Part shown: positions 1 to 64,000 of the stretch, in pieces
Numbering within the stretch: position 1 is the first letter of the stretch
Layout: each line of letters starts with the position of its first letter
DNA from: Candidatus Ruminimicrobiellum tauri
Lineage (GTDB): Bacteria; Elusimicrobiota; Endomicrobiia; Endomicrobiales; Endomicrobiaceae
Length of the DNA: 64,000 nt
Direction of reading: 5' to 3'
NCBI GenBank assembly: GCA_902792865.1
Contig: CADBBJ010000019.1
Span: 2,012 to 66,011, forward strand
Translations under genes and position numbers: made by a program
Notes under the pieces: model-generated
What the model saw: the letters and a program-made list of their open reading frames with translations, nothing else
What the model was told of the DNA's origin: nothing
Databases searched by the model: none

Positions 1-2
1 TA

Positions 3-1247
3 AAATCTGATAGCAAAAAGGAACAATATTTTTTTAATTTGAATAACGAATTTAGAAAAATTAGAAAATACCGTTTAAACGGCAATTGGAAAGAGTTCAC
101 GAAAGGGGAAAAAAATATTATTAATCTTTTGAAAAATTTTTATGATAATTATGCAGACTATTTAACAAAACTTGGTTTTAGTGAACAACAACTGCAAAAT
201 GTAGAAAAAATAATAGAAATTGATATATCGCTTTATAATGAGGATAAATATAATAATAAAGGCAAATATGGAAATATTATAAAAAAAAAGGATACAACAG
301 AAATAAATGCTAAGATTTTATCGGGAAAAAAAGAAGATAGTATTTATCTTATGACAGGAATGACAATTAATAAATCAAATAAATTAGTGGAAGATAACAT
401 CTGGAAGTTTGTTGAAAAGAGAAAAAAAGGAGATAATTTTAATCCTATTAGTTGGTATTACGATTCAAAAAATAAGAGTATTAAAAGGGATTCAAATTTA
501 AGTGAATTTTTTATATATATCCAAAACAATGGAACCATTCTTCAAAAAATAGCGGATGAAATTATTCCGATTGATGATACCAATATGCTTCAAAGATTTA
601 TATTGGGAGCATTAATGCAACAATTTATTCAAAATGTCAAGAAAAATAATAAGAATATCAAAAAAGTAGAAGACCCGTCAAAAAACCTATATAATAACTT
701 GACAAAAGAAAATATTAAAAGTTATTTCGGTAAAAAAGCATTTAAAAAAGTTTTTATGCAAATAATTGAAGCTGATAAGACTTTATTAGATTCCTTTTTT
801 GATTTTACAAAAGAATGTGAATTAATACAAACGGACAATAACAAGTTCAGTTTAAAGTTTAAAGGTTCGGGATTAATACTTGATTTAGAAACTGACGAAA
901 TGAACAAGATAAAAAATATCTTTAAAATTGAGGATTATTTTACATTTAAAGATAATAAATTAAATTTTAATGAAATTAAAATAAAAGAAACAAAAGAAAC
1001 AGATTATATAAATGTTATCCGTTATAAAGATACTGAGGTATTATCATTAAAAGGGAAAAATATTAGTATTGAAGATAACGAAAAAATAAAAAATGTTTAT
1101 TTGGATTTAGATAAAGGATGTATGGGGTATGATGATAAAAATGTTATACAAAAATTTTATAAAGATAATTATGAAGAATTAGAAAACTTTAAAACAGAAA
1201 ATGATATAGATTTAAATGATTTCTTTATTCATGTTAAGAAAAGTTAA
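3..1247 (+). CDS. 5'-partial paralog of the giant-protein family (conserved module B plus linker module L); probably continues upstream of the window
   Basis: The ORF track starts at a TTG at 39, but the frame is open back to nt 3. The residues before 39 (..QYFFNLNNEFRKIRKY) align with INYFNKFKKFRKNHTNYF in the 1268-4771 protein. Module B (SIYLMTGMTINKSNKLV...GTILQKIADEIIPIDD...FGKKAFKKVFMQIIEADKTLLDSFFDF) also occurs in the two larger ORFs. The C-terminus (KIKNVYLDLD...ENDIDLNDFFIHV) matches 10396-10550 of the giant ORF. Confidence 0.6.
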   Translation, partial: KSDSKKEQYFFNLNNEFRKIRKYRLNGNWKEFTKGEKNIINLLKNFYDNYADYLTKLGFSEQQLQNVEKIIEIDISLYNEDKYNNKGKYGNIIKKKDTTEINAKILSGKKEDSIYLMTGMTINKSNKLVEDNIWKFVEKRKKGDNFNPISWYYDSKNKSIKRDSNLSEFFIYIQNNGTILQKIADEIIPIDDTNMLQRFILGALMQQFIQNVKKNNKNIKKVEDPSKNLYNNLTKENIKSYFGKKAFKKVFMQIIEADKTLLDSFFDFTKECELIQTDNNKFSLKFKGSGLILDLETDEMNKIKNIFKIEDYFTFKDNKLNFNEIKIKETKETDYINVIRYKDTEVLSLKGKNISIEDNEKIKNVYLDLDKGCMGYDDKNVIQKFYKDNYEELENFKTENDIDLNDFFIHVKKS

Positions 1248-1267
1248 AGAAATATTTCTTTTCTAAT

Positions 1268-4200
1268 TTGGTTTCAATTCTTGCTGAAAGAAATTTGTAT
1301 GGTTTAAAAAAATTTCTTGATAGTAATGTTGTACATGCAGACTCCGGAAAGAGTGAGTTTTACTTCTATAAAAATTATTTTTTTAAACTTGAAAAAAATT
1401 TTTCTAAATTTCGTTTTACGGCACATGAATATGATGTTTATAATAAAATAAAAGAGAATGCAAATTTAAAGAATAATATCAACAAATATTATGGTTATTT
1501 TGATAAAGAAATTAATGGTGTAAAAAATAGAATTATTGTTAGCAAAAATTTACAAGAAGGCAAATTTATAGATTTATATGATTTTTTTTACAAGAAAAAC
1601 AAAAAGTTGTCAAAGGAAAAATGTGCCGATATCATAAAAAAAATAATTGCCATACAATCTGTTTTAAAAAACGAAAAAGGATTGTATAATTTTGATTTAA
1701 AACTACGAAACATAATGATAGATGAAGATCTTAATATAAAACTTATAGATTATGAGGGTATAGCACCTAAAGATAGTACCGTTTTTATGATCTCAGCTGA
1801 ATTACTTTTTAGCGAGATTTTCTTGGTGAATGAAGAGCTAAAATCTGATCTTTTAGATTATATACAATTTGATTTTATAATAAAATTGTTGAGTATGAAT
1901 GCTGGTACAAATATGAAAGAAGATGCTCGTAATTTATTATTGAGTCAGGGACAAAAGTTAGAAAGTCAAATAAACTACTTTAATAAATTTAAAAAATTTC
2001 GTAAAAATCATACTAACTATTTTAAACAAAACTTAGGTTTGAATGAAGCCTGGTTTGACAAAATAGAAAATATAATAAATACCGGTATAGAGCTTTCACA
2101 AAAAAGAAAATTTAATAACATTGTTTTAGTGGATGACAAAGAAAATAAAGAACTAAATAGTAAACTTTTACGAGAAAAATCTAATAGTATTTATATTATG
2201 AAAGATATTTTTATTAATGAACAAAATAAACTTGTGGAACGGGCTAATTATAAGTTTATTGAAAAGAGAAAAGAAGGAGATTATTTTAGATCAACAAGTT
2301 GGTATTATAATAGTGGTAGCTTTGCACTTAAATATGAGAGTAGTTTAGCAAACTTTATGTCAGAAATGCAGAAAAAAGGAACCGTTCTTCAAAAAATAGT
2401 AGATGAAGTTATTCCGATTGATGAGTCTAGTATATTTCAAAAAATTATATTGGGAACATTAATAGTAAAATTTATTAACACCGAAATAACAAAAGAAGGT
2501 TCATCTGTAAAATTTGAATCGTTATACAGTATATTGATTAAAGAGTCTAATATTGAACAATATTTCGGTAAAAAAGCATTTAAACAAGTTTTTATGCAAA
2601 TAATTGAAGCTGATAAGACTTTATTAGATTCCTTTTTTGATTTCAAAGAAGAATGTGAATTAATACAATTGGACAATGACAAATTTAAGTTAAAGTTTAA
2701 AGGTTCAAACTTAGAGCTTGATTTAGAAAAAGCAGAGGCAGACAATCTAATAAAGAAATTTCATCTTACCGAAGCAGATATACAAAAAAAATATACCAAC
2801 CCTGAAAGTGAAAACCAAAAGCCAAAGATTAATTCTAAAAACCCGATTGAAACAATAGCATTTAAACAAATAGGGGGAAATTATGAAAACTTCTTTGCAA
2901 TACAAATACCTGTTATAAGAGGTAAAGATAAAAAAATTCTAACGGATAAGAAAGGTAACAATATAAAACTTAAGTTAAATGTTGTTTATACAAAAGATAG
3001 TGGTGTTAGTTATCAGTTTATAGGGCAAAGTGAACAGATAGTAGAAACCTTGAAAAAAGAAGGTAAATTAACAGAAGATTTAAGCGAACTGAAATCGTTA
3101 GCAGATCTTTTATTTATAGACAGATATTGTACGGATAATATTGTAAGAGCAAAAATAGAAGGCGGAACAATTTTAACACAAGAACAAAAAAAGGCACTAT
3201 CCGATTATGTAAAAAGAGATAAAGACAATGAGTATTCTTATTTTAATGATAAGTTGATGGAAAAGGGAAGATATACATTTGCGGAAATAGAAGAGCTCTT
3301 GGCAGACACACCGAGCAGAACAAATACTTATGTGGGAGTAAAAGATGTAGAATTAAAGGTTACAAAAAATTTAGTGGAAGAGAATAAGATAGAACAAGAG
3401 ATACAAAGACTTAAAAGAGCGGGAATACACAAAGTGGTATTGTTAAAAGATAATATTTCTGATGAAGCATTGTGTTCAACGGTAATAAAAATAAGAAAAT
3501 TAGGATTACAACCGATAATAGGAATAACGGGAAATATGTTATCCGAAGAAAAGTCAACAGTTTATGATTTCATAGAAATAAGTAGCCGATTAAAGTCATT
3601 AGCAGGCTTTAGATTTATGGTTGATATAAATGATAATGTAAAAAATTTATTACAAGGAAAAGCCGACGATAAAGAGAGTATATTAGAATTAATTAAGAAA
3701 AGCGGAAAAGAAATATCCTATAAACCAAGTAATTTTGACAACCAGCAGGAGATGGAAAAAGCAGATAAATTATTTGAAGGAAAAGTTATATTTGTGGTAG
3801 AAGGGAAACAAATTATCAAAGACGAAACCGGAAAAGGAATAGAGTTCAAAAATGAAGATGTTTCCAATATTATTTCAAAGTTAGCGGGAGAAGGAAGATT
3901 TAGCTTATATTTTGATATGGATAAAGAAGATAATTTAAAGATGGCAAAGGAACTGGTAGAGAAAATATTCGGGAAAGGAGCGGAAGCAACTAAAACGATG
4001 ATATCGTTGGGAACAACATTTACGGCAAATATGTTTGCAGAATTATTTAAAAAGGATGCACCGACAAAATGTTTCAGTAATGCTTATGAACTGGGATATG
4101 GAACGGTATTTGGGGAAGTTTCACCGGAGAAAGTGGCAGGAGCATTCAAGGAATTGTTAACCGGTAGTATGACATATAGTAAGTTTAAGGAGTATATGGA

Positions 4201-4771
4201 CAAAAATAAAAATGAAGCTTTTACGGAGAACTTTAAAAATTTTGCTATAGGAGAAATAGAAGCCGAAATAAAAAAAGACGATAAACTTAAAGATGATGAC
4301 AAAACAGCAATGTTAAGACAGTATGTGATGGGATTTTTGATATCGTATATTGAAGATAAATTTAATGATTTTTATGAAACAAAAGGAGATATAAGACAAA
4401 TAGATATAAATGTAAAAAAACAAATAATGTATAGAATAATATGTTTATTACTGTCAGGTATTAATCCTACAACAATAAAGGTAAAGCTAAAGGAAGCTTT
4501 AAAGAAAAATACAAATAATCAATCACTGAAAGAATCAGTTAATAATACTAAAAAGAGTGATTTATTCGGCAAGATTTCAACAATGACGGCAAAATCGGAT
4601 AGTGTATTTGAGAGTGAGATGATTTATGCTAATGCAGATGCGGTTCCTGTAGATGTATACGACGATATAAATATATTGCTTGAAGACAGTTTAGTACCGA
4701 TAGCAGATATAGGTGAAACTGAAGAAGTTGATATGTTACAAGTTGTAAGGAGTATAGCTAAAAAGGCATAG
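1268..4771 (+). CDS. 1,167-aa giant-family paralog: protein-kinase-like domain plus conserved modules B, C and D of unknown function
   Basis: Long ORF collinear with the C-terminal ~1,300 aa of the 6267-14315 protein. Kinase-like motifs are FFKLEK, HEYDVYNKI, FDLKLRNIMID (D-x-K-x-x-N) and KLIDYEG. The frame is open from 1238, and the homologous sequence KKYFFSNLVSIL begins before the listed TTG, so the real start is uncertain. Confidence 0.8.
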   Translation: MVSILAERNLYGLKKFLDSNVVHADSGKSEFYFYKNYFFKLEKNFSKFRFTAHEYDVYNKIKENANLKNNINKYYGYFDKEINGVKNRIIVSKNLQEGKFIDLYDFFYKKNKKLSKEKCADIIKKIIAIQSVLKNEKGLYNFDLKLRNIMIDEDLNIKLIDYEGIAPKDSTVFMISAELLFSEIFLVNEELKSDLLDYIQFDFIIKLLSMNAGTNMKEDARNLLLSQGQKLESQINYFNKFKKFRKNHTNYFKQNLGLNEAWFDKIENIINTGIELSQKRKFNNIVLVDDKENKELNSKLLREKSNSIYIMKDIFINEQNKLVERANYKFIEKRKEGDYFRSTSWYYNSGSFALKYESSLANFMSEMQKKGTVLQKIVDEVIPIDESSIFQKIILGTLIVKFINTEITKEGSSVKFESLYSILIKESNIEQYFGKKAFKQVFMQIIEADKTLLDSFFDFKEECELIQLDNDKFKLKFKGSNLELDLEKAEADNLIKKFHLTEADIQKKYTNPESENQKPKINSKNPIETIAFKQIGGNYENFFAIQIPVIRGKDKKILTDKKGNNIKLKLNVVYTKDSGVSYQFIGQSEQIVETLKKEGKLTEDLSELKSLADLLFIDRYCTDNIVRAKIEGGTILTQEQKKALSDYVKRDKDNEYSYFNDKLMEKGRYTFAEIEELLADTPSRTNTYVGVKDVELKVTKNLVEENKIEQEIQRLKRAGIHKVVLLKDNISDEALCSTVIKIRKLGLQPIIGITGNMLSEEKSTVYDFIEISSRLKSLAGFRFMVDINDNVKNLLQGKADDKESILELIKKSGKEISYKPSNFDNQQEMEKADKLFEGKVIFVVEGKQIIKDETGKGIEFKNEDVSNIISKLAGEGRFSLYFDMDKEDNLKMAKELVEKIFGKGAEATKTMISLGTTFTANMFAELFKKDAPTKCFSNAYELGYGTVFGEVSPEKVAGAFKELLTGSMTYSKFKEYMDKNKNEAFTENFKNFAIGEIEAEIKKDDKLKDDDKTAMLRQYVMGFLISYIEDKFNDFYETKGDIRQIDINVKKQIMYRIICLLLSGINPTTIKVKLKEALKKNTNNQSLKESVNNTKKSDLFGKISTMTAKSDSVFESEMIYANADAVPVDVYDDINILLEDSLVPIADIGETEEVDMLQVVRSIAKKA

Positions 4772-4808
4772 TTTACATAAACGAAGCAAGGAACAAAAGA
4801 AATATGGC

Positions 4809-4846
4809 GGAGTGGGTACAACCAAACCCCTCCCCATATTTTTTTG
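4809..4846 (+). terminator. candidate rho-independent terminator after the 1,167-aa gene
   Basis: ggagtggg (4809-4816) pairs with cccctcc (4827-4833), with one bulged T and loop tacaaccaaa. A run of seven T (4839-4845) follows. Confidence 0.45.
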
Positions 4847-5177
4847 TCGTTTGTCATTGCCTTTGCCGTTCGTCATTCCGTGAAAATACGGAGTATTTTC
4901 GTGGCAATCCATCCGTTTTTGCCGTTGCCGTTGCCGTCTTTCCGTGGCAACTTGTTGCCGTGGCAATCCATAGCAAAATAAATCCGTTTTTCCTCTTTGT
5001 CGTTAAAGAACCCGGGCTTTTTCTTTTGAAGTGCGGTTTAGAGACGGCTTATGAGTGAACAATTTTTTAAACAAAAAACTACAAGAGCAAGTTTTTTCCT
5101 TATAGTAGTGATAAATAGTCTAAAAAACAAATAATTTGCTGTTCTGTCTTTTGTTTTTATTGTTGTTTTTTTATTTT

Positions 5178-5213
5178 CCATAGACTGCCACACCCTAACG
5201 GGTTCGCAGTGAC
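5178..5213 (+). repeat. P element copy 1 (ccatagactgccacaccctaacgggttcgcagtgac)
   Basis: Identical 36-mer found five times in the window, all in the same orientation. Confidence 0.95.
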
Positions 5214-5424
5214 AGCATTTATGTTACATAATTTTTTGTCATTCCCGAAAGCAGTAATCGGGAATCTATAGAAAAAACAAAAAATCCTATTTGTCATTCC
5301 CGCGGAGCAGTTGGGCGGCAATCCATAAAAAAAATAAATCCGTTTTCCTCTTTTTCGTCATTGCGAAAAAACACGAAGTGTTTTTGTGGCAATCCAGTCG
5401 TTGCCTTTGTTGTTGTTTATTATT

Positions 5425-5460
5425 CCATAGACTGCCACACCCTAACGGGTTCGCAGTGAC
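5425..5460 (+). repeat. P element copy 2
   Basis: Identical 36-mer. Confidence 0.95.
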
Positions 5461-5570
5461 ATCACATAGGAATGTTTTTTATCCGTTTTGTCTTTGTTGT
5501 TGTCGTTGTCGTTTGCCTTTGCCGTTTACCACTATATATTTAAAATTGTTTTTTGTATAATAATAGTATT

Positions 5571-6239
5571 ATGGGCAAAGGGTGTTTTTCTATAATTTCT
5601 GCAGTTTCCATAAAGCACAAGATACTGTCTTGTGTGTTGGCTTTTTTTGTTCTGATAAGTTCAACGAACTTGTTGAATTTTGAAGAATATAAAAAAACCA
5701 TTATGAAATCCGTAGAAGTATCAACAGAGTTAGTAGTAAGTCAGCTTTTTAATATATCTGCACTTCCTGTAAGTGCAATTTCAAAAATGTTTTTAGGTAC
5801 CCCTAAAATTACCGTAAAAAAAGAATGTACCCCGATACAGTTATCAAAAGAAACAACAACCGTAGAACAACAGACCGACAAAGCAAACGAAACGGTAGCA
5901 CCCGCAAATGAAACCGCAAACAATAAAGGAACCGATGCAAAAGATAATAATGTTATAAAAGCAACAATAGGATATTCAATGGTAGTCGATATATCGGACA
6001 TGAGAAAAGTTATAAAAAGTGAAGGAATAAAAGATTTGTTTGTTGCAGACAAACTGTTGGAAATAAATTTTTCTTTATGTAAAAAAGTAATAAGTGTTAT
6101 GTTTATAATGATGTTATTATTAGCAATATTACTTGCAAGAAAGAATGTAGGCAACAATAATATTATAAATAACAATAAAATAAAATATAAAAGATTAACT
6201 CAGCTTATTTTATGTAAGTTGGGTTATTTTTGTGTATAA
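5571..6239 (+). CDS. hypothetical small membrane protein directly upstream of the giant gene
   Basis: ORF track 5553..6239; the first ATG is at 5571. It has an N-terminal hydrophobic segment (ILSCVLAFFVLISS) and a C-terminal one (VISVMFIMMLLLAILLA), with a T/N/A-rich low-complexity middle. I recognise no family. Confidence 0.45.
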   Translation: MGKGCFSIISAVSIKHKILSCVLAFFVLISSTNLLNFEEYKKTIMKSVEVSTELVVSQLFNISALPVSAISKMFLGTPKITVKKECTPIQLSKETTTVEQQTDKANETVAPANETANNKGTDAKDNNVIKATIGYSMVVDISDMRKVIKSEGIKDLFVADKLLEINFSLCKKVISVMFIMMLLLAILLARKNVGNNNIINNNKIKYKRLTQLILCKLGYFCV

Positions 6240-6266
6240 AAGCACAAAATCAAGGGGAATGAATGC

Positions 6267-9200
6267 ATGAATATGTGTAAAAACATATTTAACATGTTAG
6301 TGAAAAAAGAAACACTAAATCAATCATATTTAAAATTAAAAGATTGGCTGTTATCATTTAATTTGGTAAAGATAACAGCGGTAATAGTATTGAATTGTTT
6401 CTTGCTGACGGCAGTATACGGACAAGCGGTGGTAGGAGTATTGGAGAACCAAAGAGCAACGGAACAATTCAAACAAATATTTGAGGATTTTGATGTTCTG
6501 TACAATTACGGAAAAATATCATCAGCCAAATATAAGGGAAGTGATAAGGTAGTTATAAACATACAGGATTTGCATAACAATGCGGAAGTACAAAAGAATA
6601 TAAACAACATAATATCATTGTTTGACGAAAAGTACGGGGTAAATAACATATATTTGGTAGGAGCTTACGGACAGGTAAGTACAAAGTGGTTAACGGCACC
6701 CAAAGATAAAAAAATAAGAGAAAAAGTAATAGAAACATTATTGGAATCCGGGAAATTAACCGGAGCGGAATATTATTCTGCAGTGAAGAATAAAACGGAG
6801 ATAATAAAAGGGTTAGAAAAGAAAGAAGAATATTTTGACAACTTAAAAAGGTTTGAAAGTATAATAGAAAATTCGCCCGTAATAACAATGCATATAGAAG
6901 CAATAAAAGAAACGGTAAAGAAATTGCAGTCAAAATATTATAATAAGCAACAAAAAGAAATAGAAAAATTATCCCAAAAATATGAATTAGAGCAAATATC
7001 GGCAGACGAATATTTTGAAAAGATGGAAAAATATGCAAAAAATTATGCAATGAATATAGACAAATATAAAAATCTGTCCGGGTATATGGATTTAATGGAC
7101 AGAAAGAAAAATCTTGATTATGAAAAGATAAACAAAGAATTGCAGACTTTTGTAGCGACATTAAAAGAAAGAATACCGTACAATGTATATAAAGCATTGA
7201 CAGATGCGACAAAAAACTTTTTGGAGATAGACAAATTGTACGGCTATATAATAAGGTTATCCAAACAATACAATTTGGAGTTATCGGGTAATTTCAAAGA
7301 GTTAGAAAGATTTTTTGAATATATAGAGTTAAGCCAGACAATAAATCCGTTTGAATTAATGAAAGAAAAACAAAATTTTAAAGACGAACTAAACGACAAA
7401 TTTTCGGTAAACAAGGTAGAACAGGAAGTAATATTTTTAAGTAATTTTGTGGGATATTATGAAGATTATTTAACAGGGAAAATAACAGCCCCGAATTACG
7501 AATATTATAAATCCAACATAGAAAAATTTAAATATATATGGATAAAATACATAGATAACAGAGAAATAGTAGCATTAGAGAAGTACGAAAAGATATCGGA
7601 TGAATTCTATAAAATAAACATAGCGAGAAACAAGTATTTTATAGAAAATATGAAAGAAGTAATGGATGCAAAGAAACTGGGAGTGGAAGTAAAAGGAAAA
7701 GATGAAATACAAAAGAGCATGAACTCGTTAAAGAAATCCAAAGAGATATACATAACGGTAACGGGAGGCTTTCATACCCAAGAGATGTCTAAAATGTTAT
7801 CCAAAGCAGGGATAACAAACATAATAATAACCCCTAGTGTAACAACGGATACAAAAGAATCGGACGAGATACATTATAATTTAGCCAAAGAGCAGGCAAA
7901 AATAGCATTTCAGACATTGGCAACATTGCCACCATCACAGCAGGAAGTTCAAGAAAGAGTAAAAGAATTTTTGAGTGCTATACAAACAGCGGGATTACAA
8001 GATATAAAAGCAGAAGATTTGCAAGAAATCATTGATGAAGTTCTTGACCGAATAAATGTTGATCGTCGGAAAAATAATGAGGCTAATGTATCGGTAACCA
8101 TAAATTCCGTTACCGGTGCAGAAGTAACGGTAGGTGATAAAACTTATGAAGTTAAAGCTGATAACAACCAACAGAAAGTTAATAAAGAAAACAACTTATA
8201 CAAATCAAAAAGTGTATTAGGTTTAATGAAAGTGTCAATAGCAATGTCAATACTAACTTTGATGCTTATACCGATATCAGGTGTAACAGGAAGTTTTCCT
8301 ATAGTACCGATAATATTATTTGGTCTGTCATTTGGAAAAGACGGATTTGAATGGAAACAGTATTCTTTATTGAACGAAGGTGCACAAAAGATAAGTTCTG
8401 ATGCAGAAATAAAAAGTAACATAGCAGAATCTCAAAGTGCATTCTCTGACGATAACGATTCAAAAGAACTAAAAAACAGGATAAATAAAAAATTTGCGGA
8501 TTTAGGATTTGAAGAGAGCAATATAAAAAATATAGAGATAGGTGATTTTACCGAAAAAAATGAAATGAAAAAGGATGAATTTGCCAATGTTGATGTTCGT
8601 AAGCAAAGATTAAAAACAGGTTTTTTACATATCAATTACAGATTAATACAAAAAATATTTATGGACGGGACAAACTTTAAAAATGATATTTGGAACGATG
8701 TATATTTTTCAATGTTTATAGCCCATGAATTAAGACATAGAAATCATCCGAGATGGCATGAAGTTGCAGTAAGTTTTTTTGATATATTTTATTTTATAAC
8801 GGTATTTGTAAGAGAGTTAAAAAAAAGGATAAGAGAGTTAATAAAAAGAATGTTTGTTAAAAAAGAAGAAAAAGAAGTAGAAGAAATAATCGCAAAAGAA
8901 TTAAAGGAATGGCAGTCTTCACTAAAGAACTTAAAACAAAAATATAACTCAAAATCAATAAATGATAACGGAGAAATAAAAGACAATGACTTGAAAGTAG
9001 CAACGGAAAGAAAAACAGTCCGTTCCAATGCAATGCAAGCCGGCAGTTTACAAAATACATTAGCAGTTAGTAATGCTCAATCTGCAAACAAGACTAACAA
9101 CAATGAAAAAGAAGTAAAACCTGTAATAATTGAAACTAATCCTTTGACTGAAACAATAATAGATGAATTTGATAATAAAAAGATAGTAAGTTCCAAATAT

Positions 9201-12200
9201 GAACAGAACGAAAATGGGATGAGAAATATTATAATTTATTTTAAAGACGGTGATGTAGAGAAGAGTGTTAAACTTTTAACCAAAGACCAAAATCTAATAA
9301 AACCTGAAGATAATACGAATATATCGGTGGCTGATTGGATAATTAGTAAAACAGCATATTTAGAAACAAAAATTAATTTTAATTCCGACCGAACAGATAT
9401 AATAAATTATAAAAAAGAATTGACTTCACTTAACGGTGCAAAAATATCGGGTATTGAATATGATAAAAATAATAATAGAATTATAATTTATCATAGAAAA
9501 GAAAAGTCTCATATCAAAATGGCTTACTTCTCTCTTTTTAAAGCTCTTACATCCGAACAAAAATCAAATTTGGAAAGTCTTAATAACAGTGATAATATAA
9601 TCGGAAATAATTTGGTTGATTGGATACATAAAAATAAAGATATTTATGGAATAAGGATAGAAGAGAACGGTATACGAAGTTTAACGGAATTGGCAGAACT
9701 TGTCGGAGATGCAAAAATAAAAAATATTGAATGTTATAGAGAAGACAAAACCAAGAAAATTAAGATTGAGATTTCTTATGTTAAAGAACAAGACGGACTG
9801 CCACAAGTTGTTATTTTTTACGGTCCCACGGATAAAGAAGGCAAGGAATTTGAAAAATTGAAAAAATATAATGTAGATTTACCTAAAAAGCCTGATATAG
9901 GCAGACCGATAGTTTCTTGGATACTCGGTAACCGAAAATCTTTAAAAATAGATATAGAAAAGATAGATGAAATTCGGATAACAGGTAAAAATAAACTTGA
10001 TAGTTTTATTAATCTTAGCGGAAAGTCAAATATAGAAGGTATAGAATATTATCAGGATAATAATGAGAAAAAGATTATAGCTTATTACAAAGAAAAAAAT
10101 ACTGCAACCGGAAATAAACGGATAAAAGGTGTTGTTTTTTCTGTTTCCAAAGATCTTACGGCAGAACAAAAAGCAAAATTGTATACGGAAACAAAAAATA
10201 TAAATTCGTTAAGTGATTTGATAACAAATATCATGATAAATTATGGAATAAAATTAAAAAAACAATTGAAAATAAACCGACATGGACAAATTTTTACATT
10301 TAAAAACAATAAGGTAAACAAAACAAATTATGATATTTCTTATCAAAATATTAAGTTGTTATCAATAAAAGATAACAAAATTACTATTGAAAATCCCGAT
10401 AAAATAAAAAATGTTTATTTAAATTTAGAAACCGAAGATATGGCATATTATTATGATGATAGAATACAGGATTTTTATAACAAGAATTCAAAATCTTTAA
10501 AAAATTTTATAACAGAGAACGATATTGATACAACCGATTTTTTCATTAGAGTTGCATTAAATAAGGCGATTTTAGATTTTGTAAATGAGGATATAGAAAA
10601 TGTGATTGTATTATCTGACAAAAATAAAGGAAAACTAAAGGAATATTTCTTTTCTAATTTGATTTCTATACTTGATAAAGGAAATACAAATAATTTTATA
10701 AAGAATTTTAGTAAGATTGATTATAAACAACAAAAGTTAAGAAATCCGTTTTATACCTACAATAATTATTTTTTTAAATTCAGCAATAATATAAAAGAAT
10801 TCAGGCTTTTAAAAAATGAATATGATTTTTATAATAAAATAAAAGGAGATAAAGAATTAAATAAAAAAACAGGAAAAAATATTAATGAATATTATGGTTG
10901 TTTTGATAAAGAAATTAATAATAAAAAATATAAATTTGTTGTTAGTAAAAATTTAACAAAAGATAACAGATTTGAGAGTTTAGATAAATCTGTTAAGAAT
11001 AATAATTTTACAAAGAAACAATGTACTGAAATTATAAAACAAGTATTAAAAATACACTCTGATTTAGAAGAAAAGGGATTGTACAATTATGATTTAAACC
11101 CGCAAAGCATAATGATAGATAAAGATCTTAACATAAAACTTATAGATTGTGATGGTATTGTACCCAAAGACTGTACCGGTTTTGTATCTTCATATATATT
11201 ACCTTATGATTATTTCTTGGCGGATGAAAATCTTCGTTCCTATTGGTATGATTATGTAAAATTTACTTTTGTGGTAAATGTTTTTTTTGATATAAAAAAT
11301 CTTGATAAACAGATGGCAACAGACTTCAAAAGACTGCAATACATAATTGACTATATGGAAAAAAATAAAAATAAATTTGCAAGACGAAAAAACAGAAGAA
11401 CATTGGCTCGGTATGGTCGGTATCTTAGAATATTTAGTGAAATTTCCGATAAATATGCTAACTTTTTTGAACAATTTAAGCTTGATAAAACCCGTTTAGA
11501 TAAAATAAAAGATATAGTAAAAACAAGTGTAACTCTTTTTCTGCATCCGGATGAGAGTTATAACAAAATTTCTATATTGGAACTACAAGAAATAGACAGT
11601 AATCTTTTAATGGAAAAAGAAAAAGATTCTGTTTATGTAATCAAAAATATTGTTATTGATAAATCAAATAAATTAGTGAGAGTATATAACGATAAATTTA
11701 TTAAAAAAAGAGAAAAAGGAGATTGGGTTAAACCGGATAGTTGGTATTATAATTTAGATTCAAAAAAGATTGTATTCTATCCGATTTTATATAAATTTAC
11801 GGAATATGTACAGAAGTATGGAACCATTCTTCAAAAAATAGTAGACGAATCTATTCCGATTGATGATACTGATATATTTCAAAAATTAGTATTGGGAACA
11901 TTAATAAAAAATTTTATTGATGAAAATACGGATAGCAATATTAAAGATGACAACAAACAAAATGAATTTTTATACAAAAAATTGAAGACCGCCGGTAATA
12001 TTAAAAAATATTTCGGTAAAGATGCATTTAAAAAAGTTTTTATGCAAATAATAGAAGCAGATTCGGAATTATTAAAATCCTTTTTTAATTTCAACGAAGA
12101 ATGTAAGTTAATAAAAGACAAAAAGGATGATAAAAAATTTTATCTGAATTTTAGTTCAGGATTAAAACTTGAGTTAAGTAACAAAGATTTGAATAAAATA

Positions 12201-14315
12201 ACAGATAAATTTCCTAAAGTTAAAGTAGATGAAATTCCCAAAGAAAAAGAAAATATACCGCCATCTCCGCCGAAATCAGTAAAAACAGAGAAACAAATTA
12301 AAACAGATTCTCATAAAGTTGAAGATAAATACATGAAAGTATATCAAAAGATAAAATTCGTTAGTCCTATTGAAAATATTAAGTTTAGTCAGATAAGCGA
12401 AAATTATCAAAAACTGTTTGCAATACAAATACCTGTTGTAAGAGATAAATACGGTAAAATTCTTACGGATGATAAAAACAACAAGATAAAACTTAAATTA
12501 AATGTTGTTTATACAAAGGAAAACGGTATTAGCTATTATTTTACAGGGCAAAGTGAAGGAACGGTAAAACAATTAATAAGGAACGGTAAACTATCGGAAG
12601 ATTTAAAAGAACTGAAACCGTTAGTTGATCTTTTGTTTATAGACAGATATTCTGCGGATAAGAATTTAAGAGAAGAAATAGAAAACAAAAATCTTTTATG
12701 GAAAGAACAGATAAAAGCACTGTCTGATTATGCAAAAAAAGATGAAGATATGAATTATTATGAGTTTAAATGTAAGTTGATAGGACAGGGTTACACATTT
12801 ACCGAAATAGAACAAATATTGTCAGATATTCCCGGCAGAACAAATACTTATGTCGGATTAAAGGATGTAGAATTAAAACTCACAAATCAGTTATTGGATG
12901 AGAGTAAGATAATAAGAGAGATACAAAGACTTAAAAGAGCAGGAATACACAAAGTGGTATTGCTGAAAGATAAAGATGTTTCAAATAAAGAGTTGTATAT
13001 AATAATAGAAATAATAAGAAAATCAGGTTTACAGCCGATAATAGGATTGACAAGAGAAATGTTGTCCGTTAGTGCGGATGAAAAGTCAAAAGTCTATGAC
13101 TTTATAGAAGAAAGTATAAAAATTAAAGCATTATCAGGATTTAGATTTATGTTTGATATTGACGAAAAAGTGGGTAAACTTTTAAATTATAAAAAAGATA
13201 TTTATGAAATGATTAGCATATTGGATTTAATAATGAATATCGGGAAAGAAATATCTTATAAGCCAAGTAATTTTAATAATGAAAAAATAGATATTGCAGA
13301 TGAATTATTTAAAGGAAAAGTTATATATGTAGTAGCCGGAAAACAGTTTACAAGAAATAACGAAGAAGATTTGGTTATCAATAGAACTGAAGAAAATTCT
13401 CTTAAGAAATTAGCGGGAGAAGGAAGACTTAGTTTATATTTTGATATTGATAAAGATAATTTAAAGGTAGCGAAAGCACTGATAGAGAGAATATTTGGAA
13501 AAGGAACGGATGCAATCAAAACGATGATATCGTTGGGAACAACATTTACGGCAAATATGTTTGCAGGATTATTTAAAAAAGATTCTGCATCAAAGGGTTT
13601 TAGTAATGCTTATGAAATCGGATATGAACCGATATTTGGGGATATTTCCCCGGATATAGTTGCAGTAGTATTCAAGGATGTATTAACCGATAATATGAAC
13701 TTTAATGAGTTTTTAGAGTATGAACAAAGAGAGAAAGAACAAAAATCTAAAAAAACTATAGCTTTTACAAAAGAATTTGATAAACTTGTTATTGAAGATA
13801 TAAAAGAAGTAAGCAAATATAATATTTCAGAGAAAGAACAAACAGCAATGTTAAAGCAATATGTAATAGGATTTTTAATGTCATATATTGAAACTCATTT
13901 TGATGAGTTGTATGAAGTAAAACGATCGGATAAAATGATAGATATAAAACAAATGGATATAAATGTAAGGAATCAAATAATGTATAGGATATTACTTTTA
14001 TTACTGAAAGAGATGATTTTTAACAATATAAAACAATATGTAAGTATTAAAGATAGTCAAAAAGAAGGTTCAATGAAACAATCGGTTAATAATATCAAAA
14101 ATAACGAGTTATCCGTAAATATTTCAAAAATGTTAATGAAAACAAATATAAATATTAATAGTGTGCTTAAAAACAATATAGATACGATAGCTATATGTAA
14201 TGATATAAATGTGTTACTTGAATACAGTTTATTACCGGTAACTACAAACGAATTATCAAAAACAGGAAATTTAATAAAAGATATTAAAAATATAGTAAGA
14301 AAAGCATCTTATTAA
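6267..14315 (+). CDS. 2,682-aa giant multidomain membrane-anchored protein (possible ChaN/Tiki-like domain, TM pair, HExxH, ~105-aa repeats, degenerate kinase-like domain, modules B/C/D)
   Basis: Uninterrupted 8,049-nt ORF preceded by aagggga. It has an N-terminal hydrophobic anchor (ITAVIVLNCFLLTAVYG) and an HELRH motif at 8724-8738. The kinase-like motif is YDLNPQSIMID...KLIDCDG at 11088-11156. The C-terminal half is collinear with ORFs 3-1247 plus 1268-4771. Confidence 0.9.
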   Translation: MNMCKNIFNMLVKKETLNQSYLKLKDWLLSFNLVKITAVIVLNCFLLTAVYGQAVVGVLENQRATEQFKQIFEDFDVLYNYGKISSAKYKGSDKVVINIQDLHNNAEVQKNINNIISLFDEKYGVNNIYLVGAYGQVSTKWLTAPKDKKIREKVIETLLESGKLTGAEYYSAVKNKTEIIKGLEKKEEYFDNLKRFESIIENSPVITMHIEAIKETVKKLQSKYYNKQQKEIEKLSQKYELEQISADEYFEKMEKYAKNYAMNIDKYKNLSGYMDLMDRKKNLDYEKINKELQTFVATLKERIPYNVYKALTDATKNFLEIDKLYGYIIRLSKQYNLELSGNFKELERFFEYIELSQTINPFELMKEKQNFKDELNDKFSVNKVEQEVIFLSNFVGYYEDYLTGKITAPNYEYYKSNIEKFKYIWIKYIDNREIVALEKYEKISDEFYKINIARNKYFIENMKEVMDAKKLGVEVKGKDEIQKSMNSLKKSKEIYITVTGGFHTQEMSKMLSKAGITNIIITPSVTTDTKESDEIHYNLAKEQAKIAFQTLATLPPSQQEVQERVKEFLSAIQTAGLQDIKAEDLQEIIDEVLDRINVDRRKNNEANVSVTINSVTGAEVTVGDKTYEVKADNNQQKVNKENNLYKSKSVLGLMKVSIAMSILTLMLIPISGVTGSFPIVPIILFGLSFGKDGFEWKQYSLLNEGAQKISSDAEIKSNIAESQSAFSDDNDSKELKNRINKKFADLGFEESNIKNIEIGDFTEKNEMKKDEFANVDVRKQRLKTGFLHINYRLIQKIFMDGTNFKNDIWNDVYFSMFIAHELRHRNHPRWHEVAVSFFDIFYFITVFVRELKKRIRELIKRMFVKKEEKEVEEIIAKELKEWQSSLKNLKQKYNSKSINDNGEIKDNDLKVATERKTVRSNAMQAGSLQNTLAVSNAQSANKTNNNEKEVKPVIIETNPLTETIIDEFDNKKIVSSKYEQNENGMRNIIIYFKDGDVEKSVKLLTKDQNLIKPEDNTNISVADWIISKTAYLETKINFNSDRTDIINYKKELTSLNGAKISGIEYDKNNNRIIIYHRKEKSHIKMAYFSLFKALTSEQKSNLESLNNSDNIIGNNLVDWIHKNKDIYGIRIEENGIRSLTELAELVGDAKIKNIECYREDKTKKIKIEISYVKEQDGLPQVVIFYGPTDKEGKEFEKLKKYNVDLPKKPDIGRPIVSWILGNRKSLKIDIEKIDEIRITGKNKLDSFINLSGKSNIEGIEYYQDNNEKKIIAYYKEKNTATGNKRIKGVVFSVSKDLTAEQKAKLYTETKNINSLSDLITNIMINYGIKLKKQLKINRHGQIFTFKNNKVNKTNYDISYQNIKLLSIKDNKITIENPDKIKNVYLNLETEDMAYYYDDRIQDFYNKNSKSLKNFITENDIDTTDFFIRVALNKAILDFVNEDIENVIVLSDKNKGKLKEYFFSNLISILDKGNTNNFIKNFSKIDYKQQKLRNPFYTYNNYFFKFSNNIKEFRLLKNEYDFYNKIKGDKELNKKTGKNINEYYGCFDKEINNKKYKFVVSKNLTKDNRFESLDKSVKNNNFTKKQCTEIIKQVLKIHSDLEEKGLYNYDLNPQSIMIDKDLNIKLIDCDGIVPKDCTGFVSSYILPYDYFLADENLRSYWYDYVKFTFVVNVFFDIKNLDKQMATDFKRLQYIIDYMEKNKNKFARRKNRRTLARYGRYLRIFSEISDKYANFFEQFKLDKTRLDKIKDIVKTSVTLFLHPDESYNKISILELQEIDSNLLMEKEKDSVYVIKNIVIDKSNKLVRVYNDKFIKKREKGDWVKPDSWYYNLDSKKIVFYPILYKFTEYVQKYGTILQKIVDESIPIDDTDIFQKLVLGTLIKNFIDENTDSNIKDDNKQNEFLYKKLKTAGNIKKYFGKDAFKKVFMQIIEADSELLKSFFNFNEECKLIKDKKDDKKFYLNFSSGLKLELSNKDLNKITDKFPKVKVDEIPKEKENIPPSPPKSVKTEKQIKTDSHKVEDKYMKVYQKIKFVSPIENIKFSQISENYQKLFAIQIPVVRDKYGKILTDDKNNKIKLKLNVVYTKENGISYYFTGQSEGTVKQLIRNGKLSEDLKELKPLVDLLFIDRYSADKNLREEIENKNLLWKEQIKALSDYAKKDEDMNYYEFKCKLIGQGYTFTEIEQILSDIPGRTNTYVGLKDVELKLTNQLLDESKIIREIQRLKRAGIHKVVLLKDKDVSNKELYIIIEIIRKSGLQPIIGLTREMLSVSADEKSKVYDFIEESIKIKALSGFRFMFDIDEKVGKLLNYKKDIYEMISILDLIMNIGKEISYKPSNFNNEKIDIADELFKGKVIYVVAGKQFTRNNEEDLVINRTEENSLKKLAGEGRLSLYFDIDKDNLKVAKALIERIFGKGTDAIKTMISLGTTFTANMFAGLFKKDSASKGFSNAYEIGYEPIFGDISPDIVAVVFKDVLTDNMNFNEFLEYEQREKEQKSKKTIAFTKEFDKLVIEDIKEVSKYNISEKEQTAMLKQYVIGFLMSYIETHFDELYEVKRSDKMIDIKQMDINVRNQIMYRILLLLLKEMIFNNIKQYVSIKDSQKEGSMKQSVNNIKNNELSVNISKMLMKTNININSVLKNNIDTIAICNDINVLLEYSLLPVTTNELSKTGNLIKDIKNIVRKASY

Positions 14316-14830
14316 CAGATTAAAGTCTATCATATTCGCCATTCGCCATCTGCCGTTTGCCGTTGCCGTTGCCGTCTTTCCGTGGCAACTTGTTGCCGTG
14401 GCAATCCATCCGCTTTTTGTCATTGCGAAAAAACACGAAGTGTTTTTGTGGCAATCCAGCCGTTTTTGCCGTTGCCTTTTGCCTTTGCCGTTCGTCATTC
14501 CGTGAAAATACGGAGTATTTTCGTGGCAATCCATAAAAAAAATCCGTTTTCCACTTTTTTGTCATTGCGAGACCGAAGGTCGTGGCAATCCAGCCGTTTT
14601 TGTCGTTTAGTTGTTGTTTTTGTCGTTGCCTTTTGCCGTTGTCGTTTTTTATTTTCCATAGACTGCCACACCCTAACGGGTTCGCAGTGACGGCACATAG
14701 GATTGTTTTTCATCCGTTTTGTCTTTTGCCGTTGCCGTTCATTACCCTAATGTTCTTCCTAAAAGTCCAATATGTATTGAACCTCTACATCTTCTTGACA
14801 AAAAAAGTATAATGTTATACAATCATAAGG
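14316..14830 (+). repeat. mosaic intergenic repeat island B (4 hairpin units, 1 P element, GCCGTT spacers)
   Basis: Hairpin units lie at 14374-14408, 14419-14458, 14494-14533 and 14561-14592, and the P element at 14656-14691. Three hairpin units are identical in sequence to units of island A. Confidence 0.9.
14656..14691 (+). repeat. P element copy 3
   Basis: Identical 36-mer. Confidence 0.95.
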
Positions 14831-14839
14831 GTAGTTTTT

Positions 14840-14918
14840 GGGAATGTGGTGTAGCCTGGTTCAACACACTGCCCTGTCAAGGCAGAGACCGCGGGTTCAA
14901 ATCCCGTCGTTCCCGCCA
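14840..14918 (+). tRNA. tRNA-Asp (anticodon GTC), CCA encoded
   Basis: Cloverleaf by hand. The acceptor gggaatg pairs with cgttccc. The anticodon stem is ctgcc/ggcag with loop ctGTCaa. The T arm is gcggg-ttcaaat-cccgt, followed by discriminator g and cca. Confidence 0.9.
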
Positions 14919-15094
14919 CTAAAATTTTCGTTAAAATATTTTAAATCTTTTATTATTAAAAAATGAATAAATTATAAAAAATTCATTTTTTTTATTTTGT
15001 TTAAATATATATATCTTTACAACATACACTTAATAATTATAAAATGACGGGTATATCTTTAATCTATATTAATATGTTAGACTTGTAAAATAAA

Positions 15095-15760
15095 ATGTAT
15101 TACAACATAAAGGCATTAATATTAAATACAAAATTATCACAAGAAGCAGATAAAGTCATTACTGCTTATACTACTAAGTGGGGAAAAATTTATGCAACGG
15201 TGCCGGGTGCAAAAAAAATTGTTGCAAAATTAAATTCTGCTACCGAACCTATAACAGAGAGTGAACTTATAGTTTACCAAAATTCTCAGTATAGTCGGCC
15301 TACGGTTACGGGGGCACGAATATTAAATAACAATACGGAAGTTAAACAAGATTTTTATAGAAATTTATTAGCATTTTATGTTTGTGAAATTAGTGATAAG
15401 TTTGCACCTATGCATTTGCCCGGCATAAAAAAATATGAGCTTATTTCAAGAACATGGTGTTTGCTTGCCGTATCAAAAACTCCGTTAAGAGTATTAACGG
15501 CATTCTCTTTAAGATTACTTAAAATGTCAGGTTATAGTATGATAGATTATTTAAAAAGAAATTGCTCAAATATAAAAAAAGAAGATATTTTATACTTAAA
15601 AAAAATTGCAAATTGTTGTGGTGACAGTTTGGATACTATTGAAGAGTTTGTAAACAATGATGATAAAGTTATGTGGAATTATGTTGAAAGTTATATCAAA
15701 ACATATATTGCACAACCGTCAGTAGGGTTATTTTTAAAAAAAATAAATTATATCAATTAA
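15095..15760 (+). CDS. recO: DNA repair protein RecO
   Basis: 221 aa. The N-terminal OB-fold-like pattern (ALILNTKLSQEADKVITAYTTKWGKIYATVPGAKK..SKLNSATEP) and the length are typical of RecO. Confidence 0.65.
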   Translation: MYYNIKALILNTKLSQEADKVITAYTTKWGKIYATVPGAKKIVAKLNSATEPITESELIVYQNSQYSRPTVTGARILNNNTEVKQDFYRNLLAFYVCEISDKFAPMHLPGIKKYELISRTWCLLAVSKTPLRVLTAFSLRLLKMSGYSMIDYLKRNCSNIKKEDILYLKKIANCCGDSLDTIEEFVNNDDKVMWNYVESYIKTYIAQPSVGLFLKKINYIN

Positions 15761-15798
15761 ACAGTTGCTGTTATAAATTGAAAGACAGTTTAGTAGTA

Positions 15799-15827
15799 TT
15801 GACATTTAAACATAATTAAAATATAAT
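15799..15827 (+). promoter_or_regulatory. consensus sigma70-type promoter (TTGACA-17 nt-TATAAT) for the infC operon
   Basis: ttgaca at 15799-15804, an exact 17-nt spacer, then tataat at 15822-15827. This lies about 165 nt upstream of the infC start. Confidence 0.55.
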
Positions 15828-15992
15828 TAACAAGTTGATTTGATTAAAGAAGTCGTCCCGACTCACCTTCACCTTATTTTTAGGGAAAAGGTTTTTGTAA
15901 TTTTAAATAGATTGTATTTTTATAGGGACGGGTATCTTTATCCGTTCTATTTTTTTATTTTTTGTAGGTGAAAATCCTACGAGGGGGATTGT

Positions 15993-16547
15993 ATAGATAT
16001 TAAAAGATATCGTACTAATCAGTACATAAGAGTTTCGGAAGTCAGACTTATTGATGAAAAAGGTGAGCAGGCAGGAATAGTTCCTACCATAGATGCACTT
16101 AGGAGAGCACAATCGGTAGGATTGGATTTGATAGAGATAGCTCCTCAGGCTAAACCGTCTGTGTGCAGAATAATGGATTTTGCAAAATTTAAGTATGATT
16201 TGGCAAAAAAAGAAAAAGAATCAAAGAAGAAGCAAAAGAATATACAGTTGAAAGAAGTAAGACTTAGGACAAGAATAGCAGATCACGATTTTGAGGTAAA
16301 ACTTAAAAAGATAAGAGATTTTTTGGAAGGCGGAAATAAGGTTCAAATAACCGTAATGTTTTCCGGAAGAGAAATGCAACATAAGGATTTAGGACTTGCA
16401 GTTCTTGAAAGAGTCAAAATTGCAGTTGAAGATATAGCATTAGTTGAAGGAAAGTTGTCTTCTATGGGTACGAGGTCTTTTGCGACTTTATCACCTAAAA
16501 AGAAAGATGCTAAAACTAAAAAAGAAAATATTAAAAAGGAGTGCTAA
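15993..16547 (+). CDS. infC: translation initiation factor IF-3 with a non-AUG start (ATA 15993 or ATT 15999)
   Basis: The ORF track begins at 16122, but the frame is open from 15972. It encodes the conserved IF-3 N-domain (YIRVSEVRLIDEKGEQAGIVPTIDALRRAQSVGLDLIEIAPQAKPSVCRIMDF). There is no in-frame ATG/GTG/TTG there. The SD gaggggg at 15981-15987 precedes ATA/ATT. Confidence 0.85.
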   Translation: MDIKRYRTNQYIRVSEVRLIDEKGEQAGIVPTIDALRRAQSVGLDLIEIAPQAKPSVCRIMDFAKFKYDLAKKEKESKKKQKNIQLKEVRLRTRIADHDFEVKLKKIRDFLEGGNKVQITVMFSGREMQHKDLGLAVLERVKIAVEDIALVEGKLSSMGTRSFATLSPKKKDAKTKKENIKKEC

Positions 16548-16549
16548 TT

Positions 16550-16750
16550 ATGCCTAAAATGAAAACACATAGCGGTGCAAAAAAAAGATTTAGATCTACC
16601 GGAACAGGTAAGTTAAAGTATAAAAAGTCAGGTAACAGACATTTACTTACCGGAAATCCTGGCGGAACAACAAGAAAGTTAAGAAAATCACAAATAGTTG
16701 ATTCTACAGATATGAAGAGAATGGAAAAGTTCATGCCGTATTCAAAGTAG
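16550..16750 (+). CDS. rpmI: 50S ribosomal protein L35
   Basis: MPKMKTHSGAKKRF... is the canonical L35 N-terminus. The ATG at 16550 lies 8 nt after ggag; the track's GTG at 16541 is probably too early. Confidence 0.9.
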   Translation: MPKMKTHSGAKKRFRSTGTGKLKYKKSGNRHLLTGNPGGTTRKLRKSQIVDSTDMKRMEKFMPYSK

Positions 16751-16785
16751 TTTTTAGTTGTTGAAAAAATTAAGGAGAAAATATA

Positions 16786-17136
16786 ATGAGAGTAAAAAAT
16801 GTAGTTCAAACAAGACAAAGAAAGAAAAAATATTTTAGACTTTCTAAAGGCTATTATTCAGATAAAAACCATCGTTGGAGAATGGTTGTTCAACAAGTAG
16901 AAAAATCTTTGGTATATGCATATAATGACAGAAAAGATAGGAAAGGTAATTTTAGAAGAATGTGGATAGTAAGACTTAATGCTGCAGTAAGAGAAGAAGG
17001 TTTATCTTACAACAGATTTATTTCAGGTCTTAAAAAAGCAAATGTTATTCTTGACAGAAAAATGCTTGCTGAAATTGCAGTTACGGACAATACATCATTT
17101 AAACAATTGGTAGAAATTGCAAAATCCGCAAAATAA
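16786..17136 (+). CDS. rplT: 50S ribosomal protein L20
   Basis: MRVKNVVQTRQRKKKYFRLSKGYY...; sits in infC-rpmI-rplT order. Confidence 0.92.
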   Translation: MRVKNVVQTRQRKKKYFRLSKGYYSDKNHRWRMVVQQVEKSLVYAYNDRKDRKGNFRRMWIVRLNAAVREEGLSYNRFISGLKKANVILDRKMLAEIAVTDNTSFKQLVEIAKSAK

Positions 17137-17148
17137 GAAACTTAAGAA

Positions 17149-18465
17149 ATGAATGTTTCTCCTGTCAAGACTATAATAATATTTTTTATAGCATTGATAC
17201 TGTTAGGGACAGTTTTATTGTGTTTGCCTTTTGCAAAACATGAATATGCCGATTTTTCGTTATTAACTTGTTTGTTTACTGCGACATCGGCAGTTTGTGT
17301 GACGGGTTTATCGGTTGTAAATGTAGGGGAATATTTTACCGCTTTTGGACAAATAGTAATATTACTTTTGTTTCAAATCGGCGGACTTGGATATATGTTA
17401 GTTTCAACAGGGTTAGGTCTTTTACTTGGAAAGCTGGCTTTAAAAGACAGAAAAATAATGCAAGAACTTTTTGACATAAGTTCTTTTAACAAATTATTTA
17501 AATTATTAAAAAAAGCGGTTTTAATTGTTTTGTGTATAGAATTTGTAGGTGCAATAGTGCTTACAATAGGATTTTTGAAAGATTTTAGTTTTAAACAAGC
17601 TGTATATTATGGAATATTTCATTCCGTATCGGCATTTTGTAATGCGGGTTTTGGTCTTTTTAGAAACAGTTTAGAAAATTTTTCTAATAATCCGACTATA
17701 CTTTATACAATAGTTATACTTATAGTTTTGGGTGGACTTGGCTTTTTCGTGTTGGTAGATATTATAGATAAAATTAGAGGAAAAAATATAAAACTTACTT
17801 TTCATTCTAAAATTATCTTATATATGACATTAGGTTTAACGGTATTTGGTTTTGTAGCTTTTTATATAGGGCAAATCAGTTCTTATATAAATCAAGGTTC
17901 TTTATTTTGGATTATAAATAATTCAATTTTTCAATCAATAAGTTCAAGAACGGCCGGGTTTAATACCGTATCTTTGGATTCAATTAGTTCTTTTACTGTA
18001 ATATTTTTTATGATATTGATGTTTATAGGCGGTGGTCCGGGTAGTACGGTCGGTGGCATAAAAATTACAACTTTGGCTTTGGTCTTTGTTTTTATAAGAG
18101 CAGTTATAAAAGGGCAAGATTCTTATGTTCTTGCTAAACAAAATATAGACAGTGATTTGGTGAAAAAGGCTTTATTGGTGTTCATACTGATGACAGTGTT
18201 AGTAAGTTTTTTTATTTCTTTAATGTTGCTGGTAGAGCCAAGTTTAGATACGATTAAAGTTATATTTGAAGCAATTTCTGGATTTTGTACGGTAGGACTT
18301 TCGTTTGGAATTACTTCTGAGTTATCCGTGACGGGTAAAGTGTTGTTAATTTTAGCAATGTTTGTAGGTAGGATAGGTGCTGTAACAATACTTGTATATT
18401 TAGTGAACAGAAAACCGGTTGTAAACAATATAAAATATCCTGAAGGTAAAATACTTATAGGATAA
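17149..18465 (+). CDS. ktrB: Ktr/Trk-type K+ uptake membrane subunit
   Basis: 438-aa polytopic protein with repeated pore-loop-like segments (SAVCVTGLS, SAFCNAGFG, SSRTAGFN, SGFCTVGLS). Confidence 0.8.
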   Translation: MNVSPVKTIIIFFIALILLGTVLLCLPFAKHEYADFSLLTCLFTATSAVCVTGLSVVNVGEYFTAFGQIVILLLFQIGGLGYMLVSTGLGLLLGKLALKDRKIMQELFDISSFNKLFKLLKKAVLIVLCIEFVGAIVLTIGFLKDFSFKQAVYYGIFHSVSAFCNAGFGLFRNSLENFSNNPTILYTIVILIVLGGLGFFVLVDIIDKIRGKNIKLTFHSKIILYMTLGLTVFGFVAFYIGQISSYINQGSLFWIINNSIFQSISSRTAGFNTVSLDSISSFTVIFFMILMFIGGGPGSTVGGIKITTLALVFVFIRAVIKGQDSYVLAKQNIDSDLVKKALLVFILMTVLVSFFISLMLLVEPSLDTIKVIFEAISGFCTVGLSFGITSELSVTGKVLLILAMFVGRIGAVTILVYLVNRKPVVNNIKYPEGKILIG

Positions 18466-18478
18466 TTGTGGAGCTGGG

Positions 18479-19171
18479 ATGGGAAAGAAACAATTTGGAG
18501 TAATAGGTTTAGGAACTTTTGGTTCAAATGTTGCAAAAGAGTTAGCGGCAAAAGAGTTTCCTGTACTTGCGATAGACAACAAAGAAACAGTCGTAAACAG
18601 AATAAGTCCTTTTGTTACACAGGCAATAGTAGCAGATGCTACGGATGATATTGCTTTAAAAGATGCAGGAATTGCAGATTGCGATACTGTTATTATTTCT
18701 ATGGGTGAAGATATAGAAACAAGTATTCTTGCTACTCTTATAGCAAAAGATTTAGGTGTGAAAAATGTTATTGTAAAATGTGTAAGTCCGTGGCATTCAA
18801 AAATAGCAGTGAAAATCGGTGCGGATAAAGTTGTGTATCCAGAACTTGAAATGGCAAAAAAACTTGCAGATAGTATGGCTTCACCGAACATACTTGAGCA
18901 AATAGAATTTTCTAAAGATTATAATCTTGTAGAAATAATTGCTCCGGAATTTCTTTTTGGAAAAAACATAAAAGATTCAGGGATAAGAAATAAATACGGA
19001 ATAAATGTTATAGCAATAAAAAGGCAAGTTCCGTTTATAAACGATGATGGACAGACTGATATTAAAGAAGAAACAAATGTTGCACCCGGTCCCGATGATG
19101 AAATATTGGAAAACGATATTTTGGTTGTTGTGGGAAAACAGGAGCAAATTGATAAATTAAAAAAATTATAG
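18479..19171 (+). CDS. ktrA: Ktr/Trk K+ uptake peripheral subunit (RCK: TrkA-N plus TrkA-C)
   Basis: Rossmann motif FGVIGLGTFGSNVAKEL, length 230 aa, and position immediately after ktrB. Confidence 0.8.
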   Translation: MGKKQFGVIGLGTFGSNVAKELAAKEFPVLAIDNKETVVNRISPFVTQAIVADATDDIALKDAGIADCDTVIISMGEDIETSILATLIAKDLGVKNVIVKCVSPWHSKIAVKIGADKVVYPELEMAKKLADSMASPNILEQIEFSKDYNLVEIIAPEFLFGKNIKDSGIRNKYGINVIAIKRQVPFINDDGQTDIKEETNVAPGPDDEILENDILVVVGKQEQIDKLKKL

Positions 19172-19179
19172 GTTTTTAT

Positions 19180-19476
19180 ATGATAACGGATAAAAAAGAA
19201 AAAGAAGAACATGAAAAAACAGAACAAGATTTTTTAGAGTCGGGAAAGTTTTATTTTATAAACAGTAAATTTGATGAAGCAGCAAAAGAGTTTGAAAAAG
19301 TTCTTATAAAAAATATAAACAATTCTGAGGCTTATTGTAATCTCGGATTGATATATGAAAATAAGAAAGATTTTATAAAAGCTAAACAAATGTATAATAA
19401 AACTCTTGAATTAGATAAAGAAAATAAGGTCGCAAAAGAGCATATTAGTAAAATTACGGGAATGGAAAATGAATAA
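19180..19476 (+). CDS. small TPR-repeat protein
   Basis: TPR signature AEAYCNLGLIYENKKDFIKAKQMYNKTLELD. It overlaps the pheS start by 8 nt. Confidence 0.6.
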   Translation: MITDKKEKEEHEKTEQDFLESGKFYFINSKFDEAAKEFEKVLIKNINNSEAYCNLGLIYENKKDFIKAKQMYNKTLELDKENKVAKEHISKITGMENE

Positions 19477-20491
19477 TAACATCAACGAAATACTTAATGA
19501 AGCATTAAATAAACTTCAAACGGCAGAACTTGTGGATATAGAAAATATTAAAGTTGAGTATTTAGGCAAGAAAGGTAAAATTACCGAAATTTTAAAAACA
19601 CTTTCTTCTTTAACTATAGAAGAAAAGAAAGAAATCGGTTCCAAAGTTAATATTGCAAAAATGCAATTAACACAGGCAATGGAATCAAAGAAAAAAGAAA
19701 TTACAAACAAACTTTTAGAAGATAAGATGAAAAGTGAAAAGATAGATATATCTCAATCTTTTGCTTTTAATTTTCCTAAAGGTCATTACCATATAATCAG
19801 CAAAGTAATAGAAGAAATGAGTGATATATTTATTTCTTTGGGTTTTGATGTTTCCGGCGGGCAGGAAATAGAGACGGATTGGTATAATTTTGAAGCTTTA
19901 AATATTCCAAAAGATCATCCGGCAAGAGATACACAAGATACATTTTACCTTGAAAATTCACAAAATCTTTTAAGAACACAGACATCTGCAGCACAAATAC
20001 ATATTATGGAAGAACAAAAACCTCCGATAAAAGTTATAGTTCCGGGCAGAGTTTACAGAAATGAAGCTACGGATGCTTCTCATTCGGCAATATTTCATCA
20101 AATAGAGGGATTAGTTGTTGGTGAGAATATTACATTTGCACAACTTAAAGGAACATTACAATTATTTATAAACAGATTGTTTAATCAGGAGTTACCCATA
20201 AGGTTTAGACCGTCACATTTTCAATTCACGGAACCTTCGGCAGAAGTTGATATGAAGTGTGTTTTTTGTGGAGGAAAAGGATGTAGAATTTGTAAAAATA
20301 GCGGTTGGATAGAAGTGTTAGGGTGCGGAATGGTGCATCCTAATGTATTTAAAGCAGTAAAATATGATTCGGAAAAATATACGGGTTATGCTTTTGGATT
20401 AGGGGTAGAAAGATTTGCTATGCTTAAGTATGGTATTGACGATATGAGAGTTCTTTATGAAAATGATTTAAGAGTTTTAAGACAGTTTTAA
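19469..20491 (+). CDS. pheS: phenylalanine--tRNA ligase alpha subunit
   Basis: Class II motifs (HPARDTQDTFY, LLRTQTSAAQ, GRVYRNE, GFGLGVERFAML). Confidence 0.95.
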   Translation: MNNNINEILNEALNKLQTAELVDIENIKVEYLGKKGKITEILKTLSSLTIEEKKEIGSKVNIAKMQLTQAMESKKKEITNKLLEDKMKSEKIDISQSFAFNFPKGHYHIISKVIEEMSDIFISLGFDVSGGQEIETDWYNFEALNIPKDHPARDTQDTFYLENSQNLLRTQTSAAQIHIMEEQKPPIKVIVPGRVYRNEATDASHSAIFHQIEGLVVGENITFAQLKGTLQLFINRLFNQELPIRFRPSHFQFTEPSAEVDMKCVFCGGKGCRICKNSGWIEVLGCGMVHPNVFKAVKYDSEKYTGYAFGLGVERFAMLKYGIDDMRVLYENDLRVLRQF

Positions 20492-20572
20492 AAAAGACAG
20501 CTTATAAGCTAATCAGCTAAGAAAAATAAAATTTTTCGTTCTCAGCTTATCAGCTAAATTTAAGGGGAAAAA

Positions 20573-22930
20573 ATGAAGATTTCATATAATTGGTTGAAAG
20601 AATTAGTAGATTTTGATATGCAACCGCAAGACCTTTGCAAGATGCTCACATTTTTGGGTGTAGAGACTTCTATAGTCGGTGGCGGTATAAATTGGACAGG
20701 TGTTATCACTGCAAAAGTTTTAGATAAACAAAAACATCCTAATTCAGATCATCTTTCAATATGTAAAGTAAATGACGGTACAAAAGATTATCAAATAGTT
20801 TGCGGAGCTCCGAATGTTGATGCGGGGCAGATAGTCCCTCTTGCAACCATAGGTGCGGTTTTACCGGGAAACTTTGTGATAAAGTCATCAAAAATCAGAG
20901 GTGTAGCTTCCGAGGGTATGATTTGTTCCGAAGAAGAACTGGGACTTAAAGAAAGTTCGGACGGAATAATGGTTTTACCGGAAGGGACACCGTTAGGAAA
21001 AAATGTAGAAGAAGTTTTAGGTGAATCAGATACTCTTTTAGAAATAGAAATTACCACAAACAGAGGTGATTGTTTAAGTCATTGGGGTGTTGCAAGAGAA
21101 ATAGCGGCAAAATTACAAAAGATACCCTCATTGCCGGTTATTAAAAATCTAAAGTATGCAGAAAAAAATTTAGTAGATGTAAAAGATAAAGAGTTATGCA
21201 CGAGATATATAGGTTGTCATATAACGGATGTAAAAGTCGGACCATCTCCGAAATGGATGAGTGATAAACTTGAAAGTTGTGGAGTAAAATCAATTAACAA
21301 TGTGGTAGATATTACAAATTATGTTATGTTGGAGTTAGGGCAACCTTTACATGCTTTTGATGCTACAACTGTTTCAGGCGGGAAAGTTATAGTTAGAAGG
21401 GCAAACAAAGGTGAAAAGTTGGCAACACTTGATGGAAAAACTCACGAACTTGATGAAAATAATTTGGTTATTGCAGATAGTTCAAAAGCACTTGCTATTG
21501 CCGGGGTAATAGGTGGGCAAAGTTCATCAATAACCGATGCAACTACGGAAGTGTTTTTAGAAGCGGCAGTATTTAATCCGGGTAGTATCAGAAGAACTGC
21601 AAGAAAATTGAATATTTCAACGGATGCTTCTTACAGATATGAAAGAGGAACTTCTTGGGAAGTTGCTGAAATGGCAAGTTGGAGAGCATTAAACTTAATA
21701 ATGGAACTTGCCGGCGGAAGACTTAACACAAGAGAAGATTATAATAGTCCTAATAATGAAAAAGCGGTTATAAAACTTAGAGTAGAAAGAGTGGAAAAAT
21801 TGTTGGGATATGCAATAGATGAAACGGATATAGCAAATGTTTTAAGATTTTTAGGTATAGAAATAACTTTAAGTAGTCAAAGTGTTTTTATGGTAGAGGT
21901 TCCTTCTTATAGAAATGATATAAAGGAAGAAGTGGATTTAATAGAAGAAATAGCAAGAGTTCACGGATATGAAAATATTCCTACATCCGTAGATTTCGCA
22001 ATAACTTCGTCTGAGAAAAAAACTTCTGATAAACTTAAAAAAACAATTACAAACTCTTTAGTAGGGCTTGGTTTTTGTGAAGCAATGAACTATAGTTTTG
22101 CGGAAATAAAAGATTTAGATAAGTTGTATTTAGGTTATACATATAAAATTGCAAATCCTATATCAAAAGAAAACGAAGTTTTAAGACCGTCATTGTTGCC
22201 GGGTCTTATAAAAAACTATTTCTTTAATATTGGTCAGGCAACAACGGATATAAAGTTGTTTGAAATAGGGAAAATATTTGATGATAAGGGTGAAAGAAAA
22301 GTTTTAGGAATTCTTATGTCCGGTCCGGTATGGCAACCTTGGTGGAACTGGGAATCAACAAAGCAAAATCCTGTTTTTGACTTCTATTTTGCAAGCGGTA
22401 TAATTTCAAATATATTGCCGTCAAAAGAATTTACGATAGCAGAAAATAAAACTCCGGCGAAATATTATCATCCCGGAAAAGTAGCGGCAATAGTTTATCA
22501 TGGAAAAGTTGTAGGTCAATTTGGAGTATTAAGACCGGATATCACGGATAGCGGTGATGAAGTTATATATGCAGAAATTGAAATAGAAAATATAGAAAAA
22601 AATTATAAAAATAAAATTCAAACTTATGAGTATGTAGCAAAATTCCCTGCACTAAAGAGAGATATATCAGTGGTAGCAGATAAATCCGTTAAGTTTGAAA
22701 AAATAGAAAAAATTATAAAACATGTAATGAAAGACGGTGGCATATTAAAAGATTGGTCATTGTTTTCGGTATATGAAAATGAAAAGTTAGGTTCCGGTAA
22801 AATAAGTTATTCGTTTAGGTTGACTTACAGACATAACGATAAAACTTTAAAAGATGAAGAAGTAAATAAAGATATTGCAATTCTTTTGGAAAAATGGAAT
22901 AAAGATTTAGGAATATCATTAAGAAATTGA
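20573..22930 (+). CDS. pheT: phenylalanine--tRNA ligase beta subunit
   Basis: MKISYNWLKELVD start, tRNA-binding domain (HPNSDHLSICKVNDG), and B3/4 and B5 regions; 785 aa. Confidence 0.95.
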   Translation: MKISYNWLKELVDFDMQPQDLCKMLTFLGVETSIVGGGINWTGVITAKVLDKQKHPNSDHLSICKVNDGTKDYQIVCGAPNVDAGQIVPLATIGAVLPGNFVIKSSKIRGVASEGMICSEEELGLKESSDGIMVLPEGTPLGKNVEEVLGESDTLLEIEITTNRGDCLSHWGVAREIAAKLQKIPSLPVIKNLKYAEKNLVDVKDKELCTRYIGCHITDVKVGPSPKWMSDKLESCGVKSINNVVDITNYVMLELGQPLHAFDATTVSGGKVIVRRANKGEKLATLDGKTHELDENNLVIADSSKALAIAGVIGGQSSSITDATTEVFLEAAVFNPGSIRRTARKLNISTDASYRYERGTSWEVAEMASWRALNLIMELAGGRLNTREDYNSPNNEKAVIKLRVERVEKLLGYAIDETDIANVLRFLGIEITLSSQSVFMVEVPSYRNDIKEEVDLIEEIARVHGYENIPTSVDFAITSSEKKTSDKLKKTITNSLVGLGFCEAMNYSFAEIKDLDKLYLGYTYKIANPISKENEVLRPSLLPGLIKNYFFNIGQATTDIKLFEIGKIFDDKGERKVLGILMSGPVWQPWWNWESTKQNPVFDFYFASGIISNILPSKEFTIAENKTPAKYYHPGKVAAIVYHGKVVGQFGVLRPDITDSGDEVIYAEIEIENIEKNYKNKIQTYEYVAKFPALKRDISVVADKSVKFEKIEKIIKHVMKDGGILKDWSLFSVYENEKLGSGKISYSFRLTYRHNDKTLKDEEVNKDIAILLEKWNKDLGISLRN

Positions 22931-22988
22931 TAGTAGTGTAAAATGGTATTTTTATAATTCTATAGTTAAAGAAAGAGTGGACTTTCTG

Positions 22989-23017
22989 TTGACTATGAGC
23001 CCAAAATTATATAAAAT
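22989..23017 (+). promoter_or_regulatory. candidate promoter TTGACT-17 nt-TAAAAT upstream of rplM
   Basis: ttgact at 22989-22994, a 17-nt spacer, then taaaat at 23012-23017. Confidence 0.4.
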
Positions 23018-23057
23018 ACAATTTTAATATAATAAATAGATAGGTGGTTTTGTTAAA

Positions 23058-23489
23058 ATGAAAAATGGAAAGACTTATCTTCCTAAAGAGGGAGAAATAA
23101 AAAGAAAGTGGCATTTTATAGATGCTGAAGGTAAAGTGTTAGGAAGATTGGCAGTAGAAGTAGCTGCTTTATTAAGAGGAAAAGAAAAAACAATTTATAC
23201 ATCACATATAGATTGTGGAGATTTCGTTGTTTTGACAAATATTTCAAAAATAGTTCTTACAGGTAAAAAACTTGAACAAAAAACAGCTTTTTCGTTTTCA
23301 GGTTATGTTGGCGGTGGAAAATTAACCCCTTATTCAAAATTGATGGTAGATGATCCGGAAAGAGCAGTTAGAATTGCTGTGAAAGGAATGTTACCTCAAA
23401 ATAAATTGGCAGACAGACAAATGAAAAGATTGAAACTTTTTAGAGGTGCGGAGCATACTCATCAAGCACAAGCAGCAATTGAAAAATAA
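23058..23489 (+). CDS. rplM: 50S ribosomal protein L13
   Basis: KWHFIDAEGKVLGRLAVEVAALLRGK is a typical L13 sequence. Confidence 0.93.
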   Translation: MKNGKTYLPKEGEIKRKWHFIDAEGKVLGRLAVEVAALLRGKEKTIYTSHIDCGDFVVLTNISKIVLTGKKLEQKTAFSFSGYVGGGKLTPYSKLMVDDPERAVRIAVKGMLPQNKLADRQMKRLKLFRGAEHTHQAQAAIEK

Positions 23490-23505
23490 GGAGAAATAAA
23501 AAAAT

Positions 23506-23898
23506 ATGAATACAGGATATTTAAGTGTAGGAAGAAGAAAAAATGCAGTTGCCAGAGTTAGAATGTCGGAAGGAACAGGTAAGATAGTTATAAACGATAA
23601 AACTGTTGATGAATATTTTGCAGGTTTGCCAAGACATAAAAAAATAGCTTTAAAATCTGTTGAAGTTTGGGCAGGTTCAAAAAAGTATGATATTTATGTA
23701 AATGTTTATGGCGGTGGAATTTCCGGTCAGGCAGGAGCAATGAGCCATAGCATAGCAAGAGCAATTTTGAAACAAGATGAATCAATGAAAGATACATTGA
23801 GAAAAGAAGGTCTTTTAACAAGAGATCCGAGAATGGTAGAAAGAAAGAAACCGGGAAGACCAAAAGCAAGAAAGAGATTCCAATTCTCAAAGAGATAA
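23506..23898 (+). CDS. rpsI: 30S ribosomal protein S9
   Basis: GRRKNAVARVRM...GGGISGQAGAMSHSIARAL...KKPGRPKARKRFQFSKR. Confidence 0.93.
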   Translation: MNTGYLSVGRRKNAVARVRMSEGTGKIVINDKTVDEYFAGLPRHKKIALKSVEVWAGSKKYDIYVNVYGGGISGQAGAMSHSIARAILKQDESMKDTLRKEGLLTRDPRMVERKKPGRPKARKRFQFSKR

Positions 23899-23920
23899 TA
23901 CCGTTTATATGTTATACACA

Positions 23921-23954
23921 AAAAGCAAGGAGATTGTTCTTCTTGCTTTTTTTT
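23921..23954 (+). terminator. rho-independent terminator after rpsI
   Basis: aaaagcaag (23921-23929) pairs with cttgctttt (23942-23950), and the T-run continues to 23954. Confidence 0.7.
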
Positions 23955-24158
23955 CTATAATAAGGATTGTTGTTTTGTCGTTGCAAGACGGAGGTTAAGT
24001 AATCCGATTGTTGTATTTTTTTGAAATTAGTCTTAAAATAATATAAGAAGAAGTATTTTGTAAGCAAGAAAACTATAAATATATTTTATTAAAATAAAAG
24101 ATGTTAATTGTAGAATACTAAAGTTGATTCTACATTAAAAAAGGGTGGAGAAGAAAAA

Positions 24159-25388
24159 ATGGCATTAATTGTGATGAAGTTTGGAGGGTCATCTGTAGCA
24201 GATAGTGATAAAATGAAACATGTTGCAAATAAAATTATTGCTAGAAAGAAAGGTGGCAATAAAATTGTTGCAGTTGTTTCTGCACCGGGAGATACTACGG
24301 ATGATTTAATTACAAAGTGTGAAGAAATTACAACAGATCCGAACCCCAGAGAAATGGATATGTTGCTTGCAACAGGTGAACAGATGTCTATATCATTACT
24401 TGCAATGGCAATTCAATCTATGGGACATAAAGCTATTTCTTTAACAGGATTTCAGGCAGGTATTACTACAAGTGATGATTATACAAGAGCAAGAGTAAAG
24501 AAAATTGAACCTAAAAAGATATTTTCTTTTTTAGATGAAGGCAATATTGTTATTGTTGCAGGTTTTCAGGGAATGAACAAATGTGGCGATATTACAACAT
24601 TAGGCAGAGGCGGTTCGGATTTAACCGCAGTGGCACTTGCTGCAGCAATGAAAGCAAATATATGTGAGATTTATAGTGATGTTGACGGTATTTTTACAAC
24701 AGATCCCAGAGTTGTAAAGGATGCAAGGAAAATAGATTTAATATCTTATGAAGAAATGTTGGAAATGGCAGGTTCCGGTGCACAGGTTATGCAAACAAGA
24801 AGTATAGAAGTTGCAAAAAATTACGGAATAGAAATCCATGCAAGAAGTACATTTTCAGACAAAGAAGGTACATATATAGTCAGTGAAGAAAAAATAGGGA
24901 GAAAAAAAATGGAAGACCTTATGGTATCAGCAGTAACTTTTGATAAAAATCAGGTAAAATTTTCTTTAATAGATTTGCCGGATATTCCGGGAATGGCAGC
25001 AAAAATATTTAGCAGTATTGCAAAGTTAGGTATCAATGTAGATATGATTATTCAGTCTGCGGCTTTGGATAAAAAAAATGATATTTCTTTTACGGTAAGT
25101 AAAGTAGATATGAAAAAAACTCAACAAAAAGTTGATGAACTTGCTAAACAATTGGGAGCACAAACCGTAACTTGTGATGAACATGTTGCAAAAGTTTCCG
25201 TAGTTGGTGTCGGAATGAAAACACATGCGGGTGTTGCTTCAAAAATGTTTGATATTTTAGCTAAAAATAAAATAAACATTGAAATGATTTCTACAAGTGA
25301 AATAAAGGTATCTTGTGTTATAGATGCGGTTGATTTAAATAAAGCAGTAAATGAATTACATAAAGGTTTTAAATTAAGCAAGAAATAA
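24159..25388 (+). CDS. lysC: aspartate kinase (two C-terminal ACT domains)
   Basis: MALIVMKFGGSSVAD, GRGGSDLTAVALAAA and YSDVDGIFTTDPR motifs; 409 aa. Confidence 0.92.
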   Translation: MALIVMKFGGSSVADSDKMKHVANKIIARKKGGNKIVAVVSAPGDTTDDLITKCEEITTDPNPREMDMLLATGEQMSISLLAMAIQSMGHKAISLTGFQAGITTSDDYTRARVKKIEPKKIFSFLDEGNIVIVAGFQGMNKCGDITTLGRGGSDLTAVALAAAMKANICEIYSDVDGIFTTDPRVVKDARKIDLISYEEMLEMAGSGAQVMQTRSIEVAKNYGIEIHARSTFSDKEGTYIVSEEKIGRKKMEDLMVSAVTFDKNQVKFSLIDLPDIPGMAAKIFSSIAKLGINVDMIIQSAALDKKNDISFTVSKVDMKKTQQKVDELAKQLGAQTVTCDEHVAKVSVVGVGMKTHAGVASKMFDILAKNKINIEMISTSEIKVSCVIDAVDLNKAVNELHKGFKLSKK

Positions 25389-25434
25389 TTTTTTGCTTTT
25401 AAAATCTTGTCCATAAAAAATCCTTAGTGTTTTT

Positions 25435-26985
25435 ATGAAACAGATTAAAATATTTGATACGACTTTAAGAGATGGCAGTCAGGGGGCAGGTATATCGTTT
25501 TCGGTTGAAGATAAATTGAAAATAGCATCTGCCCTTGATACCTTTGGTATAGCATATATTGAAGGCGGTTGGCCAGGTTCTAATCCGAAAGATGAAGAAT
25601 TTTTTAAACTTGCAAAAAATAAATTTAAAAATTCTAAACTTGTGGCATTTAGTTCAACAAGAAAACCGAACACAAAAATTCAAGATGATAATCAAATAAA
25701 AAAAATAATTTCTTCAGATACAAAAGTTGCAACAATTTTTGGGAAATCTTGGGATTTACATGTACAGGTTGCACTTAAAACAACTCTTAAAGAAAATCTT
25801 AAAATGATATTTGAAACAATAGCATATTTGAAAACAAAAAAATTTGAAGTTATATATGATGCGGAACACTATTTTGACGGATACATTCATAATAAAATTT
25901 ATACTTTTGAAACAATAAAATCGGCAGTAGATGCCGGTGCGGATTATATTTGTTTGTGTGAGACTAACGGTGGAGTTTTACCGTCATATATAGAAAAAAC
26001 AGTTAAAGAAACAATTAAAGAGTTTCCTAATGTAAAGTTTGGTATTCATGCACATAACGATTGTGATTGTGCCGTGGCAAATTCAATAATTGCGGTTCAA
26101 TCAGGGTGTCAACTTGTTCAGGGTACAATAAACGGTATAGGTGAAAGGTGCGGAAATGCAAATTTGTGTTCTATTATCCCGTCACTGCAACTAAAAGGGA
26201 AATATCATTGTGTTCCCGTACAAAATTTAAAAAATATCACAAATCTTTCCAGATATATTGATGAAATAGCAAATTTGACTTCCAATGACAGTATGCCTTA
26301 TGTCGGTAAAAATGCTTTTTCGCATAAAGCGGGAGTGCATGTTTCGGCAATAAAAAAAGATTCTAAGACTTATGAACATATAAATCCTAAACATGTCGGA
26401 AACAAAAGAAATATTTTAGTAAGCGATTTGTCGGGAAAAAGCAACATAGTTTCAAAAGCAGATGAACTTGCAATAGATTTAGAAAAAGATGTACAAGGTA
26501 TAATTAATATAGTTAAAGAAAAAGAAAATAACGGTTATCAATACGAAAATGCAGACGGTTCGTTTTATATTCTTACAAAAAAGCTGGAAAAAACATATAA
26601 AAATTTTTTTACATTGAAAAATTATAGAGTTAGTGTAGAAAAAAACAAAGACGGTTCTATTGTATCGGAAGCAACCGTTAAACTTGATGTTAACGGAAAA
26701 GAAGAACATACCGTTGCAGAAGGCGGTGGTCCTGTTGATGCATTAGATAAATGTTTAAGAAAAGCACTAATAAAATTCTATCCGGAGATAAAATCCGTTA
26801 TACTTACGGATTTTAAAGTAAGAGTTATTAATTCAGATGCGAATACGGCAGCAAAAGTTAGGGTTCTAATAGAATCTAAAGATAAAAAATATAGTTGGGG
26901 TACAATAGGGGTTAGTGATAATATTATAGATGCCTGTTGGCAAGCTCTTTCGGATTCTGTTGAGTATAAACTTTTAAAAAAATAA
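25435..26985 (+). CDS. cimA: (R)-citramalate synthase / 2-isopropylmalate synthase family enzyme
   Basis: IFDTTLRDGSQGAGISFSVEDKLKIASALDTFGIAYIEGGWPGSNPKDEEFF is the CimA-type N-terminus. The protein is 516 aa with a LeuA-dimer-like C-terminus. Confidence 0.75.
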   Translation: MKQIKIFDTTLRDGSQGAGISFSVEDKLKIASALDTFGIAYIEGGWPGSNPKDEEFFKLAKNKFKNSKLVAFSSTRKPNTKIQDDNQIKKIISSDTKVATIFGKSWDLHVQVALKTTLKENLKMIFETIAYLKTKKFEVIYDAEHYFDGYIHNKIYTFETIKSAVDAGADYICLCETNGGVLPSYIEKTVKETIKEFPNVKFGIHAHNDCDCAVANSIIAVQSGCQLVQGTINGIGERCGNANLCSIIPSLQLKGKYHCVPVQNLKNITNLSRYIDEIANLTSNDSMPYVGKNAFSHKAGVHVSAIKKDSKTYEHINPKHVGNKRNILVSDLSGKSNIVSKADELAIDLEKDVQGIINIVKEKENNGYQYENADGSFYILTKKLEKTYKNFFTLKNYRVSVEKNKDGSIVSEATVKLDVNGKEEHTVAEGGGPVDALDKCLRKALIKFYPEIKSVILTDFKVRVINSDANTAAKVRVLIESKDKKYSWGTIGVSDNIIDACWQALSDSVEYKLLKK

Positions 26986-27022
26986 CAGGTGTTGAGTATA
27001 AACTTTTAAAAAAATAACAGGT
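26959..27022 (+). repeat. perfect 32-bp tandem duplication spanning the cimA stop codon
   Basis: gttgagtataaacttttaaaaaaataacaggt occurs at 26959-26990 and again at 26991-27022. Confidence 0.95.
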
Positions 27023-27073
27023 ATGGAATATTATGCAAAATTCTTGTGAAATTTACTAAAACAACAAAACAAC

Positions 27074-27102
27074 TTGACTTTAGATAAAAGATAAAGTATA
27101 AT
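27074..27102 (+). promoter_or_regulatory. near-consensus promoter TTGACT-17 nt-TATAAT directly abutting the OmpA-like gene start
   Basis: ttgact at 27074-27079, a 17-nt spacer, then tataat at 27097-27102. The ATG is at 27112 and no SD lies in between. Confidence 0.5.
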
Positions 27103-27111
27103 CTAGCAATT

Positions 27112-30051
27112 ATGAGTTTAAAAAAGTATTTCTTTGTTACTGCTTTTTTGTTAGGAATGCAAACATTTGCATTTGCAGACGGTTCTGCAGTTGAACCCAG
27201 AGGTGATTTTAGACCAACTCCGGGGTTTGTTGATGCAGAAAAGTTAAATGTTCGTGATATGGCCGTTAGGTTAGAACTTTTACTTGAAGGTATTTTTAAC
27301 AAAAAAGGTGACGGTTGGTATACGGCTCCTAACGAATTAAGCAATTATTTCAGATATAATTCCTCAGATAAGTCACTAAAAAATCAACCTTGGAAAGATC
27401 GTTGGGGTCAAACTTTATTTTTAGATGTAGCTTTTAAACCTACAAGTTGGGCAAGTGCACAATTCGGTTTGAGTTTTATCGGGGATTATGCTTCCAGATA
27501 TTGGGCTACGGTAAATCATCCTCATAGAATGTTTGATGAAGGTCAAATTTTTCCTCAGTTTTCTTGGAATACTGCAAAGATAGAAGTTCATAACGATTGG
27601 GCAAGATTACAATACAATAGAAATCAGTTTCATTATAATTGGGGATATGAAGGTGATTTGTTTAACATTTATCAGGCAGAAACAGATCCGTATAATGTAC
27701 TTATGGTAACCGGAAGAAAAGTACCTGAATGGTATCAATTAAATATGGAAGGAAATTTCGGAAATCTTGAGTTGCAATACGGTGAACCGATAACTGACTA
27801 TAAGGAAGGTTTTTATGTAAAATATAGAAATATTTTTGGCAGTAATGTAAATTTCTTTTATGTAGACCATGTTATTCCTTACGGTGAGAAAAGTGAAAGA
27901 ATGAGAACAGCTGAAGTTAGTACGGATTTTAAGTTGGGTAGCAGTACATTGGAAGTTGGTGGAAAGTATAGACCTTTTAGATTGAACAGGTCTTATGATT
28001 ATGTTGATTCTCATGTACCAATAGGTGAAGGTACACAAGGAACTGACTTGATTATCAAACAGGATAAAACAACTTTCTCTGATGCTTTCGGTGGTGCCGT
28101 AAAATTATCTGTACCGAAGACTTTTTTTGTTGATGTTGTTACGGCAAAATATTTGTATGAAGGACTTGTTGCAGGAAATAAGCAACAGTTAGATTTATCG
28201 GCACAACAATCAATAACAAATACTATCACGGGACATCTTTCTTATATGAGAAGGAAACCTCTCTTACAGGCAATTCCTGCAAGAGGTAATGAGTATGGAG
28301 TAGATTTAGTTTCTACCAGAGGAGAATCTCAACCTTTTTGGGTATGGTGGAGAAATCCTCAAACAGGATTTGATAATAGGGATACGGATGAATTTGCTCT
28401 TACATTTACTTATGATCCTACACCCAGTACATGGTTTTATAAATATGAACCGAATACACTGGAAGCATGGAATATAAATTCAAAAAAAGATGCAGTTTTT
28501 TCTTTTGCTACACAGTTTAAGTTAACCAGATATTTAGGTGGAACGGATAAACAGGTATATAGAAACGAAAAGGGTGAAATAGTTTGGGAAAATTATCCGG
28601 GTTCTACAATATGTGGTGCTATGCCTTCAAAAAGATATTTGGGCTCTTTTAAGTTTTTAACAAGAATGTTTCTTCTTGATGAGTATGAATTTATTTATGA
28701 TTTTGAAGTCGGAGAAGAACCGTCAACATTATCAGCGGCATATACACCGCAGAAAGAAGCTTTCTTAAAAGAAATAACAGGTTATTTTAAGACAAATTTA
28801 GCTTTTCATACCGGTCCGTATAAAATTAAGGTTGGTTATGGAAAGAATACTTGGGGTCCTAATGATTGGCATAGAGCTTTTGGTTCTACTTATGATGATG
28901 TGTATTATGCACAGGTTTCCAGGAATTTTTCAAAATCCTTAATTATCGGAGTAGATTATGTTGGTGGAAGAAAAACAGATTTGAATATATTGAAAAAAAT
29001 AGAAAAAGAAGGTAAATCCTCAAGAAATGAGTTAGGATCTTTTGATGAAATAAGAACTTATGTCAGACTTATATTTGATAGTTTATTTAAGTTAGGAAGT
29101 AAGCCTAGAGTGAAAGGCGATATAATACCTCCATCTTGTTCTTTAGCTTTAGAATCTGATATAATAATACATTCTAACGGACAAAGATTGGACATTTATC
29201 CGATAGCTTACGATGAAAGCGGTATAGCAAGCTGGAGAGTAACTATAGTTGATGATAAATCTAAGATAGTTAAGTCTTTTGATGGGTTTGGTGATTGTCC
29301 TCAGTCTATAAAATGGGATGGAAAGAGTTTTGAAAACAAATATGTAACAGATGGAACTTATTATATAGAGTTGACAGTTAGTGATACATTTGGTAATATG
29401 GCAAAATCAGAAGTTTGTAAGGTAAGTTTGATAACACCCGAAGCACAGGTAGCAGTAGAGAAAGTAGATAAGGGTATAAAATTCTCTTTCGCTTCCGAGG
29501 TTCTTTTTGATTTTGATAAAGTAAAAATAAAAGAAAGTGCAGAAAAGAAACTTAAAGAAACTATAAGAATATTAGATGCTTATGAATATAAATTCTTAAG
29601 CATAGAAGGACATACGGATGATGTAGGAACAGATGAATACAATTTGAATTTGTCTGAAAGAAGAGCAGAAGCTGTTGCTGAATATTTAGTAAAATTAGGA
29701 GTAGATAAAGATAAAATTTCAGTTGTAGGTTATGGAGAAAGTGTTCCTGTTGCAACTAATGAAACTAAATCCGGTAGAGCATTAAACAGAAGAGTTGAAA
29801 TTATTGCTACACAGGATGACCATCATCATAATAATAGCAGTAGCAACAGCAACAGCAATAGCAATAGCAATAGCAATAGCAATAGCAATAGCAATAGCAA
29901 CAGTAATAGTAATATTAATATTAATATTAATATTAATAATAGTAATAATAATAGTAATAATATTAACGATAATAGTAATAAGAATAGTAGTAAGAAGAGT
30001 AATAAGAGTAAGAAGAGTAATAAGAATAATAACCGTAATAAGAAAAAATAA
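27112..30051 (+). CDS. large outer-membrane protein: N-terminal beta-rich domain, FlgD-Ig-like domain, OmpA C-terminal peptidoglycan-binding domain, and an N/S/K low-complexity tail
   Basis: Signal peptide MSLKKYFFVTAFLLGMQTFAFA. FlgD-Ig-like segment WDGKSFENKYVTDGTYYIELTVSDTFGN. OmpA motif SIEGHTDDVGTDEYNLNLSERRAEAVAEYL...NRRVEII. Confidence 0.85.
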   Translation: MSLKKYFFVTAFLLGMQTFAFADGSAVEPRGDFRPTPGFVDAEKLNVRDMAVRLELLLEGIFNKKGDGWYTAPNELSNYFRYNSSDKSLKNQPWKDRWGQTLFLDVAFKPTSWASAQFGLSFIGDYASRYWATVNHPHRMFDEGQIFPQFSWNTAKIEVHNDWARLQYNRNQFHYNWGYEGDLFNIYQAETDPYNVLMVTGRKVPEWYQLNMEGNFGNLELQYGEPITDYKEGFYVKYRNIFGSNVNFFYVDHVIPYGEKSERMRTAEVSTDFKLGSSTLEVGGKYRPFRLNRSYDYVDSHVPIGEGTQGTDLIIKQDKTTFSDAFGGAVKLSVPKTFFVDVVTAKYLYEGLVAGNKQQLDLSAQQSITNTITGHLSYMRRKPLLQAIPARGNEYGVDLVSTRGESQPFWVWWRNPQTGFDNRDTDEFALTFTYDPTPSTWFYKYEPNTLEAWNINSKKDAVFSFATQFKLTRYLGGTDKQVYRNEKGEIVWENYPGSTICGAMPSKRYLGSFKFLTRMFLLDEYEFIYDFEVGEEPSTLSAAYTPQKEAFLKEITGYFKTNLAFHTGPYKIKVGYGKNTWGPNDWHRAFGSTYDDVYYAQVSRNFSKSLIIGVDYVGGRKTDLNILKKIEKEGKSSRNELGSFDEIRTYVRLIFDSLFKLGSKPRVKGDIIPPSCSLALESDIIIHSNGQRLDIYPIAYDESGIASWRVTIVDDKSKIVKSFDGFGDCPQSIKWDGKSFENKYVTDGTYYIELTVSDTFGNMAKSEVCKVSLITPEAQVAVEKVDKGIKFSFASEVLFDFDKVKIKESAEKKLKETIRILDAYEYKFLSIEGHTDDVGTDEYNLNLSERRAEAVAEYLVKLGVDKDKISVVGYGESVPVATNETKSGRALNRRVEIIATQDDHHHNNSSSNSNSNSNSNSNSNSNSNSNSNSNININININNSNNNSNNINDNSNKNSSKKSNKSKKSNKNNNRNKKK
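29836..29940 (+). repeat. coding hexanucleotide microsatellites: (AGCAAY)n followed by (ATTAAT)n
   Basis: Seven perfect agcaat units lie at 29854-29895, flanked by agcaac/agcagt variants. They are followed by aatattaatattaatattaatattaataat at 29911-29940. Confidence 0.9.
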
Positions 30052-30083
30052 ATGTTGTTAAAATAGATATGGAGGGTTTCGTT

Positions 30084-30707
30084 ATGAAAAAGTTAGTAAG
30101 TTTGTTGGTATTAGGTTTGATAGTAGTATCGGCAGGAGCTTCTTTTGCAGCACCAAAGTCGGCAAGAGAAGGGAAAAAAGATTCTTCAGCTTTTAAGGAT
30201 TTTGTAGTTTATTTTCAAAATGGTTCAAAAGATAATCATTTTGTACCATCGGGTTATATGGGTGATACCGCCGATTTAAAATGTGATCTAAAATGTTCAG
30301 AAAAGCCAAAGGTAGGAAATACTTGCATAAAAGTAACATATAGTGCAGAAAAAACACAAGGTCAAGGATGGGCAGGTATATTTTGGCAAAATCCGGCAAA
30401 CAATTGGGGAGATAAAGCCGGCGGATTTGATTTGACAGGTGCAAAAAAATTGACATTCTGGGCTAAAGGTGCAAAAGGTGGCGAGACTATTGCTGAATTT
30501 AAAGTTGGTGGTATTAGCGGTGAATATCCTGATTCTGATTCAGTAGCAATTGAATCTGTTGTTCTTACAAAAGACTGGAAAGAATATACTATAGATTTGA
30601 AAGGTAAAGATTTAAGCCATATTATAGGTGGTTTTTGTTTCGCATTGTCTGCAAAAGATAATGAAAAAGGATGTGTATTCTATTTAGATAATATCGTTTT
30701 TAAATAA
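30084..30707 (+). CDS. secreted beta-sandwich (carbohydrate-binding-module-like) protein
   Basis: The ATG at 30084 lies 7 nt after ggaggg. Signal peptide MKKLVSLLVLGLIVVSAGASFA. The C-terminal motif GCVFYLDNIVFK is shared with the next CDS. Confidence 0.6.
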   Translation: MKKLVSLLVLGLIVVSAGASFAAPKSAREGKKDSSAFKDFVVYFQNGSKDNHFVPSGYMGDTADLKCDLKCSEKPKVGNTCIKVTYSAEKTQGQGWAGIFWQNPANNWGDKAGGFDLTGAKKLTFWAKGAKGGETIAEFKVGGISGEYPDSDSVAIESVVLTKDWKEYTIDLKGKDLSHIIGGFCFALSAKDNEKGCVFYLDNIVFK

Positions 30708-30720
30708 TCTGTTAGATTTT

Positions 30721-30762
30721 TTGTTGGGGTAGAATTCTTGTTTCTTAATTCTGCCTCAACAA
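30721..30762 (+). terminator. 16-bp stem-loop downstream of the CDS (possible terminator, no U-tract)
   Basis: ttgttggggtagaatt (30721-30736) pairs with aattctgcctcaacaa (30747-30762), including two G-T pairs. Confidence 0.35.
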
Positions 30763-30972
30763 ATTAAAGTTAAGATGTTTGTTTGTAGTATAAAGTCGTT
30801 ATCTTATTTTTGTTAGTGTTATTTAATTAATATAAGTAGAAAAGAATTAGTTGTAAAAATTATTAGTATAATTATTATGTAGTAAATTGAAGGTTATTAA
30901 AATTTTTATTTTATTTTTTTTGTAATAAAAAATTGGTTTCATTAGAAATTAATATCTGTTTTTTATAAAGTT

Positions 30973-31671
30973 ATGAATAAAGTGTTTATTAAATTATTAT
31001 CTTGTTGTTTTATCTGTATGATATTGTTACTTTCATGTGATAAATATCCTATAAATTCATTATTGAATCCCCATGATCCTATCGGAAATTGGCCGAATCC
31101 TTGGTATTTGTATGATGACCAATGGAACACAAAAGGTACATTGGAACCATATATATTTAAAGATTATCCTGACGGTTCTCCAAATCCGTATTGTGATACT
31201 TGGGATCATGTAAAACTAAATTTTTCATGTACTGATTTTCCTCAGTCAGGAATAAGCTGTATAATGTTTTATTGGAAAGGAAATTCTCAGGATGTAAGTG
31301 TTCCGAGAAAGACATTTATCAGTTTTGGAATGCAATCCAGAATAAAACTTGGTGAAACAATAGATATATCAGTTAGCGGATACAGATATTTGAAATTTTA
31401 TTTGAGAGGGGATTTATACGAAAATTGTGTTTTTGAACTATCTATCCCTAATAAGGATGTACCGGATACTCCATGGGTTAAGTATCAGGCAAGAAATACA
31501 GATATTACTCCTTATTGGAAAGAAATTACAATTGAACTTCCTGAAGAAAAAGTTTCTCAGATGACAAATTTAGAGTATTGTATTGCTATGGCTTTAAAAA
31601 TAGGTGATTTTAGTGGTATAACCAATGGTGGAACAGTTTATTTAGATAATATAAGGCTTACAAAAGATTAA
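30973..31671 (+). CDS. lipoprotein with a beta-sandwich (CBM-like) domain, a distant paralog of 30084-30707
   Basis: Lipobox LLLSC. The C-terminus GGTVYLDNIRLTKD resembles GCVFYLDNIVFK. W-rich segments WKGNSQ / WKEITIEL parallel WAKGAKG / WKEYTIDL. Confidence 0.55.
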   Translation: MNKVFIKLLSCCFICMILLLSCDKYPINSLLNPHDPIGNWPNPWYLYDDQWNTKGTLEPYIFKDYPDGSPNPYCDTWDHVKLNFSCTDFPQSGISCIMFYWKGNSQDVSVPRKTFISFGMQSRIKLGETIDISVSGYRYLKFYLRGDLYENCVFELSIPNKDVPDTPWVKYQARNTDITPYWKEITIELPEEKVSQMTNLEYCIAMALKIGDFSGITNGGTVYLDNIRLTKD

Positions 31672-31672
31672 T

Positions 31673-32152
31673 ATGATTAAAAAGTTTATTGTTACTATTA
31701 TTTCTGTAATTTTATTAAGTTCTACAAATGCAGGTGCATTTACTTGTGATTTTTCGGAATATACTCCGACAAATGCACTTATTCGTTCTGCTTTGATTCC
31801 GGGTTGGGGGCAAGGTTGGAATGAACAGAAAACAAAAGGATGGATTGTGTTTGGTGTTTTTGCAGTTTCTGTGTTTGGAGCATTTTATTATTTAAATAAA
31901 TCGGAAAGTGATTATGATAAATATAAGAAATTAGGAGCCAAAGATTCTTCTTATTATGATGATTATGAAAAAAGTTTAAATACATCCAGAATATTAGGTT
32001 GTGTTGCAGTTGCCGGTTGGTTGTATGCTGTTGTTGATGCTTATATTTTTGCAAATAAAAATATAGAAAAATACGGATATAAAAAATTTAATTTTTATGC
32101 TTACGGAAAAGACGGATTTATGTTAAGTTATAAAACTAAGTTTTCTATTTAG
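31673..32152 (+). CDS. small membrane protein with a PGWGQ motif (DUF5683-like)
   Basis: Signal-like N-terminus, then IRSALIPGWGQGWNEQKTKGWIVFGVFAVSVFGAFYY and a second hydrophobic segment. Confidence 0.5.
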   Translation: MIKKFIVTIISVILLSSTNAGAFTCDFSEYTPTNALIRSALIPGWGQGWNEQKTKGWIVFGVFAVSVFGAFYYLNKSESDYDKYKKLGAKDSSYYDDYEKSLNTSRILGCVAVAGWLYAVVDAYIFANKNIEKYGYKKFNFYAYGKDGFMLSYKTKFSI

Positions 32153-32166
32153 GTGAAAAAGATTGT

Positions 32167-32520
32167 ATGAATTATAAAAAAATTTTATTTTTATCATTAT
32201 TTATTTGTGTAATGTCTTTCTTTTGCGGATGCGATAAGAGAAACAAGTTAACAAGTAACACAATGATTTTGCAAATAGATCCGCCGGTTGCTATTTCTTG
32301 TAATATAGGTGATGCAAAACAATTAAAGGCTATTGTAAGGGATAGTACAAAAGAAGAAGTAGGTGAGCCTGTTAAGTGGTCTGTATCTCCTGCAGGATTG
32401 GTAGAATTTGTTTCCTCTACTTCCAAAACGGTTGATTTTATTGCAAAACAAGTTGGTGAGGGAAAGATATATTTATCTTGCCAAGGAGTAGTAACTTCTG
32501 TAGATGTTAAAGTTAGTTAA
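32167..32520 (+). CDS. small lipoprotein with a bacterial Ig-like (Big_2-like) domain
   Basis: Lipobox-like FFCGC. Pattern GDAKQLKAIV...VKWSVSP...VDFIAKQVGEGKIYLSCQG. Confidence 0.5.
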   Translation: MNYKKILFLSLFICVMSFFCGCDKRNKLTSNTMILQIDPPVAISCNIGDAKQLKAIVRDSTKEEVGEPVKWSVSPAGLVEFVSSTSKTVDFIAKQVGEGKIYLSCQGVVTSVDVKVS

Positions 32521-32546
32521 ACAGTGTTGTTTTAATTTTATATTAT

Positions 32547-32586
32547 AGACATCAGTCTCGGGAAATCGGGGGATGTCTTTTTTTTA
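32547..32586 (+). terminator. rho-independent terminator
   Basis: agacatc (32547-32553) pairs with gatgtct (32572-32578), followed by a T-run to about 32585. Confidence 0.65.
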
Positions 32587-32686
32587 AATTATATTAAGAA
32601 AAATATGAATAGAAATAAATAAAATTACGGTTATTAAGTACATAGTTAAAATTAATAGTTAATAAAACTTTATAGGAAACAATGAA

Positions 32687-33478
32687 ATGTTAGAAAAAGT
32701 TTTGCAGATGAAAAAAAATAAAGAAAAAATTGTTATGGTAACTTGTTATGATGCTACTATGGCAAAAATATTGTCAAAATCAAATACGGATATGCTTCTT
32801 GTCGGCGATTCCGTAGGTATGACAAAGTTAGGTTATGAAAATACATTATCGGTAACTATGGCAGATATGATACATCATACATCGGCAGTAGTTAGAGGGA
32901 CAGATAAAGAAAAAGTTGTAGTTGTTGCCGATATGCCATATAAATCTTATGAAGATAATCCGAAATTAGCATTAGAAAATGCAAAAAAACTTATAGATTG
33001 CGGTGCAGATATGGTTAAGCTGGAAGGAGGTATTGAAATTATAGAGTCTATAAAATCAATAATATCTGCAGGTATAAAAATTGTTGGCCATTTAGGGCTT
33101 ATGCCACAATCAATAGATAAGATTGGAGGATTTAAAGTTCAATGTAGAGATGATAAATCTCAAAAGAAGTTGCTGGAAGATTCTTTGTTATTACAATCTG
33201 TCGGTGTATCTATGATAGTTCTTGAAGGTATTCCCGAACAAGTAGCAAAGTTTGTTACACAACATTTAGAAATTGCGACCATAGGTATAGGTGCAGGCAG
33301 ATATTGTGACGGACAAGTTTTGGTTAGTGACGATTTTCTTGGAATGTTTCAGGATTTTACACCGAAATTTGTAAAAAAATATGCAAATTTGGCACAAATT
33401 ATTCAAGATGCTACAAAAGAGTACAGTAAAGAAGTTAAAGAAGGAAATTTTCCACAAGAGGAGAATATATACAAATGA
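32687..33478 (+). CDS. panB: 3-methyl-2-oxobutanoate hydroxymethyltransferase
   Basis: VMVTCYDATMAKIL...LLVGDSVGM...ADMPY...VKLEGG motifs. Confidence 0.92.
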   Translation: MLEKVLQMKKNKEKIVMVTCYDATMAKILSKSNTDMLLVGDSVGMTKLGYENTLSVTMADMIHHTSAVVRGTDKEKVVVVADMPYKSYEDNPKLALENAKKLIDCGADMVKLEGGIEIIESIKSIISAGIKIVGHLGLMPQSIDKIGGFKVQCRDDKSQKKLLEDSLLLQSVGVSMIVLEGIPEQVAKFVTQHLEIATIGIGAGRYCDGQVLVSDDFLGMFQDFTPKFVKKYANLAQIIQDATKEYSKEVKEGNFPQEENIYK

Positions 33479-34317
33479 AAATTATAAATAATCCGGAAGA
33501 ATTACGGAAAAATATAGAAATATTAAAAAAAGAAGGAAAGACTGTAGGGCTTGTTCCTACAATGGGGGCATTACATTATGGGCATATTTCTTTAATGAAA
33601 CAATCCGTTTTACAAAATGATATTACGGTAGTTTCCGTATATGTAAATCCCATACAATTTGGTCCGAATGAAGATTATGAAAGGTATCCCAGACCGATAG
33701 AAAAAGATATACAAGTTTGTCAGGATAACAAAGTAGATTTTTTATTTATGCCTACGAACGAAACTTTGTATAATAAAAATTTTTCAACATATATTTACAA
33801 TAATAACATATCAAAAATAATGTGTGGTGTTACAAGACCGACACATTTTCAAGGTGTGTGTACTGTAGTTGCAAAACTTTTTAATATAGCTATGCCTCAA
33901 AGAGCATATTTCGGTTTAAAGGATTATCAACAGTACACAATTATCAGACAGATGGTTGAAGATTTAAATTTTAATATTGAAATTGTAGGATGTCCGATAG
34001 TTAGAGAAGAGTCCGGACTTGCAATGTCCAGCAGAAATACATATTTATCACAAGAAGAAAAAGTTCAAGCAACGGGAATATATAAATCTTTATGTTTGGC
34101 CAAACAGTTGTTTGCCGAAGGTAAAAGTATTAAAGATATAAAGTCGGCCGTGGAAGAAAATATTTTAAAAATTCCTAACGGTAAAATAGATTATATTGAA
34201 TTAAGAAATTCTCAAAATTTACGGGAAGTTACGGATTCGGATAAAAATATTGTAATTGCTGTTGCGGTTAAAGTTGGAAATGTTCGTCTTATAGATAATA
34301 TGGTTTGCGAAAAATAG
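33475..34317 (+). CDS. panC: pantoate--beta-alanine ligase
   Basis: VGLVPTMGALHYGHISLM...IQFGPNEDYERYPR...HFQGVCTVVAKLFNI. Confidence 0.92.
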   Translation: MKIINNPEELRKNIEILKKEGKTVGLVPTMGALHYGHISLMKQSVLQNDITVVSVYVNPIQFGPNEDYERYPRPIEKDIQVCQDNKVDFLFMPTNETLYNKNFSTYIYNNNISKIMCGVTRPTHFQGVCTVVAKLFNIAMPQRAYFGLKDYQQYTIIRQMVEDLNFNIEIVGCPIVREESGLAMSSRNTYLSQEEKVQATGIYKSLCLAKQLFAEGKSIKDIKSAVEENILKIPNGKIDYIELRNSQNLREVTDSDKNIVIAVAVKVGNVRLIDNMVCEK

Positions 34318-34409
34318 AATAGCTATAAATATTTGTAAATTAACGGTTGATAACCGTAAATAGATATGTGTTTAATTTATTTGATGGTTTAATATAGAGT
34401 AAAAATAAA

Positions 34410-35978
34410 ATGATAAAAGCTGATTATTTAGTTATAGGAAGCGGAATAGCAGGTCTTAGTTTTGCTTTAAAAGCATGCAAAACCGGAACTGTTTCGCTTA
34501 TAACTAAAAAGAAATTGTTTGATTCTGCTACAGGTAAAGCACAAGGCGGTATTGCTTGTGTGACTGATAAAAATGATACTTTCAAAGAGCATATACAAGA
34601 TACACTTATTGCAGGTGACGGACTGTGTAATAAACAAATAGTAGATATTGCCGTTAAATCTGCTCCTGACAGAATAAAAGAATTGATGGATATGGGAATG
34701 GTATTTGCAAAAAAAGATTGCAACAATTCGGAATTTGAACTCGGTTTGGAAGGCGGACACAGTAAAAGACGAATTCTTCATTGTGGAGATATTACGGGTG
34801 AAGAAATAGAAAAAGTTTTGGTAGACAATATTAGAAAAGCTCAAAATGTAAATATATATGAAGATAATATGGCAATAGATTTGATTGTTGATGAAAACAA
34901 AAAATGTTGCGGAGCTTATGTATATGATACAAACAAATCCATAGTTGAAACTTTTTTAGCTAAAGTTACGGTTCTTGCTTGTGGCGGAATAGGGAAAGTG
35001 TTTTTGTATACATCAAATCCCGATATAGCAACGGGAGACGGAATTGCTATGGCATATAGAGCCGGAGCAGATATATCCGATATGGAATTTGTTCAATTTC
35101 ATCCTACATGTTTATATCATCCTGCAGCAAAATCTTTTTTGATTTCGGAAGCAGTCAGAGGTGAAGGTGCGATACTTAAAAATCAGAAAGGTGAACCGTT
35201 TATGCATAAATACCATAAATTAAAAGATTTAGCACCGAGAGATATAGTTTCAAGAGCAATAGATATTGAACTTAAAAAAAACGGAGATAAATTTGTATAT
35301 TTGGATATAAGGCATAGGGGAAAAGATTTTATAGTTAAAAGGTTTCCTAACATATATAAGAAGTGTTTATTTTATTCTATAGATATGGCAAAAGATATGA
35401 TACCGGTTGTTCCTGCCGCACATTATTGTTGTGGCGGAATAAAAGCGGATAAGTATGGGCAAACATCTGTATCAAACTTGTTTGCTATCGGTGAAAATGC
35501 CTGTAACGGATTACAGGGAGCAAACAGGCTTGCATCTAATTCTTTGTTGGACGGTTTGGTCTTTGCTCACTTTGCATATCAAAAAAGTAAAGAAATGTTG
35601 CCCAATATTACAATAAATGAAAAGATAAAAAAATTTGTTAATAAAAGTACCGGCAACGGCGATCCTACCATAATGTTGCACAATTGGGAAGAAATCAGAA
35701 GGCTTATGTCCAACTATGTCGGTATTGTCAGAACGGATGAACGGCTTTTGATGGCACAAAAAAGGCTAAAACTTATTAAAGAAGAAGTTAAAAAACATTT
35801 TAGAGATTTCAAGGTTAGTATGGAACTTTTGGAAATAAAAAATATAGTAGATGTTGCCGAAATAATAATAAAATCCGCAATGGCAAGAAAAGAAAGCAGA
35901 GGTGCACATTATACTGCAAATTATCCGACAAAATCGGCAGATAAAAAGGATACGATTATAAATAAAAATAATCAATGA
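34410..35978 (+). CDS. nadB: L-aspartate oxidase
   Basis: FAD motif DYLVIGSGIAGLSFAL, then GGIA..., EFVQFHPT and RGEGAILKN; 522 aa. Confidence 0.9.
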   Translation: MIKADYLVIGSGIAGLSFALKACKTGTVSLITKKKLFDSATGKAQGGIACVTDKNDTFKEHIQDTLIAGDGLCNKQIVDIAVKSAPDRIKELMDMGMVFAKKDCNNSEFELGLEGGHSKRRILHCGDITGEEIEKVLVDNIRKAQNVNIYEDNMAIDLIVDENKKCCGAYVYDTNKSIVETFLAKVTVLACGGIGKVFLYTSNPDIATGDGIAMAYRAGADISDMEFVQFHPTCLYHPAAKSFLISEAVRGEGAILKNQKGEPFMHKYHKLKDLAPRDIVSRAIDIELKKNGDKFVYLDIRHRGKDFIVKRFPNIYKKCLFYSIDMAKDMIPVVPAAHYCCGGIKADKYGQTSVSNLFAIGENACNGLQGANRLASNSLLDGLVFAHFAYQKSKEMLPNITINEKIKKFVNKSTGNGDPTIMLHNWEEIRRLMSNYVGIVRTDERLLMAQKRLKLIKEEVKKHFRDFKVSMELLEIKNIVDVAEIIIKSAMARKESRGAHYTANYPTKSADKKDTIINKNNQ

Positions 35979-36082
35979 TAAAATAACGAAAATTTGTTAT
36001 TTGTCTGTTTATTTGTTTCTTTGACAACATACCGAATTATTATGTAAAATTAATAATATTTTAAATTTAAGGAGTAAATAAA

Positions 36083-37303
36083 ATGGCTATTATAAAAGCA
36101 TTTAACGGTGTCAGATATTCAAAAGAAAATATTACAAACGAGATATGTCCTCCTTATGATGTAATAAGTCCCGAGCAAAAAGAAGAATTAAAGAAAAAAT
36201 CTCAATATAATATGGTAAAACTTGAATTGTCGGATGCACAGGGAACAAAAAATAAATATGAACAGGCAAGTGTTTTGTTTAAAGAATGGTTATCTGAAGG
36301 TGTCTTGATAAAAGAGGATAAACCTGCACTTTATTTTTATGAGCAGGAATTTATAGACCATGGTGTAAAAATGGTGAGAAGAGGTTTTTTTGCCGCATTA
36401 AAAATTGAAAATCCTCACGGTGGTGCGGTAAAAGCTCACGAAAAAACTCTTTCTGCTCCGAAAGAAGACAGGTTAAATCTTTTAAAGGCTGTAGAAGCAA
36501 ATTTAAGCCCGATATTTTTATTATTTAACGATGACAACGGTAAGATTGTTAATTTGTGTAAAGATATTTCTGCAAAAAAGCCGACATCCGTTGCATCGGA
36601 TGATGAAAAAACTAATCATAAAGTTTGGGTTGTAAGTTCTGAAGAAATAGTTAAAGAAGTTGAAAATTGTTTGAAAGATAAAAAAACATTCATTGCCGAT
36701 GGTCATCACAGATACGAAACTTCATGGAATTATTTACAATACATAAAAGGTAAAGATTCAAATTTCTCCGATACAAAAGAGTACGGATATGTTCTTGCTT
36801 TTTTATGTCCGATGGAAGATGAGGGTATTTCAATTTGGCCTACACACAGAGTTATTGAAGAACCAAAAAATCTTGAAGAAAATATTGAAAAATATTTTAA
36901 TGTTTTACCTAAAGAAGAATTTTTAAAGTTGCAAAAAGAAACGGTTCAACCTATTATGGTGTATAAAGACGGAAAGTATAGAACATTAGTTGTAAAAGAT
37001 TCGGAATTATTAAAGAAAGCTATGCCGGAAAATTGTGATGCTTTTAGAAATTTAGGTGTAAGTATATTGCATAACATATTGATACCGAAAGAACAGGTTT
37101 CTGCCGATAAATATGTTTATGTGAAAGATGAAAATGAAGCGGTAGAATTGGCTAAAAAAACAAATAAAATTGCAATTATGGTTCCTGCAACACCGGTAGA
37201 ATCTATAAAAGAAATTGCATTAAATAATGAAAATATGCCACAAAAGTCAACTTACTTTTTTCCAAAATTGGCTAGTGGAATAATTATTCATACCGTATGC
37301 TAA
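36083..37303 (+). CDS. DUF1015 family protein
   Basis: N-terminus IKAFNGVRYS...ICPPYDVIS and FIADGHHRYETS are characteristic of DUF1015. Confidence 0.75.
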   Translation: MAIIKAFNGVRYSKENITNEICPPYDVISPEQKEELKKKSQYNMVKLELSDAQGTKNKYEQASVLFKEWLSEGVLIKEDKPALYFYEQEFIDHGVKMVRRGFFAALKIENPHGGAVKAHEKTLSAPKEDRLNLLKAVEANLSPIFLLFNDDNGKIVNLCKDISAKKPTSVASDDEKTNHKVWVVSSEEIVKEVENCLKDKKTFIADGHHRYETSWNYLQYIKGKDSNFSDTKEYGYVLAFLCPMEDEGISIWPTHRVIEEPKNLEENIEKYFNVLPKEEFLKLQKETVQPIMVYKDGKYRTLVVKDSELLKKAMPENCDAFRNLGVSILHNILIPKEQVSADKYVYVKDENEAVELAKKTNKIAIMVPATPVESIKEIALNNENMPQKSTYFFPKLASGIIIHTVC

Positions 37304-37743
37304 GTTTTTTAACGGATGTTAGTATAATTGTACTGCTATTGTTTTTGCTGTACATCGGGTATTATACCGGAATTATTAAAAGTTTTTTTGCCGTAGTTGC
37401 CGGATTTTTTGCACTAATATTAGCACAAAGTTATCCGTACCAAGTCGGCATAAATTATTATTTTGTTTTTGTTGCAGTTGCCGTAATAATATTTTTAGTT
37501 GGTATTTTTGTTTTCAAAATAGCTAAGTTTTTATATTTATCCTTATTTGATAAATTAGCCGGGGCATGTTTGGGGATATTTTTGTGGTTTATACTATCTG
37601 CGAATGTTATAATTCCCAGTATAGATGCTTGTGTAAATAAAATAGAAACTAAAGTTAAAAATGTTTCTGTAGTTTCAAATTTATCTAAAATATCTTGTCC
37701 GGCATTTGGAAAATATATTCCAAGTTTTATTGCAGACAAATAA
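37297..37743 (+). CDS. CvpA-like membrane protein
   Basis: 148 aa with four hydrophobic segments. The N-terminus (DVSIIVLLLFLLYIGYYTGIIKSFFAVVAGFFALILA) resembles CvpA. It overlaps the previous CDS by 7 nt. Confidence 0.5.
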   Translation: MLSFLTDVSIIVLLLFLLYIGYYTGIIKSFFAVVAGFFALILAQSYPYQVGINYYFVFVAVAVIIFLVGIFVFKIAKFLYLSLFDKLAGACLGIFLWFILSANVIIPSIDACVNKIETKVKNVSVVSNLSKISCPAFGKYIPSFIADK

Positions 37744-37790
37744 TTAAAAATATGAAATATTGTATATCATTTTAAAGGAGAAAAATTAAA

Positions 37791-38663
37791 ATGAAAAAAT
37801 TAAGATTAGGTTTTCCAAAAGGTAGCTTACAAGAATCAACCGTTGAATTATTTAAAAAAGCAGGTATACGAATAAATGTTTCTTCCAGATCGTACTTTCC
37901 TACTTGTAGCGATGACGAGATAGAAGTTATGTTGGTAAGATCGCAAGAAATGGCAAAATATGTTCAAGATGGAGTATTCGATGCAGGGCTTACGGGGTTT
38001 GATTGGATATGTGAAACAGGTGCAAAAGTTAAAGAAGTTTGTGAACTCAGGTATGCAAAGTCAGGTTTTAGACCTGTAAGATGGGTTTTAGCGGTTCCTA
38101 ACGATTCTAAAGTTAAAAGTATAAAAGATTTACAGGGTAAAAGGATTGCTACGGAACTTTTAAACTATACAAAAAAATATTTTGCAAAAAATAAAGTTAA
38201 AGCAAATATAGAATTTTCTTGGGGTGCAACCGAAGCTAAAGCCGGAAAATTAGTTGATGCTATTGTTGAACTTACGGAAACAGGTTCTTCTCTTAGAGCA
38301 AACAATTTAAGAATAGTTGAAGAACTCCTGTCCTCTACAACAAGGCTTATTGCAAATGCTAATGCCTGGAAAGATTCTTGGAAAAGAGAAAAAATAGAAA
38401 ATCTTTCCATACTTTTGCAAGGAGCATTGAATGCAGAAGGTATGGTTGGTTTAAAAATGAATGTACCTTCTAAAAAGTTGCCTGAAGTTGAAAAAATATT
38501 GCCTGCTTTGAAAAAGCCTACTATTTCAAATTTAAGTGATAAAAATTGGATAGCATTGGAAGTTATAGTTGAAGAAAATATAGTAAAAAAAGTTATTCCT
38601 GCACTTAAAAGAGCCGGGGCTGAGGGACTTATAGAATATCCTTTAAATAAAATAATTTATTAG
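37791..38663 (+). CDS. hisG: ATP phosphoribosyltransferase (long form)
   Basis: [22 protein letters not shown]-like region, [14 protein letters not shown]; 290 aa with a C-terminal regulatory domain. Confidence 0.88.
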
Positions 38664-38754
38664 TATAAATTTATTTTTTTATAGCCGGATATCGGATGTT
38701 TTTAAAATGGATATTAAAGAATGAACTGCTAAGTCGTTAAATATCCGGGAGAAA

Positions 38755-39171
38755 ATGATGAAAAAAGATAACTTTTTAAAACTTGCAAAAGTTGTTGTAA
38801 AAATAGCAGAGGATAAAAAGGGCGAAAATATTGTTTTATTAGATGTTAAAGAACTTACTGAAATTACAAATTATTTTGTTATAGTTACGGCAAATTCAAT
38901 GCCACAAATAAATGCCATAGCAAACGAAATAGAAAAAACTTTAAAGTATGATTATGAAACAGAAGTTTTAAGAAGAGATGGTGGTTCTACTGTTAATTGG
39001 AAAGTTTTAGATTTCGGAGGTATTATTGTCCATATCATGAGTCAAGATTTAAGGACTTTATATAATCTTGAAAATATTTGGGCAAAAACCAAACAAAAAA
39101 ATATATCTGACAAAACAAAATCTGCAAAGGCGAAAAAAGTTGTTAGAAAAACCAAAAAAACTGCAGAATAA
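38755..39171 (+). CDS. rsfS: ribosome silencing factor RsfS (iojap family)
   Basis: KKGENIVLLDVKELTEITNYFVIVTANSMPQINAIANEI...WKVLDFGGIIVHIM; basic C-terminal tail. Confidence 0.85.
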   Translation: MMKKDNFLKLAKVVVKIAEDKKGENIVLLDVKELTEITNYFVIVTANSMPQINAIANEIEKTLKYDYETEVLRRDGGSTVNWKVLDFGGIIVHIMSQDLRTLYNLENIWAKTKQKNISDKTKSAKAKKVVRKTKKTAE

Positions 39172-39329
39172 ATATTAAAATATATAAAAAATCAATTTTG
39201 CCGTTCGCCGTTGCCGTTTGTTGTTTCCTTTGCCGTCATTGAGAAAATACGGAGTATTTTTGTGGTAATCCGGTCGTTGCCTTTTCTGTTGTTGCCGTTT
39301 CGTCTTTGTAGTTGTTGTTTTTTATTTTT

Positions 39330-39365
39330 CCATAGACTGCCACACCCTAACGGGTTCGCAGTGAC
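39330..39365 (+). repeat. P element copy 4
   Basis: Identical 36-mer. Confidence 0.95.
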
Positions 39366-39562
39366 AGCACCCCTGATTGTTTTTCATCCGTTTTGTCTTT
39401 GTCTTTTGCCGTTGTCGTTCCGCCGTTCGTCGTCTTTCCGTGAAAAAATTTTGATTTTTTCGTGGCAATCCATAAAAAAATAAATCCGTTTTCCACTTTT
39501 TTGTCATTCCGTGACCGAAGGTCGTGGCAATCCAGTCGTTGCCTTTGTTGTTGTTTATTATT

Positions 39563-39598
39563 CCATAGACTGCCACACCCTAACGGGTTCGCAGTGAC
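39563..39598 (+). repeat. P element copy 5
   Basis: Identical 36-mer. Confidence 0.95.
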
Positions 39599-40152
39599 AG
39601 CATCCTGATTGTTTTTCATCCGTTTTGTCTTTGTTGTTGCCGTTGCCGTTATCGTTGCTGTCTTTCCGTGAAATTTCTGCGAATTTTCACGGAAAGACAT
39701 AAAAAATAAATCCGTTTTCCTATTTGTCGTTAGAGAACCCGGGCTTTTTCTTTTGAAGTGCGATTTAGAGACGGCTTATGAGTGAACAATTTTTTAAACA
39801 AAAAACTACAAGAACAAGCTTTTTCCGAAGGGCAATGTGTCTTTGTTTGAGCTTTTTTCGTTACAATATGTCGTTAGAAAAAAGCGAGTTGGCCTTTGGT
39901 TTAAAAAATTGGAACGAAAATAGAATGTACTTATAGTAGTGATAAATGGTCTAAAAAACAAATAATTCGCCGTTTTGTCTTTGCCGTTGCCGTTGTCTTT
40001 TGCCGTCTTTGCGAGGCAACTTGTTGCCGTGGCAATCCATAAAAAAATAAATCCGTTTTCCTGTTTGTCGTTAGAGAACCCGGGAAATTTTCTTTGAAGT
40101 GAGTTTTAGAGACAGTATATGAACGAAGTATTTTTTAGAGTACAAATATAAA

Positions 40153-41754
40153 TTAAAAATTGATAAGCAAATTTTTATATTTTGTTTCCAAATCTTTATC
40201 TTTTAATTCTTTTGCAATTAAAATAAGTTTTTCACAAATCTCTTTTGATTTAAATTCTTTATCAAATGAATTTATAAAACATTCTTTTGCTTTTTGATAG
40301 TTTTTATCATAGAAATAATATTCACCTAACAGAAACCATTTATCAGGCTTTATTGCAGTTATTCCTGATGTTTCAGGATATTTTAATTTTAATGCTAATT
40401 GGCAAAATTTCTCGTACCTGTCAAATCTTTTATCATAATCATTATTAACCGATTTCCAATATAAATGATGATCCGATTTTGTTATTGAAAATTTTTCCGG
40501 ATTGTTTCTTACATAAGTACACTTCTCCAATGTAAAGAAAGATTGACTTGCCAGAATAGAGTTTACATAAGGTCTTGCCTTAACTAAAAATTTCAATGTT
40601 TCATGAAAATCTTCATCTGTTTCTGTCGGAAAGCCACACATCATATTTATTTGAAATGAAATTCCTGCTTCTTTTGTATTTTTAAACAGTTCAATTGCTT
40701 TTGGAATTTTAAACTTTTTATTCATGGAATCTAAAACTTTTTGTGAACTGGACTCTACTCCATAACCAACCAAACCGCAACCGGCTTGTTTCATTTTTTT
40801 TAGTAGTTTTAGTGTCATATCATCTCTGACAACCGCTTGCCCTGCCCAAGAAATTCTAATGTCGTTTGATATTATTAAATCACAAAATTCTTCAAGATTT
40901 TTTAAATTTCCGTTTAACAATAATCCGTTAAAGTAAAAATAATTTATTTGTGCAAAATCAGTAATGTGTTTCTTTATCTGTTCAAATAATCTTCCGGCAG
41001 ACATTGTTCTGTATTTTGGCCAAAATAATCTTTCATAACAGAAATGACAAGCATTGATACAACCTCTTGAATCCAGTAAATCAAGCCTGTTAGTTTGTTC
41101 GTATTTGTTATTTAAAATATCATCTTTAAAATCCATATAATCGGGAATTGGTAAAGAGTCTAAATCTTTTACCGTTTCACTTTGTCCGCAATCAATAACT
41201 TCACCGTCTTTTTCCATTAAAAAGCCTTCGCATTTCGGCAGGTTATTTATATCAAAGTTTTCTTTTAATTTTTCTAAAAGATTTTTTAGGGGAATATCCG
41301 CTTCACCGTAACAAACATAATCTATAAAATTTTGTTTTGCAAAATCATAAGCCATTTGAGTTTTTGCAGCTTTATGACCTAAGAAAATTATTATGGAATT
41401 TTTTTTTGATTCTTTTATTTTTTGTGCTATGGCATAACTTATGTTTACGGACGGAGTATGTGTATCAAATATAAAAACATTTGCATCGGTAGCTAAAATG
41501 GCGGTTATGGATTTTTGTGCATTTGAAACTTTTAATATTGTATCCGTAAAAGTATTGTTTTCCCAAACAGAATAAAAGTCTCTGTTTGTCCAATACTTTT
41601 TGTTTTCTTCGTTTGCCTGATGATAAAAAATATTATTTAAATCAAAACAAAAAGTTTCATGCCCTAAACTTTTTAAATATGTTGAAAAATAGGCAAGTAT
41701 ATAAGGAGGACAATATCTTACCCACCAGGGACATTTTATTAAGGCAACTTTCAT
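40153..41754 (-). CDS. B12-binding-domain radical SAM protein (class B-like) with a TPR-like C-terminal tail
   Basis: N-terminal Rossmann-like B12-binding region. The CxxxCxxC motif is in SRGCINACHFCYE. Later motifs GLVGYGVESSSQKVL and FPTETDEDF; 533 aa. Confidence 0.8.
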   Translation of the reverse strand: MKVALIKCPWWVRYCPPYILAYFSTYLKSLGHETFCFDLNNIFYHQANEENKKYWTNRDFYSVWENNTFTDTILKVSNAQKSITAILATDANVFIFDTHTPSVNISYAIAQKIKESKKNSIIIFLGHKAAKTQMAYDFAKQNFIDYVCYGEADIPLKNLLEKLKENFDINNLPKCEGFLMEKDGEVIDCGQSETVKDLDSLPIPDYMDFKDDILNNKYEQTNRLDLLDSRGCINACHFCYERLFWPKYRTMSAGRLFEQIKKHITDFAQINYFYFNGLLLNGNLKNLEEFCDLIISNDIRISWAGQAVVRDDMTLKLLKKMKQAGCGLVGYGVESSSQKVLDSMNKKFKIPKAIELFKNTKEAGISFQINMMCGFPTETDEDFHETLKFLVKARPYVNSILASQSFFTLEKCTYVRNNPEKFSITKSDHHLYWKSVNNDYDKRFDRYEKFCQLALKLKYPETSGITAIKPDKWFLLGEYYFYDKNYQKAKECFINSFDKEFKSKEICEKLILIAKELKDKDLETKYKNLLINF

Positions 41755-41756
41755 TG

Positions 41757-42598
41757 TTACCTTTCCTCATCCACTATCCACTTATATTCATCGCAGGGAC
41801 AAGTTTCCGCTTCGCAAGGCATTGGTTTATCATGTAATCTGAAATTTTTGTCCGTAAATATGTTTCCGATAGGTTTATGGCTTAAAGGTCCGCATCTTGT
41901 AACCGTTCCGTCTGCTTTAATTGAAGCATATATATGACCCGCTCTACACAACAATTTACCTTTGGTTTTTTGACCTTCAAGATGATATTTTAATCTGTCA
42001 ACATCTCCCATATAAGGTTTCATCATTTCTCTTTCTTCATCCGTATATGCCTGAGGATAAGTTTTTCCGCAATATTCACCATGAAAAGCAGCTAATGCCA
42101 TAACAATACCATGGCTTTTAAATATATCGTCATAATATTTTATTTATCCATGTTTGGCGGATAAGCTAAATAGCAAACTCCGCCTTTGAAACCGTATTTA
42201 TATAAATATAAAACTTTTCTGATAAAAGGTTCTATTTTTGTTTCCAACGGATGAAAATTCATATCAAGTCTTACTCTTTCGGGGTTTAGTTGCTTTGCAA
42301 AGGTAAACATATCTCCCGATAATTGACAGGTAACTTTTACCGTATGCTTTTTTGAAATAACTTCTACCAAATCTGTAAATCTCGGATATAAAGTCGGTTC
42401 TCCGCCGGTAATCATTAAATCGCATTCACCATATAAGTCGTACATCCTGTCCCAAATTTCTACCATTTTTTCAAAAGGCGGATATACATTATGTTTATCC
42501 ATTTCGTCCCAAACTTTATCAAACCAGCAATAAGGACATCTGAAATTACATCTGTAATGAGAATCCCATACAAAACTAACTTTTTGTTTTTGTTGCAT
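41757..42598 (-). pseudogene. radical SAM protein with a Cys-rich (SPASM/twitch-like) C-terminus, split into 152-aa and 114-aa ORFs by a 1-nt frameshift
   Basis: The N-terminal ORF (42140-42598) carries CNFRCPYCW and GGEPTLYP. The C-terminal ORF frame is open from 42143 and reads IKYYDDIFKSHGIVMALAAFHGEYCG...CRAGH...RCG...CEAETCPC. The two frames abut at gataaataaaat (minus strand, 42137-42148). Restoring one A would fuse them into about 279 aa. Confidence 0.6.
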
Positions 42599-42758
42599 AA
42601 CACATTCCTTTTAACTTTTTAATGTGTATCATTATATAAAAATTTTATATAATAAAGAAGATAAATTTTATTCCATACAACAAAAATATGAAATTCAATT
42701 TGTCTTTTGAATTTATACAATAAAATGATAAAATATAAAAAAATATGTGAGAAAAAAT

Positions 42759-44933
42759 ATGAAAAAAATAGTGGCTTTCATTGTTGTTTTATTATTTTCT
42801 TTTGGTAGTATAACATTTGCAAATTATAACGGATATAGGGCATATTTAAAAGGATTAAATGCTTCAAAAAAAGGTAAGATAGATACTGCAATTTCTGAAT
42901 TTGAAAGAACTTTAGCTTATGATGCCGAAGCTACTACCGTTTATAAAGATTTGGCAATTCTTTATTTACAAAAAGGTAATACGGAAAAAGCTTTAGATTC
43001 GGCGAAAAAACTTCAGGAATTAGAAAAGGATAATTTAAAAACTCAGTTGTTTTTGGCATCTTTTTATCAATCCTTAAATGATTGGGCTTCGGCAAAACAG
43101 TGTTGGAAAAAAGCATTGGAACTGGATCCGAAAAATGAAGTTGCTACTGTATACTTGGCATCATATTACTATACGGATAATAAACTTAAAGAGTCTATTG
43201 ATTATTGGACAAAATTTTTAGAGCAACGACCTGAATCGTCAGAAGGATTTTTTCAGCTTGCCTTGGCTCAGGAAAAACTCGGACTGCTTGACGAAGCTTT
43301 AAAATCTTATAAAAAAGTAAGCGAACTGAAACCTGACTCCAGAGAGAGCTTTTTGGCAAAGGCACGAATTTATGAAAATAAAAAAGAATTTAAACTTGCC
43401 ATAAAAGAATATGAAGAGTATGCAAAGCTGTTTCCTGCCAAACCTGAAATATTGTTGTATTTGGGGAAATGTTATTTTGAAGAAAAAAAATATGAAAAAG
43501 CAGAGGAAACTATTTTAAAAGCAAAAGAAAGTTCCCCGGATAATGTAATGATAAATTACTTATTAGGATTAGTATATGAAAAACAGGGAAAAACGGATGA
43601 AGCCATAGATATTTTTGAATATGTAGTGAAGTTAGAGCCTACAGCTTCAAACTATGCCAGATTGGGTTATTATTATGCATTAAAACAAAAATATAAAGAA
43701 GCTGAACAGCTGTTTAATAAGGCTTTAAAGTTAGAACCCGCAAATGCGGAAATATTATATTTGTCGGGATTGAATTATGTTGACTATAAAAAATATGATA
43801 AAGCAAAAAAAGTATTAGAAAAAAGTTTGTATTTCAAACCTAATTTCGTAGATGCAAAATTTTATTTGGCACTTTGTGTTGATAAATTAGGTTCTTTTGA
43901 ACAAGCGGAAAAACTTTTAAAAGAAATTCTGGAAGTTGCTCCAAACGATGTAAAAACATTGAATTATTTAGCATATTCTTATGCGGACAGAAATATAAAT
44001 TTGGATGAAGCGGAAAAAATGCTTGGTAAAGTTATAGAACTTCAACCGAGAGTTTCTGCATATATTGATTCTTTGGGATGGTTGTATTACAGAAAACAAA
44101 ATTACGAATTGGCAGAAAAATATACTTTTGCGGCAATAACTAATATCCCCAGAGTTTTTGATAAAGATGTGTATGAGCATTTGGGAGATATAAGTATTGA
44201 ACTAAAAAAATATCCTCAGGCTTATTTAGCTTATGCCATATCCAATGATATTGGTTCAATAACCGCAAAAAATAAAATGAAAACATTAGAAAATAAAATT
44301 GAACAAAAAGAAAAATTTAAAATTTATGCCGAAAGAGCAGTATTAAATTTCCAAAGGATAGCTTCTTTAAAAGCCGGATATAAATTGAAAATAAAAAGTA
44401 ATGCTACAAATATAAATTCTTATGTATCCGTTTTATTTGCAAGAGGGGTAGGTTTACAAATTGATTTTGCTCCGCAACTGTCTTTTAAAGGCGGAACGGT
44501 AACAATAAAAGACAATGATATCAGCTTTGAACCTCAAGCATTGAAAGAAAATTTGGCAGGAGAGTTTTCGTCAATTTTTGATTTTGCAAAACAAATACTG
44601 TCAAAAGATTTTTTAAATATGCTTCTAAATTCCAATATATCTCAAAAAGGGAATACGGTAACTTATGAAAATGAAAATTATATTGTAAAAATAAATATAA
44701 AAAAAGGTTTTTTCAGTGAATTCTCAAAGAAGAATCTTTTTACGATAAAAATAAATTCGTATAAAGATTTTAATACCATTTCCAAAATTCCGTCAAAATT
44801 TTTAGTTACCGTAAAAAATTACAATTTTAAATGTGAAGCAAATTTAAATAATTCACAAATAATAACAATAACGGATTTTAATAAAATATCAGGGCAAAAA
44901 AAAGATGATAGTAAAAGCTCCGGCAAAAATTAA
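42759..44933 (+). CDS. TPR-repeat protein with a C-terminal LolB/DUF4292-like region
   Basis: The track starts at a GTG at 42747; an in-frame ATG at 42759 gives the signal-like MKKIVAFIVVLLFSFG. There are more than 10 TPR units. The last ~200 aa are beta-rich. It overlaps ispE by 29 nt. Confidence 0.7.
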   Translation: MKKIVAFIVVLLFSFGSITFANYNGYRAYLKGLNASKKGKIDTAISEFERTLAYDAEATTVYKDLAILYLQKGNTEKALDSAKKLQELEKDNLKTQLFLASFYQSLNDWASAKQCWKKALELDPKNEVATVYLASYYYTDNKLKESIDYWTKFLEQRPESSEGFFQLALAQEKLGLLDEALKSYKKVSELKPDSRESFLAKARIYENKKEFKLAIKEYEEYAKLFPAKPEILLYLGKCYFEEKKYEKAEETILKAKESSPDNVMINYLLGLVYEKQGKTDEAIDIFEYVVKLEPTASNYARLGYYYALKQKYKEAEQLFNKALKLEPANAEILYLSGLNYVDYKKYDKAKKVLEKSLYFKPNFVDAKFYLALCVDKLGSFEQAEKLLKEILEVAPNDVKTLNYLAYSYADRNINLDEAEKMLGKVIELQPRVSAYIDSLGWLYYRKQNYELAEKYTFAAITNIPRVFDKDVYEHLGDISIELKKYPQAYLAYAISNDIGSITAKNKMKTLENKIEQKEKFKIYAERAVLNFQRIASLKAGYKLKIKSNATNINSYVSVLFARGVGLQIDFAPQLSFKGGTVTIKDNDISFEPQALKENLAGEFSSIFDFAKQILSKDFLNMLLNSNISQKGNTVTYENENYIVKINIKKGFFSEFSKKNLFTIKINSYKDFNTISKIPSKFLVTVKNYNFKCEANLNNSQIITITDFNKISGQKKDDSKSSGKN

Positions 44934-45762
44934 TTTATATTTAGAAATTTTAAATAAAAGACAAGACGGATACCATAATATAGAATCTGTTATGCATACG
45001 GTATCTTTGTTTGATATTTTGGAATTTGAACCGATGGAAGAAAACAAAATAGAATTGATTTGTTTAGGAAATGCCGATTTGTCAAATGATAAAAATAATC
45101 TTGTTTATAAAGCAGTAATGAAGTTTAGAGAACAATATAATATAAATAAAGGAATAAAAATAAAACTTACAAAAAATATTCCTACCGGTGCAGGTTTAGG
45201 CGGAGGTTCTTCGGATGCTGCAGCAACATTAGTGGCTTTAAATAAAATTTGGAATGTAAATACCGATATAAAACAATTGGAATTATTAGGTGCGAAATTA
45301 GGTGCGGATGTTCCTTTTTTTATAACAGGAGGAACCGCAAAAATTTCTCAAATAGGAAATGTTGTTGAAAAATTAAAATCAAATTTAAATCTTTCTTTTA
45401 TATTGGTTAACCCTAATTTTGGAGTTTCTACCGCTTATGCTTATTCAAAAATAAAATTTCCATTGACAAATGCTCAAAAAATTAATACAATCACAGAAGT
45501 TATAACTAAAGGTAAATTTAATGTAAAAGATGCCGGCGGACTTTTTTTTAACAGGTTTGAGGAAGTTGTTTTTGATGAGTATCCTCAAATAAAGCAAATA
45601 AAAGAAACTCTTGACGGATTGGGATGTGTCAGTTTGATGTCGGGTTCCGGAGCTACGGTGTTCGGATTAGTTAAAGATGTTAATAAAGTAAGTTATATAT
45701 TAGATGAATTAAAAAAGTATAATTGGAGTGTTTGGCTTGCAAACTCGGTTGAAAGTTTGTGA
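44905..45762 (+). CDS. ispE: 4-diphosphocytidyl-2-C-methyl-D-erythritol kinase
   Basis: APAKINLYLEILNKRQDGYHNIESV and the GHMP motif PTGAGLGGGSSDAAA. Confidence 0.92.
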   Translation: MIVKAPAKINLYLEILNKRQDGYHNIESVMHTVSLFDILEFEPMEENKIELICLGNADLSNDKNNLVYKAVMKFREQYNINKGIKIKLTKNIPTGAGLGGGSSDAAATLVALNKIWNVNTDIKQLELLGAKLGADVPFFITGGTAKISQIGNVVEKLKSNLNLSFILVNPNFGVSTAYAYSKIKFPLTNAQKINTITEVITKGKFNVKDAGGLFFNRFEEVVFDEYPQIKQIKETLDGLGCVSLMSGSGATVFGLVKDVNKVSYILDELKKYNWSVWLANSVESL

Positions 45763-45794
45763 TAACAGCTAGGCGGAGAGCGGAGGAAGGTATT

Positions 45795-46070
45795 ATGAAT
45801 ATAACAGAAGTTAGGATTTTTCTTAAAGAAGAAGAAAAGTTGAAAGCCTATGCAGCAATTACATTAGACGGTGTTTTTGTAGTTCATAATTTAAGAATAG
45901 TGAAGGGTGAGAAAGGTTTGATGGTTTGTATGCCTTCAAGAAAAAAGAATGACGGAACTTTCAAAGATATCGCACATCCTATAGCAAATGAATTTAGAAG
46001 TGAGCTTGAGAAAGTTGTTTTAGAAGCTTATGAAAAGAAGTTAGCAGAAACTCCTAAAACAGAAGCATAG
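45795..46070 (+). CDS. spoVG: SpoVG family protein
   Basis: MNITEVRIFLKEEEKLKAYAAITLDGVFVVHNLRIVKGEKGLMVCMPSRK. The ATG at 45795 follows ggagg; the track's GTG at 45759 is probably too early. Confidence 0.88.
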   Translation: MNITEVRIFLKEEEKLKAYAAITLDGVFVVHNLRIVKGEKGLMVCMPSRKKNDGTFKDIAHPIANEFRSELEKVVLEAYEKKLAETPKTEA

Positions 46071-46084
46071 TATAAAAAATTGAT

Positions 46085-46155
46085 TCCGAGATAGTGTAAT
46101 GGTAGCACAAGGGAATTTGGATCCCTTCGTCTAGGTTCGAGTCCTGGTCTCGGAG
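46085..46155 (+). tRNA. tRNA-Gln (anticodon TTG), no encoded CCA
   Basis: The acceptor tccgaga pairs with tctcgga (U1:A72). The anticodon stem is aggga/tccct with loop atTTGga. The T arm is ctagg-ttcgagt-cctgg. Confidence 0.85.
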
Positions 46156-46187
46156 TTTCAAATATAAAATAAAGATTTTAGAAATAT

Positions 46188-46226
46188 CACCGACTAAAGA
46201 TAAAAAATTTTTAGTCGGTGTTTTTT
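46188..46226 (+). terminator. rho-independent terminator after tRNA-Gln
   Basis: caccgactaaa (46188-46198) pairs with tttagtcggtg (46210-46220), followed by tttttt. Confidence 0.75.
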
Positions 46227-46681
46227 ATTTAACATTTTACCGTAATTATTATAATTGATTTTGTAATTTTGCGATTGAACCGTGACAAAATTAACAGACT
46301 AAGAGATTTAATAGTATCAATATTATGGTATATTTATAAAACTAACCAAACAGGATAAATGTTTATCTCTTTTGTGTATGTTTTCGGTAATAAATCTAAA
46401 ATTATAGTTATTTAATATTTAATAGACGAAATAAAACTTTAGTAAAATATAACCGTAAGAATAAACTACATATAAAAACAAAATTAACCTGACAATAAAG
46501 ACAGGATATAAATTAAACAGTATCTATAAGCAAAAAATGCAAATTTCCGAAGTTTGCCTGTTAGCAAGCCCCAAATTGATTATTTTTTTAAGAAACAGAG
46601 TAGAAAGGACTATGTTTTATTAAATAAAACTTGATATAATATAAGGATAATAAAAAATTATTTTATAAGGAAGATAGAAAA

Positions 46682-47971
46682 ATGTTTTGGCAAAAAGAAA
46701 TTGAAACACAGAATAAAGAAAACTTGAGAAAGTTTCAGCTTGAGTGTATAAACAAACAAATTGCTTTGGCAAGAAATTCTCAGTTCTATAAAGATAAACT
46801 TGCTAATATAGACAAATTAAATTCTTTAGAGGAAGTAAGAAAACTTCCGTTTACAACAAAACAGGATTTAAGAGATTCGTTTCCGTACGGATGTTTAGCA
46901 ACGGATTTAAAAAATGTTGTAAGAATGCATTCTTCGTCAGGAACGACAGGAAATCCGACGGTTATATTTCATACTAAAGACGATATTGCTAATTGGGCAA
47001 ATATATCCGCAAGAAGTATGTATATGGCCGGAGCAAGAAATACCGATATATTTCAAAATACAATGGGATACGGATTGTTTTCCGGAGGACTCGGGTTTCA
47101 TTACGGAGGGGAAAGATTAGGAATGCTGACTATTCCTATAGGACCGGGAAACAGTAAACGGCAACTTTGGTTTATGCAACATTTCAAAACAACGGTTGTT
47201 CATATTTTGCCAAGTTATGCTTTGAGATTATCCGGCACCATAAAAGAGTTGGGAATAGATGTAAAAAAAGATTTAAATCTAAAAATATTTTTTATCGGAG
47301 CAGAACCTCACAGTGAAGCAATGAGAAAAAAAATAGAAGAATTGTATGATGTAAAAGCATTTAACTCTTACGGACTTTCCGAAATTTCCGGACCGGGAAT
47401 AGCTTTTGAATGTCCTTATCAGGACGGTTTACATATTTGGGAAGATTATGTATATCCTGAAATTGTTGACCCTAAAACATTTGAACCTTTATCTGACGGA
47501 CAAGAAGGCGAACTTGTATTAACTACATTACAAAGGCAGGCTATGCCTCTTATGAGATACAGGACAAAAGATTTAACAAAAATTATTTCAGAACCTTGCA
47601 AATGCGGAAGAACACATAGAAGAATAGCAAGAATTACCGCAAGAACCGATGATATGATGATTATTAACGGAGTAAATATATTCCCTATACAAATAGAAAA
47701 AACAATATTGTCTGTTCCTGAAGCCGGTAAGAATTATATCATAGAGTTGTTTGACAACAATTGTATGGATAAGTTAAGAGTGAAAATAGAGATAAATAAT
47801 GAAACTTTTAAAGGAACATTAAAAGATTTGGAAATATTACAAAATAAATTGGTTAACGAACTAAAACAAGAATTGGATGTTACCCCCGTTGTTCAATTTG
47901 TTGAATCGGGGAGTTTACCTGTTACGGAAGGTAAAGCAAAAAGAGTAATTGATTTGAGAACAAAAAAATAA
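46682..47971 (+). CDS. paaK: phenylacetate--CoA ligase family adenylate-forming enzyme
   Basis: PFTTKQDLRD, the HSSSGTTGNPTV AMP-binding motif, and the PaaK-like length of 429 aa. Confidence 0.8.
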   Translation: MFWQKEIETQNKENLRKFQLECINKQIALARNSQFYKDKLANIDKLNSLEEVRKLPFTTKQDLRDSFPYGCLATDLKNVVRMHSSSGTTGNPTVIFHTKDDIANWANISARSMYMAGARNTDIFQNTMGYGLFSGGLGFHYGGERLGMLTIPIGPGNSKRQLWFMQHFKTTVVHILPSYALRLSGTIKELGIDVKKDLNLKIFFIGAEPHSEAMRKKIEELYDVKAFNSYGLSEISGPGIAFECPYQDGLHIWEDYVYPEIVDPKTFEPLSDGQEGELVLTTLQRQAMPLMRYRTKDLTKIISEPCKCGRTHRRIARITARTDDMMIINGVNIFPIQIEKTILSVPEAGKNYIIELFDNNCMDKLRVKIEINNETFKGTLKDLEILQNKLVNELKQELDVTPVVQFVESGSLPVTEGKAKRVIDLRTKK

Positions 47972-47988
47972 TTAAAGGAGAATAATCT

Positions 47989-48417
47989 ATGGCATATCAT
48001 ATATCAGTGTTTTTGGAAAATAATCCGGGAAAATTAGAAAAGATAACAACTGTTTTGGCAGTAAATAATATAAATTTAAGAGCTATGTCTCTTGCAAGTT
48101 CCGAAACTTTTGGAGTAATGAAACTTTTGGTTGATAATCCGGAAAAAGCTTATGAAGTTTTGAAGAAAAATAATATAGCTGTTTCTAAAAGGCAAATTAT
48201 TGCTGTTGTAGTAGATAATGTTTGCGGAAGTTTTAATAAATTATTAATAACTTTAGCTTCTAATAAAATAAATATTGAAGATTGCTACGGTTTTTTATTA
48301 AGTGACGGAAAAACAGCAGCAATTGTTTTGGAAACAGAAGATTATCCCAATACGGAAAAATTTTTATCCGATAAAGGTTTTGAAGTTTTAAACTCTGAAA
48401 AAATTTATAACTACTAA
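47989..48417 (+). CDS. ACT domain protein
   Basis: HISVFLENNPGKLEKITTVLAVNNINLRAMSLA plus a second ACT-like half. It is a common neighbour of paaK-like genes. Confidence 0.7.
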   Translation: MAYHISVFLENNPGKLEKITTVLAVNNINLRAMSLASSETFGVMKLLVDNPEKAYEVLKKNNIAVSKRQIIAVVVDNVCGSFNKLLITLASNKINIEDCYGFLLSDGKTAAIVLETEDYPNTEKFLSDKGFEVLNSEKIYNY

Positions 48418-48448
48418 ATCAATTAAATCAATAGCTTTACTTTATTGT

Positions 48449-50233
48449 ATGATTAAATTTTTAAAAAGTAATTTGTTTTTTTTAAGCATTCTTGTTGTTA
48501 TTGTTTTTTTTGTTTATGGAAAATCCGTTAACTTTGGCTTAACGAAAATAGATGATGATGTTTTAACAATTAAAAATATTAACTACATATCCGATTATAA
48601 AAATATTCCAAAGTTTTTTTTAACTGATTGTTATTTTGGAAAACAAACACAGTATTACAGACCTGTTTTAAATATTTCTTTTGCCGTTGAAGCTATTATT
48701 TTTAAAGACAATTGTAAAGTTTTTCATACAACTAATATTTTATTATTTATTTTTTCCTTATATCTTATTTTCCTTTTTCTGTCAAAACTTAATTTTGATA
48801 ATACCGTTTTAAAATTTTTAATTCTGTTGTTTGCCGTTCACCCTGTTTGCTCTTCTGTTCCTGTTTGGATTCCTTCAAGAAACGATACTTTACTAACTAT
48901 ATTTTTTATGTTATCTTTAATTAATTTTATAAATTATTTAAAAACCGATAAAAATATATTTTTGTTTAGTCATTTAATATTTTTTGCAATATCATTATTT
49001 ACTAAAGAAACCGCTGTTTTATTACTGCTTATTTATCCGCTAATAATTTATAGCTTTAATTTAAAAATATCTAAAAAACAAATATTCAATAATGTTATCT
49101 GTGTTTTACCTTTACTTATTACTTATTTTATATTAAGACATTTTTCTGTCAGATCCGTAAATATATCTGTTTATTTTACCAACTTTGTTTACTATATAAA
49201 AAATATTGTTATTGGAATTATGCTGTATATTGAAAAGATTTTCTATCCTTCATATATGCCGATAATGTTGTACAATATAAAACCTACCATACAAACCTAT
49301 ATCATTAACATTATTGTGTTTATATCTTTAATATATGTTTACCATAAAAAATTTATCAATGGAAAAATTATTATTTTTTCGCTGATATTTTCTTTCTTAG
49401 CAATATTTCCTACTTTTTTACAGGAAGAATATGCTTTTCTTACTCATAGATTAATAATTAGTTTATCCGGAATAATTATACTTTTATCAACCATATTAAA
49501 AAAAATATTTTTAATTTTTCCCAAAACAAAAAACTGTTTAATGGTTATATTTGTTTTCTTGGTTATACTTTTTTCATTTTGTTCTTTTATGCAAAGTGAC
49601 AAATATAAAGATTCTTTTACTTATTGGACTAATGCTTATATAGATGCTTCCACATATCATATAGTTTGTAACGGTTTGGCAAAAGAATATTATCATAAAA
49701 ATCTTTTTGATAAAGCTGTTGAATTATCTTTAAAATCTATAGAGATAAATAAAAAAATTGACTATTATTTAACTTATGCAACAATATTACTTAAGAAAGG
49801 TGATATAGTTTTGTCTAAACAAATATTTGAACAAATACTAGAATTGGACAAAGATAATATTTTAGCTTATATACATCTTGGTGAAATTTATCTGATTAAA
49901 AATGATTATGACAATGCAATAAAATATTCAAAAATTGCACTTGAAAAAGCAAAAGTAAAAAGTATAGATAAAGAAATAACAGCATTAGAAAACCTTTCAA
50001 GAACTTATGCCGTTTGCCAAAAATATAAAGAATCAATAAATATTCTGCTACAAATACTAAAGTATAACACAAACAAATCAAATATATATTATTTGTTAAG
50101 TATGCTTTATGAAGATGTAAATGATTTGCAAAATGCCATAAAGTATATTGAAGAAGCTTTAAAAATAGAACCTGACAAAAAAGAATATAAAGAAAGATTA
50201 GAAATACTGCAAAAAAAGTTTAATAAAGCATAG
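48449..50233 (+). CDS. polytopic membrane protein with C-terminal TPR repeats (PMT_2/TMTC-like glycosyltransferase architecture)
   Basis: About 10 hydrophobic segments, a YYRPVLNISFAVE motif, and C-terminal TPR units (AYIHLGEIYLIKNDYDNAIKY...). Confidence 0.6.
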   Translation: MIKFLKSNLFFLSILVVIVFFVYGKSVNFGLTKIDDDVLTIKNINYISDYKNIPKFFLTDCYFGKQTQYYRPVLNISFAVEAIIFKDNCKVFHTTNILLFIFSLYLIFLFLSKLNFDNTVLKFLILLFAVHPVCSSVPVWIPSRNDTLLTIFFMLSLINFINYLKTDKNIFLFSHLIFFAISLFTKETAVLLLLIYPLIIYSFNLKISKKQIFNNVICVLPLLITYFILRHFSVRSVNISVYFTNFVYYIKNIVIGIMLYIEKIFYPSYMPIMLYNIKPTIQTYIINIIVFISLIYVYHKKFINGKIIIFSLIFSFLAIFPTFLQEEYAFLTHRLIISLSGIIILLSTILKKIFLIFPKTKNCLMVIFVFLVILFSFCSFMQSDKYKDSFTYWTNAYIDASTYHIVCNGLAKEYYHKNLFDKAVELSLKSIEINKKIDYYLTYATILLKKGDIVLSKQIFEQILELDKDNILAYIHLGEIYLIKNDYDNAIKYSKIALEKAKVKSIDKEITALENLSRTYAVCQKYKESINILLQILKYNTNKSNIYYLLSMLYEDVNDLQNAIKYIEEALKIEPDKKEYKERLEILQKKFNKA

Positions 50234-50669
50234 ATAACATATATTCTTCATATTCGGCATAATCGTCAATATCTTCATCATAAGATTCATAATACTCTAT
50301 TGCATGTTCATAGGTTTGAAAGGTTTGTTTGTTAATTGATATTTTATTTGTGTCAATAAATATAACGGACGATGCAAATACAAACAAAAATCCCGCTGCT
50401 ATAATAATTTTTTTCTTCATAGAACCAAAGGATATAATGTTATTGCTAAATTTTTCTTTTTTTATTTTACACATAAGCGAAGATGTAAAATCCAAACCGA
50501 CTTCTTTCCTGTTAAAAGATAAAACAGCTTTTATGTTTTTTAGTGCAATATAATCTTGTTTGCATTTGTTACAAACATCAAAATGTTTTTCTAATTCCAT
50601 AACTTCTTGAGAAGATAATTCATTATCTAAATATAGTGAAATTAATTCTTGTATTTTATTGCAATCCAT
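50220..50669 (-). CDS. anti-sigma factor (zf-HC2 type) with one TM segment
   Basis: N-terminal CNKIQELISLYLDNELS...HFDVCNKCKQDY and TM IIIAAGFLFVFASSVIF. Its start overlaps the sigma-factor stop (TAATG). Confidence 0.75.
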   Translation of the reverse strand: MDCNKIQELISLYLDNELSSQEVMELEKHFDVCNKCKQDYIALKNIKAVLSFNRKEVGLDFTSSLMCKIKKEKFSNNIISFGSMKKKIIIAAGFLFVFASSVIFIDTNKISINKQTFQTYEHAIEYYESYDEDIDDYAEYEEYMLSMLY

Positions 50670-51241
50670 TATAAATTATCTCCTTTTATTAATATTTCTT
50701 TTAATCTGTTTCTTGCTCTAAAAATTAAAATCTTGATATTTCCTGTTGAAACATTCATTATTTGTGCAATCTCTTCATAAGAAAAATCTTCAATATCCCT
50801 AAGAGTTAAAACCGTTTTATATTTATCGTTTAACTGTTTAATAGCTGTTTGTACTATTTGCTGAGTTTCTTGTTGTATTAACTGTTTTTCTATATTATCT
50901 TTAGATTTTAACAAATTTATTAAATTGTTTTTGCTTTCATCAGCATTTTCACTGTTTACATTTAGCGGAATAATATATTGTTTATTTTTTTTAGATATTG
51001 TTATGGATTCGTTTATAACTATTCTATACATCCATGTAGAAAATTCCGATTCAAATTTAAACTTTGGTAATGCTTTAAAGATTTTAATAAAAACATTTTG
51101 AGCAATATCTTCGCTGTCACCGGTTTGTCCGCAAAAAGAATATATTATACTAAAGACCTTGTTTTTATATTTGTCTACTATATAACTGTATAAATCTTGT
51201 TGCCCTTCAAGAATTTTCTCAATAATCTCTTTATCTTGCAT
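50669..51241 (-). CDS. ECF-type RNA polymerase sigma factor
   Basis: Region 2 (EDIAQNVFIKIFKAL...FSTWMYRIVINE) and region 4 (VLTLRDIEDFSYEEIAQIMNVSTGNIKILIFRARNRL). Confidence 0.85.
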   Translation of the reverse strand: MQDKEIIEKILEGQQDLYSYIVDKYKNKVFSIIYSFCGQTGDSEDIAQNVFIKIFKALPKFKFESEFSTWMYRIVINESITISKKNKQYIIPLNVNSENADESKNNLINLLKSKDNIEKQLIQQETQQIVQTAIKQLNDKYKTVLTLRDIEDFSYEEIAQIMNVSTGNIKILIFRARNRLKEILIKGDNL

Positions 51242-51291
51242 CTATGTATTAGACTCCGTATATTTTAAAAAGTTACATCTGCTTTTTTATT

Positions 51292-52620
51292 TTAATTTTT
51301 TTGAACCGGTTGATTTTTTCCCTTTACCGTAGAAGCAGATTTTTTAACTGAAGAAACAGAATTTCTTACCGTAGCGGTAGATGTAGATTTTTTGACCGAG
51401 TTTGTTCTTTTTACGGTTTTAGCTCTTTTTTGTATAGAATCATTTACATCTTGATACTTTAATAATTCTTTTATTTTTTCATCAGGAGTTTGTGTATAAG
51501 AATATTGGTCAGCTTTTGATTTTAATCCGCCTTTAGTATATTTGCAAGAGGCATTCCATAACAACCATGTTTTAACTCCACAATCATAACAAGCTTGTAT
51601 TTGGGCTTGAATTTCTGCCGGTCCGTATTTTACACCTTTTAAAGAAAAATCCTGCAACCATGGTCTGAGTTTTTCTGCAGGTAGTCTTTTTTTTGCCCCT
51701 TGTAATGCAATATAAACCGTTCTGTAAGGTTCTTTGTTCGGATTTCCTATCCCGTACTCTCCGTTATTGTAATGTGAAGGATATATCATAGGGGAAACAT
51801 AATCAACATATTTCGTCATTTCCACGATTTTTTGTCCAATACCCATATCTGATTTTTCTGTGGTTGTTAAGCCAAACACATCTATTGATATTTTTTTTCC
51901 TTTCGGAGATAATCTTTGTTTTGCTTGTTTTAGGAAGTTTGTTATGGCATTAGAAGCTGTTGTTGAAGAATGTTCCACTCCGTATCTGCAATCACTGAGT
52001 TTTCCGTCAGAAGGAAATCTTATATAGTCAAACTGAATTTCATCAAACCCCATATCTGCGGTTTTTTCTGCAAGCTCTAAAATATAATCAATTGCTTCCT
52101 GTTTATAAGGATTTAACCATGTTATTTTATTTCTATCCTGCCAAAGAGAACCGTCAGGATTTTTTACTGCAAGCTCCGGTTTTTTTCTTGGCATAACATT
52201 ATCTCTAAAAACAACGATTCTTGCTATCGTATATATTCCTTTATCTTTAACTTCTTTTAAATATGGTTCAATACTCGGAATATATTTTGAATAAGTGATA
52301 TTTCCTGAAATATTTTTTATGGAAATAGCACCATCAATTTCTTTTATATCTATAACAACCGCATTCATTTCCGTATTGTCCAATAAATCGTTTATTCTTT
52401 TTTTATGAATTTGTGAAGCGGATGCAAAAGTAGTTAAATGCATACCTTTAGCCAGAGAAGCTGATATTTGCTCTTTTTGGTTGAAGTTTTGTTCTTGTAC
52501 TTGTTGCTCTTGTTCTATATCCTGATCAACGAGAATATCCGTTTGTCCTTCTTTGGCAAAACAAAAGTTTGATATTAATAATGTCATACATAAAATTAAA
52601 AATAATAAATTCTTTTTCAT
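51292..52620 (-). CDS. secreted glycoside-hydrolase-like TIM-barrel protein (DUF4015-like)
   Basis: Signal peptide, then MNAVVIDIKEIDG...GFDEIQFDYIRFPSDG. The C-terminal tail is S/T/K-rich. Confidence 0.6.
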   Translation of the reverse strand: MKKNLLFLILCMTLLISNFCFAKEGQTDILVDQDIEQEQQVQEQNFNQKEQISASLAKGMHLTTFASASQIHKKRINDLLDNTEMNAVVIDIKEIDGAISIKNISGNITYSKYIPSIEPYLKEVKDKGIYTIARIVVFRDNVMPRKKPELAVKNPDGSLWQDRNKITWLNPYKQEAIDYILELAEKTADMGFDEIQFDYIRFPSDGKLSDCRYGVEHSSTTASNAITNFLKQAKQRLSPKGKKISIDVFGLTTTEKSDMGIGQKIVEMTKYVDYVSPMIYPSHYNNGEYGIGNPNKEPYRTVYIALQGAKKRLPAEKLRPWLQDFSLKGVKYGPAEIQAQIQACYDCGVKTWLLWNASCKYTKGGLKSKADQYSYTQTPDEKIKELLKYQDVNDSIQKRAKTVKRTNSVKKSTSTATVRNSVSSVKKSASTVKGKNQPVQKN

Positions 52621-52632
52621 TGAATAATCCTT

Positions 52633-53793
52633 TTAAATTAAATTTTTTATAACAATTTCTGCTTGTTGCCTTGCCCATAAATCCGATTCAATATATTTTG
52701 AAATATTTTTTGATTTTATTACTTTATGCTGTTTTACAACGGTTTCTATAATTTTAGGTATCATATCAAATCCGATTTTTTGTGCAAGAAAATATTTTAC
52801 GGCTACTTCATTTACGGCACTCATAACAGCCGGCATAGTACCACCGATTTTTGCACAATTGTATGCTATTTGTAAACATTTGAACTTTTTAAAATTCGGA
52901 TTAAAAAATTCTAATTTTGATACTTCCGCCAAATCTAATCTTTTTATATAACAATTTTTTCTATTCGGATAAGATAAAGCATATTGTATGGGTAATGTCA
53001 TATCGGGGTTAGACAATTGAGCCATAACACATCCGTCATTAAATTCAACCATGGAATGAACTACAGATTGAGGGTGTATTAAAATATCAATCTTATCTAT
53101 AGGAATATCAAATAAAACAGAGGCTTCTATTGCTTCAAGTCCTTTATTCATTAATGTAGCAGAGTCTATTGTGATTTTTTTTCCCATTTTCCATGTAGGA
53201 TGAGCAAGTGCATCTTTTACCGTAATATCTTTAAAATCTTTTGTTGATTTATAAAATGGTCCGCCTGAAGCCGTAAGCAATATTCTTTTTATTGACTTTT
53301 TGTTTTCTTTTCCTATACATTGAAATATTGCCGAATGTTCACTGTCTACCGGAAGAACCGATACACCGTTTTCTTTTGCCGTTTGCATTATTAACGAACC
53401 GGCCATAACTAATGCTTCTTTATTTGCTATTGCGATATTTTTTTTAGCTTTTATTGCACAAAGTAAAGGTTCCAGCCCTATTGCACCGACTACAGAACTT
53501 AACACCATGTCAACAGACTTTATTGTGGCAACTCTGTTTAATCCTTCTTTACCGAAATATACTTTCGTTTTGTATTTTTTGCTAATACACCATTTCTTTA
53601 ACAATTCAGCATTTTTTTCTGAATCCAACGAAACAGTTAACGGTTTAAATTTTGAGATTTGTTCTTTTAAAAGTTCTATGTTTGAACCGGCTGAAAGTCC
53701 GCAAACTTTAAATTCTTTTTTAGCTTTAGCAATAAATTCTAAAGTTTGAACTCCGATTGAACCTGTTGAACCGAGTATAGAAATATTTTTCAT
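52633..53793 (-). CDS. dxr: 1-deoxy-D-xylulose 5-phosphate reductoisomerase
   Basis: ISILGSTGSIGVQTLEF, IANKEALV, LPVDSEHSAIFQC and LTASGGPF motifs. Confidence 0.93.
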   Translation of the reverse strand: MKNISILGSTGSIGVQTLEFIAKAKKEFKVCGLSAGSNIELLKEQISKFKPLTVSLDSEKNAELLKKWCISKKYKTKVYFGKEGLNRVATIKSVDMVLSSVVGAIGLEPLLCAIKAKKNIAIANKEALVMAGSLIMQTAKENGVSVLPVDSEHSAIFQCIGKENKKSIKRILLTASGGPFYKSTKDFKDITVKDALAHPTWKMGKKITIDSATLMNKGLEAIEASVLFDIPIDKIDILIHPQSVVHSMVEFNDGCVMAQLSNPDMTLPIQYALSYPNRKNCYIKRLDLAEVSKLEFFNPNFKKFKCLQIAYNCAKIGGTMPAVMSAVNEVAVKYFLAQKIGFDMIPKIIETVVKQHKVIKSKNISKYIESDLWARQQAEIVIKNLI

Positions 53794-53926
53794 CGTTTCT
53801 CCCTAAAAAACAAATATTATTTAAAGAAATTTAATTAAGTATATATTACAATGTTTATTATAGAATTTTATTGTATTATATAAAAGAATGTATAATTTAT
53901 TTATATACTTTATATTATATAAAAAA

Positions 53927-55762
53927 TTATTCTTTAATTCGTTTTAAAGCATTTATTGCTTTTTTATGTGTCGGATCCAATCTTAATGTAAGCTCAAACA
54001 TTTTTTCTGCTTCAAAATATTTTCCTTTTGCATATAAAAGTAATCCTTCATTGTACTTAAATTCTGCCAGTTCCTTATCTGTTGCTCCTTCTTGTTTTTC
54101 TTCTGCCTGTTCTTTGTCTTTATTTGCTTCCAGTAATTTTGATAACTCTTTTACGGATTTGTCTATATAATCCTTGGCTAAAGAATAATAATTGAATGAC
54201 AGATTAACATACTTTGAATTTTTTATAAATGTTTGTAATTTTTCCATTTGTTTTATACATTTAATCCATTGCTTATTTTTATAAAGCATAATTCCGTTTC
54301 TTAACATTGTATTCGCTTCAAATTCAAAGTCTTTTTTATTTTTTTCTTCTATTGAATCCGTAATGATTTTATTAACTTTATCATAATATTGTTTTATTTC
54401 CGTATTTTTATTATTAAATTGTAAATATTTTGTCCACTCTGTTAAACATTGATTGTAATTACCTTCATAATAATTCTTGTATCCGGACCAGTATGCATAA
54501 TCAGAAAAATTGCTGTCGTATTTTGATTTGGAATGTTTAGTCATTAATTTTTTTATTTTATTGTAGTAAAATTTTGGCGAATCGTAAGACGGATAATTTA
54601 TTATAATTTTTTGCAATATATCCGTAGAATATAAATATTGTTTTTTATTATAATATTCTTTTGCTTCGTTAAATAATTTTTCTGCTTCCTGTTGAGATAA
54701 TTTTTCTATATTTAATGCCGTTTGTGCCTCTTTAGTTAAATCCGGTTTACTTTCATTTATCTGCTTTTGAGATGTCTTTTCTACACTTAATGCAGGTTGT
54801 TCTATTTTTGCAAAATTTGATTTGTTTTTATGTCTGTTGCCCCATCTGTAAGCCAAAGAAAATCTGTTTATCAAATCTATTTCATTAAAATCCATGGAAT
54901 AATTTACCGTAAAAGCCGAAATGTTTACTCCAAAACCGGCTGTAATATGGTCAGGATAGTATCCGACTCTGGCTGCATATTTTTCCATAAGTTTATATTC
55001 CAGTCCTGCAAAAAGTTCATTATATGTATCTTCGTTTTTTATGTCTATTGATAATGTGATTGTATCTTTAGTATTAAATCTGTAAATCACGGGAACTTCC
55101 ATTAATGTAGAAAGTCTAAATATATTTTGAAATTTTTCATTATATTCATCAAGTTTTATTCCGGTTTGTAAAAAATTTTGCATAGAAAAGCCTACACCGA
55201 ATTTTGCTTGGGTATATTTTATATCCACATTGTTAAAATATTTTGAAAGACCTAAATCTAATGCAAAACCACCGTTTTTCTTAACATATAAATCCTGATA
55301 AATATATTTTAAATTGACACCTACTGCAGTTTCTATCGGTTTTATCATTGTAGCTAATGCAAAAATATATGCCCACTGATTTGTTGTTACTTTTTTAGGT
55401 GCATCAAAAGGATCTTTCCTTAACTCTATATCACCGCTGGCTAAATTTATTGCAGAAAATCCAAAAGATAAATTATTAAACATTCTGTAATTTAACGATG
55501 CCGAATTATATGAAGTTCCGTCAAAAAGGTTATATCTTGATAATATAATATTGTTGTAATCAAAATAACTTAACAATGAACTGTTATGATAAATTATAGA
55601 CGGATCATTTAAATTGTTTAATGCGGTTTCTCCCTGTGCAAATGACGATACGGACGGACCGTGTGAAAGAAAATTCTTTCTTTTTCCTGTAGCATATATA
55701 TTTGAAACTATACATATTGATATTATTAAAATTAAAATTATTTTATTACTAATAGTCTGCAT
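53927..55762 (-). CDS. outer-membrane beta-barrel-like protein fused to a C-terminal TPR/helical-repeat region
   Basis: Signal peptide. The N-terminal ~330 aa has alternating beta-strand patterns ending in an aromatic residue (FSLAYRW). The C-terminal part has TPR-like repeats. Confidence 0.55.
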   Translation of the reverse strand: MQTISNKIILILIISICIVSNIYATGKRKNFLSHGPSVSSFAQGETALNNLNDPSIIYHNSSLLSYFDYNNIILSRYNLFDGTSYNSASLNYRMFNNLSFGFSAINLASGDIELRKDPFDAPKKVTTNQWAYIFALATMIKPIETAVGVNLKYIYQDLYVKKNGGFALDLGLSKYFNNVDIKYTQAKFGVGFSMQNFLQTGIKLDEYNEKFQNIFRLSTLMEVPVIYRFNTKDTITLSIDIKNEDTYNELFAGLEYKLMEKYAARVGYYPDHITAGFGVNISAFTVNYSMDFNEIDLINRFSLAYRWGNRHKNKSNFAKIEQPALSVEKTSQKQINESKPDLTKEAQTALNIEKLSQQEAEKLFNEAKEYYNKKQYLYSTDILQKIIINYPSYDSPKFYYNKIKKLMTKHSKSKYDSNFSDYAYWSGYKNYYEGNYNQCLTEWTKYLQFNNKNTEIKQYYDKVNKIITDSIEEKNKKDFEFEANTMLRNGIMLYKNKQWIKCIKQMEKLQTFIKNSKYVNLSFNYYSLAKDYIDKSVKELSKLLEANKDKEQAEEKQEGATDKELAEFKYNEGLLLYAKGKYFEAEKMFELTLRLDPTHKKAINALKRIKE

Positions 55763-56916
55763 CTTTCCGTTTTTGTTGTCCCCGAATACTTTTTCTTAAC
55801 TATACACAAATATGTTCCGTTGTATAAAGTATTACCGTAATCATCTTTACCGTCGTAAACAATTTCATTATTACCTTTAGATAAATTATTTTTTGAAGTA
55901 TGATAAATTTTGTCACCATACTCGGAGTAAACATCAAAATCTATATTGCCGTCTTCGTGCATTTCAAAAAAAATTCTTGTTTTTTCTTTTAGAGGATTAA
56001 ACGGGTTTGGAGCATTATACATTTTTTTGATTTCACCCAATGTAACAAAATTAAATGTTTTAGGGTTCAACAATTTTGCACCATACTGATTTTCAACTTC
56101 AACTCTCCAATAATATCTTGTTCTTGGTGATAAATTGTATGCAATATAAGAATTTTGTGTTTCTAAATTGTAACTTTGCATAGAATCTTCCGATGTTCCT
56201 AAAAACAAAGTGTATTTTAATATGTCATCTTCTACACCTTTTGTTGCATTCCAACTGAAATTTAAAACAGTATTTGAATTTCCTATGCCATCTTGTAAAT
56301 TAGGATTTAAATTTACAAATGAGTGCGGTCTTTCCGTAACAATAAATGTTTTTATCGGGGAAATATATTCGTTAGGATAATTTTCGTTATCTGCAACGAT
56401 ATAATATTTATATGTTCCGTAATCCAATGCCAAATTTATGGAATAATCGTTATTTCCCGCATAAGCTAAATTTGCCTGTTTCCAACTTTCGGATGAATTT
56501 TGTTTTATGTAATATATTTTAGGATAATTGTTTGATATGGGAAGATTGTAGAAATCGGTGTATGTTACTTTTATATTTACATTACTTTCGCTTTTTATAC
56601 TAATAACATCTTTTAAACTTTTGGAAGTTATTAATGTTATTTCCGTATTTGGAACATAATCAAAAATACTAAAAAATGATTGAGATACGGCTAGGCTATT
56701 ATTGCCATCGTTACATGTCAATTCCGAAACTTCCCGATGACCTTGAGTCACTCCGATATAATCAATATAAGAATCTACGGTTATCCAATCAGCTTGTTGA
56801 GAAAAAACTGCAACCTTTTGTTCTATTTTTAGTTCTGTTTCATCAACAGACATAGATATTGCATATATATTTGATACTATCAACGATAATATAATTATCA
56901 AAGAAATTTTTTTCAT
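55738..56916 (-). CDS. secreted protein with FN3-like and C-terminal FlgD-Ig/T9SS-sorting-like domains
   Basis: Signal peptide. The C-terminus reads APNPFNP...IFFEM...DVYSEYGDKIY...VYDGKDDYGNTLYNGTYLCIV. Confidence 0.6.
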   Translation of the reverse strand: MKKISLIIILSLIVSNIYAISMSVDETELKIEQKVAVFSQQADWITVDSYIDYIGVTQGHREVSELTCNDGNNSLAVSQSFFSIFDYVPNTEITLITSKSLKDVISIKSESNVNIKVTYTDFYNLPISNNYPKIYYIKQNSSESWKQANLAYAGNNDYSINLALDYGTYKYYIVADNENYPNEYISPIKTFIVTERPHSFVNLNPNLQDGIGNSNTVLNFSWNATKGVEDDILKYTLFLGTSEDSMQSYNLETQNSYIAYNLSPRTRYYWRVEVENQYGAKLLNPKTFNFVTLGEIKKMYNAPNPFNPLKEKTRIFFEMHEDGNIDFDVYSEYGDKIYHTSKNNLSKGNNEIVYDGKDDYGNTLYNGTYLCIVKKKYSGTTKTERCRLLVIK

Positions 56917-56928
56917 ACATATAAAAAA

Positions 56929-57002
56929 TCGGGGTGACTGGACTTGAACCAGCGGCCTCTCCCTCCCGAAGGGAGCGCACTAGCCAACTGTGCTACACCC
57001 CG
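56929..57002 (-). tRNA. tRNA-Pro (anticodon CGG), no encoded CCA
   Basis: The reverse complement reads cggggtg-ta-gcac-agttggcta-gtgc-g-ctccc-ttCGGga-gggag-aggcc-gctgg-ttcaagt-ccagt-caccccg-a. Confidence 0.9.
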
Positions 57003-57010
57003 ACAATAAC

Positions 57011-57364
57011 CTATTGTTCCAAAACTTTAAGAATATCTTCTAATTCTTGTTTAATCTCATCAAAAACCTTTGTATCTATACAGTTTTCTTTATTAAAAAG
57101 AGTATCGTTTTGTACTTTTTTCCTTTTATCTTTTGTAAGGAATTTTTTTACTCCTTGTATCGTAAGTTTTTTATTATATAATAAATCTTTTATTTGATTT
57201 ATTATTTCAACATCTGCATTAGAATATTTTCTAATACCGGAATATCTTTCCGGCTTTATTTGTCTAAATTCTTTTTCCCAATATCTCAATGTATAATCGG
57301 GAACTCCCGTCCTTTGAGAAACATCTTTTATATTCAAATATTTTTTATCTGCATTATCAGTCAT
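57011..57364 (-). CDS. MerR family transcriptional regulator
   Basis: HTH YLNIKDVSQRTGVPDYTLRYWEKEF...GIRKYSNADVEII. Confidence 0.8.
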   Translation of the reverse strand: MTDNADKKYLNIKDVSQRTGVPDYTLRYWEKEFRQIKPERYSGIRKYSNADVEIINQIKDLLYNKKLTIQGVKKFLTKDKRKKVQNDTLFNKENCIDTKVFDEIKQELEDILKVLEQ

Positions 57365-57620
57365 TGAATATCTCTTTTGATTGTTTAAACCTTATTTTCT
57401 TTTTCGGTTCTATCAAAATTGTTTCCCCTGTTTTAGGATTTCTCCCTTTTTTTACTTCAGTTGTAATCAAATTAAAACTTCCAAAACCCGTAATAACAAC
57501 TTTTTGCCCGTTAACTATAGAAGTCAACATCTCTTCAAAAATTGTATTTACTACAATCACTGCATCTTTTTTTGAAGGCATCATTTGAGATATTTTTTCT
57601 ATCAAATCATGTTTAGTCAT
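57357..57620 (-). CDS. HU/IHF family DNA-binding protein
   Basis: MTKHDLIEKIS...ITGFGSFNLITTEVKKGRNPKTGETILIEPKKKIRFKQS. Confidence 0.88.
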   Translation of the reverse strand: MTKHDLIEKISQMMPSKKDAVIVVNTIFEEMLTSIVNGQKVVITGFGSFNLITTEVKKGRNPKTGETILIEPKKKIRFKQSKEIFND

Positions 57621-57634
57621 CTTATTAAATATCC

Positions 57635-58627
57635 TTACTCTGCTTTTGGAGTTCTTGTCATCAAATCATAGACTGCTTTTTTTGCATCTTTATTGTTAAA
57701 TAAAATCTCATATATTTCATTAATTATCGGTAACTCAATATTTAATTTTTTCCCTAAACGGTAAGCACTCATACAAGTTTTCACCCCTTCAGCAACCATC
57801 TTTAATTCTTGTTCTGCTTGTTTTAATGTTTTACCTTTAGCTAACATTTCTCCCAGATTTCTGTTTCTGGAATGTTTTGAAAAACATGTTACCATTAAAT
57901 CACCTACACCCGAAAGACCATAAAAAGTTTTTTCTTTTCCGCCAAGTGCAACTCCAAGTTTTATAATTTCTTTCAACCCTCTTGAAATTATTGCTGCTTT
58001 TGTATTATCACCAAAATTAAGACCGTCTATCATTCCGCCTGCAACAGCAAAAACATTTTTCAATGAAGCACCCAGTTCTACTCCTATTATATCATTTTGT
58101 GTATATACTCTAAAATAATCGTTCATAAACAAATCTCTAACCGTTTGAGCCAATTCCGTATCTTTAGAGGCTGATGTCACAACCGTAGGAATTTTTCTTG
58201 ACACTTCTTCCGCATGGCTGGGACCTGACACAGCAACAATTTTGTCTTTAGTATTAGGATAAATTTCTTCTATTATCTGTGATACTCTTAATAAGGTTTC
58301 GGTTTCTATACCTTTTGTAGCACTTATTATAATTTTATTTTCTAAATCTATACCTAAACTTTTTATAGACATTACCGTAGATCTTAAAAAATGAGAAGGA
58401 ACTACAAACAGTACTGCTTCTGTTTCTTTTATAATATTTAAATCACTTGAAATTGTTACAGTATTTGGAATAGTCGCTCCGCCAATAAAAGGAATAACTC
58501 TTTGTTTATCTAACTTTTCAGCTAACTCTTTATTTATTTCCCATAACCAAATTTTATGACCGTTATTCGCTAATAAACATGCAAGAGTTGTTCCCCAAGA
58601 ACCGGCACCCAAAACTGAAATTTTCAT
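57635..58627 (-). CDS. gpsA: NAD(P)H-dependent glycerol-3-phosphate dehydrogenase
   Basis: MKISVLGAGSWGTTLACLL, GPSHAEEV and LKNVFAVAGG motifs. Confidence 0.92.
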   Translation of the reverse strand: MKISVLGAGSWGTTLACLLANNGHKIWLWEINKELAEKLDKQRVIPFIGGATIPNTVTISSDLNIIKETEAVLFVVPSHFLRSTVMSIKSLGIDLENKIIISATKGIETETLLRVSQIIEEIYPNTKDKIVAVSGPSHAEEVSRKIPTVVTSASKDTELAQTVRDLFMNDYFRVYTQNDIIGVELGASLKNVFAVAGGMIDGLNFGDNTKAAIISRGLKEIIKLGVALGGKEKTFYGLSGVGDLMVTCFSKHSRNRNLGEMLAKGKTLKQAEQELKMVAEGVKTCMSAYRLGKKLNIELPIINEIYEILFNNKDAKKAVYDLMTRTPKAE

Positions 58628-58640
58628 TTATGCCTCTTAT

Positions 58641-59294
58641 TTATTTAGAACTTTTTGAACCGGAAATTTTATTCTCTGTTCCATTTAAAAGTCTTTTTAT
58701 GTTGCTAATATGTCTTATTATAACTAACAGTACAACAATTACGGAAAAAATTAAAAGTTCATAAGAACTTGACTTAATTATATTATGGTTACTAAAAAAA
58801 TACATTCCTATCGGTAATGTTATTGAAGCAAATATTGATGATAATGAAACATATTTAGTTAATACAACAACAACCATAAATACTGTCAGTGAACATAAAG
58901 TTGCAATAGGATTTATTGCTAAAAAAACTCCTAACCCGACCGCAACACCTTTCCCGCCTTTGAATTTCAAAAATATACTGAAAACATGTCCTAATATAAC
59001 TAATAACGAAACAATTATAATATAATAAACAACAGAATTTACAAATACAGATTCTTTAGCCGTATTTAAATTCCAAAAATACGGAACCAAATATACCGGA
59101 ATAAACCCTTTTAATACATCTAAAATCAAAGTCAAAACACCTAAAGGCTTACTGATTGTTCTATAAACATTTGTTGCTCCGGGATTTCCGGAACCGTATT
59201 TCCTTATATCAACATTTTTAAACACTTTTGCTATAATCCAAGCAAAAGGAATTGAACCTAAAACATATACAAATATTAAATAAACAATATACAT
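58641..59294 (-). CDS. plsY: glycerol-3-phosphate acyltransferase PlsY
   Basis: GSIPFAWIIAKVF...DIRKYGSGNPGATNVYR...FKGGKGVA. Confidence 0.92.
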   Translation of the reverse strand: MYIVYLIFVYVLGSIPFAWIIAKVFKNVDIRKYGSGNPGATNVYRTISKPLGVLTLILDVLKGFIPVYLVPYFWNLNTAKESVFVNSVVYYIIIVSLLVILGHVFSIFLKFKGGKGVAVGLGVFLAINPIATLCSLTVFMVVVVLTKYVSLSSIFASITLPIGMYFFSNHNIIKSSSYELLIFSVIVVLLVIIRHISNIKRLLNGTENKISGSKSSK

Positions 59295-59310
59295 ATTTTC
59301 TCGAAAAAAA

Positions 59311-60633
59311 TTAATCTTTAAATTTTTCTTTTGATATTTCCCTAAACTTTAGTATTATTGGAGTCCCTTTAAAAGAAAATTTTTCTCTTAATATATTTTC
59401 TAAATATCTTTTATACGAAAAATGTACCAATTCTAAATCGTTTACCGCAATTCTAAAAGTCGGCGGTTTTGTAACCGGTTGCTCAATATCTTTTATTTTT
59501 AAAACTTTACCTTTTCTTGCAAAAGGTGTTTTATCCGTAGCATATCTTATTGCTTCTCTAAGGTCTTCCGGTGGCACCATTTTAGAATATTCTCTATATA
59601 TTATAGGTGCTAATCTAAAAATTCTATCTACTCTTTGTCTCGTTTTAGCAGAAATAAATATTATATCCGCCCAAGTCAAAAACTTTAATTTTTCTTCCAA
59701 TTGTTGTTGAAAGAGTTTTATTCTATCTTCCTTATCTTCTATTAAATCCCACTTATTAACTGCTATAATACAAGGTTTCTTCTTTTCTATTATCATCCCT
59801 AAAATTTTTGCTTCAGTTTCACCTATGCCTTGTTCGGCATCCGCAACTAAAACTGCAATATCCGCATCGTCAAGAGCATAGTTTGTACTAAGTGTAGATA
59901 AATATTCTAAATCATCTTTTTGTTTGTTGCCTCTGTGAAGCCCTGCCGTATCTATCAACAAATAGTCTGTTTCATTATATGTAGCATGAACGGATAAAGA
60001 ATCTCTTGTAGTTCCCGGCACATTATGAACTATACATCTGTTTTGTTGTGTAATTGAATTTACCAACGAAGATTTACCGACATTCGGTTTTCCTACAAAT
60101 ATTATTTTCAATAAATCTTCTTTGTTTTCTACAGTATCCGTATCACCAATCATATCACAAATCGCTTCTAAAAGTTCCACCATATTTCTGCCATGAGTAG
60201 AAGATACCGATATTACCGTTTCAAACCCTAATTGATAAAATTCGTAACTTTTAACTTCTTCTCTAATCGTATCTATTTTATTTACAACCAATATTACCGG
60301 TTTTTTACTGGCTCTTACGGATTTTGCAATTACAGGTTCATAAGGATGTATTCCTCTTTTACCATCAACTACAAATAAAATTATATCCGAACTTTCTATT
60401 GCTAAATTTAATTGTTGACTCATAGATTCGGAAAATTCAGAAACATCGCTACTCCACCCGGCAGTATCCGTAACAATAAAATGTTTATCTTTCCATACTA
60501 CCTCATAATCATTTCTGTCTCTTGTTGTTCCTGCTATACTATGAACAATAGCTTTTTTTCTACCTATAAATCTGTTAAATAATGTTGATTTACCTACATT
60601 TGGTCTACCAACAATTGCAACTTTTTTATACAT
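59311..60633 (-). CDS. der: ribosome-associated GTPase Der/EngA (tandem GTPase domains plus KH-like domain)
   Basis: MYKKVAIVGRPNVGKSTLFN and a second P-loop GKPNVGKSSLVN. The start is set at the ATG at 60633, 5 nt after ggaga; the track's 60696 start adds 21 hydrophobic residues. Confidence 0.9.
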   Translation of the reverse strand: MYKKVAIVGRPNVGKSTLFNRFIGRKKAIVHSIAGTTRDRNDYEVVWKDKHFIVTDTAGWSSDVSEFSESMSQQLNLAIESSDIILFVVDGKRGIHPYEPVIAKSVRASKKPVILVVNKIDTIREEVKSYEFYQLGFETVISVSSTHGRNMVELLEAICDMIGDTDTVENKEDLLKIIFVGKPNVGKSSLVNSITQQNRCIVHNVPGTTRDSLSVHATYNETDYLLIDTAGLHRGNKQKDDLEYLSTLSTNYALDDADIAVLVADAEQGIGETEAKILGMIIEKKKPCIIAVNKWDLIEDKEDRIKLFQQQLEEKLKFLTWADIIFISAKTRQRVDRIFRLAPIIYREYSKMVPPEDLREAIRYATDKTPFARKGKVLKIKDIEQPVTKPPTFRIAVNDLELVHFSYKRYLENILREKFSFKGTPIILKFREISKEKFKD

Positions 60634-61034
60634 CTGTTCTCCGATATTTACCACAGAGGAAATATTAACAAATATCAAAATAAAATTTATAAACAAATTT
60701 TATAAATCAATTTTACATTAACAGATTTTATAATATTTATGAGTTTTTATCAATGAACTTTAGAAGTTTAATATTTTAATATATAAAAAACTTCTCTTAA
60801 TTTTATATAAAACTTATATATTTTTTTTCTTTTGAACTGTTTTTTATCTTCAAAATCTTATTATTGTTATCGCTTTAGCATTGTTTTATAAAGAAGAAAA
60901 CAAAAAAACAGTTTACTGTTTTTATATTTGTAAACAGCCTACATTATGAAATAATGTAATTATTTTAAATATTTATGTCTGAGAACTAAAAATGTAAGTT
61001 CTCGGCTGTTGCCATGATTTTATATTACTTAAAA

Positions 61035-61107
61035 CTGCCCGACCTGGGCTCGAACCAGGACTATTCTGTTCCAGAGACAGATGTGTTACCAATTACACCA
61101 TCGGGCA
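61035..61107 (-). tRNA. tRNA-Gln (anticodon CTG), no encoded CCA
   Basis: The reverse complement reads tgcccga-tg-gtgt-aattggta-acac-a-tctgt-ctCTGga-acaga-atagt-cctgg-ttcgagc-ccagg-tcgggca-g (U1:A72). Confidence 0.88.
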
Positions 61108-61250
61108 ATTCAAACAGCATTTCAATCAATACTGAGATTTTACAAAAACTTTATATATTTATCAATATCAATCAGCCAAAAAACATATGTTTTTGATAAA
61201 AATTTTTATATATTGTAAATTATACTGGTAAAAAATATTGGAGAATTGTA

Positions 61251-64000
61251 ATGTCAGCGGAATTTGTACATTTACACAATCATACGGAATATTCGTTACT
61301 TGACGGTTTGACCAAATTAACAAAAAAAGGTAAACCGTTAGAACTTTTTAATATCATAGGAAAACAGTATCAAATGCCTGCACTTGCAATTACCGATCAC
61401 GGTAACATGTACGGTGCAATGGAGTTTTATTGGGCATGTTTGGATAGCGGTATAAAACCTATTATAGGTTGTGAAGTATATGTTGCCAAGAAAAGCAGGT
61501 TGGATAAAGATAAAGAAAATGTCGGTAATCATCATTTAATATTACTTGCGAAAGATAATGAAGGTTACAGAAACTTATGTTATCTTGTAAGTGCCGGATT
61601 TACGGAAGGTTTTTATTATAAGCCGAGAATAGATAAAGAATTGTTACAACAATATTCTAAAGGTCTTATATGTTCTTCTGCCTGTTTAGCCGGAGAAATA
61701 GCAACACTTCTTTCTGCAGGTAATAAAGAAAAAGCAAAAGAAGTTGCCGGGTGGTATCAGGATGTTTTCGGTAAAGGTAACTACTATCTTGAAATTATGG
61801 ATAACGGTCTTGAAGAACAAAAAAAAATAATTGCACCTCTAATGGAACTTTCAAAAGAAACGGGGATCCCTCTTGTTGCTACAAACGACTGTCACTATTT
61901 AAAACAGGAAGATGCATACTATCACGATATTTTATTATGTGTTAATACACAAAAAATGGTAAACGATCCCAACAGAATGAGAATGGGTTCAAATTTGTTT
62001 TATTACCGTTCACCGGAAGATATGATAAAAACTTTTTCTTATGTTCCCGAAGCAATAAAAAACACACTTGTTATTGCAGATATGGTAGATGTTAAAATAA
62101 GAAAAGGTAACGGTGATTTGTTGCCCAATTTTGAAGTTCCCGAAGGTTATACGGCACAAACATATCTTGAACATCTTTGCAGAGAAGGTCTTAAAAGAAG
62201 GTATCCTGTTATAGAAAAAAAACATACCGACAGATTGGAATACGAACTTTCCGTTATTAAAAAAATGGGTTTTGCTTCTTACTTTTTAATTGTTTGGGAC
62301 TTTATAAAATATTCAAAAGATCATGGAATACCAGTAGGTCCGGGTAGAGGTTCCGGTGCAGGTTCTATTGTAACATATACACTTGGAATTACGGATATTT
62401 GCCCGTTAAAATATGATTTGCTTTTTGAAAGATTTTTAAATCCGGAAAGAGTTTCTATGCCGGATCTTGATATTGATTTTGCGGATTTTGGCAGAGAACA
62501 GGTTATAGACTATGTTAGAAACAAATATGGTAAAGATAATTGTGCTCAAATTATAACTTTCGGTGCTATGGAAGCAAAAATGGTAGTAAAAGATGTCGGC
62601 AGAGTTATGGGTTTTCTTCCGGCAGATACACAAAAAATAGCAAATGCTATTCCTGCAAACTATTCAATTCAGCAAGCATTGACAGAATCTAAAGAGTTAC
62701 AGGAAATTATAAAAAAAGATAATAGAGTTGCAGAACTTATAAAAATATCTTCAAAACTTGAAGGAACGAAAAGACATACCGGTGTTCATGCAGCAGGTCT
62801 AATTGTTGCTCCGGAAGATGTAAGACACTTTTCTCCTCTTGCAATAGGTAAAAAAAATGTAATAACTACACAATATGACGGTAGAATTTTGCCGGACTTA
62901 GGTCTTTTAAAAGTTGACTTTTTAGGGCTTCAAAACTTAACGGTTATAAACGAGGCAGTAAAACTTATAAAGAAAAAAGAACCTGATTTTGATTTGGAAA
63001 AAATTTCTCTTGAGGATAAAAAAACATTTAAACTTTTGCAGGAAGCAAAAACATTCGGTATATTTCAGCTTGAATCCGAAGGTATGCAGAATTTGGTTAG
63101 AAGAATGAAACCTACCAGTATAGAAGATATAACGGCATTGAATGCTCTTTACAGACCGGGACCTATCGGTGCGGGCATGCTTGACATTTTTGTGGATTGC
63201 AAGCATGGCAGAAGAAAAGTTACTTACGATCATCCGTTACAAGAACCTATATTAAAGAACACTTATGGAGTTATTTTGTATCAGGAACAAGTTATGCAAA
63301 TGGCTATGGCTATAGGTGGTTTTACGGCAGGACAAGCGGATGGTTTAAGAAAAGCCATGGGTAAAAAACTTATAGATAAAATGCAGGCCGCAAGAGAAAA
63401 ATTTGTTGACGGCGGTAGAGCTAAAGGAATAGATCCTGCAATAACAAACAAAATTTATGATAACATGGTAACATTCGCGGGATACGGTTTTAATAAATCT
63501 CACTCTGCTGCTTATGCTTATGTTACATATAGAACAGCTTACTTAAAAGCTCATTATACACTTGAATATATGACGGCATGTATGAACAACGAAATAGGTA
63601 AATCTGCGGACAGTAAAGTAATAGAATATATGGAAGATGTTAAACAATTCGGTATAAAAACTTTACCGCCTGATATAAGATATTCAAAAAGTGAATTTTC
63701 GGTTGAGGGGAAAAATATAAGGTTTGGTCTTCTTGCCATAAAAAATGTGGGTGAAGGTGCAGCGGAAAATATAGTTAAAACCGGAGAAAAGTTTGGCAAG
63801 TTTGAATCTTTTGAAGATTTTTTGTCAAAGATAGATTTATCCGCTGTAAACAAAAGAGCAATAGAATGTCTTTGTAAAGCAGGAGTATTTGACTGTTTCG
63901 GTAAAAATAAGTTGGAAGTCAGAGCAAAAATACTGGATAATATAGAAGAAACAATTCAACGGGCAATTAAGACAAAAGAAGAACAAAATGATAGTCAGGG
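61251..64000 (+). CDS. dnaE: DNA polymerase III alpha subunit, 3'-truncated by the window end (absent from the ORF track because there is no stop)
   Basis: The ATG at 61251 lies 8 nt after ggag. The hand translation is MSAEFVHLHNHTEYSLLDG (PHP domain)...GPGRGSGAGSIV...MPDLDIDF...FQLESEGM...YRPGP...GYGFNKSHSAAYA, open to nt 64000. Confidence 0.93.
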   Translation, partial: MSAEFVHLHNHTEYSLLDGLTKLTKKGKPLELFNIIGKQYQMPALAITDHGNMYGAMEFYWACLDSGIKPIIGCEVYVAKKSRLDKDKENVGNHHLILLAKDNEGYRNLCYLVSAGFTEGFYYKPRIDKELLQQYSKGLICSSACLAGEIATLLSAGNKEKAKEVAGWYQDVFGKGNYYLEIMDNGLEEQKKIIAPLMELSKETGIPLVATNDCHYLKQEDAYYHDILLCVNTQKMVNDPNRMRMGSNLFYYRSPEDMIKTFSYVPEAIKNTLVIADMVDVKIRKGNGDLLPNFEVPEGYTAQTYLEHLCREGLKRRYPVIEKKHTDRLEYELSVIKKMGFASYFLIVWDFIKYSKDHGIPVGPGRGSGAGSIVTYTLGITDICPLKYDLLFERFLNPERVSMPDLDIDFADFGREQVIDYVRNKYGKDNCAQIITFGAMEAKMVVKDVGRVMGFLPADTQKIANAIPANYSIQQALTESKELQEIIKKDNRVAELIKISSKLEGTKRHTGVHAAGLIVAPEDVRHFSPLAIGKKNVITTQYDGRILPDLGLLKVDFLGLQNLTVINEAVKLIKKKEPDFDLEKISLEDKKTFKLLQEAKTFGIFQLESEGMQNLVRRMKPTSIEDITALNALYRPGPIGAGMLDIFVDCKHGRRKVTYDHPLQEPILKNTYGVILYQEQVMQMAMAIGGFTAGQADGLRKAMGKKLIDKMQAAREKFVDGGRAKGIDPAITNKIYDNMVTFAGYGFNKSHSAAYAYVTYRTAYLKAHYTLEYMTACMNNEIGKSADSKVIEYMEDVKQFGIKTLPPDIRYSKSEFSVEGKNIRFGLLAIKNVGEGAAENIVKTGEKFGKFESFEDFLSKIDLSAVNKRAIECLCKAGVFDCFGKNKLEVRAKILDNIEETIQRAIKTKEEQNDSQ

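What the first reader, a model, noticed from the sequence alone, without database searches (positions are those of the whole stretch)
3..4771. Tandem paralog array: the C-terminal half of the giant protein is repeated immediately upstream
ORFs 3-1247 and 1268-4771 together are collinear with about aa 1330-2682 of the 6267-14315 protein (L-K-B-C-D order). The left ORF starts with an additional B module, and its frame is open to the window edge. The locus therefore appears to read ...(K?)-B-L | K-B-C-D | small TM protein | N-TM-HExxH-R-L-K-B-C-D.

Amino-acid identity is patchy: high in motif cores and low elsewhere. This is typical of a diversifying multigene family. More copies may lie upstream of the window.
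Basis: seen in the sequence. Interest (0 to 1): 0.7.

Follow-up and report, generated by a model that had tools for sequence, protein, structure and literature searches.

The report
Two adjacent giant multi-kinase paralog genes
The two left-hand ORFs are the tail of a second, larger giant membrane-protein gene lying next to its 2682-residue paralog in an uncultured rumen Elusimicrobium, apparently cut in two by an assembly error; both genes belong to a very rare, unannotated family built from kinase-like and TIM-barrel modules.

Summary
ORF 1268-4771 aligns end to end with residues 1446-2680 of the 6267-14315 protein (46% identity, 892 bits; shuffled controls reach at most 24 bits). ORF 3-1247 carries an extra B module followed by an L module.

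The interpretation needs correcting:
- **One gene, not two.** The two ORFs are separated only by a 67-nt deletion at window 1227-1236. Five other public assemblies of this locus (99.6-100% identical in the blocks aligned) show that junction intact twice, and otherwise with -5, +8 or +8 nt. This looks like scaffolding damage at the edge of an internal repeat.
- **A full second giant gene.** It spans at least 10.8 kb (at least 3600 residues) and reads TM hairpin, R' repeats, L-K-B, L-K-B, C-D. It is not a half copy.
- **Old duplication.** Module copies are 40-55% identical to each other, so they diverged long ago.

Module identities: K is a protein-kinase fold, C is a TIM-barrel-like domain and D is a helical bundle. 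L, B, C and D match no Pfam family. Only 44 relatives turned up among 1.84 billion representative proteins. Function is inferred only: a membrane-anchored, probably cytoplasm-facing, multi-kinase scaffold or enzyme.

The parts
1..4771 (+). 3' 4.8 kb of the upstream giant gene 'UP'. The whole gene is at least 10.8 kb and continues left of the window.
   Evidence: L001, L084/L087, L088, L089 and L090 are 99.6-100% identical to the window in the blocks aligned. L001, L087, L088 and L090 extend it leftwards. tblastn module map.
3..143 (+). End of kinase-like module K1. Most of K1 lies left of the window.
   Evidence: In the composite protein the window begins at '...YDYIKFCFIADMLCNIKSDSKKEQYFF', which is the C-lobe of K1.
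144..923 (+). B1 module. Its fold is unassigned and it has no Pfam family.
   Evidence: 43% identity to G B and 48% to ORF2 B. No consistent Pfam hit.
939..1235 (+). L2 module.
   Evidence: 46-50% identity to G L.
1227..1236 (+). Break between 'ORF1' and 'ORF2'. Here 67 nt that are present in L087 and L088 are missing from the window, which shifts the frame.
   Evidence: Junction length between fixed anchors is 117 nt in L087 and L088 (in frame), 112 in L001, 125 in L089 and L090 (two different 8-nt duplications) and 50 in the window.
1238..1975 (+). K2 module, a protein-kinase-like domain. Lys40 is at 1385, Glu54 at 1427, Asp143 at 1694, Asn148 at 1709 and Asp161 at 1748.
   Evidence: Pfam Pkinase E 7.3e-7 at 29.3 bits, below the 31.7-bit cut-off. 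Motifs in alignment A3; residue positions. The kinase fold was shown for the paralogous G module.
1976..2779 (+). B2 module.
   Evidence: tblastn against G B: 43% identity, E 4e-55.
2840..3940 (+). C module: an N-terminal beta/helical subdomain followed by a (beta/alpha)8 TIM-barrel-like domain.
   Evidence: 59% identity to G C. AF2 model with pLDDT 84.6 and pTM 0.84. Foldseek returns only generic TIM barrels.
3941..4771 (+). D module: a helical bundle with a conserved C-terminal helix, followed by the stop codon.
   Evidence: 44% identity to G D. AF2 secondary structure. The C-D cassette lies at the C-terminus of the C-D proteins examined.
4772..5550 (.). Intergenic spacer with GC-richer dispersed short repeats (...GTGGCAATCCAT...). 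It differs in length and content between assemblies.
5571..6239 (+). Small 222-aa protein with an N-terminal and a C-terminal hydrophobic segment, conserved between the two giant genes.
   Evidence: Called at the same place in L084, L085, L086 and L087. Hydropathy scan.
6267..14315 (+). Giant paralog G (2682 aa). Head 6267-8186; TM hairpin and HExxH 8187-8966 (HELRH at 8724-8738); R repeats 9084-10256; L 10269-10601; K 10602-11366; B 11367-12236; C 12354-13466; D 13467-14312.
   Evidence: Seven of the eight members of its 90% cluster are full-length at 2682 aa; the eighth (P0057) is 1067 aa. The head is conserved across Endomicrobiales.

Best explanation
**Anatomy (shown)**
- Window 1-14315 holds two adjacent, same-strand, anciently diverged paralogous giant genes of an uncultured rumen Elusimicrobium in or near Endomicrobiaceae. 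A small two-TM gene sits between them.
- The left gene (UP) is at least 3600 aa. It reads: TM hairpin, then R' repeats (about 1700 aa), then L-K-B, L-K-B, C-D.
- The right gene (G) is 2682 aa. It reads: a head of about 600 aa conserved across Endomicrobiales, then TM hairpin, HExxH, TM, R repeats, L-K-B, C-D.
- 'ORF 3-1247' and 'ORF 1268-4771' are one reading frame of UP.

**The ORF1/ORF2 split (inferred)**
- The frame is interrupted by a 67-nt deletion that is most likely a short-read scaffolding artefact at the edge of the intragenic L-K repeat.

**How the array arose (inferred)**
- Whole-gene duplication and unequal recombination between cassettes. The roughly 650-aa L-K-B unit behaves as a copy-number-variable cassette.
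- C-D is a fixed C-terminal cassette that also occurs behind unrelated N-termini.

**Module identities (shown by modelling)**
- K is a Hanks-type protein-kinase fold.
  - In UP, both K copies keep the beta3 Lys, alphaC Glu, catalytic Asp, Asn and DFG-position Asp.
  - They lack a Gly-rich loop and have an activation segment of only about 8 residues.
  - The K copy of G has lost the catalytic-loop Lys and Asn, so it is probably a pseudokinase.
- C is a TIM-barrel-like domain and D is a helical bundle. L and B are unassigned.

**Function (inferred, low confidence)**
- With the basic N-terminus inside the cell and 1 + 2 + 1 TM helices, everything after G residue about 852 faces the cytoplasm.
- I therefore read these as inner-membrane-anchored cytoplasmic scaffolds. 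They would carry one or two ATP-dependent phosphotransferase modules plus a TIM-barrel enzyme or binding module, coupled to a periplasmic head and a membrane-proximal HExxH site.
For: **Paralogy and module order**
-.

**One gene rather than two**
- The ORF2 frame and its homology to G continue upstream of the ORF1 stop codon.
- L087 and L088 carry the intact 117-nt junction. There the stretch is called as single genes of 1820 and 2063 aa.
- Adding back 5 nt to L001 gives an uninterrupted 2408-aa frame.

**Signature of an assembly artefact**
- Across six assemblies of the locus there are five different junction-2 states: -67, -5, +8 (TTCATGTT duplicated), +8 (TTTCTTTA duplicated) and intact in two.
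- Junction 1 shows the same behaviour (intact, +15 duplication, -51, -55), and so does a third site (26, 25 or 33 nt).
- Meanwhile the flanking kilobases are 99.6-100% identical.
- The paralogous G gene is full-length in 7 of the 8 cluster members.
- Fragmentation of repeat-rich giant genes in short-read assemblies is documented (bioRxiv 10.1101/2023.11.21.568195).

**Extent of UP**
- L087 positions 1-10805 are open in frames 1, 2, 1 and 3. The sequence begins inside hydrophobic TM segments.

**Kinase fold**
- Pfam Pkinase hits 10 of 11 K-bearing members below threshold.
- The AF2 model has pLDDT 82.8. Foldseek gives 874 PDB hits at E <= 1e-3; the 50 listed are all protein kinases.
- Motifs are visible in alignment A3.

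**C-D fold**
-.

**Rarity and lineage**
- 44 hits among 1.84e9 representative proteins.
- PheS is 92% identical to rumen Elusimicrobia MAGs.
- One homolog (P0005) is from Ca. Ruminimicrobium bovinum.
- The head has 33 homologs; every one that carries a source name is from Endomicrobium, Endomicrobia, Endomicrobiaceae, Endomicrobiales or Elusimicrobia.

**TM segments**
-.
Against: - No reads were available, so the junction indels cannot be proven to be artefacts. Four of the six assemblies are out of frame at junction 2.
- L087 has a further frame change near 2249-2301 that no other assembly covers. Real decay of UP, or population heterogeneity, is therefore not excluded.
- The UP N-terminus was not reached.
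- Topology rests on a hydropathy scan and the positive-inside rule only.
- Kinase activity is untested. The missing Gly-rich loop and very short activation segment are atypical for protein kinases and could mean a small-molecule substrate or no catalysis.
- The TIM-barrel matches are generic (TM about 0.5 on the target, about 10% identity) and identify no active site.
- Nothing is known about L and B.
Confidence: 0.7

Rival explanations
1. One reading: ORF 3-1247 and ORF 1268-4771 are separate, partial family members. Together with the giant gene they would form a tandem array of truncated paralogs in a diversifying multigene family.
For: - In the window as given, a stop at 1245-1247 and a frame change separate them.
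- Gene callers report a 1167-aa product in three assemblies: the window's own contig, L089 and L090.
Against: - Homology to G runs through the break in the other frame.
- Two assemblies have the junction in frame.
- The breaks differ in every disrupted assembly.
- The ORF2 'start' is a TTG inside a conserved motif that is internal in all homologs.
- There is no separate N-terminus, promoter-sized spacer or TM anchor for ORF2.
Confidence: 0.08
2. UP is a real gene in decay, that is, a pseudogene. The frameshifts are genuine, arose independently in different strains, and reflect relaxed selection after duplication.
For: - Every assembly has at least one frame disruption somewhere in UP.
- G, by contrast, is full-length in 7 of 8 cluster members.
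Against: - The ratio of indels to substitutions is implausible for decay. L001 and the window have 0 substitutions in about 5.1 kb but differ by two indels at a single site.
- All disruptions that can be compared between assemblies sit at repeat edges, and several are short tandem duplications typical of unmerged contig overlaps.
- There are no in-frame stop codons anywhere in 10.8 kb.
- The catalytic motifs of K1 and K2 are intact, whereas those of the uninterrupted G are the degenerate ones.
Confidence: 0.12
3. The L-K junction is a genuinely hypervariable or phase-variable site that switches expression of the C-terminal K-B-C-D part on and off.
For: The same few bases vary in six assemblies, and an equivalent site varies at the other L-K junction.
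Against: - There is no simple-sequence repeat, inverted repeat or recombinase site at the position.
- The variants are heterogeneous (-67, -5 and two different +8 duplications) rather than unit-length changes.
- A third, unrelated site within the R' region behaves the same way.
Confidence: 0.05
4. The resemblance is compositional, between K/N/I-rich low-complexity sequences in an AT-rich genome.
For: The region is 23-29% GC and the proteins are rich in Lys, Asn and Ile.
Against: - 892 bits against at most 24 bits for shuffles.
- BLASTP used composition-adjusted statistics.
- The conserved blocks are ordered, and the models fold with high confidence.
Confidence: 0.01

Closest known systems
Hanks-type (eukaryotic-like) Ser/Thr protein kinases, Pfam PF00069
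   Same: - The K module has the bilobal kinase fold. All 50 listed Foldseek hits are protein kinases (TNIK, PAK1, ROCK and, at rank 39, PknB).
- The family consensus keeps FFK (beta3 Lys), NEY (alphaC Glu), a canonical D-L-K-P-E-N catalytic loop and an Asp at the DFG position.
   Different: - Scores fall below the Pfam gathering cut-off.
- There is no GxGxxG loop, and DFG is replaced by DYE.
- Only about 8 residues separate the DFG position from the 'VPKD' stretch, so the activation segment is very short.
- The domain is embedded one to two times per polypeptide in a giant membrane protein.
- The copy in G has lost the catalytic-loop Lys and Asn.
Giant repeat-rich bacterial genes recovered from metagenomes (e.g. 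Omnitrophota giant genes, West-Roberts et al., bioRxiv 10.1101/2023.11.21.568195)
   Same: - Very long ORFs with N-terminal TM anchoring and internally repeated cassettes.
- Routinely fragmented or truncated at contig ends in short-read assemblies.
   Different: - Much smaller here (2.7 to at least 3.6 kaa, against more than 30 kaa).
- A different phylum and a different domain repertoire. No shared domains were detected.
Metazoan giant proteins with two kinase domains (obscurin/UNC-89, titin family)
   Same: Architectural analogy only: repeat arrays plus one or two kinase or pseudokinase domains near the C-terminus (abstracts listed).
   Different: No homology beyond the kinase fold. These are bacterial and membrane-anchored, and they have no Ig or Fn3 repeats.
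TIM-barrel enzymes (GH20/GH84 hexosaminidases, KDO8P synthase, type I dehydroquinase)
   Same: - The C module is predicted as a (beta/alpha)8 barrel.
- GH20 and GH84 also share the layout of N-terminal domain, barrel and C-terminal helical bundle.
   Different: - Only generic fold-level matches: TM 0.25 on the query, about 0.5 on small targets, 8-13% identity.
- No catalytic signature was identified and there is no Pfam hit.
Endomicrobiales 'head' proteins (unnamed; hypothetical proteins of Endomicrobium, Endomicrobiaceae and Elusimicrobia MAGs)
   Same: - G residues 1 to about 600 are 32-65% identical to 33 proteins.
- The longer ones keep an HExxH at about residue 776-909, mostly 787-816.
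   Different: None of the retrieved relatives carries R, L, K, B, C or D modules after the head. Most of them are truncated, however. The tail seen here appears specific to the rumen lineage.

Membership tests
Protein kinase domain (Pfam PF00069, Hanks-type ePK) | Score at or above the Pfam gathering threshold (31.7 bits) | tested here: not met
   ORF2 scores 29.3 bits (E 7.3e-7) and the G L-K-B segment 21.2 bits. Ten of 11 K-bearing members hit Pkinase, with a best E-value of 3.4e-7.
Protein kinase domain (Pfam PF00069, Hanks-type ePK) | Bilobal protein-kinase fold | tested here: met
   The AF2 model of G L-K-B has pLDDT 82.8. Foldseek against the PDB gives 874 hits at E <= 1e-3; the 50 listed are all protein kinases, with TM about 0.45-0.53 on the target.
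Protein kinase domain (Pfam PF00069, Hanks-type ePK) | Catalytic residues: beta3 Lys, alphaC Glu, HRD-position Asp with downstream Lys and Asn, and DFG Asp | tested here: met
   Present in UP K1 (YDLKPEN, IDYEG) and in K2/ORF2 (K40, E54, D143, N148, D161). In the K of G the loop is YDLNPQS, so the Lys and Asn are lost and that copy does not meet the feature.
Protein kinase domain (Pfam PF00069, Hanks-type ePK) | Gly-rich (GxGxxG) nucleotide loop and an activation segment ending in APE | tested here: not met
   No GxGxxG lies upstream of the FFK motif. Only about 8 residues separate 'DYEG' from 'VPKD' (alignment A3).
Polymorphic toxin systems (Zhang et al. 2012, PMC3482391) | Conserved N-terminal trafficking part with a hypervariable C-terminal toxin domain, followed by an immunity gene | tested here: not met
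   Here the C-terminal C-D cassette is the best conserved part between paralogs (C is 59% identical) and is invariant among the six full-length G alleles that differ from the window copy. Variation lies in the N-terminal 520 aa. No toxin domain was detected.
Class III/IV lanthionine synthetases (LanKC/LanL, NCBIfam NF038151/NF038150) | Full-length match above the curated cut-off (575 and 650 bits) | tested here: not met
   Only 21.4 and 16.4 bits, confined to about 50 residues of the kinase catalytic loop.
GH20/GH84 glycoside hydrolases | Specific structural superposition and a catalytic acid pair on the barrel | tested here: inconclusive
   The best hit, 5a6j (GH20), has E 1.7e-5 but TM 0.25 and rmsd 22 A. 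Other TIM barrels score equally well, and catalytic residues were not assessed.
   UP and G are two separate genes with their own TM anchors, 46% identical over K-B-C-D. ORF1 and ORF2 do not count as separate members.

The most novel reading that the evidence does not exclude
These would be founding members of an undescribed class of giant, membrane-anchored multi-kinase proteins restricted to rumen Endomicrobiaceae. That lineage is suspected of living with rumen ciliates (PMC11257099).

In this reading, an Endomicrobiales-wide head anchors an expandable array of eukaryote-like kinase cassettes (L-K-B) and a mobile C-terminal TIM-barrel/helical cassette. The whole would act on, or be delivered to, the eukaryotic host. 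The bilobed hydrophobic hairpins and the conserved C-terminal helix would serve as membrane-insertion or export determinants, analogous to chlamydial Inc proteins or type IV effector signals.
Probability: 0.12. Interest if true: 0.75.

Novelty: new variant of a known kind. Interest (0 to 1): 0.42.

Why it matters
- **Annotation.** An apparent two-ORF 'partial paralog' is really one giant gene broken by assembly. The same locus is broken differently in every public assembly, so automatic annotations (products of 1167, 1205, 1820 and 2063 aa) all misdescribe it.
- **New domains.** The work defines four uncatalogued modules (L, B, C, D) and an atypical kinase module with confident structural models. 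The family has only about 44 representatives in 1.84 billion proteins.
- **Host association.** If the rumen Endomicrobiaceae are protist-associated, giant proteins carrying eukaryote-like kinase cassettes are obvious candidates for host interaction.
- **Limits.** The duplication itself is ordinary gene-family evolution, and no function has been demonstrated.

Tried and rejected
- **First exhaustive profile search failed.** The 2-sequence alignment gave more than 1200 profile positions. I repeated it with a 3-row alignment.
- **Collection scans found no relatives.** Pattern scans of GTDB genome contigs and JGI metagenome contigs with the K-B alignment returned nothing. The family is seen mainly in ENA assemblies, with a few NCBI, JGI and Logan records.
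- **Family libraries gave nothing for L, B, C or D.**
  - I searched Pfam, NCBIfam and PHROGs.
  - The isolated weak hits (UBA_6, Cyanate_lyase, KNTase_C, DUF1890 in single members) were dismissed as chance.
- **PDB sequence search.** Only marginal kinase hits for ORF2 (E >= 0.024), and nothing meaningful for the G head.
- **Tandem Repeats Finder.** No nucleotide-level arrays; the cassettes are too diverged.
- **dN/dS per module (Nei-Gojobori).**
  - dN was 0.26-0.45 and dS 0.44-0.71, giving ratios of about 0.4 (C) to about 1.0 (B).
  - I do not trust this, because strong AT bias at third positions deflates dS at this divergence.
- **Programmed -1 frameshift at the A-run near 1236-1243.** Considered and rejected: there is no slippery heptamer, and the other assemblies show a 67-nt deletion rather than a 1-nt slip.
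- **Phage or mobile-element origin.** Considered and rejected: the flanks are core chromosomal genes (recO, infC, rpmI, rplT, trkH, pheST) and are conserved in other assemblies.
- **Context of a distant C-D homolog (L083).** It showed only unannotated large genes and an FtsH-like ATPase, which was not informative.
- **B-module fold.** Not searched on its own, because models cannot be cropped and kinase hits dominate the L-K-B search.
Full report

Yes.
- ORF2 (window 1268-4771, 1167 aa) aligns in one piece with residues 1446-2680 of the 2682-aa protein G encoded at 6267-14315. The alignment has 46% identity, 64% positives, 892 bits and E = 0.
- ORF1 (frame open from base 3 to the stop at 1245-1247) has two homologous blocks.
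- Residues 48-307 match G 1728-1982 (43%, E 2e-48) and ORF2 236-494 (48%, E 2e-66).
  - Residues 313-411 match G 1343-1429 (46%). This is 'L'.
- The order (K tail)-B-L | K-B-C-D is therefore as described.
- Identity per 40 columns ranges from 0.15 to 0.78.
- No further copies exist in the remaining 50 kb of the window.

**2. ORF1 and ORF2 are one gene**

Reading the DNA at 1140-1400 shows that the ORF2 frame is open back to 1238. It encodes 'EKLKKYFFSNLVSIL', which matches G 'GKLKEYFFSNLISIL'. Homology therefore continues across the ORF1 stop, but in another frame.

Public assemblies of the same locus were recovered by exact protein look-up: L001, L084/L087, L088, L089 and L090. In the blocks aligned they are 99.6-100% identical to the window.

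Between fixed anchors, the junction has these lengths:

| Assembly | Length | State |
|---|---|---|
| L087, L088 | 117 nt | in frame, encoding ...DFFIHVALNKAILDFIDKHGTELTSAEQKEKLKKYFF... |
| L001 | 112 nt | ATTCA missing |
| L089 | 125 nt | TTCATGTT duplicated |
| L090 | 125 nt | TTTCTTTA duplicated |
| window | 50 nt | 67 nt missing |

Two other sites behave the same way:
- The equivalent upstream L-K junction is 90 nt intact in L090. It is +15 (a duplication) in L088, -51 in L001 and -55 in L087.
- A third site is 26, 25 or 33 nt long.

L001 and the window have no substitutions at all in about 5.1 kb, yet they differ by two indels at this one spot.

The features below are what mis-joined contig ends look like:
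- The indels are private to each assembly.
- The comparable ones sit at the edges of intragenic repeats.
- Several are short tandem duplications, or the loss of a short unique stretch flanked by repeated sequence.

The same problem is described for other giant repeat-rich genes (bioRxiv 10.1101/2023.11.21.568195). I therefore treat the split as an artefact with about 75-80% confidence. Real decay or real hypervariability cannot be excluded without reads.

**3. What lies to the left**

- Repairing L001 with the 5 nt present in the window gives an uninterrupted 2408-aa frame.
- L087 is the first 20.8 kb of ERZ1061328 scaffold_622. It extends the gene to its contig start.
  - Positions 1-10805 are open in frames 1, 2, 1 and 3, with no in-frame stops apart from the frame switches.
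  - The first residues are two hydrophobic segments joined by a Gly/Ser-rich linker. About 1700 aa of a repeat type (R') unrelated to the R repeats of G follow.
- The module map reads: UP = TM hairpin, R'n, L, K, B, L, K, B, C, D, at least 3600 aa in all. So the window shows the last 4.8 kb of a second giant gene, not a half copy. The true N-terminus was not reached.

**4. Relationships of the copies**

- All L, K and B copies (two in UP, one in G, and those in P0002-P0005) are 40-62% identical to one another.
- The exception is UP K1/B1 against P0002 (78% and 70%), which is an ortholog from a related strain.
- The internal L-K-B duplication is thus about as old as the UP/G split.
- In P0002 the B module is followed by G-type R repeats instead of another L-K-B. 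P0004 reads R-L-K-B-L, and P0005 reads B-x-L-K-B. Cassettes have evidently been reshuffled.
- The C-D cassette is always C-terminal in the proteins examined. It also occurs behind unrelated N-termini (P0012, P0019, P0026, P0016).
- Crude Nei-Gojobori values gave dN 0.26-0.45 and dS 0.44-0.71. C is the most constrained module. These values are unreliable in this AT-rich, highly diverged pair.
- Among strain alleles of G the K-B-C-D part is almost invariant. Two alleles carry 83-93 substitutions, all but one within residues 1-520. This does not fit a 'diversifying' C-terminal family.

**5. What the modules are**

- *K.*
  - Pfam Pkinase is the only recurring hit. It is sub-threshold: 29.3 bits for ORF2 against a 31.7-bit cut-off, in 10 of 11 K-bearing members.
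  - An AF2 model of G L-K-B has pLDDT 82.8 and pTM 0.80. It gave 874 PDB matches at E <= 1e-3, and the 50 listed are all protein kinases.
  - Alignment A3 shows FFK (beta3 Lys), NEY (alphaC Glu), YNYDLKPEN and IDYEG.
  - ORF2 keeps K40, E54, D143, N148 and D161.
  - G has YDLNPQS, which has lost the Lys and Asn.
  - There is no Gly-rich loop, and the activation segment is about 8 residues long.
- *C-D.*
  - An AF2 model of ORF2 residues 520-1167, built with a 26-sequence alignment, has pLDDT 84.6 and pTM 0.84. It shows a beta/helical subdomain, a (beta/alpha)8 barrel and a helical bundle.
  - Foldseek finds only generic TIM barrels: GH20, KDO8P synthase, dehydroquinase and the enolase superfamily. 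TM is about 0.5 on small targets and identity about 10%.
- *L and B.* These have no detectable relatives outside the family.
- *G head.*
  - Residues 1 to about 600 have 33 homologs. Every one with a source name comes from Endomicrobium, Endomicrobia, Endomicrobiaceae, Endomicrobiales or Elusimicrobia.
  - Most are partial. Long ones carry an HExxH at about residue 776-909, mostly 787-816. None carries the tail seen here.

**6. Organism and rarity**

- The flanking genes are core chromosomal: recO, infC, rpmI, rplT, trkH/A, pheST, lysC, leuA.
- PheS is 92% identical to sheep and cattle rumen Elusimicrobia MAGs and 61-64% identical to Endomicrobium and Endomicrobiellum MAGs.
- One family member (P0005) comes from Ca. 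Ruminimicrobium bovinum. This rumen clade has been suggested to associate with ciliates (PMC11257099).
- An exhaustive HMMER search of the K-B-C-D profile against 1.84 billion representative proteins found 44 hits at E <= 1e-3, and 30 at E <= 1e-10.

**7. How it most likely works**

- *Shown:* two tandem giant paralogs; cassette architecture; a kinase fold with intact catalytic residues in UP; a TIM-barrel/helical C-terminal cassette; hydrophobic segments in G at residues 33-55, 649-690 and 833-851, and at the known start of UP.
- *Inferred:*
  - With a Lys-rich N-terminus inside the cell and 1 + 2 + 1 TM helices, the head (56-648) and the HExxH (820) face the periplasm. Everything from about 852 onward faces the cytoplasm, where a kinase has ATP.
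  - I therefore favour an inner-membrane-anchored cytoplasmic scaffold or enzyme with one (G, possibly a pseudokinase) or two (UP) phosphotransferase modules.
  - A host-directed effector role is a more speculative alternative.
  - The array arose by gene duplication and unequal recombination between cassettes.

**8. Verdict**

- The tandem duplication itself is ordinary.
- The useful results are the correction (one giant gene, probably broken by assembly) and the definition of a very rare, unannotated family with an atypical repeated kinase cassette.

Noticed in passing
window 6267-7830 (G residues 1-520): Strain alleles of G are mosaic. P0056 and P0059 differ from the window copy by 83 and 93 residues, and all but one of these lie within residues 1-520. 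P0047 differs only in the first roughly 35 residues. This suggests allelic recombination or diversifying pressure on the predicted periplasmic head, not on the kinase tail.
   Followed up: partly
window 4772-5550: The spacer between the two giant genes is GC-richer (about 34%). It is built from dispersed short repeats (...TTCGTCATTCCGTGAAAATACGGAGTATTTTCGTGGCAATCCAT..., a 58-nt pair at 5160 and 5407). These produce spurious Cys/Arg-rich ORFs. The spacer differs in length and order between assemblies (window against L084, L085 and L086). The same repeats recur just downstream of G in L085 and L086.
   Followed up: partly
window 8724-8738 (G residues 820-824) with 8211-8336 and 8763-8819: An HELRH motif lies between a 42-residue bilobed hydrophobic segment and another TM helix. 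An HExxH at about residue 776-909 (mostly 787-816) recurs in the longer Endomicrobiales head homologs. This hints at a membrane-proximal zinc site or protease. No peptidase family was matched.
   Followed up: partly
C-termini of C-D proteins (window 4700-4768, 14240-14312; P0012, P0016, P0019, P0022, P0023, P0026, P0033): The proteins end in a conserved amphipathic helix, preceded by an acidic patch, and finish in small residues (...ILAAA, ...LSAA, ...LKAA, ...KKA). The helix has low confidence in the model. It could be a docking or export signal, or a degron.
   Followed up: no
tail of the hit list (P0037, P0039, P0041): The nearest kinases outside the family are ordinary eukaryote-style Ser/Thr kinases (E 1e-6 to 1e-3). 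P0039 and P0041 each have two kinase domains. Their source organisms are unknown, and an origin of K by transfer from a eukaryote was not tested.
   Followed up: no
L083 (ERZ913622 scaffold_9470) 950-13727: A distant C-D homolog (P0026) is followed by a run of large unannotated genes (498, 1340, 256, 145 and over 440 aa) and an FtsH-like AAA+/M41 protease that apparently lacks its N-terminal TM region.
   Followed up: partly
window 27112-30051: A 979-aa protein has an OmpA-family domain only at residues 798-893. The first roughly 800 residues are unannotated.
   Followed up: no
L087 3992-4037 against L001 and L088: A 45-nt in-frame tandem duplication in the R' region is present in L087 and absent from L001 and L088. 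It is a further assembly-specific length difference inside UP.
   Followed up: partly

Follow-up and report, generated by a model that had tools for sequence, protein, structure and literature searches.

The window, a stretch of 64,000 nucleotides from Candidatus Ruminimicrobiellum tauri, contains an open reading frame (ORF) of 1167 aa with a TTG start (1268..4771), which like all other features described here lies on the forward strand. Its product begins with a kinase-like module, here called K, followed by a B module and a C-terminal region that is common to a 2682-aa protein encoded at 6267-14315. With the exception of the N terminus, the product was 100% identical to ENA protein P0003. 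The 1167 codons stay open in DNA with a G+C content of 23-28%. The upstream ORF (3..1247), which stays open beyond the window edge as far as the contig start, has its own K module, followed by B and L modules. That K module lies just left of the window, carries the canonical motifs DLKPEN and IDYEG, and was matched by the Pfam Pkinase profile with 33.9 bits (C19:1432-1866), above the cut-off. The 2682-aa protein also contains a paralogous K module (10632..11340), which is degenerate and reads IDCDG and DLNPQS, so that the Lys and the Asn of the catalytic loop are lost. No credible Pfam or NCBIfam match was found for the B, C and D modules and the small neighbouring ORFs, and a phmmer search of residues 301-1167 of the 1167-aa ORF against the PDB gave no meaningful match.

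About 20 K modules are present in the genome, arranged in tandem within giant, fragmented genes whose open frames reach 1000-3000 codons at 23-30% G+C. Each belongs to a recurring K-B-L unit, of which it forms the K part, and successive K modules are 1.9-2.2 kb (about 630-730 aa) apart. A preliminary description of this DNA had placed a single kinase-like domain in a giant protein; the genes are indeed giant, but the domain is not a lone one, as it belongs to these tandem paralogs. The giant protein family takes up roughly 3% of the genome of this uncultured rumen Elusimicrobium.

The full K module, as modelled with AF2, spans 1241..2105. It starts 27 nt 5' of the TTG in the same frame, immediately past a stop (1235-1237). 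In the AF2 model of window positions 1241-2275, the module is made up of an N-terminal helix, a 4-5-stranded N-lobe with alphaC, a catalytic C-lobe up to alphaF and three more helices, with helices at residues 2-15, 63-71, 125-145, 198-220, 223-234, 240-265 and 269-288. Residues 1-290 of ORF 1268-4771 itself are predicted to form a bilobal protein-kinase fold.

The junction at 1228-1267

We compared two assemblies at the frame break between the two ORFs (1228..1267). The break lies within a conserved segment, ...DFFIHV[ALNKAILDF...KE]KLKKYFFSNL, which is in frame throughout in the other copies. ENA scaffold L001 has 67 nt that are missing from the window, which in turn has 5 nt (ATTCA) missing from L001; both junctions are out of frame and their flanks are 100% identical. 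Owing to the break in the window assembly, ORF 1268-4771 starts within the conserved N-terminal helix of the K module, and the family-invariant K-L-K-x-Y-F-F is left upstream, straight after the stop. The start inside this helix and the difference between the two assemblies had both escaped the preliminary description. There is no obvious Shine-Dalgarno-like sequence before the TTG at 1268 and, with the helix truncated as well, this copy may fail to yield a functional protein.

The break could stem from misassembly or reflect a genuine lesion. With a real frameshift or deletion at 1228-1267, the copy at 1268-4771 would be a dead fragment, a pseudogene remnant whose motifs are intact as the lesion is recent. 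We consider this a serious possibility, to which about one chance in three may be given, and it bears on the state of this copy only, being compatible with any function of the family. It fits the start inside a family-invariant helix with KLKxYFF stranded beyond a stop, the second assembly that is likewise out of frame, and another family member, from a different sample, that is frameshifted in the same segment. However, lesions that differ between two assemblies with identical flanks are more typical of a mis-assembled repeat, since the junction segment is common to about 20 paralogs. The frame of 1167 codons that is still open in such AT-rich DNA also argues against a dead copy, and the short distance from the stop at 1245-1247 to the TTG at 1268 would allow coupled re-initiation. 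If a continuous frame ...DFFIHVALNKAILDF...KEKLKKYFFSNL runs across the junction, the K module would lie inside a longer protein with several kinase modules, and the ORF of 1167 aa would be an artefact. If the 67-nt gap is real, the gene would be truncated or split.

Fold and family of the K module

Based on profile and structure searches, the fold and family of the module at nt ~1241-2105 are almost certainly those of the Hanks-type Ser/Thr protein kinases (Pfam PF00069 clan), of which it would be a very divergent member. The Pfam Pkinase profile (PF00069) matched the K module at 1241-2105 with an E value of 7.3e-7 and a score of 29.3-30.5 bits, which just missed the gathering cut-off of 31.7. 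In a Pfam scan of each member, Pkinase was matched by 17 of the 18 paralogous modules. In the genome, seven of 17 matched paralogous copies passed the cut-off, the upstream neighbour among them. Searching PDB sequences with the family profile gave 323 chains at E<=0.01; among the 60 chains listed, all were protein kinases or the lanthionine synthetase kinase domain, with DAPK2 as the best match (6.7e-9). An hhalign comparison of the family with a profile of 16 canonical kinases reached 99.5% probability with an E value of 3.2e-22 in an alignment of 141 columns that runs from alphaC to alphaF. The precomputed weak Pfam matches of the public copies already hint at a kinase-like domain.

Two AF2 models of the K module (pLDDT 79.3 and pTM 0.78; pLDDT 80.1 and pTM 0.81) showed a bilobal kinase fold. 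Foldseek searches of the PDB with these models gave 1100-1657 matches at E<=1e-3, and all 50 listed were kinases, with phosphorylase kinase, SRPK1, LCK, ThurKC and PknB at the top and TMq up to 0.61. The preliminary description had named the lack of a significant profile match to any PKL family, together with that of a bilobal architecture, as evidence against its kinase-like domain, and neither was found to be lacking. Additionally, 780 proteins in a library of 1.84 billion representative proteins matched the K family at E<=1e-3, and full Pkinase domains were present in all seven of the top non-family matches that were scanned.

A chance resemblance of AT-rich, Lys/Asn-rich sequence to kinase motifs could be suspected, as the sequence is prone to low complexity at 23% G+C and the single-sequence Pfam score remained below the gathering threshold. 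This explanation is refuted by the PDB profile search, Foldseek and hhalign, given that every PDB and Foldseek match listed was a kinase, and the matches in the representative library speak against it as well; its probability is negligible.

The best-scoring Hanks-type examples were DAPK1/2/3, the gamma subunit of phosphorylase kinase and TNIK/MINK, with PknB present among the Foldseek matches. The K module shares with these kinases the bilobal fold, the beta3 Lys, the alphaC Glu, a D-L-K-P-E-N-type loop, a metal-binding Asp with a Gly two residues on, alphaE, and alphaF with its Asp. Unlike them, the K modules are tandem repeats inside giant proteins. The genome's own two canonical Hanks kinases scored only 6 and 1.5 bits against the K family profile, and their single sequences gave only a short match at the catalytic loop when aligned to the family with hhalign.

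The kinase domain of class III/IV lanthionine synthetases (LanKC/LanL; ThurKC, PDB 8sap/8sam) is likewise a bacterial ePK-like domain in a larger multidomain protein. It was matched by the K module with E values of 7e-5 (NCBIfam) and 5.5e-6 (PDB profile search) and ranked 3-8 in Foldseek, the match being limited to the core from alphaD to DFG. A class III lanthionine synthetase (NF038151) was rejected, with 21.4 bits compared to a cut-off of 575 and a match of residues 118-171 only; no further part of LanKC or LanL was matched. No lyase or cyclase domain was detected with Pfam and NCBIfam in the 1167-aa and 2682-aa proteins.

Active-site residues and departures from canonical kinases

Conservation was counted in 18 aligned paralogous K modules, and canonical kinases of the representative library, aligned with hmmsearch, were used to set the register of the N-lobe. 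The peptides quoted in the preliminary description were found in ORF 1268-4771, and the intact catalytic signature that it reported was confirmed, with K40, E54, D143, K145, N148 and D161 all present. The beta3 (VAIK) Lys is K40 in N-Y-F-F-K (1373..1387), where N36, Y37 and K40 are invariant (K40 in 18/18); in the hmmsearch alignments it was placed on the VAIK-type Lys of the canonical kinases P0140 and P0075. The alphaC Glu is E54 (17/18) in H-E-Y-D (1424..1435), which hhalign aligned to the alphaC region of canonical kinases, and residues 53-61 around it are helical in one AF2 model. The catalytic loop N-F-D-L-K-L-R-N (1688..1711), aligned to HxDxKPEN of kinases, holds the putative base D143 (18/18) together with K145 and N148 (16/18 each). 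It reads DLKLRN in this copy, and the family consensus is Y-N-Y-D-L-K-P-E-N. The sequence I-D-Y-E-G (1745..1759) aligned to DFG, with D161 (17/18) as the metal-binding Asp, and alphaF starts at D-L-L-D-Y-I-Q-F (1847..1870), whose Asp aligned in hhalign to the Asp of DxWSxG of canonical kinases. The alphaF helix comprises residues 189-210 and 198-220 in the two AF2 models.

The module departs from canonical kinases in several ways. The preliminary description had recognized a glycine-rich-like loop, which we could not support: SGKSEF is at the right place, but it has one Gly and was modelled with low confidence (pLDDT about 58-67). Among the paralogs, the segment before the beta-hairpin contains 0-1 Gly in a variable column, so that no GxGxxG is present. 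In the K family, Phe is found at the Ala position of VAIK, DYE replaces DFG and YN(F/Y)D replaces HRD; as YNFD lacks the His-Arg before the catalytic Asp, the module belongs to the non-RD kinases. The missing G-loop or the bulky Phe could impair or change nucleotide binding. In all copies the Pkinase profile matches end at about profile position 142-145, leaving the C-lobe past DFG unmatched, and the APE Glu and the alphaH-I Arg were not identifiable in the K module. alphaF and its Asp do align with canonical kinases in hhalign. Past alphaF, a three-helix pack with a pLDDT of 90-95, not recognized by the Pkinase profile, takes the place of alphaG-alphaI.

All six catalytic positions were kept in 15 of the 18 copies, which are otherwise 35-50% identical. 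K145 and N148 were lost in two copies only, in both cases jointly, and one of the two also lacks D161, a pattern that points to occasional pseudokinase decay on a constrained background. The overall dN/dS across K modules was 0.6-1.5, compared to 0.08 for a control gene with the same method. It was near 1 in the closest module pairs, which decaying copies would also show. The conserved blocks coincide exactly with the beta3, alphaC, beta4/5, alphaE, catalytic loop, DFG and alphaF positions. By these sequence comparisons, the catalytic residues appear to be under strong constraint, while constraint on the remaining module seems roughly tenfold weaker than in an ordinary gene.

It could be argued that the K module is a pseudokinase or scaffold, whose fold persists because of a role in binding or assembly within the giant protein and whose conserved polar residues take part in nucleotide binding or in structure but not in phosphotransfer. 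The absent G-loop, the Phe in VAIK and the high overall dN/dS are in line with this explanation, as are two plainly degenerate paralogs and one relative's copy with an in-frame stop. However, the six positions have been retained together in most copies despite their low identity, losses cluster in a few copies and are not scattered, and a D+2 Lys and an Asn have no obvious structural reason for fixation. We therefore consider a pseudokinase rather unlikely, at roughly one chance in five.

The preliminary description had also suggested an affinity to the Kdo/WaaP, RIO and APH/choline kinase families. Similarly to these, the K module is compact, has its Asp in an I-D-x-E/D-like context and has a short or absent activation loop. 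Membership was nevertheless rejected, as RIO1 was matched by one of the 18 copies (E 0.003) and Kdo, APH and choline kinase by none at E<=0.01; the nearest family is the Hanks type. A Lys at D+2 of the catalytic loop is a hallmark of Ser/Thr-specific ePKs, and to our knowledge the catalytic loops of APH/ChoK, Kdo and RIO do not have it. The K module, in contrast to these families, does. Its loop (consensus DLKPEN, here DLKLRN) thus favours protein or peptide Ser/Thr as the substrate class, which had previously been left open between protein, lipid and sugar. The atypical nucleotide pocket, with no G-loop, Phe in VAIK and DYE for DFG, and the weak RIO1 match of one paralog could also suit a kinase fold that acts on a sugar or lipid or performs a different ATP-dependent reaction, for instance AMPylation or glutamylation, known from SelO and SidJ. 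However, the best matches were uniformly Ser/Thr protein kinases, and the loop signature and the lack of Kdo, APH and choline kinase matches are likewise at odds with such a role, which we regard as improbable.

Proposed function and the tandem giant proteins

From sequence and models we propose, with confidence somewhat above even, that nt ~1241-2105 encodes a catalytically active, divergent Hanks-type, non-RD Ser/Thr kinase module of tandem giant proteins. Mg-ATP would be bound between the lobes, with K40 and E54 positioning the alpha and beta phosphates and N148 and D161 holding the metals. D143 would then deprotonate the Ser/Thr hydroxyl of the substrate, and K145 would contact the gamma-phosphate. 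As a non-RD module with a short activation segment, it would probably be constitutively competent and not switched by activation-loop phosphorylation. The likeliest candidate substrates are the neighbouring modules of the giant protein itself or a partner protein. A PP2C-type phosphatase was not found with PF13672. A defence system was considered and rejected, since PADLOC gave only a weak, generic PD-T4-6 match (E 0.004).

The K module is a first clue to the function of a giant protein family that has no other annotation, in which each repeat unit is predicted to carry a seemingly working Ser/Thr kinase active site. The enzyme fold is well known, and the module adds a new structural variant to it, with no G-loop, Phe at the Ala position of VAIK, DYE, no RD pair and a re-modelled C-lobe. 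An active module would reveal to what extent an ePK can do without the canonical ATP-binding apparatus, and it would document tandem kinase arrays in bacteria; if inactive, the family would represent a large bacterial pseudokinase expansion. Either outcome would be of moderate, specialist interest.

The K family was absent from 13 congeners and almost absent among the 1.84 billion representative proteins. More speculatively, and with considerable doubt on our part, the genes may encode lineage-specific bacterial 'poly-kinase' giant proteins, expanded in one rumen Elusimicrobium species as tandem arrays with at least three catalytically competent ePK-like modules per protein and ~20 per genome. 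In such proteins a surface with dN/dS near 1 would surround a frozen active site, frame breaks would be frequent, and the nearest outside relatives would be eukaryotic CAMK/STE20/PIM-like kinases and not the genome's own Hanks kinases. Under this reading, the family could have been acquired from a eukaryotic source, for instance the host or a rumen protist, and could serve as a contingency family that diversifies rapidly where the bacterium meets a host, a protist or a phage. The named non-family matches were vertebrate NRK- and PIM-like kinases, which are no evidence of horizontal transfer as eukaryotic kinases predominate in the library.

Uncultured bacteria of host-associated or predatory lineages likewise have very long, repetitive, assembly-fragmented genes, which encode giant membrane-anchored multidomain proteins, as described in passages of a preprint (West-Roberts et al. 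2023, bioRxiv 10.1101/2023.11.21.568195). The domains named in these passages include histidine-kinase-like ATPase and pyruvate phosphate dikinase, but neither ePK-type modules nor Elusimicrobia giant kinase arrays appear in them. In the window, the 2682-aa paralog has four hydrophobic segments, with RELKKRIRELIKR after the last one, and by the positive-inside rule the giant proteins are probably membrane-anchored with cytoplasmic K modules.

Kinase fold of the K module

The stretch in question forms the N terminus of ORF 1268-4771 (1167 aa, TTG start; window = C19:2012-66011 of the 2.12 Mb, 101-contig host genome), and all peptides quoted in the preliminary description were found in it. Based on tblastn analysis we discovered 20 paralogous copies of this domain (K module) in the genome, 18 of which were aligned and used as family profile A1. 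The Pfam Pkinase profile (PF00069) matched residues 59-162 of this copy with 29.3 bits (E 7.3e-7), just below the cut-off of 31.7 bits; it also matched 17 of the 18 A1 members, and seven genomic copies passed the curated cut-off. Only protein kinases were retrieved when this copy was compared with PDB sequences by phmmer. The A1 profile matched 323 PDB chains at E<=0.01, with DAPK2 as the best (6.7e-9), and the best 60 of these belonged without exception to kinases or to ThurKC, a lanthionine synthetase that matched with its kinase domain. Among 1.84 billion representative proteins 780 matched A1 at E<=1e-3, and the top-scoring matches from outside the family carried full Pkinase domains. Sixteen canonical kinases drawn from the latter were aligned and compared with A1 by hhalign. 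The two profiles matched in 141 columns with 99.5% probability (E 3.2e-22); the aligned part begins at alphaC, includes the catalytic loop, DFG and the activation segment, and ends at the Asp of DxWSxG in alphaF.

AF2 models of residues 1-226 (pLDDT 79.3, pTM 0.78) and of window positions 1241-2275 (pLDDT 80.1, pTM 0.81) both contain a helix at the N terminus, a small beta-sheet accompanied by a single helix, and a C-lobe composed of helices. Foldseek gave 1100 and 1657 PDB matches for the two models at E<=1e-3, with TMq up to 0.61; those listed were kinases throughout, for example phosphorylase kinase, SRPK1, LCK, VRK1, ThurKC, PknB and PKR. The kinase-like fold proposed earlier is thus borne out by profile matches to Pkinase and by a predicted bilobal structure. 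We are close to certain that the family is an ePK-fold domain, and it is a variant of an already known kinase fold.

Catalytic residues and departures from canonical kinases

On the forward strand, ORF 1268-4771 encodes NYFFK with the beta3 Lys K40 (nt 1373-1387), HEYD with the alphaC Glu E54 (nt 1424-1435), NFDLKLRN with the catalytic Asp D143, Lys K145 and Asn N148 (nt 1688-1711) and IDYEG with the metal-binding Asp D161 (nt 1745-1759). K40 and D143 are kept in all 18 A1 members, E54 and D161 in 17 and K145 and N148 in 16; in profile-sequence alignments K40 falls on the VAIK-type Lys position. The catalytic signature had been called intact, rightly so for this copy, which has all six residues, and judging from the alignment the family as a whole is constrained to keep it. 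The A1 consensus YNYDLKPENIMIN...IKLIDYEG is very similar to HxDLKPENIM...IKLIDFG of CAMK-like Ser/Thr kinases, and the P-to-L and E-to-R changes in the loop of this copy also occur in other paralogs. The K module would be somewhat more likely than not to act as an active Ser/Thr phosphotransferase. K145 and N148 were lost only in two A1 copies, both residues together: the module within the 2682-aa protein (DLNPQS, IDCDG) and that of contig C86 (DLSPKK, IIN-DD), which has lost D161 too. We consider it rather unlikely that the K module is a pseudokinase or scaffold.

Compared with canonical ePKs, the Ala of VAIK is replaced by Phe (NYFFK), DFG by DYE, and HRD by YN(F/Y)D, which makes the module a non-RD kinase. 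None of the Pkinase matches to the genomic copies extended past DFG; nevertheless, alphaF and its Asp were alignable to canonical kinases with hhalign. In place of the usual alphaG-alphaI region, three helices were predicted after alphaF (AF2, pLDDT 90-95). No glycine-rich loop was found in the module: SGKSEF at that position is neither Gly-rich nor conserved in A1 and was modelled with low confidence. The suggested kinship with Kdo/WaaP, RIO and APH was rejected as well. In the Pfam scan RIO1 matched one of the 18 A1 copies (E 0.003), Kdo, APH and choline kinase matched none, and the Lys at D+2, a hallmark of Ser/Thr ePKs, is present. A different chemistry or substrate seems very improbable to us. 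From the preliminary interpretation the fold and the catalytic residues were therefore retained, and the glycine-rich-like loop and the relatives were dropped.

Tandem copies and frame breaks

Two features had been overlooked, the repeat context, with about 20 K modules in tandem units in the genome, and the broken N terminus of the 1167-aa protein. About 20 modules are spread over contigs C19, C73, C64, C76, C84, C90, C3, C74, C82, C86 and C91. Successive modules are spaced 1.9-2.2 kb apart on the first six of these contigs, and C73 has three within one 1850-codon open frame. Most copies lie on short contigs that are each one open frame end to end, which points to fragmented giant genes; these contigs add up to roughly 60 kb or ~3% of the genome. 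The upstream ORF 3-1247 runs on to the contig start and contains another K module, whose motifs DLKPEN and IDYEG are canonical.

The family-invariant K-L-K-x-Y-F-F, which opens the N-terminal helix, was found at window positions 1241-1261, in frame upstream of the TTG start at 1268 and directly after a stop at 1235-1237. Other copies have a continuous frame through ...DFFIxVALNKAILDF...KEKLKEYFFSNL. In the ENA scaffold L001, a second assembly of this locus, both flanks are 100% identical to the window and the break lies at window 1228-1267 (L001 3618-3688), where 67 nt of L001 are absent from the window and 5 nt of the window are absent from L001, both out of frame. If both versions were merged, the frame would be uninterrupted, as in the other paralogs. 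Two explanations remain, a mis-assembled repeat or a site prone to real lesions. A relative from another sample (L010, ENA ERZ1061328 scaffold_51396) has a small frameshift at 3600-3665 in the same ALNKAILDF...KLKxYFF segment. It has a further break at 396/407, and in another relative (L009) ORFs overlap at 1652-1671. Judging from these sequences, breaks of the frame are apparently common in the family and would reflect contingency-like behaviour or an assembly problem. ORF 1268-4771 may be a truncated gene, or it may encode the tail end of a larger protein with several kinase modules; that this copy belongs to a genuinely broken gene is possible but doubtful.

Distribution, divergence and neighbouring genes

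The K family was not found in any of 13 congeners searched, and among 40 related genomes it occurred only in one other genus, with two copies in 'uncultured Elusimicrobia bacterium RUG240', which GTDB places in the same family as the host. The second RUG240 module (L003, G017:C229:1437-2156) has an in-frame TAA, reads DLKTDN and is probably a pseudogene. Only 6 of the 1.84 billion representatives matched at E<1e-30. Relatives of the K-module proteins were also found in ENA metagenome assemblies, at least one under a rumen-study record (STEW19). The host has two ordinary Hanks kinases and a double-FHA protein, and no match to PP2C_2 phosphatase was found in its genome. These kinases (C1:5374-6165, C32:1646-2263) have the catalytic loops DISPGN and DISYTN, with Ser at the usual Lys position, and the double-FHA gene (C1:9305-9841) lies ~3 kb from the C1 kinase. 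Against the K profile the two kinases scored 6.2 and 1.5 bits, compared to 42-50 bits for the best outside matches. Those with names were vertebrate NRK- and PIM-like kinases, and as the library is dominated by eukaryotic kinases they say nothing firm on the origin of the family.

Nei-Gojobori dN/dS between K modules genome-wide (C19:1360-2058 against C74:1417-2127, for example) was 0.9-1.5 for the four closest module pairs (pS 0.07-0.20), 1.47 for the closest, and 0.4-0.85 for the deeper pairs among those listed, the absolute values being approximate due to gene conversion and AT-bias. As a control, a single-copy gene (window 25435-26985) gave 0.08 against five congeners with the same script, indicating that constraint on the modules as a whole is roughly tenfold weaker than on an ordinary gene, or that they are diversifying. 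The conserved blocks of A1 are beta3, alphaC, beta4/5, alphaE, the catalytic loop, DFG and alphaF, and the frames stay open for 1000-3000 codons in 23-30% G+C DNA. In our view, the catalytic core is frozen while the shell around it changes fast.

Between the 1167-aa and 2682-aa genes lies a small ORF (window 5553-6239, 228 aa) without family match, with hydrophobic segments at residues 18-43 and 173-200. The 2682-aa paralog (window 6267-14315) has four hydrophobic segments, the last followed by a strongly basic stretch, RELKKRIRELIKR; by the positive-inside rule its K-bearing C-terminal part would be cytoplasmic and so have access to ATP. Immediately N-terminal to the fourth segment (residues 832-849), an HExxH-like motif (AHELRHRNH, window 8724-8738, residues 820-824) could be a membrane-proximal metalloprotease-like site.

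Follow-up and report, generated by a model that had tools for sequence, protein, structure and literature searches.

Intergenic arrays of CGTC-tagged hairpins, probable targets of Ssn nucleases, in a rumen Elusimicrobium lineage

The window, that is, the whole 64,000-nucleotide stretch of DNA which was analysed, contains a repeat-rich intergenic region (island A, 4847-5552) between an ORF of 1167 aa, with its stop at 4771, and a gene of 222 aa starting at 5571 (or 5553). The initial annotation had described this region as a G+C-rich mosaic of modules, and when 4772-5570 was annotated, the claimed order of modules in 4847-5552 was reproduced exactly. The claimed G+C richness was also confirmed, with 38.0% for island A and 51% for its hairpin modules vs 29.9% for the window; seven of the eight other intergenic spacers had 13-29% G+C and the remaining one 36%. 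An intrinsic terminator of the 1167-aa gene was found on the plus strand at 4796-4847 (RNA fold of -25.2 kcal/mol, z = -5.85, then U7). It is the left border of island A and lies outside its module set; position 4847, taken earlier as the start of the island, is the end of this terminator.

The first hairpin of the island is A1 (gaaaatac; 4871-4912), which is on the plus strand, as are the modules that follow unless the minus strand is named. It has a CGTC head, an inner stem gaaaatac/gtattttc and a GGCAATCCA tail, and it recurs at 14493-14534. Next to it lies a (TTGCCG)n tract (4915-4937; Tandem Repeats Finder: period 6, 3.2 copies, 100% match), which runs into hairpin A2 (ggcaac; 4935-4970) with a CGTCTTTCCG head and an inner stem ggcaac/gttgcc; further copies of A2 are found in the window at 14373-14408 and 40004-40039. 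A reusable A+T-rich spacer then occupies 4972-5137, consisting of a linker (AAATCCGTTTTYC, 4972-4998) and the X unit from 4999 onwards, and is followed by the first copy of the P unit (5178-5216, hairpin 5181-5214), in which the shell architecture described below is inverted onto the minus strand. Hairpin A3 (cccgaaagc; 5237-5268) reads TGTC-ATTCCCG-aaagcagtaa-CGGGAAT-CTA, with a DNA fold of z = -4.2, and is dRS3-like in its ATTCCC...GGGAAT stem; hairpin A4 (cccgcgg; 5292-5326) reads TGTCATTCCCGCGGAGCAGTTGGGCGGCAATCCAT and is followed by a linker. Hairpin A5 (aaaaaacac; 5356-5396), which recurs at 14418-14458, carries a CGTCATTGCGA head, an inner stem aaaaacac/gtgttttt, a GAA loop and a GTGGCAATCCA tail, and it forms a tail-to-tail dimer with the second copy of P on the minus strand (5425-5463, hairpin 5428-5461) across a 30-nt spacer. 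The tail of the island (5462-5552) comprises the conserved P trailer, which belongs to direct-repeat family D2, a (TTGTCG)n tract (5488-5513) and the promoter region of the 222-aa gene.

Altogether 14 hairpin copies and five P copies were counted in the window. The hairpins share a common shell with an unpaired 5' YGTC, a basal stem A(T/C)T(G/C)C...G(C/G)A(A/G)T and an unpaired C(C/T)A tail, the dominant basal stem being one of 5 bp (ATTGC...GCAAT). Inside this shell sits an inner stem-loop whose sequence differs from copy to copy with its pairing preserved, and hairpin folds were obtained for nine of the ten distinct inner segments. The two-tier form spans 31-41 nt and is made up of the basal stem, an internal loop, an inner stem of 4-12 bp and a loop of 3-9 nt. 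The YGTC head was present in 14/14 hairpins and, on the minus strand, in 5/5 P copies, the stem starting with ATT...AAT in the hairpins and with ACT...AGT in P. Of the 14 hairpin tails, 11 are CCA and the others CTA, CCG or CAT. A GTC 5' of the palindrome and a C directly after the stem were found in all copies (19/19), all of which fold as single-stranded DNA with head and tail left unpaired. When GTGGCAATCC was searched with at most one mismatch, 14 matches were obtained in the window vs 1.47 expected, and none of 100 shuffles reached 14; YGTCWTTSCG gave 12 matches vs 0.26 expected. A generic scan for YGTC plus a 5-bp stem starting with A was discarded, its 20 matches vs 11 in shuffles being unspecific in this A+T-rich genome, and the exact shell was used in its place.

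The minus strand of P reads TGTC-ACTGC-GA-[ACCC GTTA GGGT]-GTG-GCAGT-CTA, and a 26-mer of it is unchanged in the five window copies. P is a hairpin with the shell architecture on the opposite strand, and each pair of a hairpin and P is thus a tail-to-tail dimer; such hairpin dimers are also present in elusimicrobial relatives. The units are built by stacking several hairpins head-to-tail, then one inverted P. The earlier statement that all modules share one orientation holds in so far as each module type keeps a single one, but P, although it belongs to this hairpin family, is inverted. An exact 21-mer of P had no match in one-genome-per-species bacterial contigs or in JGI metagenomes; P is either lineage-specific or unassembled in the databases searched.

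The same modules are used elsewhere, as the initial annotation had claimed. Island B (14316-14750, plus strand, 45% G+C) lies between a 2682-aa gene and a tRNA-Asp and contains a hexamer tract, four hairpins, a linker and P, while island C (39190-40152, plus strand), located after rsfS and converging with a radical-SAM gene, contains five hairpin modules, two P and two X units. The vocabulary was found at no fewer than four further loci of the lineage, at least seven in all; the modules are dispersed as in the REP/BIME-type mosaics to which they had been likened, and are not a local duplication. The linker, X and P units recur in at least three islands, and in direct-repeat family D7 the segment 4975-5099 is 91% identical to 39702-39826 and 68% to 40043-40167. 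Eight (TTGCCG)n-type hexamer tracts were detected in the window, all on the plus strand. A derivation of these tracts from CGTC heads reiterated after repeated cleavage was rejected; in metagenome arrays, CGTY occurs 0.20 times per 30 nt upstream vs 0.50 downstream. Every window island lies 3' of a plus-strand gene with its hairpin heads in the sense direction. GC skew was tried as a way of separating replication-strand from transcription-strand orientation and was set aside, since the skew tracks gene direction. A synthetic protein query made from the spurious ORFs of the islands had no match in the protein database.

Most of the sampled lineage islands are located just upstream of a multi-copy cassette, composed of a gene for a protein of ~222 aa and a gene for a giant protein. 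Island A and the islands at loci L095, L096, L217 and L218 are directly upstream of paralogues of this cassette, and island B is directly downstream of one; the two giant genes in the window share 75-83% identity across kilobases. The hairpin modules are 90-100% identical and the flanking paralogous genes 70-82%. Locus L095 holds an "empty shell" without the inner hairpin, and in L010, from another species, related hairpins lie between pheT and rplM. On comparison of syntenic loci, which had been proposed as a check, L218, from a ~80%-identical relative, was seen to keep island A at a conserved position; in the nearest species (PheS 80-92% identical) synteny stops at window position 15790 and no counterpart of islands A and B was found.

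Strains matching the window at 100.0% identity across stretches longer than 20 kb were found to differ inside the islands by whole modules. An extra block of 346 bp (hairpin-linker-hairpin-P) was present in two independent assemblies, the X unit had long and short forms, and island B in other strains had two fewer hairpins and a right half like island A. Contigs of other strains end or change partner at island C; as these comparisons rest on short-read metagenome assemblies, which are prone to mis-join repeats, part of the partner switches may be chimeras. Since these differences are either blocks with repeated P units at their borders or segments shared with another island, they point to unequal or ectopic recombination and not to insertion. 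The arrays appear, as is partly shown here, to recombine more actively than any other DNA of the genome, with modules gained, lost and swapped among otherwise identical strains. Of practical note, short-read assemblies of this rumen lineage break or are mis-joined at these arrays.

The initial annotation knew of no description of this vocabulary or organisation, and on both points published repeat classes were found that correspond. The CGTC REPs have a CGTC/TGTC head, an A-T-initiated stem and a CCA tail, and their superfamily takes in Rickettsia RPE-4/-6 and Wolbachia clusters (Di Nocera, De Gregorio & Rocco 2013, PMC3733652); the head, stem start and tail of the window hairpins are those of this superfamily. 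The hairpins also match the NTS/SRM motifs that are the targets of Ssn nucleases (Chenal et al. 2025, PMC11893778). The NTS is CGTCATTCCCGCGMAVGCGGGAATCYRG, in which cleavage depends on the three nucleotides 5' of the palindrome and binding on the C that follows it; the loop is dispensable and the stem extendable; SsnA acts on single-stranded DNA only, in a strand-specific manner, and has no action on RNA (PMC11893778). The strict SRM string, HGTCWYN(0-2)YYVSBRHN(0-5)WNVSBRGN(0-2)RNCYNB (PMC11893778), was found in one of the 14 window hairpins (A4, 5292-5326), with one off-register match at 39994-40023. When its central gap was allowed to span 0-25 nt, the string was found in 4/14, shuffles giving 0.0-0.08 matches; most of the window stems (ATTGCGA...GTGGCAAT, two-tier, 31-41 nt) fall outside the formal SRM definition. 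As for organisation, arrays of hairpin repeats (dRS3) separated by families of reusable 50-150-bp units are the definition of the NIMEs of Neisseria, which were stated to be absent outside that genus (Bentley et al. 2007, PMC1797815).

Searches of other kinds returned little. Against Rfam 15, at gathering and permissive thresholds, only tRNAs reached the gathering score, with E = 0.14-0.32 as the best island values, and in the literature the text string of the shell turned up nothing but unrelated primers. BLASTN of the island against plasmids and phages gave one chance-level match of 63 nt (E = 5e-3). The matched segment is from a Mesomycoplasma hyorhinis record, where it sits in a gene for a hypothetical protein. 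Readings of the islands as CRISPR, integron attC or diversity-generating retroelement were considered and rejected, since the repeat/spacer period is not constant and neither an integrase nor Cas nor a reverse transcriptase lies nearby.

The shell was then looked for in metagenomes by the criterion of two GTGGCAATCCA tails 35-65 nt apart, and matches were obtained in at least 120 contigs. Among the matches listed, 58 or more unrelated contigs hold at least two full YGTCWTTGCGA...GTGGCAATCC elements. A clear strand bias was seen in the listed contigs, with 217 copies on each contig's major strand vs 13 on the other; the arrays run head-to-tail and contain up to 21 elements, the contigs have 33-66% G+C and 103 distinct inner sequences were recorded. 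Eight distinct contigs, again among the matches listed, carry a single-domain GIY-YIG gene of ~94 aa among the shell elements, with the motif-ssn-motif arrangement being seen with this shell in L219. When these GIY-YIG proteins were aligned, Y6, Y17 and E64 were invariant, and the corresponding positions are those mutated in SsnA (PMC11893778).

No ssn gene was found in the 64-kb window or in any contig collinear with it. Three ssn candidates were looked up; with tetranucleotide correlations of 0.59 for P0040 and 0.44 for P0045, these two come from other organisms, and P0068 was the sole fit. It is carried by contigs L220-L223, assembled from samples in which the window's strain is present too (ERZ28612972, ERZ27280606); on these contigs two or three tandem GIY-YIG genes of 95-97 aa stand among restriction-modification and other defence genes. 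The tetranucleotide correlation of these contigs with the window was 0.88-0.89, known loci of the same lineage giving 0.88-0.96 and the other contigs tested, of any G+C, 0.06-0.64. P-like units, reversed hexamer tracts and near-copies of A3 and A4 lie beside the GIY-YIG genes; each ssn-like gene has near-copies of A4/A3 or a P-like unit before it, in forward orientation, and a reversed hairpin after it. In L221, for instance, an A4 near-copy (6419-6456) and an A3 near-copy (6471-6503) precede the ssn-like genes, the latter directly upstream. The window's lineage appears to encode an Ssn enzyme, the assignment of L220-L223, as contigs separate from that of the window, being based on shared modules (81-90% identity), co-occurrence in samples and composition.

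Island A is an intergenic array of CGTC-tagged, REP-like hairpins of the NTS/SRM class, interleaved with (TTGCCG)n and with reusable A+T-rich spacer units, namely the linker, X and the leader and trailer of P. With a probability of roughly 0.65, judging from sequence, we read the islands of this uncultured rumen Elusimicrobium lineage as recombination-active, NIME-like arrays of CGTC hairpins that are targeted by Ssn. Whenever the DNA becomes single-stranded, in replication, in repair or as incoming transforming or conjugating DNA, each module would extrude as a hairpin. Homology and genomic context suggest that small single-domain GIY-YIG nucleases of the Ssn family would recognise the base of the stem together with the GTC on its 5' side and the C that follows it; by analogy with SsnA of Neisseria, their binding would be strand-specific, with the nick placed a few nucleotides 5' of the motif. 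The inner stem-loop would be left free to vary, since Ssn accepts any loop as well as stem extension at the loop position. The lineage's own enzyme would come from the two or three tandem ssn-like genes in the defence-gene neighbourhood. In analogy to what has been proposed for NIME arrays, the islands probably gate the exchange of the adjoining giant-gene cassettes.

A role at the RNA level was also considered, in which the islands are transcribed as 3' UTRs and their hairpins stabilise the upstream mRNA like the REPs of E. coli, or attenuate read-through. All islands lying 3' of a plus-strand gene with sense-directed heads would suit this role, as would the CCGUG/CGUGG part of one shell variant, which pairs by G-U wobble on the sense strand only, and REPs have been reported mainly downstream of coding regions (PMC3733652). 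The strong terminator at 4796-4847, however, stands between the stop codon and island A, which favours a role at the DNA level, and the L218 counterpart is likewise preceded by an apparent terminator hairpin with a T-run, as judged by eye without folding. In addition, a T-run follows none of the hairpin modules, whereas the genuine terminators of this genome are classical, SsnA has no activity on RNA (PMC11893778) and no Rfam family matched; a function in RNA is accordingly quite improbable.

The modules could also be selfish REPIN- or MITE-like units moved in trans by a RAYT, an IS200/IS605 or an IS110-type hairpin-specific transposase, with the islands as graveyards of nested insertions. Their dispersal over many loci and species, the spread of the shell over contigs of 33-66% G+C, the presence or absence of modules among strains, the empty shell in L095 and the motif-ssn-motif layout, which the describers of Ssn liken to an insertion sequence (PMC11893778), are all compatible with such mobility. 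Against it, neither a transposase nor a RAYT was detected, either in the window or across ~150 kb of contigs from the lineage, when window ORFs of at least 150 aa were searched by Pfam and the Pfam annotations listed for lineage-contig genes were inspected, Y1_Tnp included. Terminal inverted repeats beyond each hairpin and target-site duplications were both not seen, and the known IS or MITE that would have undone the earlier description was not recovered; the strain differences speak for recombination, and island A has kept its position in L218. We regard selfish mobility as unlikely. A passive origin, by which segmental duplications of the giant-gene cassette carried the islands with them and slippage then degraded the copies, all without function, would explain why they adjoin cassette paralogues and why the two giant genes are so similar, but it is hard to reconcile with island C, which follows rsfS with no adjoining cassette in the window, or with the related hairpins between pheT and rplM in L010. 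The hairpin modules are, moreover, better conserved than the flanking paralogues, and the shell is conserved across unrelated bacteria and beside ssn genes, which makes such an origin very improbable.

The reading of the islands as Ssn-targeted arrays would have several implications. The characterisation of Ssn nucleases and of their hairpin motifs dates only from 2025 and, on the functional side, is confined to Neisseria (PMC11893778); this locus offers a second, phylogenetically distant candidate system, with big motif arrays that are hypervariable among clonal strains and adjoin a multi-copy giant-gene family, and with nuclease genes tandemly amplified in a defence-gene neighbourhood. The 20-nt shell, common to bacteria of 33-66% G+C while its inner hairpin varies, forms a natural data set on Ssn recognition. 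A bolder view is more doubtful, namely that NIME-type arrays exist beyond Neisseria and that these Elusimicrobium hairpin stacks act as recombination gates by giant-protein cassettes, at which the defence-housed tandem ssn paralogues cut single-stranded DNA. If it were true, cutting of incoming or exposed single-stranded DNA at the stacks would control which cassette variants get exchanged, Ssn systems would double as a defence against such DNA, and the fixed shell around an exchangeable inner hairpin would mirror in nature the stem extension that is tolerated in vitro.

In comparison with known systems, the islands resemble the REP/BIME elements of E. coli in that extragenic palindromes are clustered, their linkers are conserved and hairpins of two types, here the hairpin modules and P, face in opposite directions. 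They differ in having CGTC in place of the GTAG head of REP and no RAYT that we could find, and whereas BIMEs alternate strictly, several head-to-tail hairpins here precede one inverted P. Heptamer STRR tracts with nested small dispersed repeats were reportedly described in cyanobacteria by Elhai et al. in 2008; tiny hairpin repeats inside short, intergenic tandem oligonucleotide tracts are common to both cases, but the sequences are unrelated. With the CGTC-tagged REPs, the window hairpins share the unpaired CGTC/TGTC head, the A-T stem start and the CCA-type tail, a location between co-directional or convergent genes and, in elusimicrobial relatives, tail-to-tail dimers. The published stems, however, are of 8-9 bp with loops of 4-5 nt and ours are longer and composite; the published dimers are mostly head-to-head, with head-to-tail "negligible" and clusters rare, while head-to-tail dominates here, and the Elusimicrobia are absent from the five published phyla.

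Common to these hairpins and NTS/SRM are the (C/T)GTC head, the A-T-initiated palindrome, the C right after the stem, an orientation-specific motif and a free choice of loop. Copies of the shell flank single-domain GIY-YIG genes of ~95 aa in metagenomes, and the A3, A4 and P types do so in L220-L223, contigs that probably belong to the window's lineage. The two-tier hairpins, the Elusimicrobium host and the two or three tandem ssn paralogues amid defence genes set the present case apart, with Ssn activity here being putative. Like NIMEs, the islands place short G+C-rich hairpins between families of reusable A+T-richer spacers, which gives a wave of G+C content, they keep their positions while repeat number and array length vary among strains, and they adjoin variable, probably surface-related genes. 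Unlike in NIMEs, where dRS3 is ATTCCC-N8-GGGAAT, only A3 has a similar sequence (ATTCCC-N13-GGGAAT), the window hairpins are mostly head-to-tail and the grammar includes hexamer microsatellite tracts. Specific to this case are the extended two-tier form of the hairpins and the way they are stacked head-to-tail, as well as the (TTGCCG)n tracts, the X and P units and the host phylum.

Island A (4847-5552) lies between the end of the 1167-aa ORF at 4771 and the start of the next gene at 5571, and our own annotation gave the same module order as the initial annotation. On the plus strand, the hairpin gaaaatac (4871-4912), a (TTGCCG)n tract (4915-4937), the hairpin ggcaac (4935-4970), a linker and, from 4999, the A+T-rich spacer unit X were followed by P (5178-5216), a hairpin read on the minus strand. 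The plus-strand hairpins A3 (cccgaaagc, 5237-5268) and A4 (cccgcgg, 5292-5326), a linker, the plus-strand hairpin aaaaaacac (5356-5396), a second minus-strand P (5425-5463) and a tail completed the island. The island was indeed richer in G+C, as had been claimed, with 38% (51% in its hairpins) versus 29.9% in the window; seven of the eight other intergenic spacers had 13-29%. An unusually high value for this genome (36%) was also seen in the spacer 41755-42139, between the radical-SAM ORFs 40153-41754 and 42140-42598 (minus strand), which may be one split gene.

All hairpin modules shared a shell: a basal stem of 5 bp, either ATTGC/GCAAT or ATTCC/GGAAT, topped by a small internal loop and flanked by unpaired ends, YGTC as the head and C(C/T)A as the tail. 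The inner stem-loop varied with module type; ten types were present in the window, of which nine folded. Read on the minus strand, P (TGTC-ACTGC-GA-[ACCC GTTA GGGT]-GTG-GCAGT-CTA) had the hairpin design of the other modules, its basal stem differing by a compensated substitution (A-T to C-G). The single orientation proposed for the modules thus applied to each module type and not to the array, which carries hairpins on both strands. Each P formed a tail-to-tail dimer with the last hairpin before it, three of these dimers being spaced by ~30 nt, and composite units (hairpin-linker-hairpin-hexamers-P-trailer and hairpin-linker-X) recurred. On contig L095, an "empty shell" (9409-9428, tgtcattccgtggcaatcc) had a hairpin module's head and tail but lacked the inner stem-loop, which suggests that loss or insertion of inner hairpins is possible.

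The modules were also the building material of two further islands in the window, B (14316-14750) and C (39190-40152), and their motifs occurred far beyond chance in the window: 14 matches to the tail GTGGCAATCC versus 1.47 expected, and 12 to the head YGTCWTTSCG versus 0.26. As had been stated, the modules recur elsewhere; islands of the same vocabulary were found on L095 (3′ of a sulfatase gene), L096 (between two cassettes of giant genes), L217 (same-species MAG GCA_978015965.1, after a CRISPR locus) and L218, a ~80%-identical relative in which the island occupies the island A position and a composite unit is tandemly duplicated. The L217 locus (166-6010) encodes Cas9-Cas1-Cas2 with a 36-nt-repeat CRISPR array, then a second short array with aatttctactattgtagat at the end of its repeat (Cas12a-like); the island 3′ of these arrays (6130-6600) is degenerate. 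The host PheS shared 92% identity with rumen Elusimicrobia MAGs and 64% with Endomicrobium, and the window's strain was also represented in the NCBI MAG GCA_978015965.1 and many rumen assemblies from ENA. Tail-to-tail pairs with this shell were observed in Endomicrobium and other Elusimicrobia. In a more distant related species (L010), the pheT-rplM spacer (13400-13620) held two CGTC hairpins related to those of the window, together with tandem (cattata)n heptamers and (ttcaactc)n octamers; at this position the window's spacer is short and ordinary.

Since the modules occupy many loci and other Elusimicrobia, they are neither a local duplication nor IS fragments; the window and the lineage contigs examined yielded no transposase, and neither terminal inverted repeats nor target-site duplications. 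No similarity of the island to plasmids or phages was found. An inverted X copy joined to a forward one at a contig start (L004:1-140) probably arose as a palindromic artefact when a repeat was assembled. An RNA-level role for the islands is less likely, because terminators precede them and no T-runs follow the hairpins; the strong, classical terminator 4796-4847 (-25.2 kcal/mol, U7) ends exactly where island A was taken to begin.

The islands were hypervariable between strains. Assemblies 100.0% identical to the window over >20 kb differed inside them, their other differences being a microsatellite in coding sequence near 29.5 kb and the contig end of one assembly. Two independent assemblies (L087 and L089) carried an extra 346-bp hairpin-linker-hairpin-P block in island A and a third (L088) a long X; island B of the NCBI MAG had two hairpins fewer and a right half resembling island A; at island C, other contigs stopped inside or exited into different genes. 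Repeated modules border the indels, which points to unequal or ectopic recombination, in a comparison of short-read assemblies of repeats where some joins may be artefacts. Among otherwise identical strains, a period-6/12 coding repeat (AGCAAT/AGCAAC..., 29828-30019) within the OmpA-like gene 27112-30051 varied in length, giving products of 973-979 aa.

The genes at 5571-14315, for a ~222-aa membrane-like and a 2682-aa protein, form a multi-copy cassette also found in L091, L095, L096, L217 and L218, with a hairpin island just upstream of most sampled copies, which can be tandem. The family comprised 27 protein clusters, mostly from 1-4 kb contigs; no Pfam domain was found in the 2682-aa protein, and one giant-protein paralogue gave a weak protein-kinase match. 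Upstream of island A, the ORFs 39-1247 and 1268-4771 correspond to one 1820-aa gene in strain L087, relative to which ~64 nt are missing at 1236, shifting the frame; the split may reflect a pseudogene, on/off variation or faulty assembly.

A metagenome scan for pairs of GTGGCAATCCA tails at a distance of 35-65 nt matched at least 120 contigs. Among the matches listed, at least 58 contigs had two or more complete shell elements, with up to 21 copies per array, 33-66% contig G+C, 217 copies on the contig's major strand versus 13 on the other, and 103 distinct inner sequences. Among the neighbouring ORFs, clustering brought out one real protein that recurred, a single-domain GIY-YIG nuclease of ~94 aa, whose gene was abutted by hairpins in eight distinct array contigs among these matches. 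This association is the one already published as the Ssn family (PMC11893778). On one contig (L219:600-10700), an ssn-like gene was flanked by GTCATTGCGAG...GTGGCAATCC hairpins, the window's own shell. It directly follows a type IVb pilus cluster (TcpQ, secretin, T2SSE/F, bundlin), a neighbourhood of interest given the link of SsnA to DNA uptake. Another low-G+C organism (L224/L225:1-6700) had a 1660-1722-aa gene between two GIY-YIG genes and an adjoining array of reversed CGTC heads with a period of 74-75 nt, a second instance of giant gene, ssn and array in an unrelated genome.

No GIY-YIG gene was found in the 64-kb window or its collinear contigs. A profile of the metagenomic GIY-YIG proteins retrieved at least 8000 homologues, and the contigs of one, P0068 (L220-L223), came from samples also holding the window's strain. 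Their tetranucleotide correlation with the window was 0.88-0.89, versus 0.88-0.96 for known lineage loci and 0.06-0.64 for the other contigs tested, of any G+C. This signature, the shared samples and the modules beside the ssn-like genes are evidence tying these contigs to the window's lineage. Two or three ssn-like genes stood in tandem (L220:6001-6814; L221 and L222:6001-7340; repeat unit 523 bp), a forward P-like hairpin preceding the first, near-copies of A4 and A3 preceding the others, and a reversed hairpin lying 3′ of each; a reversed hairpin-hexamers-P unit was located 5 kb away. The tandem genes are enclosed by hsdM and hsdS, components of a type I restriction system, alongside RloB/AAA_21, SIR2-like, protein-kinase and HEPN/nucleotidyltransferase genes, a defence-island setting not described in PMC11893778.

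In this Elusimicrobium, island A is an array of Ssn-type (CGTC-tagged) hairpin repeats that resembles a NIME. The lineage's Ssn nucleases would target the hairpins as single-stranded DNA, and such targeting may shape recombination of the neighbouring giant-gene cassettes. The view that this organization had no known description did not hold, as the shell fits the CGTC-tagged REPs (Di Nocera et al., PMC3733652) and its pairing with ssn is published (PMC11893778). The CGTC-tagged superfamily, which takes in Neisseria dRS3, Rickettsia RPE-4/-6 and Wolbachia clusters, has CGTC/TGTC heads, A-T-initiated stems and CCA tails, and its members "apparently lack a dedicated transposase" (PMC3733652). The window shell shares the family-level features of head, A-T stem start and tail. 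Formal membership is incomplete: published CGTC families have shorter stems and are rarely stacked head-to-tail, whereas those of the window are longer and stacked, and only 1 of 14 window hairpin copies matched the strict SRM pattern of Ssn-cut motifs, because the stems are extended. Neisseria NIMEs, said to be absent outside that genus, are dRS3 hairpin arrays with reusable RS units between, dynamic among strains, with a G+C wave and beside variable surface genes (PMC1797815). The NTS hairpin CGTCATTCCCGCGMAVGCGGGAATCYRG, with dRS3 inside it, is bound by Neisseria SsnA in single-stranded DNA only, and on just one strand; the enzyme cuts a few nucleotides upstream of the hairpin and reduces transformation by NTS-containing DNA, and ssn genes typically have their motifs on both sides (Chenal et al., 2025, PMC11893778). 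SsnA needs three nucleotides 5′ of the palindrome and a C after it, is indifferent to loop identity and tolerates stem extensions at the loop (PMC11893778), and this biochemistry accounts for the conserved shell and variable core observed here.

Follow-up and report, generated by a model that had tools for sequence, protein, structure and literature searches.

CGTC-tagged REPs were defined by Di Nocera, De Gregorio and Rocco in 2013 (BMC Genomics 14:522; PMC3733652). As described in the text of that paper, they carry an unpaired 5' tag, CGTC (with the variants TGTC and CCTC), followed by a continuous stem of 8-9 bp that begins with an A-T pair, a loop of 4-5 nt (families 1-4) and a CCA tail. 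These repeats are extragenic, lie mostly after ORFs in unidirectional or convergent arrangement and are patchily distributed across five phyla. Most are organized as head-to-head dimers, head-to-tail arrangements being negligible. The Neisseria element dRS3 (a CGTC-1 repeat) and RPE-4 and RPE-6 of Rickettsia are members. According to the same text, these repeats "apparently lack a dedicated transposase", and many REPs are suggested to act as RNA.

The GTAG REPs and REPINs of the RAYT (Y1 HUH) system are, like the units described here, short extragenic hairpins with an unpaired 5' tetranucleotide, covarying stems and a presumed ssDNA substrate. The HUH/Y1 transposases read the tag and the foot of the GTAG REP hairpin as ssDNA. 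A third system, the NIMEs of Neisseria, consists of arrays of tagged 20-40-nt palindromes mixed with other repeat modules beside variable large genes, an organization that is also found here. For NIMEs and dRS3, a role in recombination has been proposed, namely gene conversion among neighbouring genes. The small dispersed repeats of cyanobacteria described by Elhai et al. in 2008 are very short and reportedly may be nested within conserved hairpin flanks.

The window analyzed here is a stretch of 64,000 nt from Candidatus Ruminimicrobiellum tauri (Elusimicrobiota; Endomicrobiaceae). It has a GC content of 29.9% and contains the housekeeping genes pheST, infC, a leuA-like gene, hisG and rsfS; its PheS is 84% identical to proteins of Endomicrobiaceae/Endomicrobiia MAGs. 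Nineteen units, 14 on the + strand (type I) and five on the - strand (type II), are confined to three long mosaic intergenic regions, called A, B and C (Table 1). They are a bipartite form of the known CGTC-tagged REP-like class, arranged in NIME-like clusters in an Elusimicrobiota genome. The initial annotation had listed fourteen units, and a unit is indeed present at each of those positions. However, the one at 5238 is of the classic type, the one at 39660 is a palindrome and those at 5293 and 39235 are degenerate, and the five - strand units had been overlooked.

Table 1. Repeat regions, units, hexamer arrays and linker in the window.
Feature	Position	Strand	Remark
Mosaic repeat region A	4772..5552	.	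1167-aa ORF before it, 228-aa ORF after
Unit, CCGTG left frame, inner stem AAAATAC/GTATTTT, loop GGA	4872..4910	+	Identical to 14494
TTGCCG hexamer array	4919..4937	+	Continues into tag of unit 4936
Unit, GTCTTT-CCGTG frame, inner stem GCAAC/GTTGC	4936..4969	+	Identical to 14374
Conserved linker AAATCCGTTTTCC	4980..4992	+	After CCAT tail and A-run
Type II unit gtcACTGCgAACCCgttaGGGTgtgGCAGTct	5182..5213	-	
Classic CGTC-1-like unit, ATTCCCG/CGGGAAT, 11-nt loop	5238..5266	+	Without gcaatcc frame
Degenerate hybrid unit ATTCCCGC...GGCAATCC	5293..5324	+	Barely folds, z +0.07
Unit, GCGA frame, inner stem AAAAACAC/GTGTTTTT, loop GAA	5357..5395	+	Identical to 14419
Type II unit gtcACTGCgAACCCgttaGGGTgtgGCAGTct	5429..5460	-	Tail-to-tail with 5357
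TTGTCG hexamer array	5488..5513	+	
Mosaic repeat region B	14316..14839	.	2682-aa ORF before it, tRNA-Asp after
TGCCGT hexamer array	14351..14375	+	Continues into tag of unit 14374
Unit	14374..14407	+	Copy of 4936
Unit	14419..14457	+	Copy of 5357
TTTGCC/TTGCCG hexamer array	14464..14489	+	
Unit	14494..14532	+	Copy of 4872
Unit, GCGAG frame, inner stem GACC/GGTC, loop GAA	14561..14591	+	
Type II unit gtcACTGCgAACCCgttaGGGTgtgGCAGTct	14660..14691	-	
Mosaic repeat region C	39172..40152	.	Between convergent rsfS and radical-SAM genes
TTGCCG hexamer array	39198..39218	+	
Degenerate unit, AAAATAC core in GAG-type frame	39235..39271	+	
Type II unit gtcACTGCgAACCCgttaGGGTgtgGCAGTct	39334..39365	-	
Unit, CCGTG frame, inner stem AAAAAATT/ATTTTTT	39432..39471	+	
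Unit, CCGTG frame, ACC/GGT core	39503..39533	+	Core of 14561, other frame
Type II unit gtcACTGCgAACCCgttaGGGTgtgGCAGTct	39567..39598	-	
GTTGCC hexamer array	39636..39658	+	
Perfect palindrome: left frame and its own complement, tag included	39660..39698	.	z -8.7
TTGCCG hexamer array	39981..39995	+	
Unit, GTCTTT-GCGAG frame, GCAAC/GTTGC core	40005..40038	+	Core of 4936, other frame

The 5' end of a unit is an unpaired (C/T)GTC tag, and the window units start with cGTC or tGTC. The tag is followed by an outer stem of 5 bp, in which ATTGC pairs with GCAAT. The initial annotation had distinguished conserved flanks from self-complementary cores; the cores are self-complementary, but the flanks belong to the hairpin and are not separate from it. 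Above the outer stem comes an asymmetric junction of fixed build, in which a G/G mismatch and a single A-T pair are accompanied by a G bulged out of the 3' arm; it is topped by a variable inner stem-loop (inner stem of 3-11 bp, loops mostly of 3 nt). The extra unpaired base previously reported on the 3' arm of most units appears in the folds of most window units as a bulged G or C. The tail reads CCAT or CCAG in type I and CTAT in type II.

Several variants of this plan are present. Type II units have the frame ACTGC/GCAGT, a compensated double change from T-A to C-G in the outer stem. TTT replaces ATT in four window units, with loss of the first stem pair. There is a second left frame, ATT-CCGTG, whose pairing with the common right frame is offset by one base, with a bulged C and tandem G.T/T.G pairs as the result. 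The cores AAAATAC, GCAAC and ACC were found with both left frames, and no GCGTG or CCGAG intermediates were seen in the window. Since three pairs of units are exact duplicates, the window holds about six distinct inner stems.

Like the CGTC REPs as published, the units have a CGTC/TGTC tag, a stem starting with A-T (ATTGC/GCAAT or ACTGC/GCAGT) and a CCA-like tail; they are located after ORFs, are patchy among phyla and have no linked transposase, and their clustering in mosaic regions resembles that of CGTC REPs in Neisseria. Unlike those REPs as the paper's text describes them, they are bipartite, with a 5-bp outer stem, a mismatch/bulge junction and a hypervariable inner stem; in the window, only the unit at 5238 has the classic form. 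Neither the bipartite frame nor its peptide read-outs occur in the text and supplements of PMC3733652, the consensus figure not included. Searches of the literature for the frame sequence strings matched primers only.

The frame is 25- to 50-fold above chance in the window, nearly all of its matches lying inside regions A-C. The frame half GTCWYTSCG has 19 matches for 0.78 expected, a number reached by no shuffle, and the half GTGGCARTC has 16 for 0.31 expected (0 of 100 shuffles reach 16). A generic scan of the window for GTC plus a 5-bp flush stem gave 62 matches versus about 72 in shuffles, i.e., no enrichment, so the family is defined by its specific frame only. Single units have modest folding energies, with z between -0.6 and -2.8. 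It is recurrence and covariation, not thermodynamics, that rule out chance.

For the covariation analysis, 145 distinct units from many genomes were aligned on their frames only, with the middle N-padded. As it is anchored on the frames, this alignment is blind to structure and complementarity. Covariation was scored over it by counting pairs for the architecture given above. Paired cells amount to 88.3%, versus 71.5% in shuffles (0 of 500 shuffles reach the observed value), while double-change cells number 304 versus 114 and the covariation score is 0.19 versus 0.045. With the register slid as a control, 22-57% of the cells are paired. Among distinct cores, 46% form at least 5 Watson-Crick pairs, versus 8% of shuffled cores. 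The compensatory variation proposed in the initial annotation is thus confirmed. At an orthologous site of two Desulfovibrionaceae MAGs, the frame is intact and the core differs in sequence and length, the flanks being 81-86% identical. Constraint bears on some 21 nt of frame, on hairpin formation as such and, on one strand, on a cGNAg loop; the inner stem is unconstrained in sequence and length, provided that pairing persists.

The frame is not restricted to the window's genome. Exact-pattern scans retrieved at least 120 loci in viral contigs and at least 120 loci in GTDB species genomes; about 8 matches would be expected by chance in the genome scan, as estimated from pattern length and collection size. 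The search of other phyla suggested earlier was positive: among the matches listed, the identical frame, enclosing hundreds of different self-complementary cores, is found in phage contigs and in over 15 phyla of bacteria, and the published CGTC REPs, as far as the paper's text describes them, have hosts in five phyla. The listed hosts include Alpha-, Beta-, Gamma- and Deltaproteobacteria, Campylobacterota, Bacteroidota, Clostridia, Chloroflexota, Planctomycetota, Nitrospirota, Spirochaetota, Melainabacteria, Rickettsiales, several CPR lineages and Ratteibacteria, with genome GC contents of 25-70%. Genomes of Tisiphia and Azoarcus are examples in which the units are numerous. The frame is rare in a plasmid collection (six records) and in a cultured-phage collection (three records), and is never annotated there; it is absent from 5,426 E. 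coli genomes.

The left frame is GCGAG in every one of the 150 exact matches listed from other genomes. In these units GTC is preceded by T in 79 cases and by C in 59, and the predominant tail is CCA, with an A after CC in about 46%. The CCGTG left frame is specific to the window's lineage. Its search in metagenomes (TTCCGTG...CGTGGCAATCC) gave almost exclusively chance matches, and a single match had the GTCA tag, the pattern being too short for that collection. The - strand element of the window had no match in the genome contig collection. Classic CGTC-1 units occur alongside the bipartite type in the window (5238) and at two further loci, L151 (Tisiphia) and L229.

Family-wide, convergent intergenic sites are more frequent than divergent ones (38 versus 15). 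Neighbouring units at the genome loci are arranged tail-to-tail (37), head-to-tail (19) or head-to-head (15), in contrast with the head-to-head dimers in the text of the published description; the window has head-to-tail runs and tail-to-tail pairs. None of 63 inverted neighbours share a core, so that the units are not REPIN doublets and this possibility was rejected; 10 of 41 direct neighbours do share one. The units also differ from GTAG REPs in their tag, CGTC instead of GTAG, and in having no RAYT-like gene beside them: no such (Y1 transposase) gene was found among the 150 nearest neighbours or the clustered ORFs elsewhere. Compared with Pfam, these 150 genes are phage structural or housekeeping only, with at most two members per family, and no other kind of protein family recurs within 1.5 kb of units. 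Small GIY-YIG (YhbQ-like) genes were considered as partners and rejected, with one weak match in 18,102 ORF segments.

The two strands of a unit are not equivalent. In 17 of the 19 units of the window, and in 239 of 267 from elsewhere, the tag strand has a more stable fold than the complementary strand. GNA accounts for 40 of 70 apical triloops and its complement TNC for none, and 56 of the 70 are closed by a C-G pair, although the sharing of GNA loops could partly reflect common descent. The strand-asymmetric fold claimed in the initial annotation is supported by this evidence, and less so by the G-T pairs invoked at the time. The ccgtg...cgtgg units do form tandem G.T/T.G pairs on the + strand, but the argument is weak, because it concerns a single lineage-specific frame. 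Variable cores contain no excess of G.T over A.C mismatches (17:10 and 12:16), and all 150 listed matches elsewhere are of the GCGAG type.

The apical loops of the window are cGAAg and cGGAg, with cGTTAg in type II units, and the minimal family member contains GCGAAGC. GCGAAGC, GNA triloops, C-G closing and cGTTAg are shared with the DNA mini-hairpins d(GCGNAGC)/d(GCGNNAGC) of the Hirao group (review PMC13037366), which are a structural motif and not a dispersed repeat family. According to that review, d(GCGAAGC) melts at 76.5 °C, d(GCGTTAGC) at 69.5 °C, r(GCGAAAGC) at 39 °C and the pyrimidine-loop variant d(GCTTTTGC) at about 33 °C; the stability of cGNAg loops is exceptional in DNA and far lower in RNA. 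The mini-hairpin motif is known from single-strand origins of phages and plasmids and from N4 promoters (PMC13037366).

Strand asymmetry could also be the mark of an RNA. The units might be strand-specific RNA hairpins in the 3' UTRs of upstream + strand genes, protecting transcripts against 3' exonucleases or regulating them in cis, in line with the RNA action suggested for many REPs in the text of PMC3733652. In the window, all 14 type I units share the orientation of the upstream genes, whose stop codons lie 59-100 nt before the start of units or repeat regions. Selection on a + strand transcript would likewise be compatible with the strict orientation of the two types (type I always +, type II always -) and with the wobble pairs of the CCGTG frame, as well as with the better fold of the tag strand and the covariation. 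Yet five of the 19 window units occupy the opposite strand, region B (14330-14700), taken in its entirety, has its better fold on the - strand (z -3.8 versus -1.3 on +), the G.T pairs are confined to one frame variant, and cGNAg triloops are a motif of DNA stability, not of RNA stability. Where the flanking genes are co-directional, the family as a whole has 27 sense and 25 antisense units; with a looser pattern, the numbers are 36 and 29 by units and 15:13 by loci. Contig L045, a genuine tailed-phage contig with portal, terminase and methylase genes, carries 17 units in one orientation, all antisense to its genes. Rfam covariance models gave nothing on the units at E<=5, and only tRNAs of the window reached the gathering score.

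These results do not bear out the transcribed, strand-specific RNA of the initial annotation, which had itself named equal orientation relative to transcription as evidence against it; such an equal orientation is what the family displays. CCAT and an A-run come after the hairpins when these are read in the tag orientation, and a T-run comes before them on the other strand, so that there is no U-tract in either reading. Random orientation, the lack of an Rfam match, the A-runs and the loop and strand asymmetry together lead to the best reading of the units as DNA repeats whose tag strand folds as an ssDNA hairpin, and not as an RNA gene. The RNA reading is less likely than this one, and we consider the 3'-UTR hypothesis unlikely; an RNA effect, such as that of 3'-UTR hairpins in read-through transcripts, would be a by-product. 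The initial annotation had also excluded both coding and dsDNA function. Coding is indeed excluded, whereas the elements are best seen as repeats at the level of DNA.

Probably, the units belong to the CGTC-tagged REP-like superfamily as a bipartite kind of extragenic palindromic DNA repeat and act as strand-specific ssDNA hairpins. The tag-bearing strand would be the folding strand, with apical cGNAg/cGNNAg loops forming DNA mini-hairpins. By analogy with RAYT and the GTAG REPs, a trans-acting protein may recognize the hairpin, once extruded from ssDNA, by its tag and its foot. Constraint limited to the frame and to the existence of a hairpin is what would be expected of such recognition. As no transposase or other protein family is linked to the units, mobility is something that we infer.

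The organization of regions A-C is consistent with a recent spread or homogenization of the repeats. Hexamer arrays of the TTGCCG type, which are lineage-specific, lead straight into unit tags, and the linker AAATCCGTTTTCC has six copies (4980, 5336, 14540, 39482, 39708 and 40049). Larger modules, 64-125 nt in length, are found repeatedly across regions A-C, among them a 125-nt repeat. These arrays, the linker and the 125-nt repeat distinguish the regions from the Neisseria NIMEs, as does the phylum. The genes flanking regions A and B are large mosaic genes, paralogous and 75-82% identical, whereas units of A and B are 100% identical; the spread or homogenization of the repeats is therefore younger than the gene duplication. 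A 64-nt module of linker plus unit is 94% identical between B and C, whose flanking genes are unrelated. DNA-level processes are thus directly visible, in this shared module, in the identical units of different regions and in the palindromized left frame at 39660-39698. The units have probably spread or been homogenized recently in this Endomicrobiaceae genome, and have piled up at gene 3' ends in the three mosaic regions together with the TTGCCG arrays and the linker, in a manner resembling the dRS3-based NIMEs of Neisseria. About 77 kb of DNA of close relatives, including the PheS and radical-SAM neighbourhoods, contain no unit. In one relative without a unit at the 3' flank of the orthologous radical-SAM gene, that protein is 88% identical. 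As units are absent from these orthologous regions, a comparison of filled and empty sites is impossible there, and among all loci compared no empty site, and hence no empty/filled pair, was found.

A more far-reaching version of the ssDNA hairpin reading can be proposed only tentatively. The ATTGCGAG...CGYGGCAATCC units might form a new and active class of ssDNA hairpins, pan-bacterial and phage-borne, whose CGTC tag and asymmetric foot would be recognized by a trans-acting enzyme or by a host replication or repair enzyme. The core would then be made by hairpin-templated synthesis and kept different between neighbours as a protection against long inverted repeats. Such a hairpin element could serve as a single-strand initiation or pausing signal.

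The mosaic organization may instead point to sites acting as dsDNA, bound by a nucleoid protein, gyrase or a site-specific recombinase and promoting gene conversion among neighbouring paralogous giant genes. The NIME-like mosaic, with regions A and B directly after paralogous mosaic genes, is in agreement with this, as are the CGTC-1 nature of dRS3 and the conservation of the frame regardless of genome GC. However, a dsDNA site needs neither a self-complementary variable core nor a 40:0 loop asymmetry, and region C, like most units elsewhere, adjoins ordinary housekeeping genes. We regard this explanation as rather improbable. Rho-independent terminators would account for hairpins at gene 3' ends and for the enrichment at convergent sites, but with no U-tract in either reading, terminator-like sites at shuffle level only in the scans and up to five units in a row, they are a very improbable explanation. 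Integron attC sites or a CRISPR-like array, despite an attC-like combination of conserved ends, a palindromic centre that varies and extrahelical bases on a single arm, are hardly credible, as there are no ORFs (cassettes) between neighbouring units, which are irregularly spaced at 45-75 nt, the ends are GTCATT/AATCC and not RYYYAAC/GTTRRRY, and the repeats themselves are variable.

Few short repeats of bacteria are as widespread as those with a CGTC tag. The bipartite variant separates a constrained frame, hairpin and loop from a free inner stem, across phages and genomes of 25-70% GC. Its frame provides a sharp search image for a phylogenetic-profile hunt for the enzyme, and a defined biochemical substrate. 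The units probably break short-read assemblies, and they create spurious ORFs, such as those at 14382-14690 and 39347-39700.

Two ORFs made up wholly of hairpin-repeat sequence, each longer than 100 aa, are almost certainly spurious. Repeat-made ORFs of this kind also occur at 2608-2895, 4651-5256 and 11360-12109 of L045 (IMGVR_UViG_3300022660_000530), a tailed-phage contig with a portal, a terminase and a C5 methylase. Its 17 units (2670-12782) form five head-to-tail clusters with spacers of ~10 nt, and all of them lie on the strand opposite to the phage genes.

Among the loci matching the unit pattern in other genomes and viral contigs (L001-L240), GAG-GA-[stem]-GA-CG is a common subtype. 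In these units, tandem G.A/A.G mismatches (GGAGC...GCGAC) are retained between the near-invariant frame and the inner stem, which would read as C.T mismatches on the complementary strand.

Features identified in the window
Feature	Position	Strand
Repeat-only ORF	14382-14690	+
Repeat-only ORF	39347-39700	-
125-nt repeat	4975-5099	
125-nt repeat	39702-39826	
125-nt repeat	40043-40167	
402-aa ORF	39-1247	
1167-aa ORF	1268-4771	
2682-aa ORF	6267-14315	
Radical-SAM ORF	41757-42101	-
Radical-SAM ORF	42140-42598	-
leuA-like ORF	25435-26985	
32-nt tandem duplication	26958-27022	
OmpA-family ORF	27112-30051	
AATAGC/AATAGT array	29828-30041	
L20 leader match	15841-15959	

The three copies of a 125-nt repeat share 68-91% identity. 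Each starts with the linker, the conserved sequence following the unit tail and A-run, plus GTCGTT, and contains a CCCGGG palindrome and the start of a short ORF, ATGAGTGAACAATTTTTTAAAC.

The 402-, 1167- and 2682-aa ORFs are paralogous mosaics with common modules at 62-83% nucleotide identity, and their only matches are weak protein-kinase/LanKC-like ones. Repeat regions A and B immediately follow the 1167- and 2682-aa ORFs. The radical-SAM gene, a single ORF of 275-279 aa in relatives (L365, L366, L367), is apparently divided in two here, and could be a pseudogene or reflect a sequencing frameshift.

The long hexamer array (up to 13.7 copies) within the OmpA-family ORF would encode an Asn/Ser-rich low-complexity tract. 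The leuA-like ORF has a perfect tandem duplication at its 3' end. Upstream of infC, the ribosomal protein L20 leader is matched below threshold, at 41 bits (E 1e-4) where the gathering score is 58.7.
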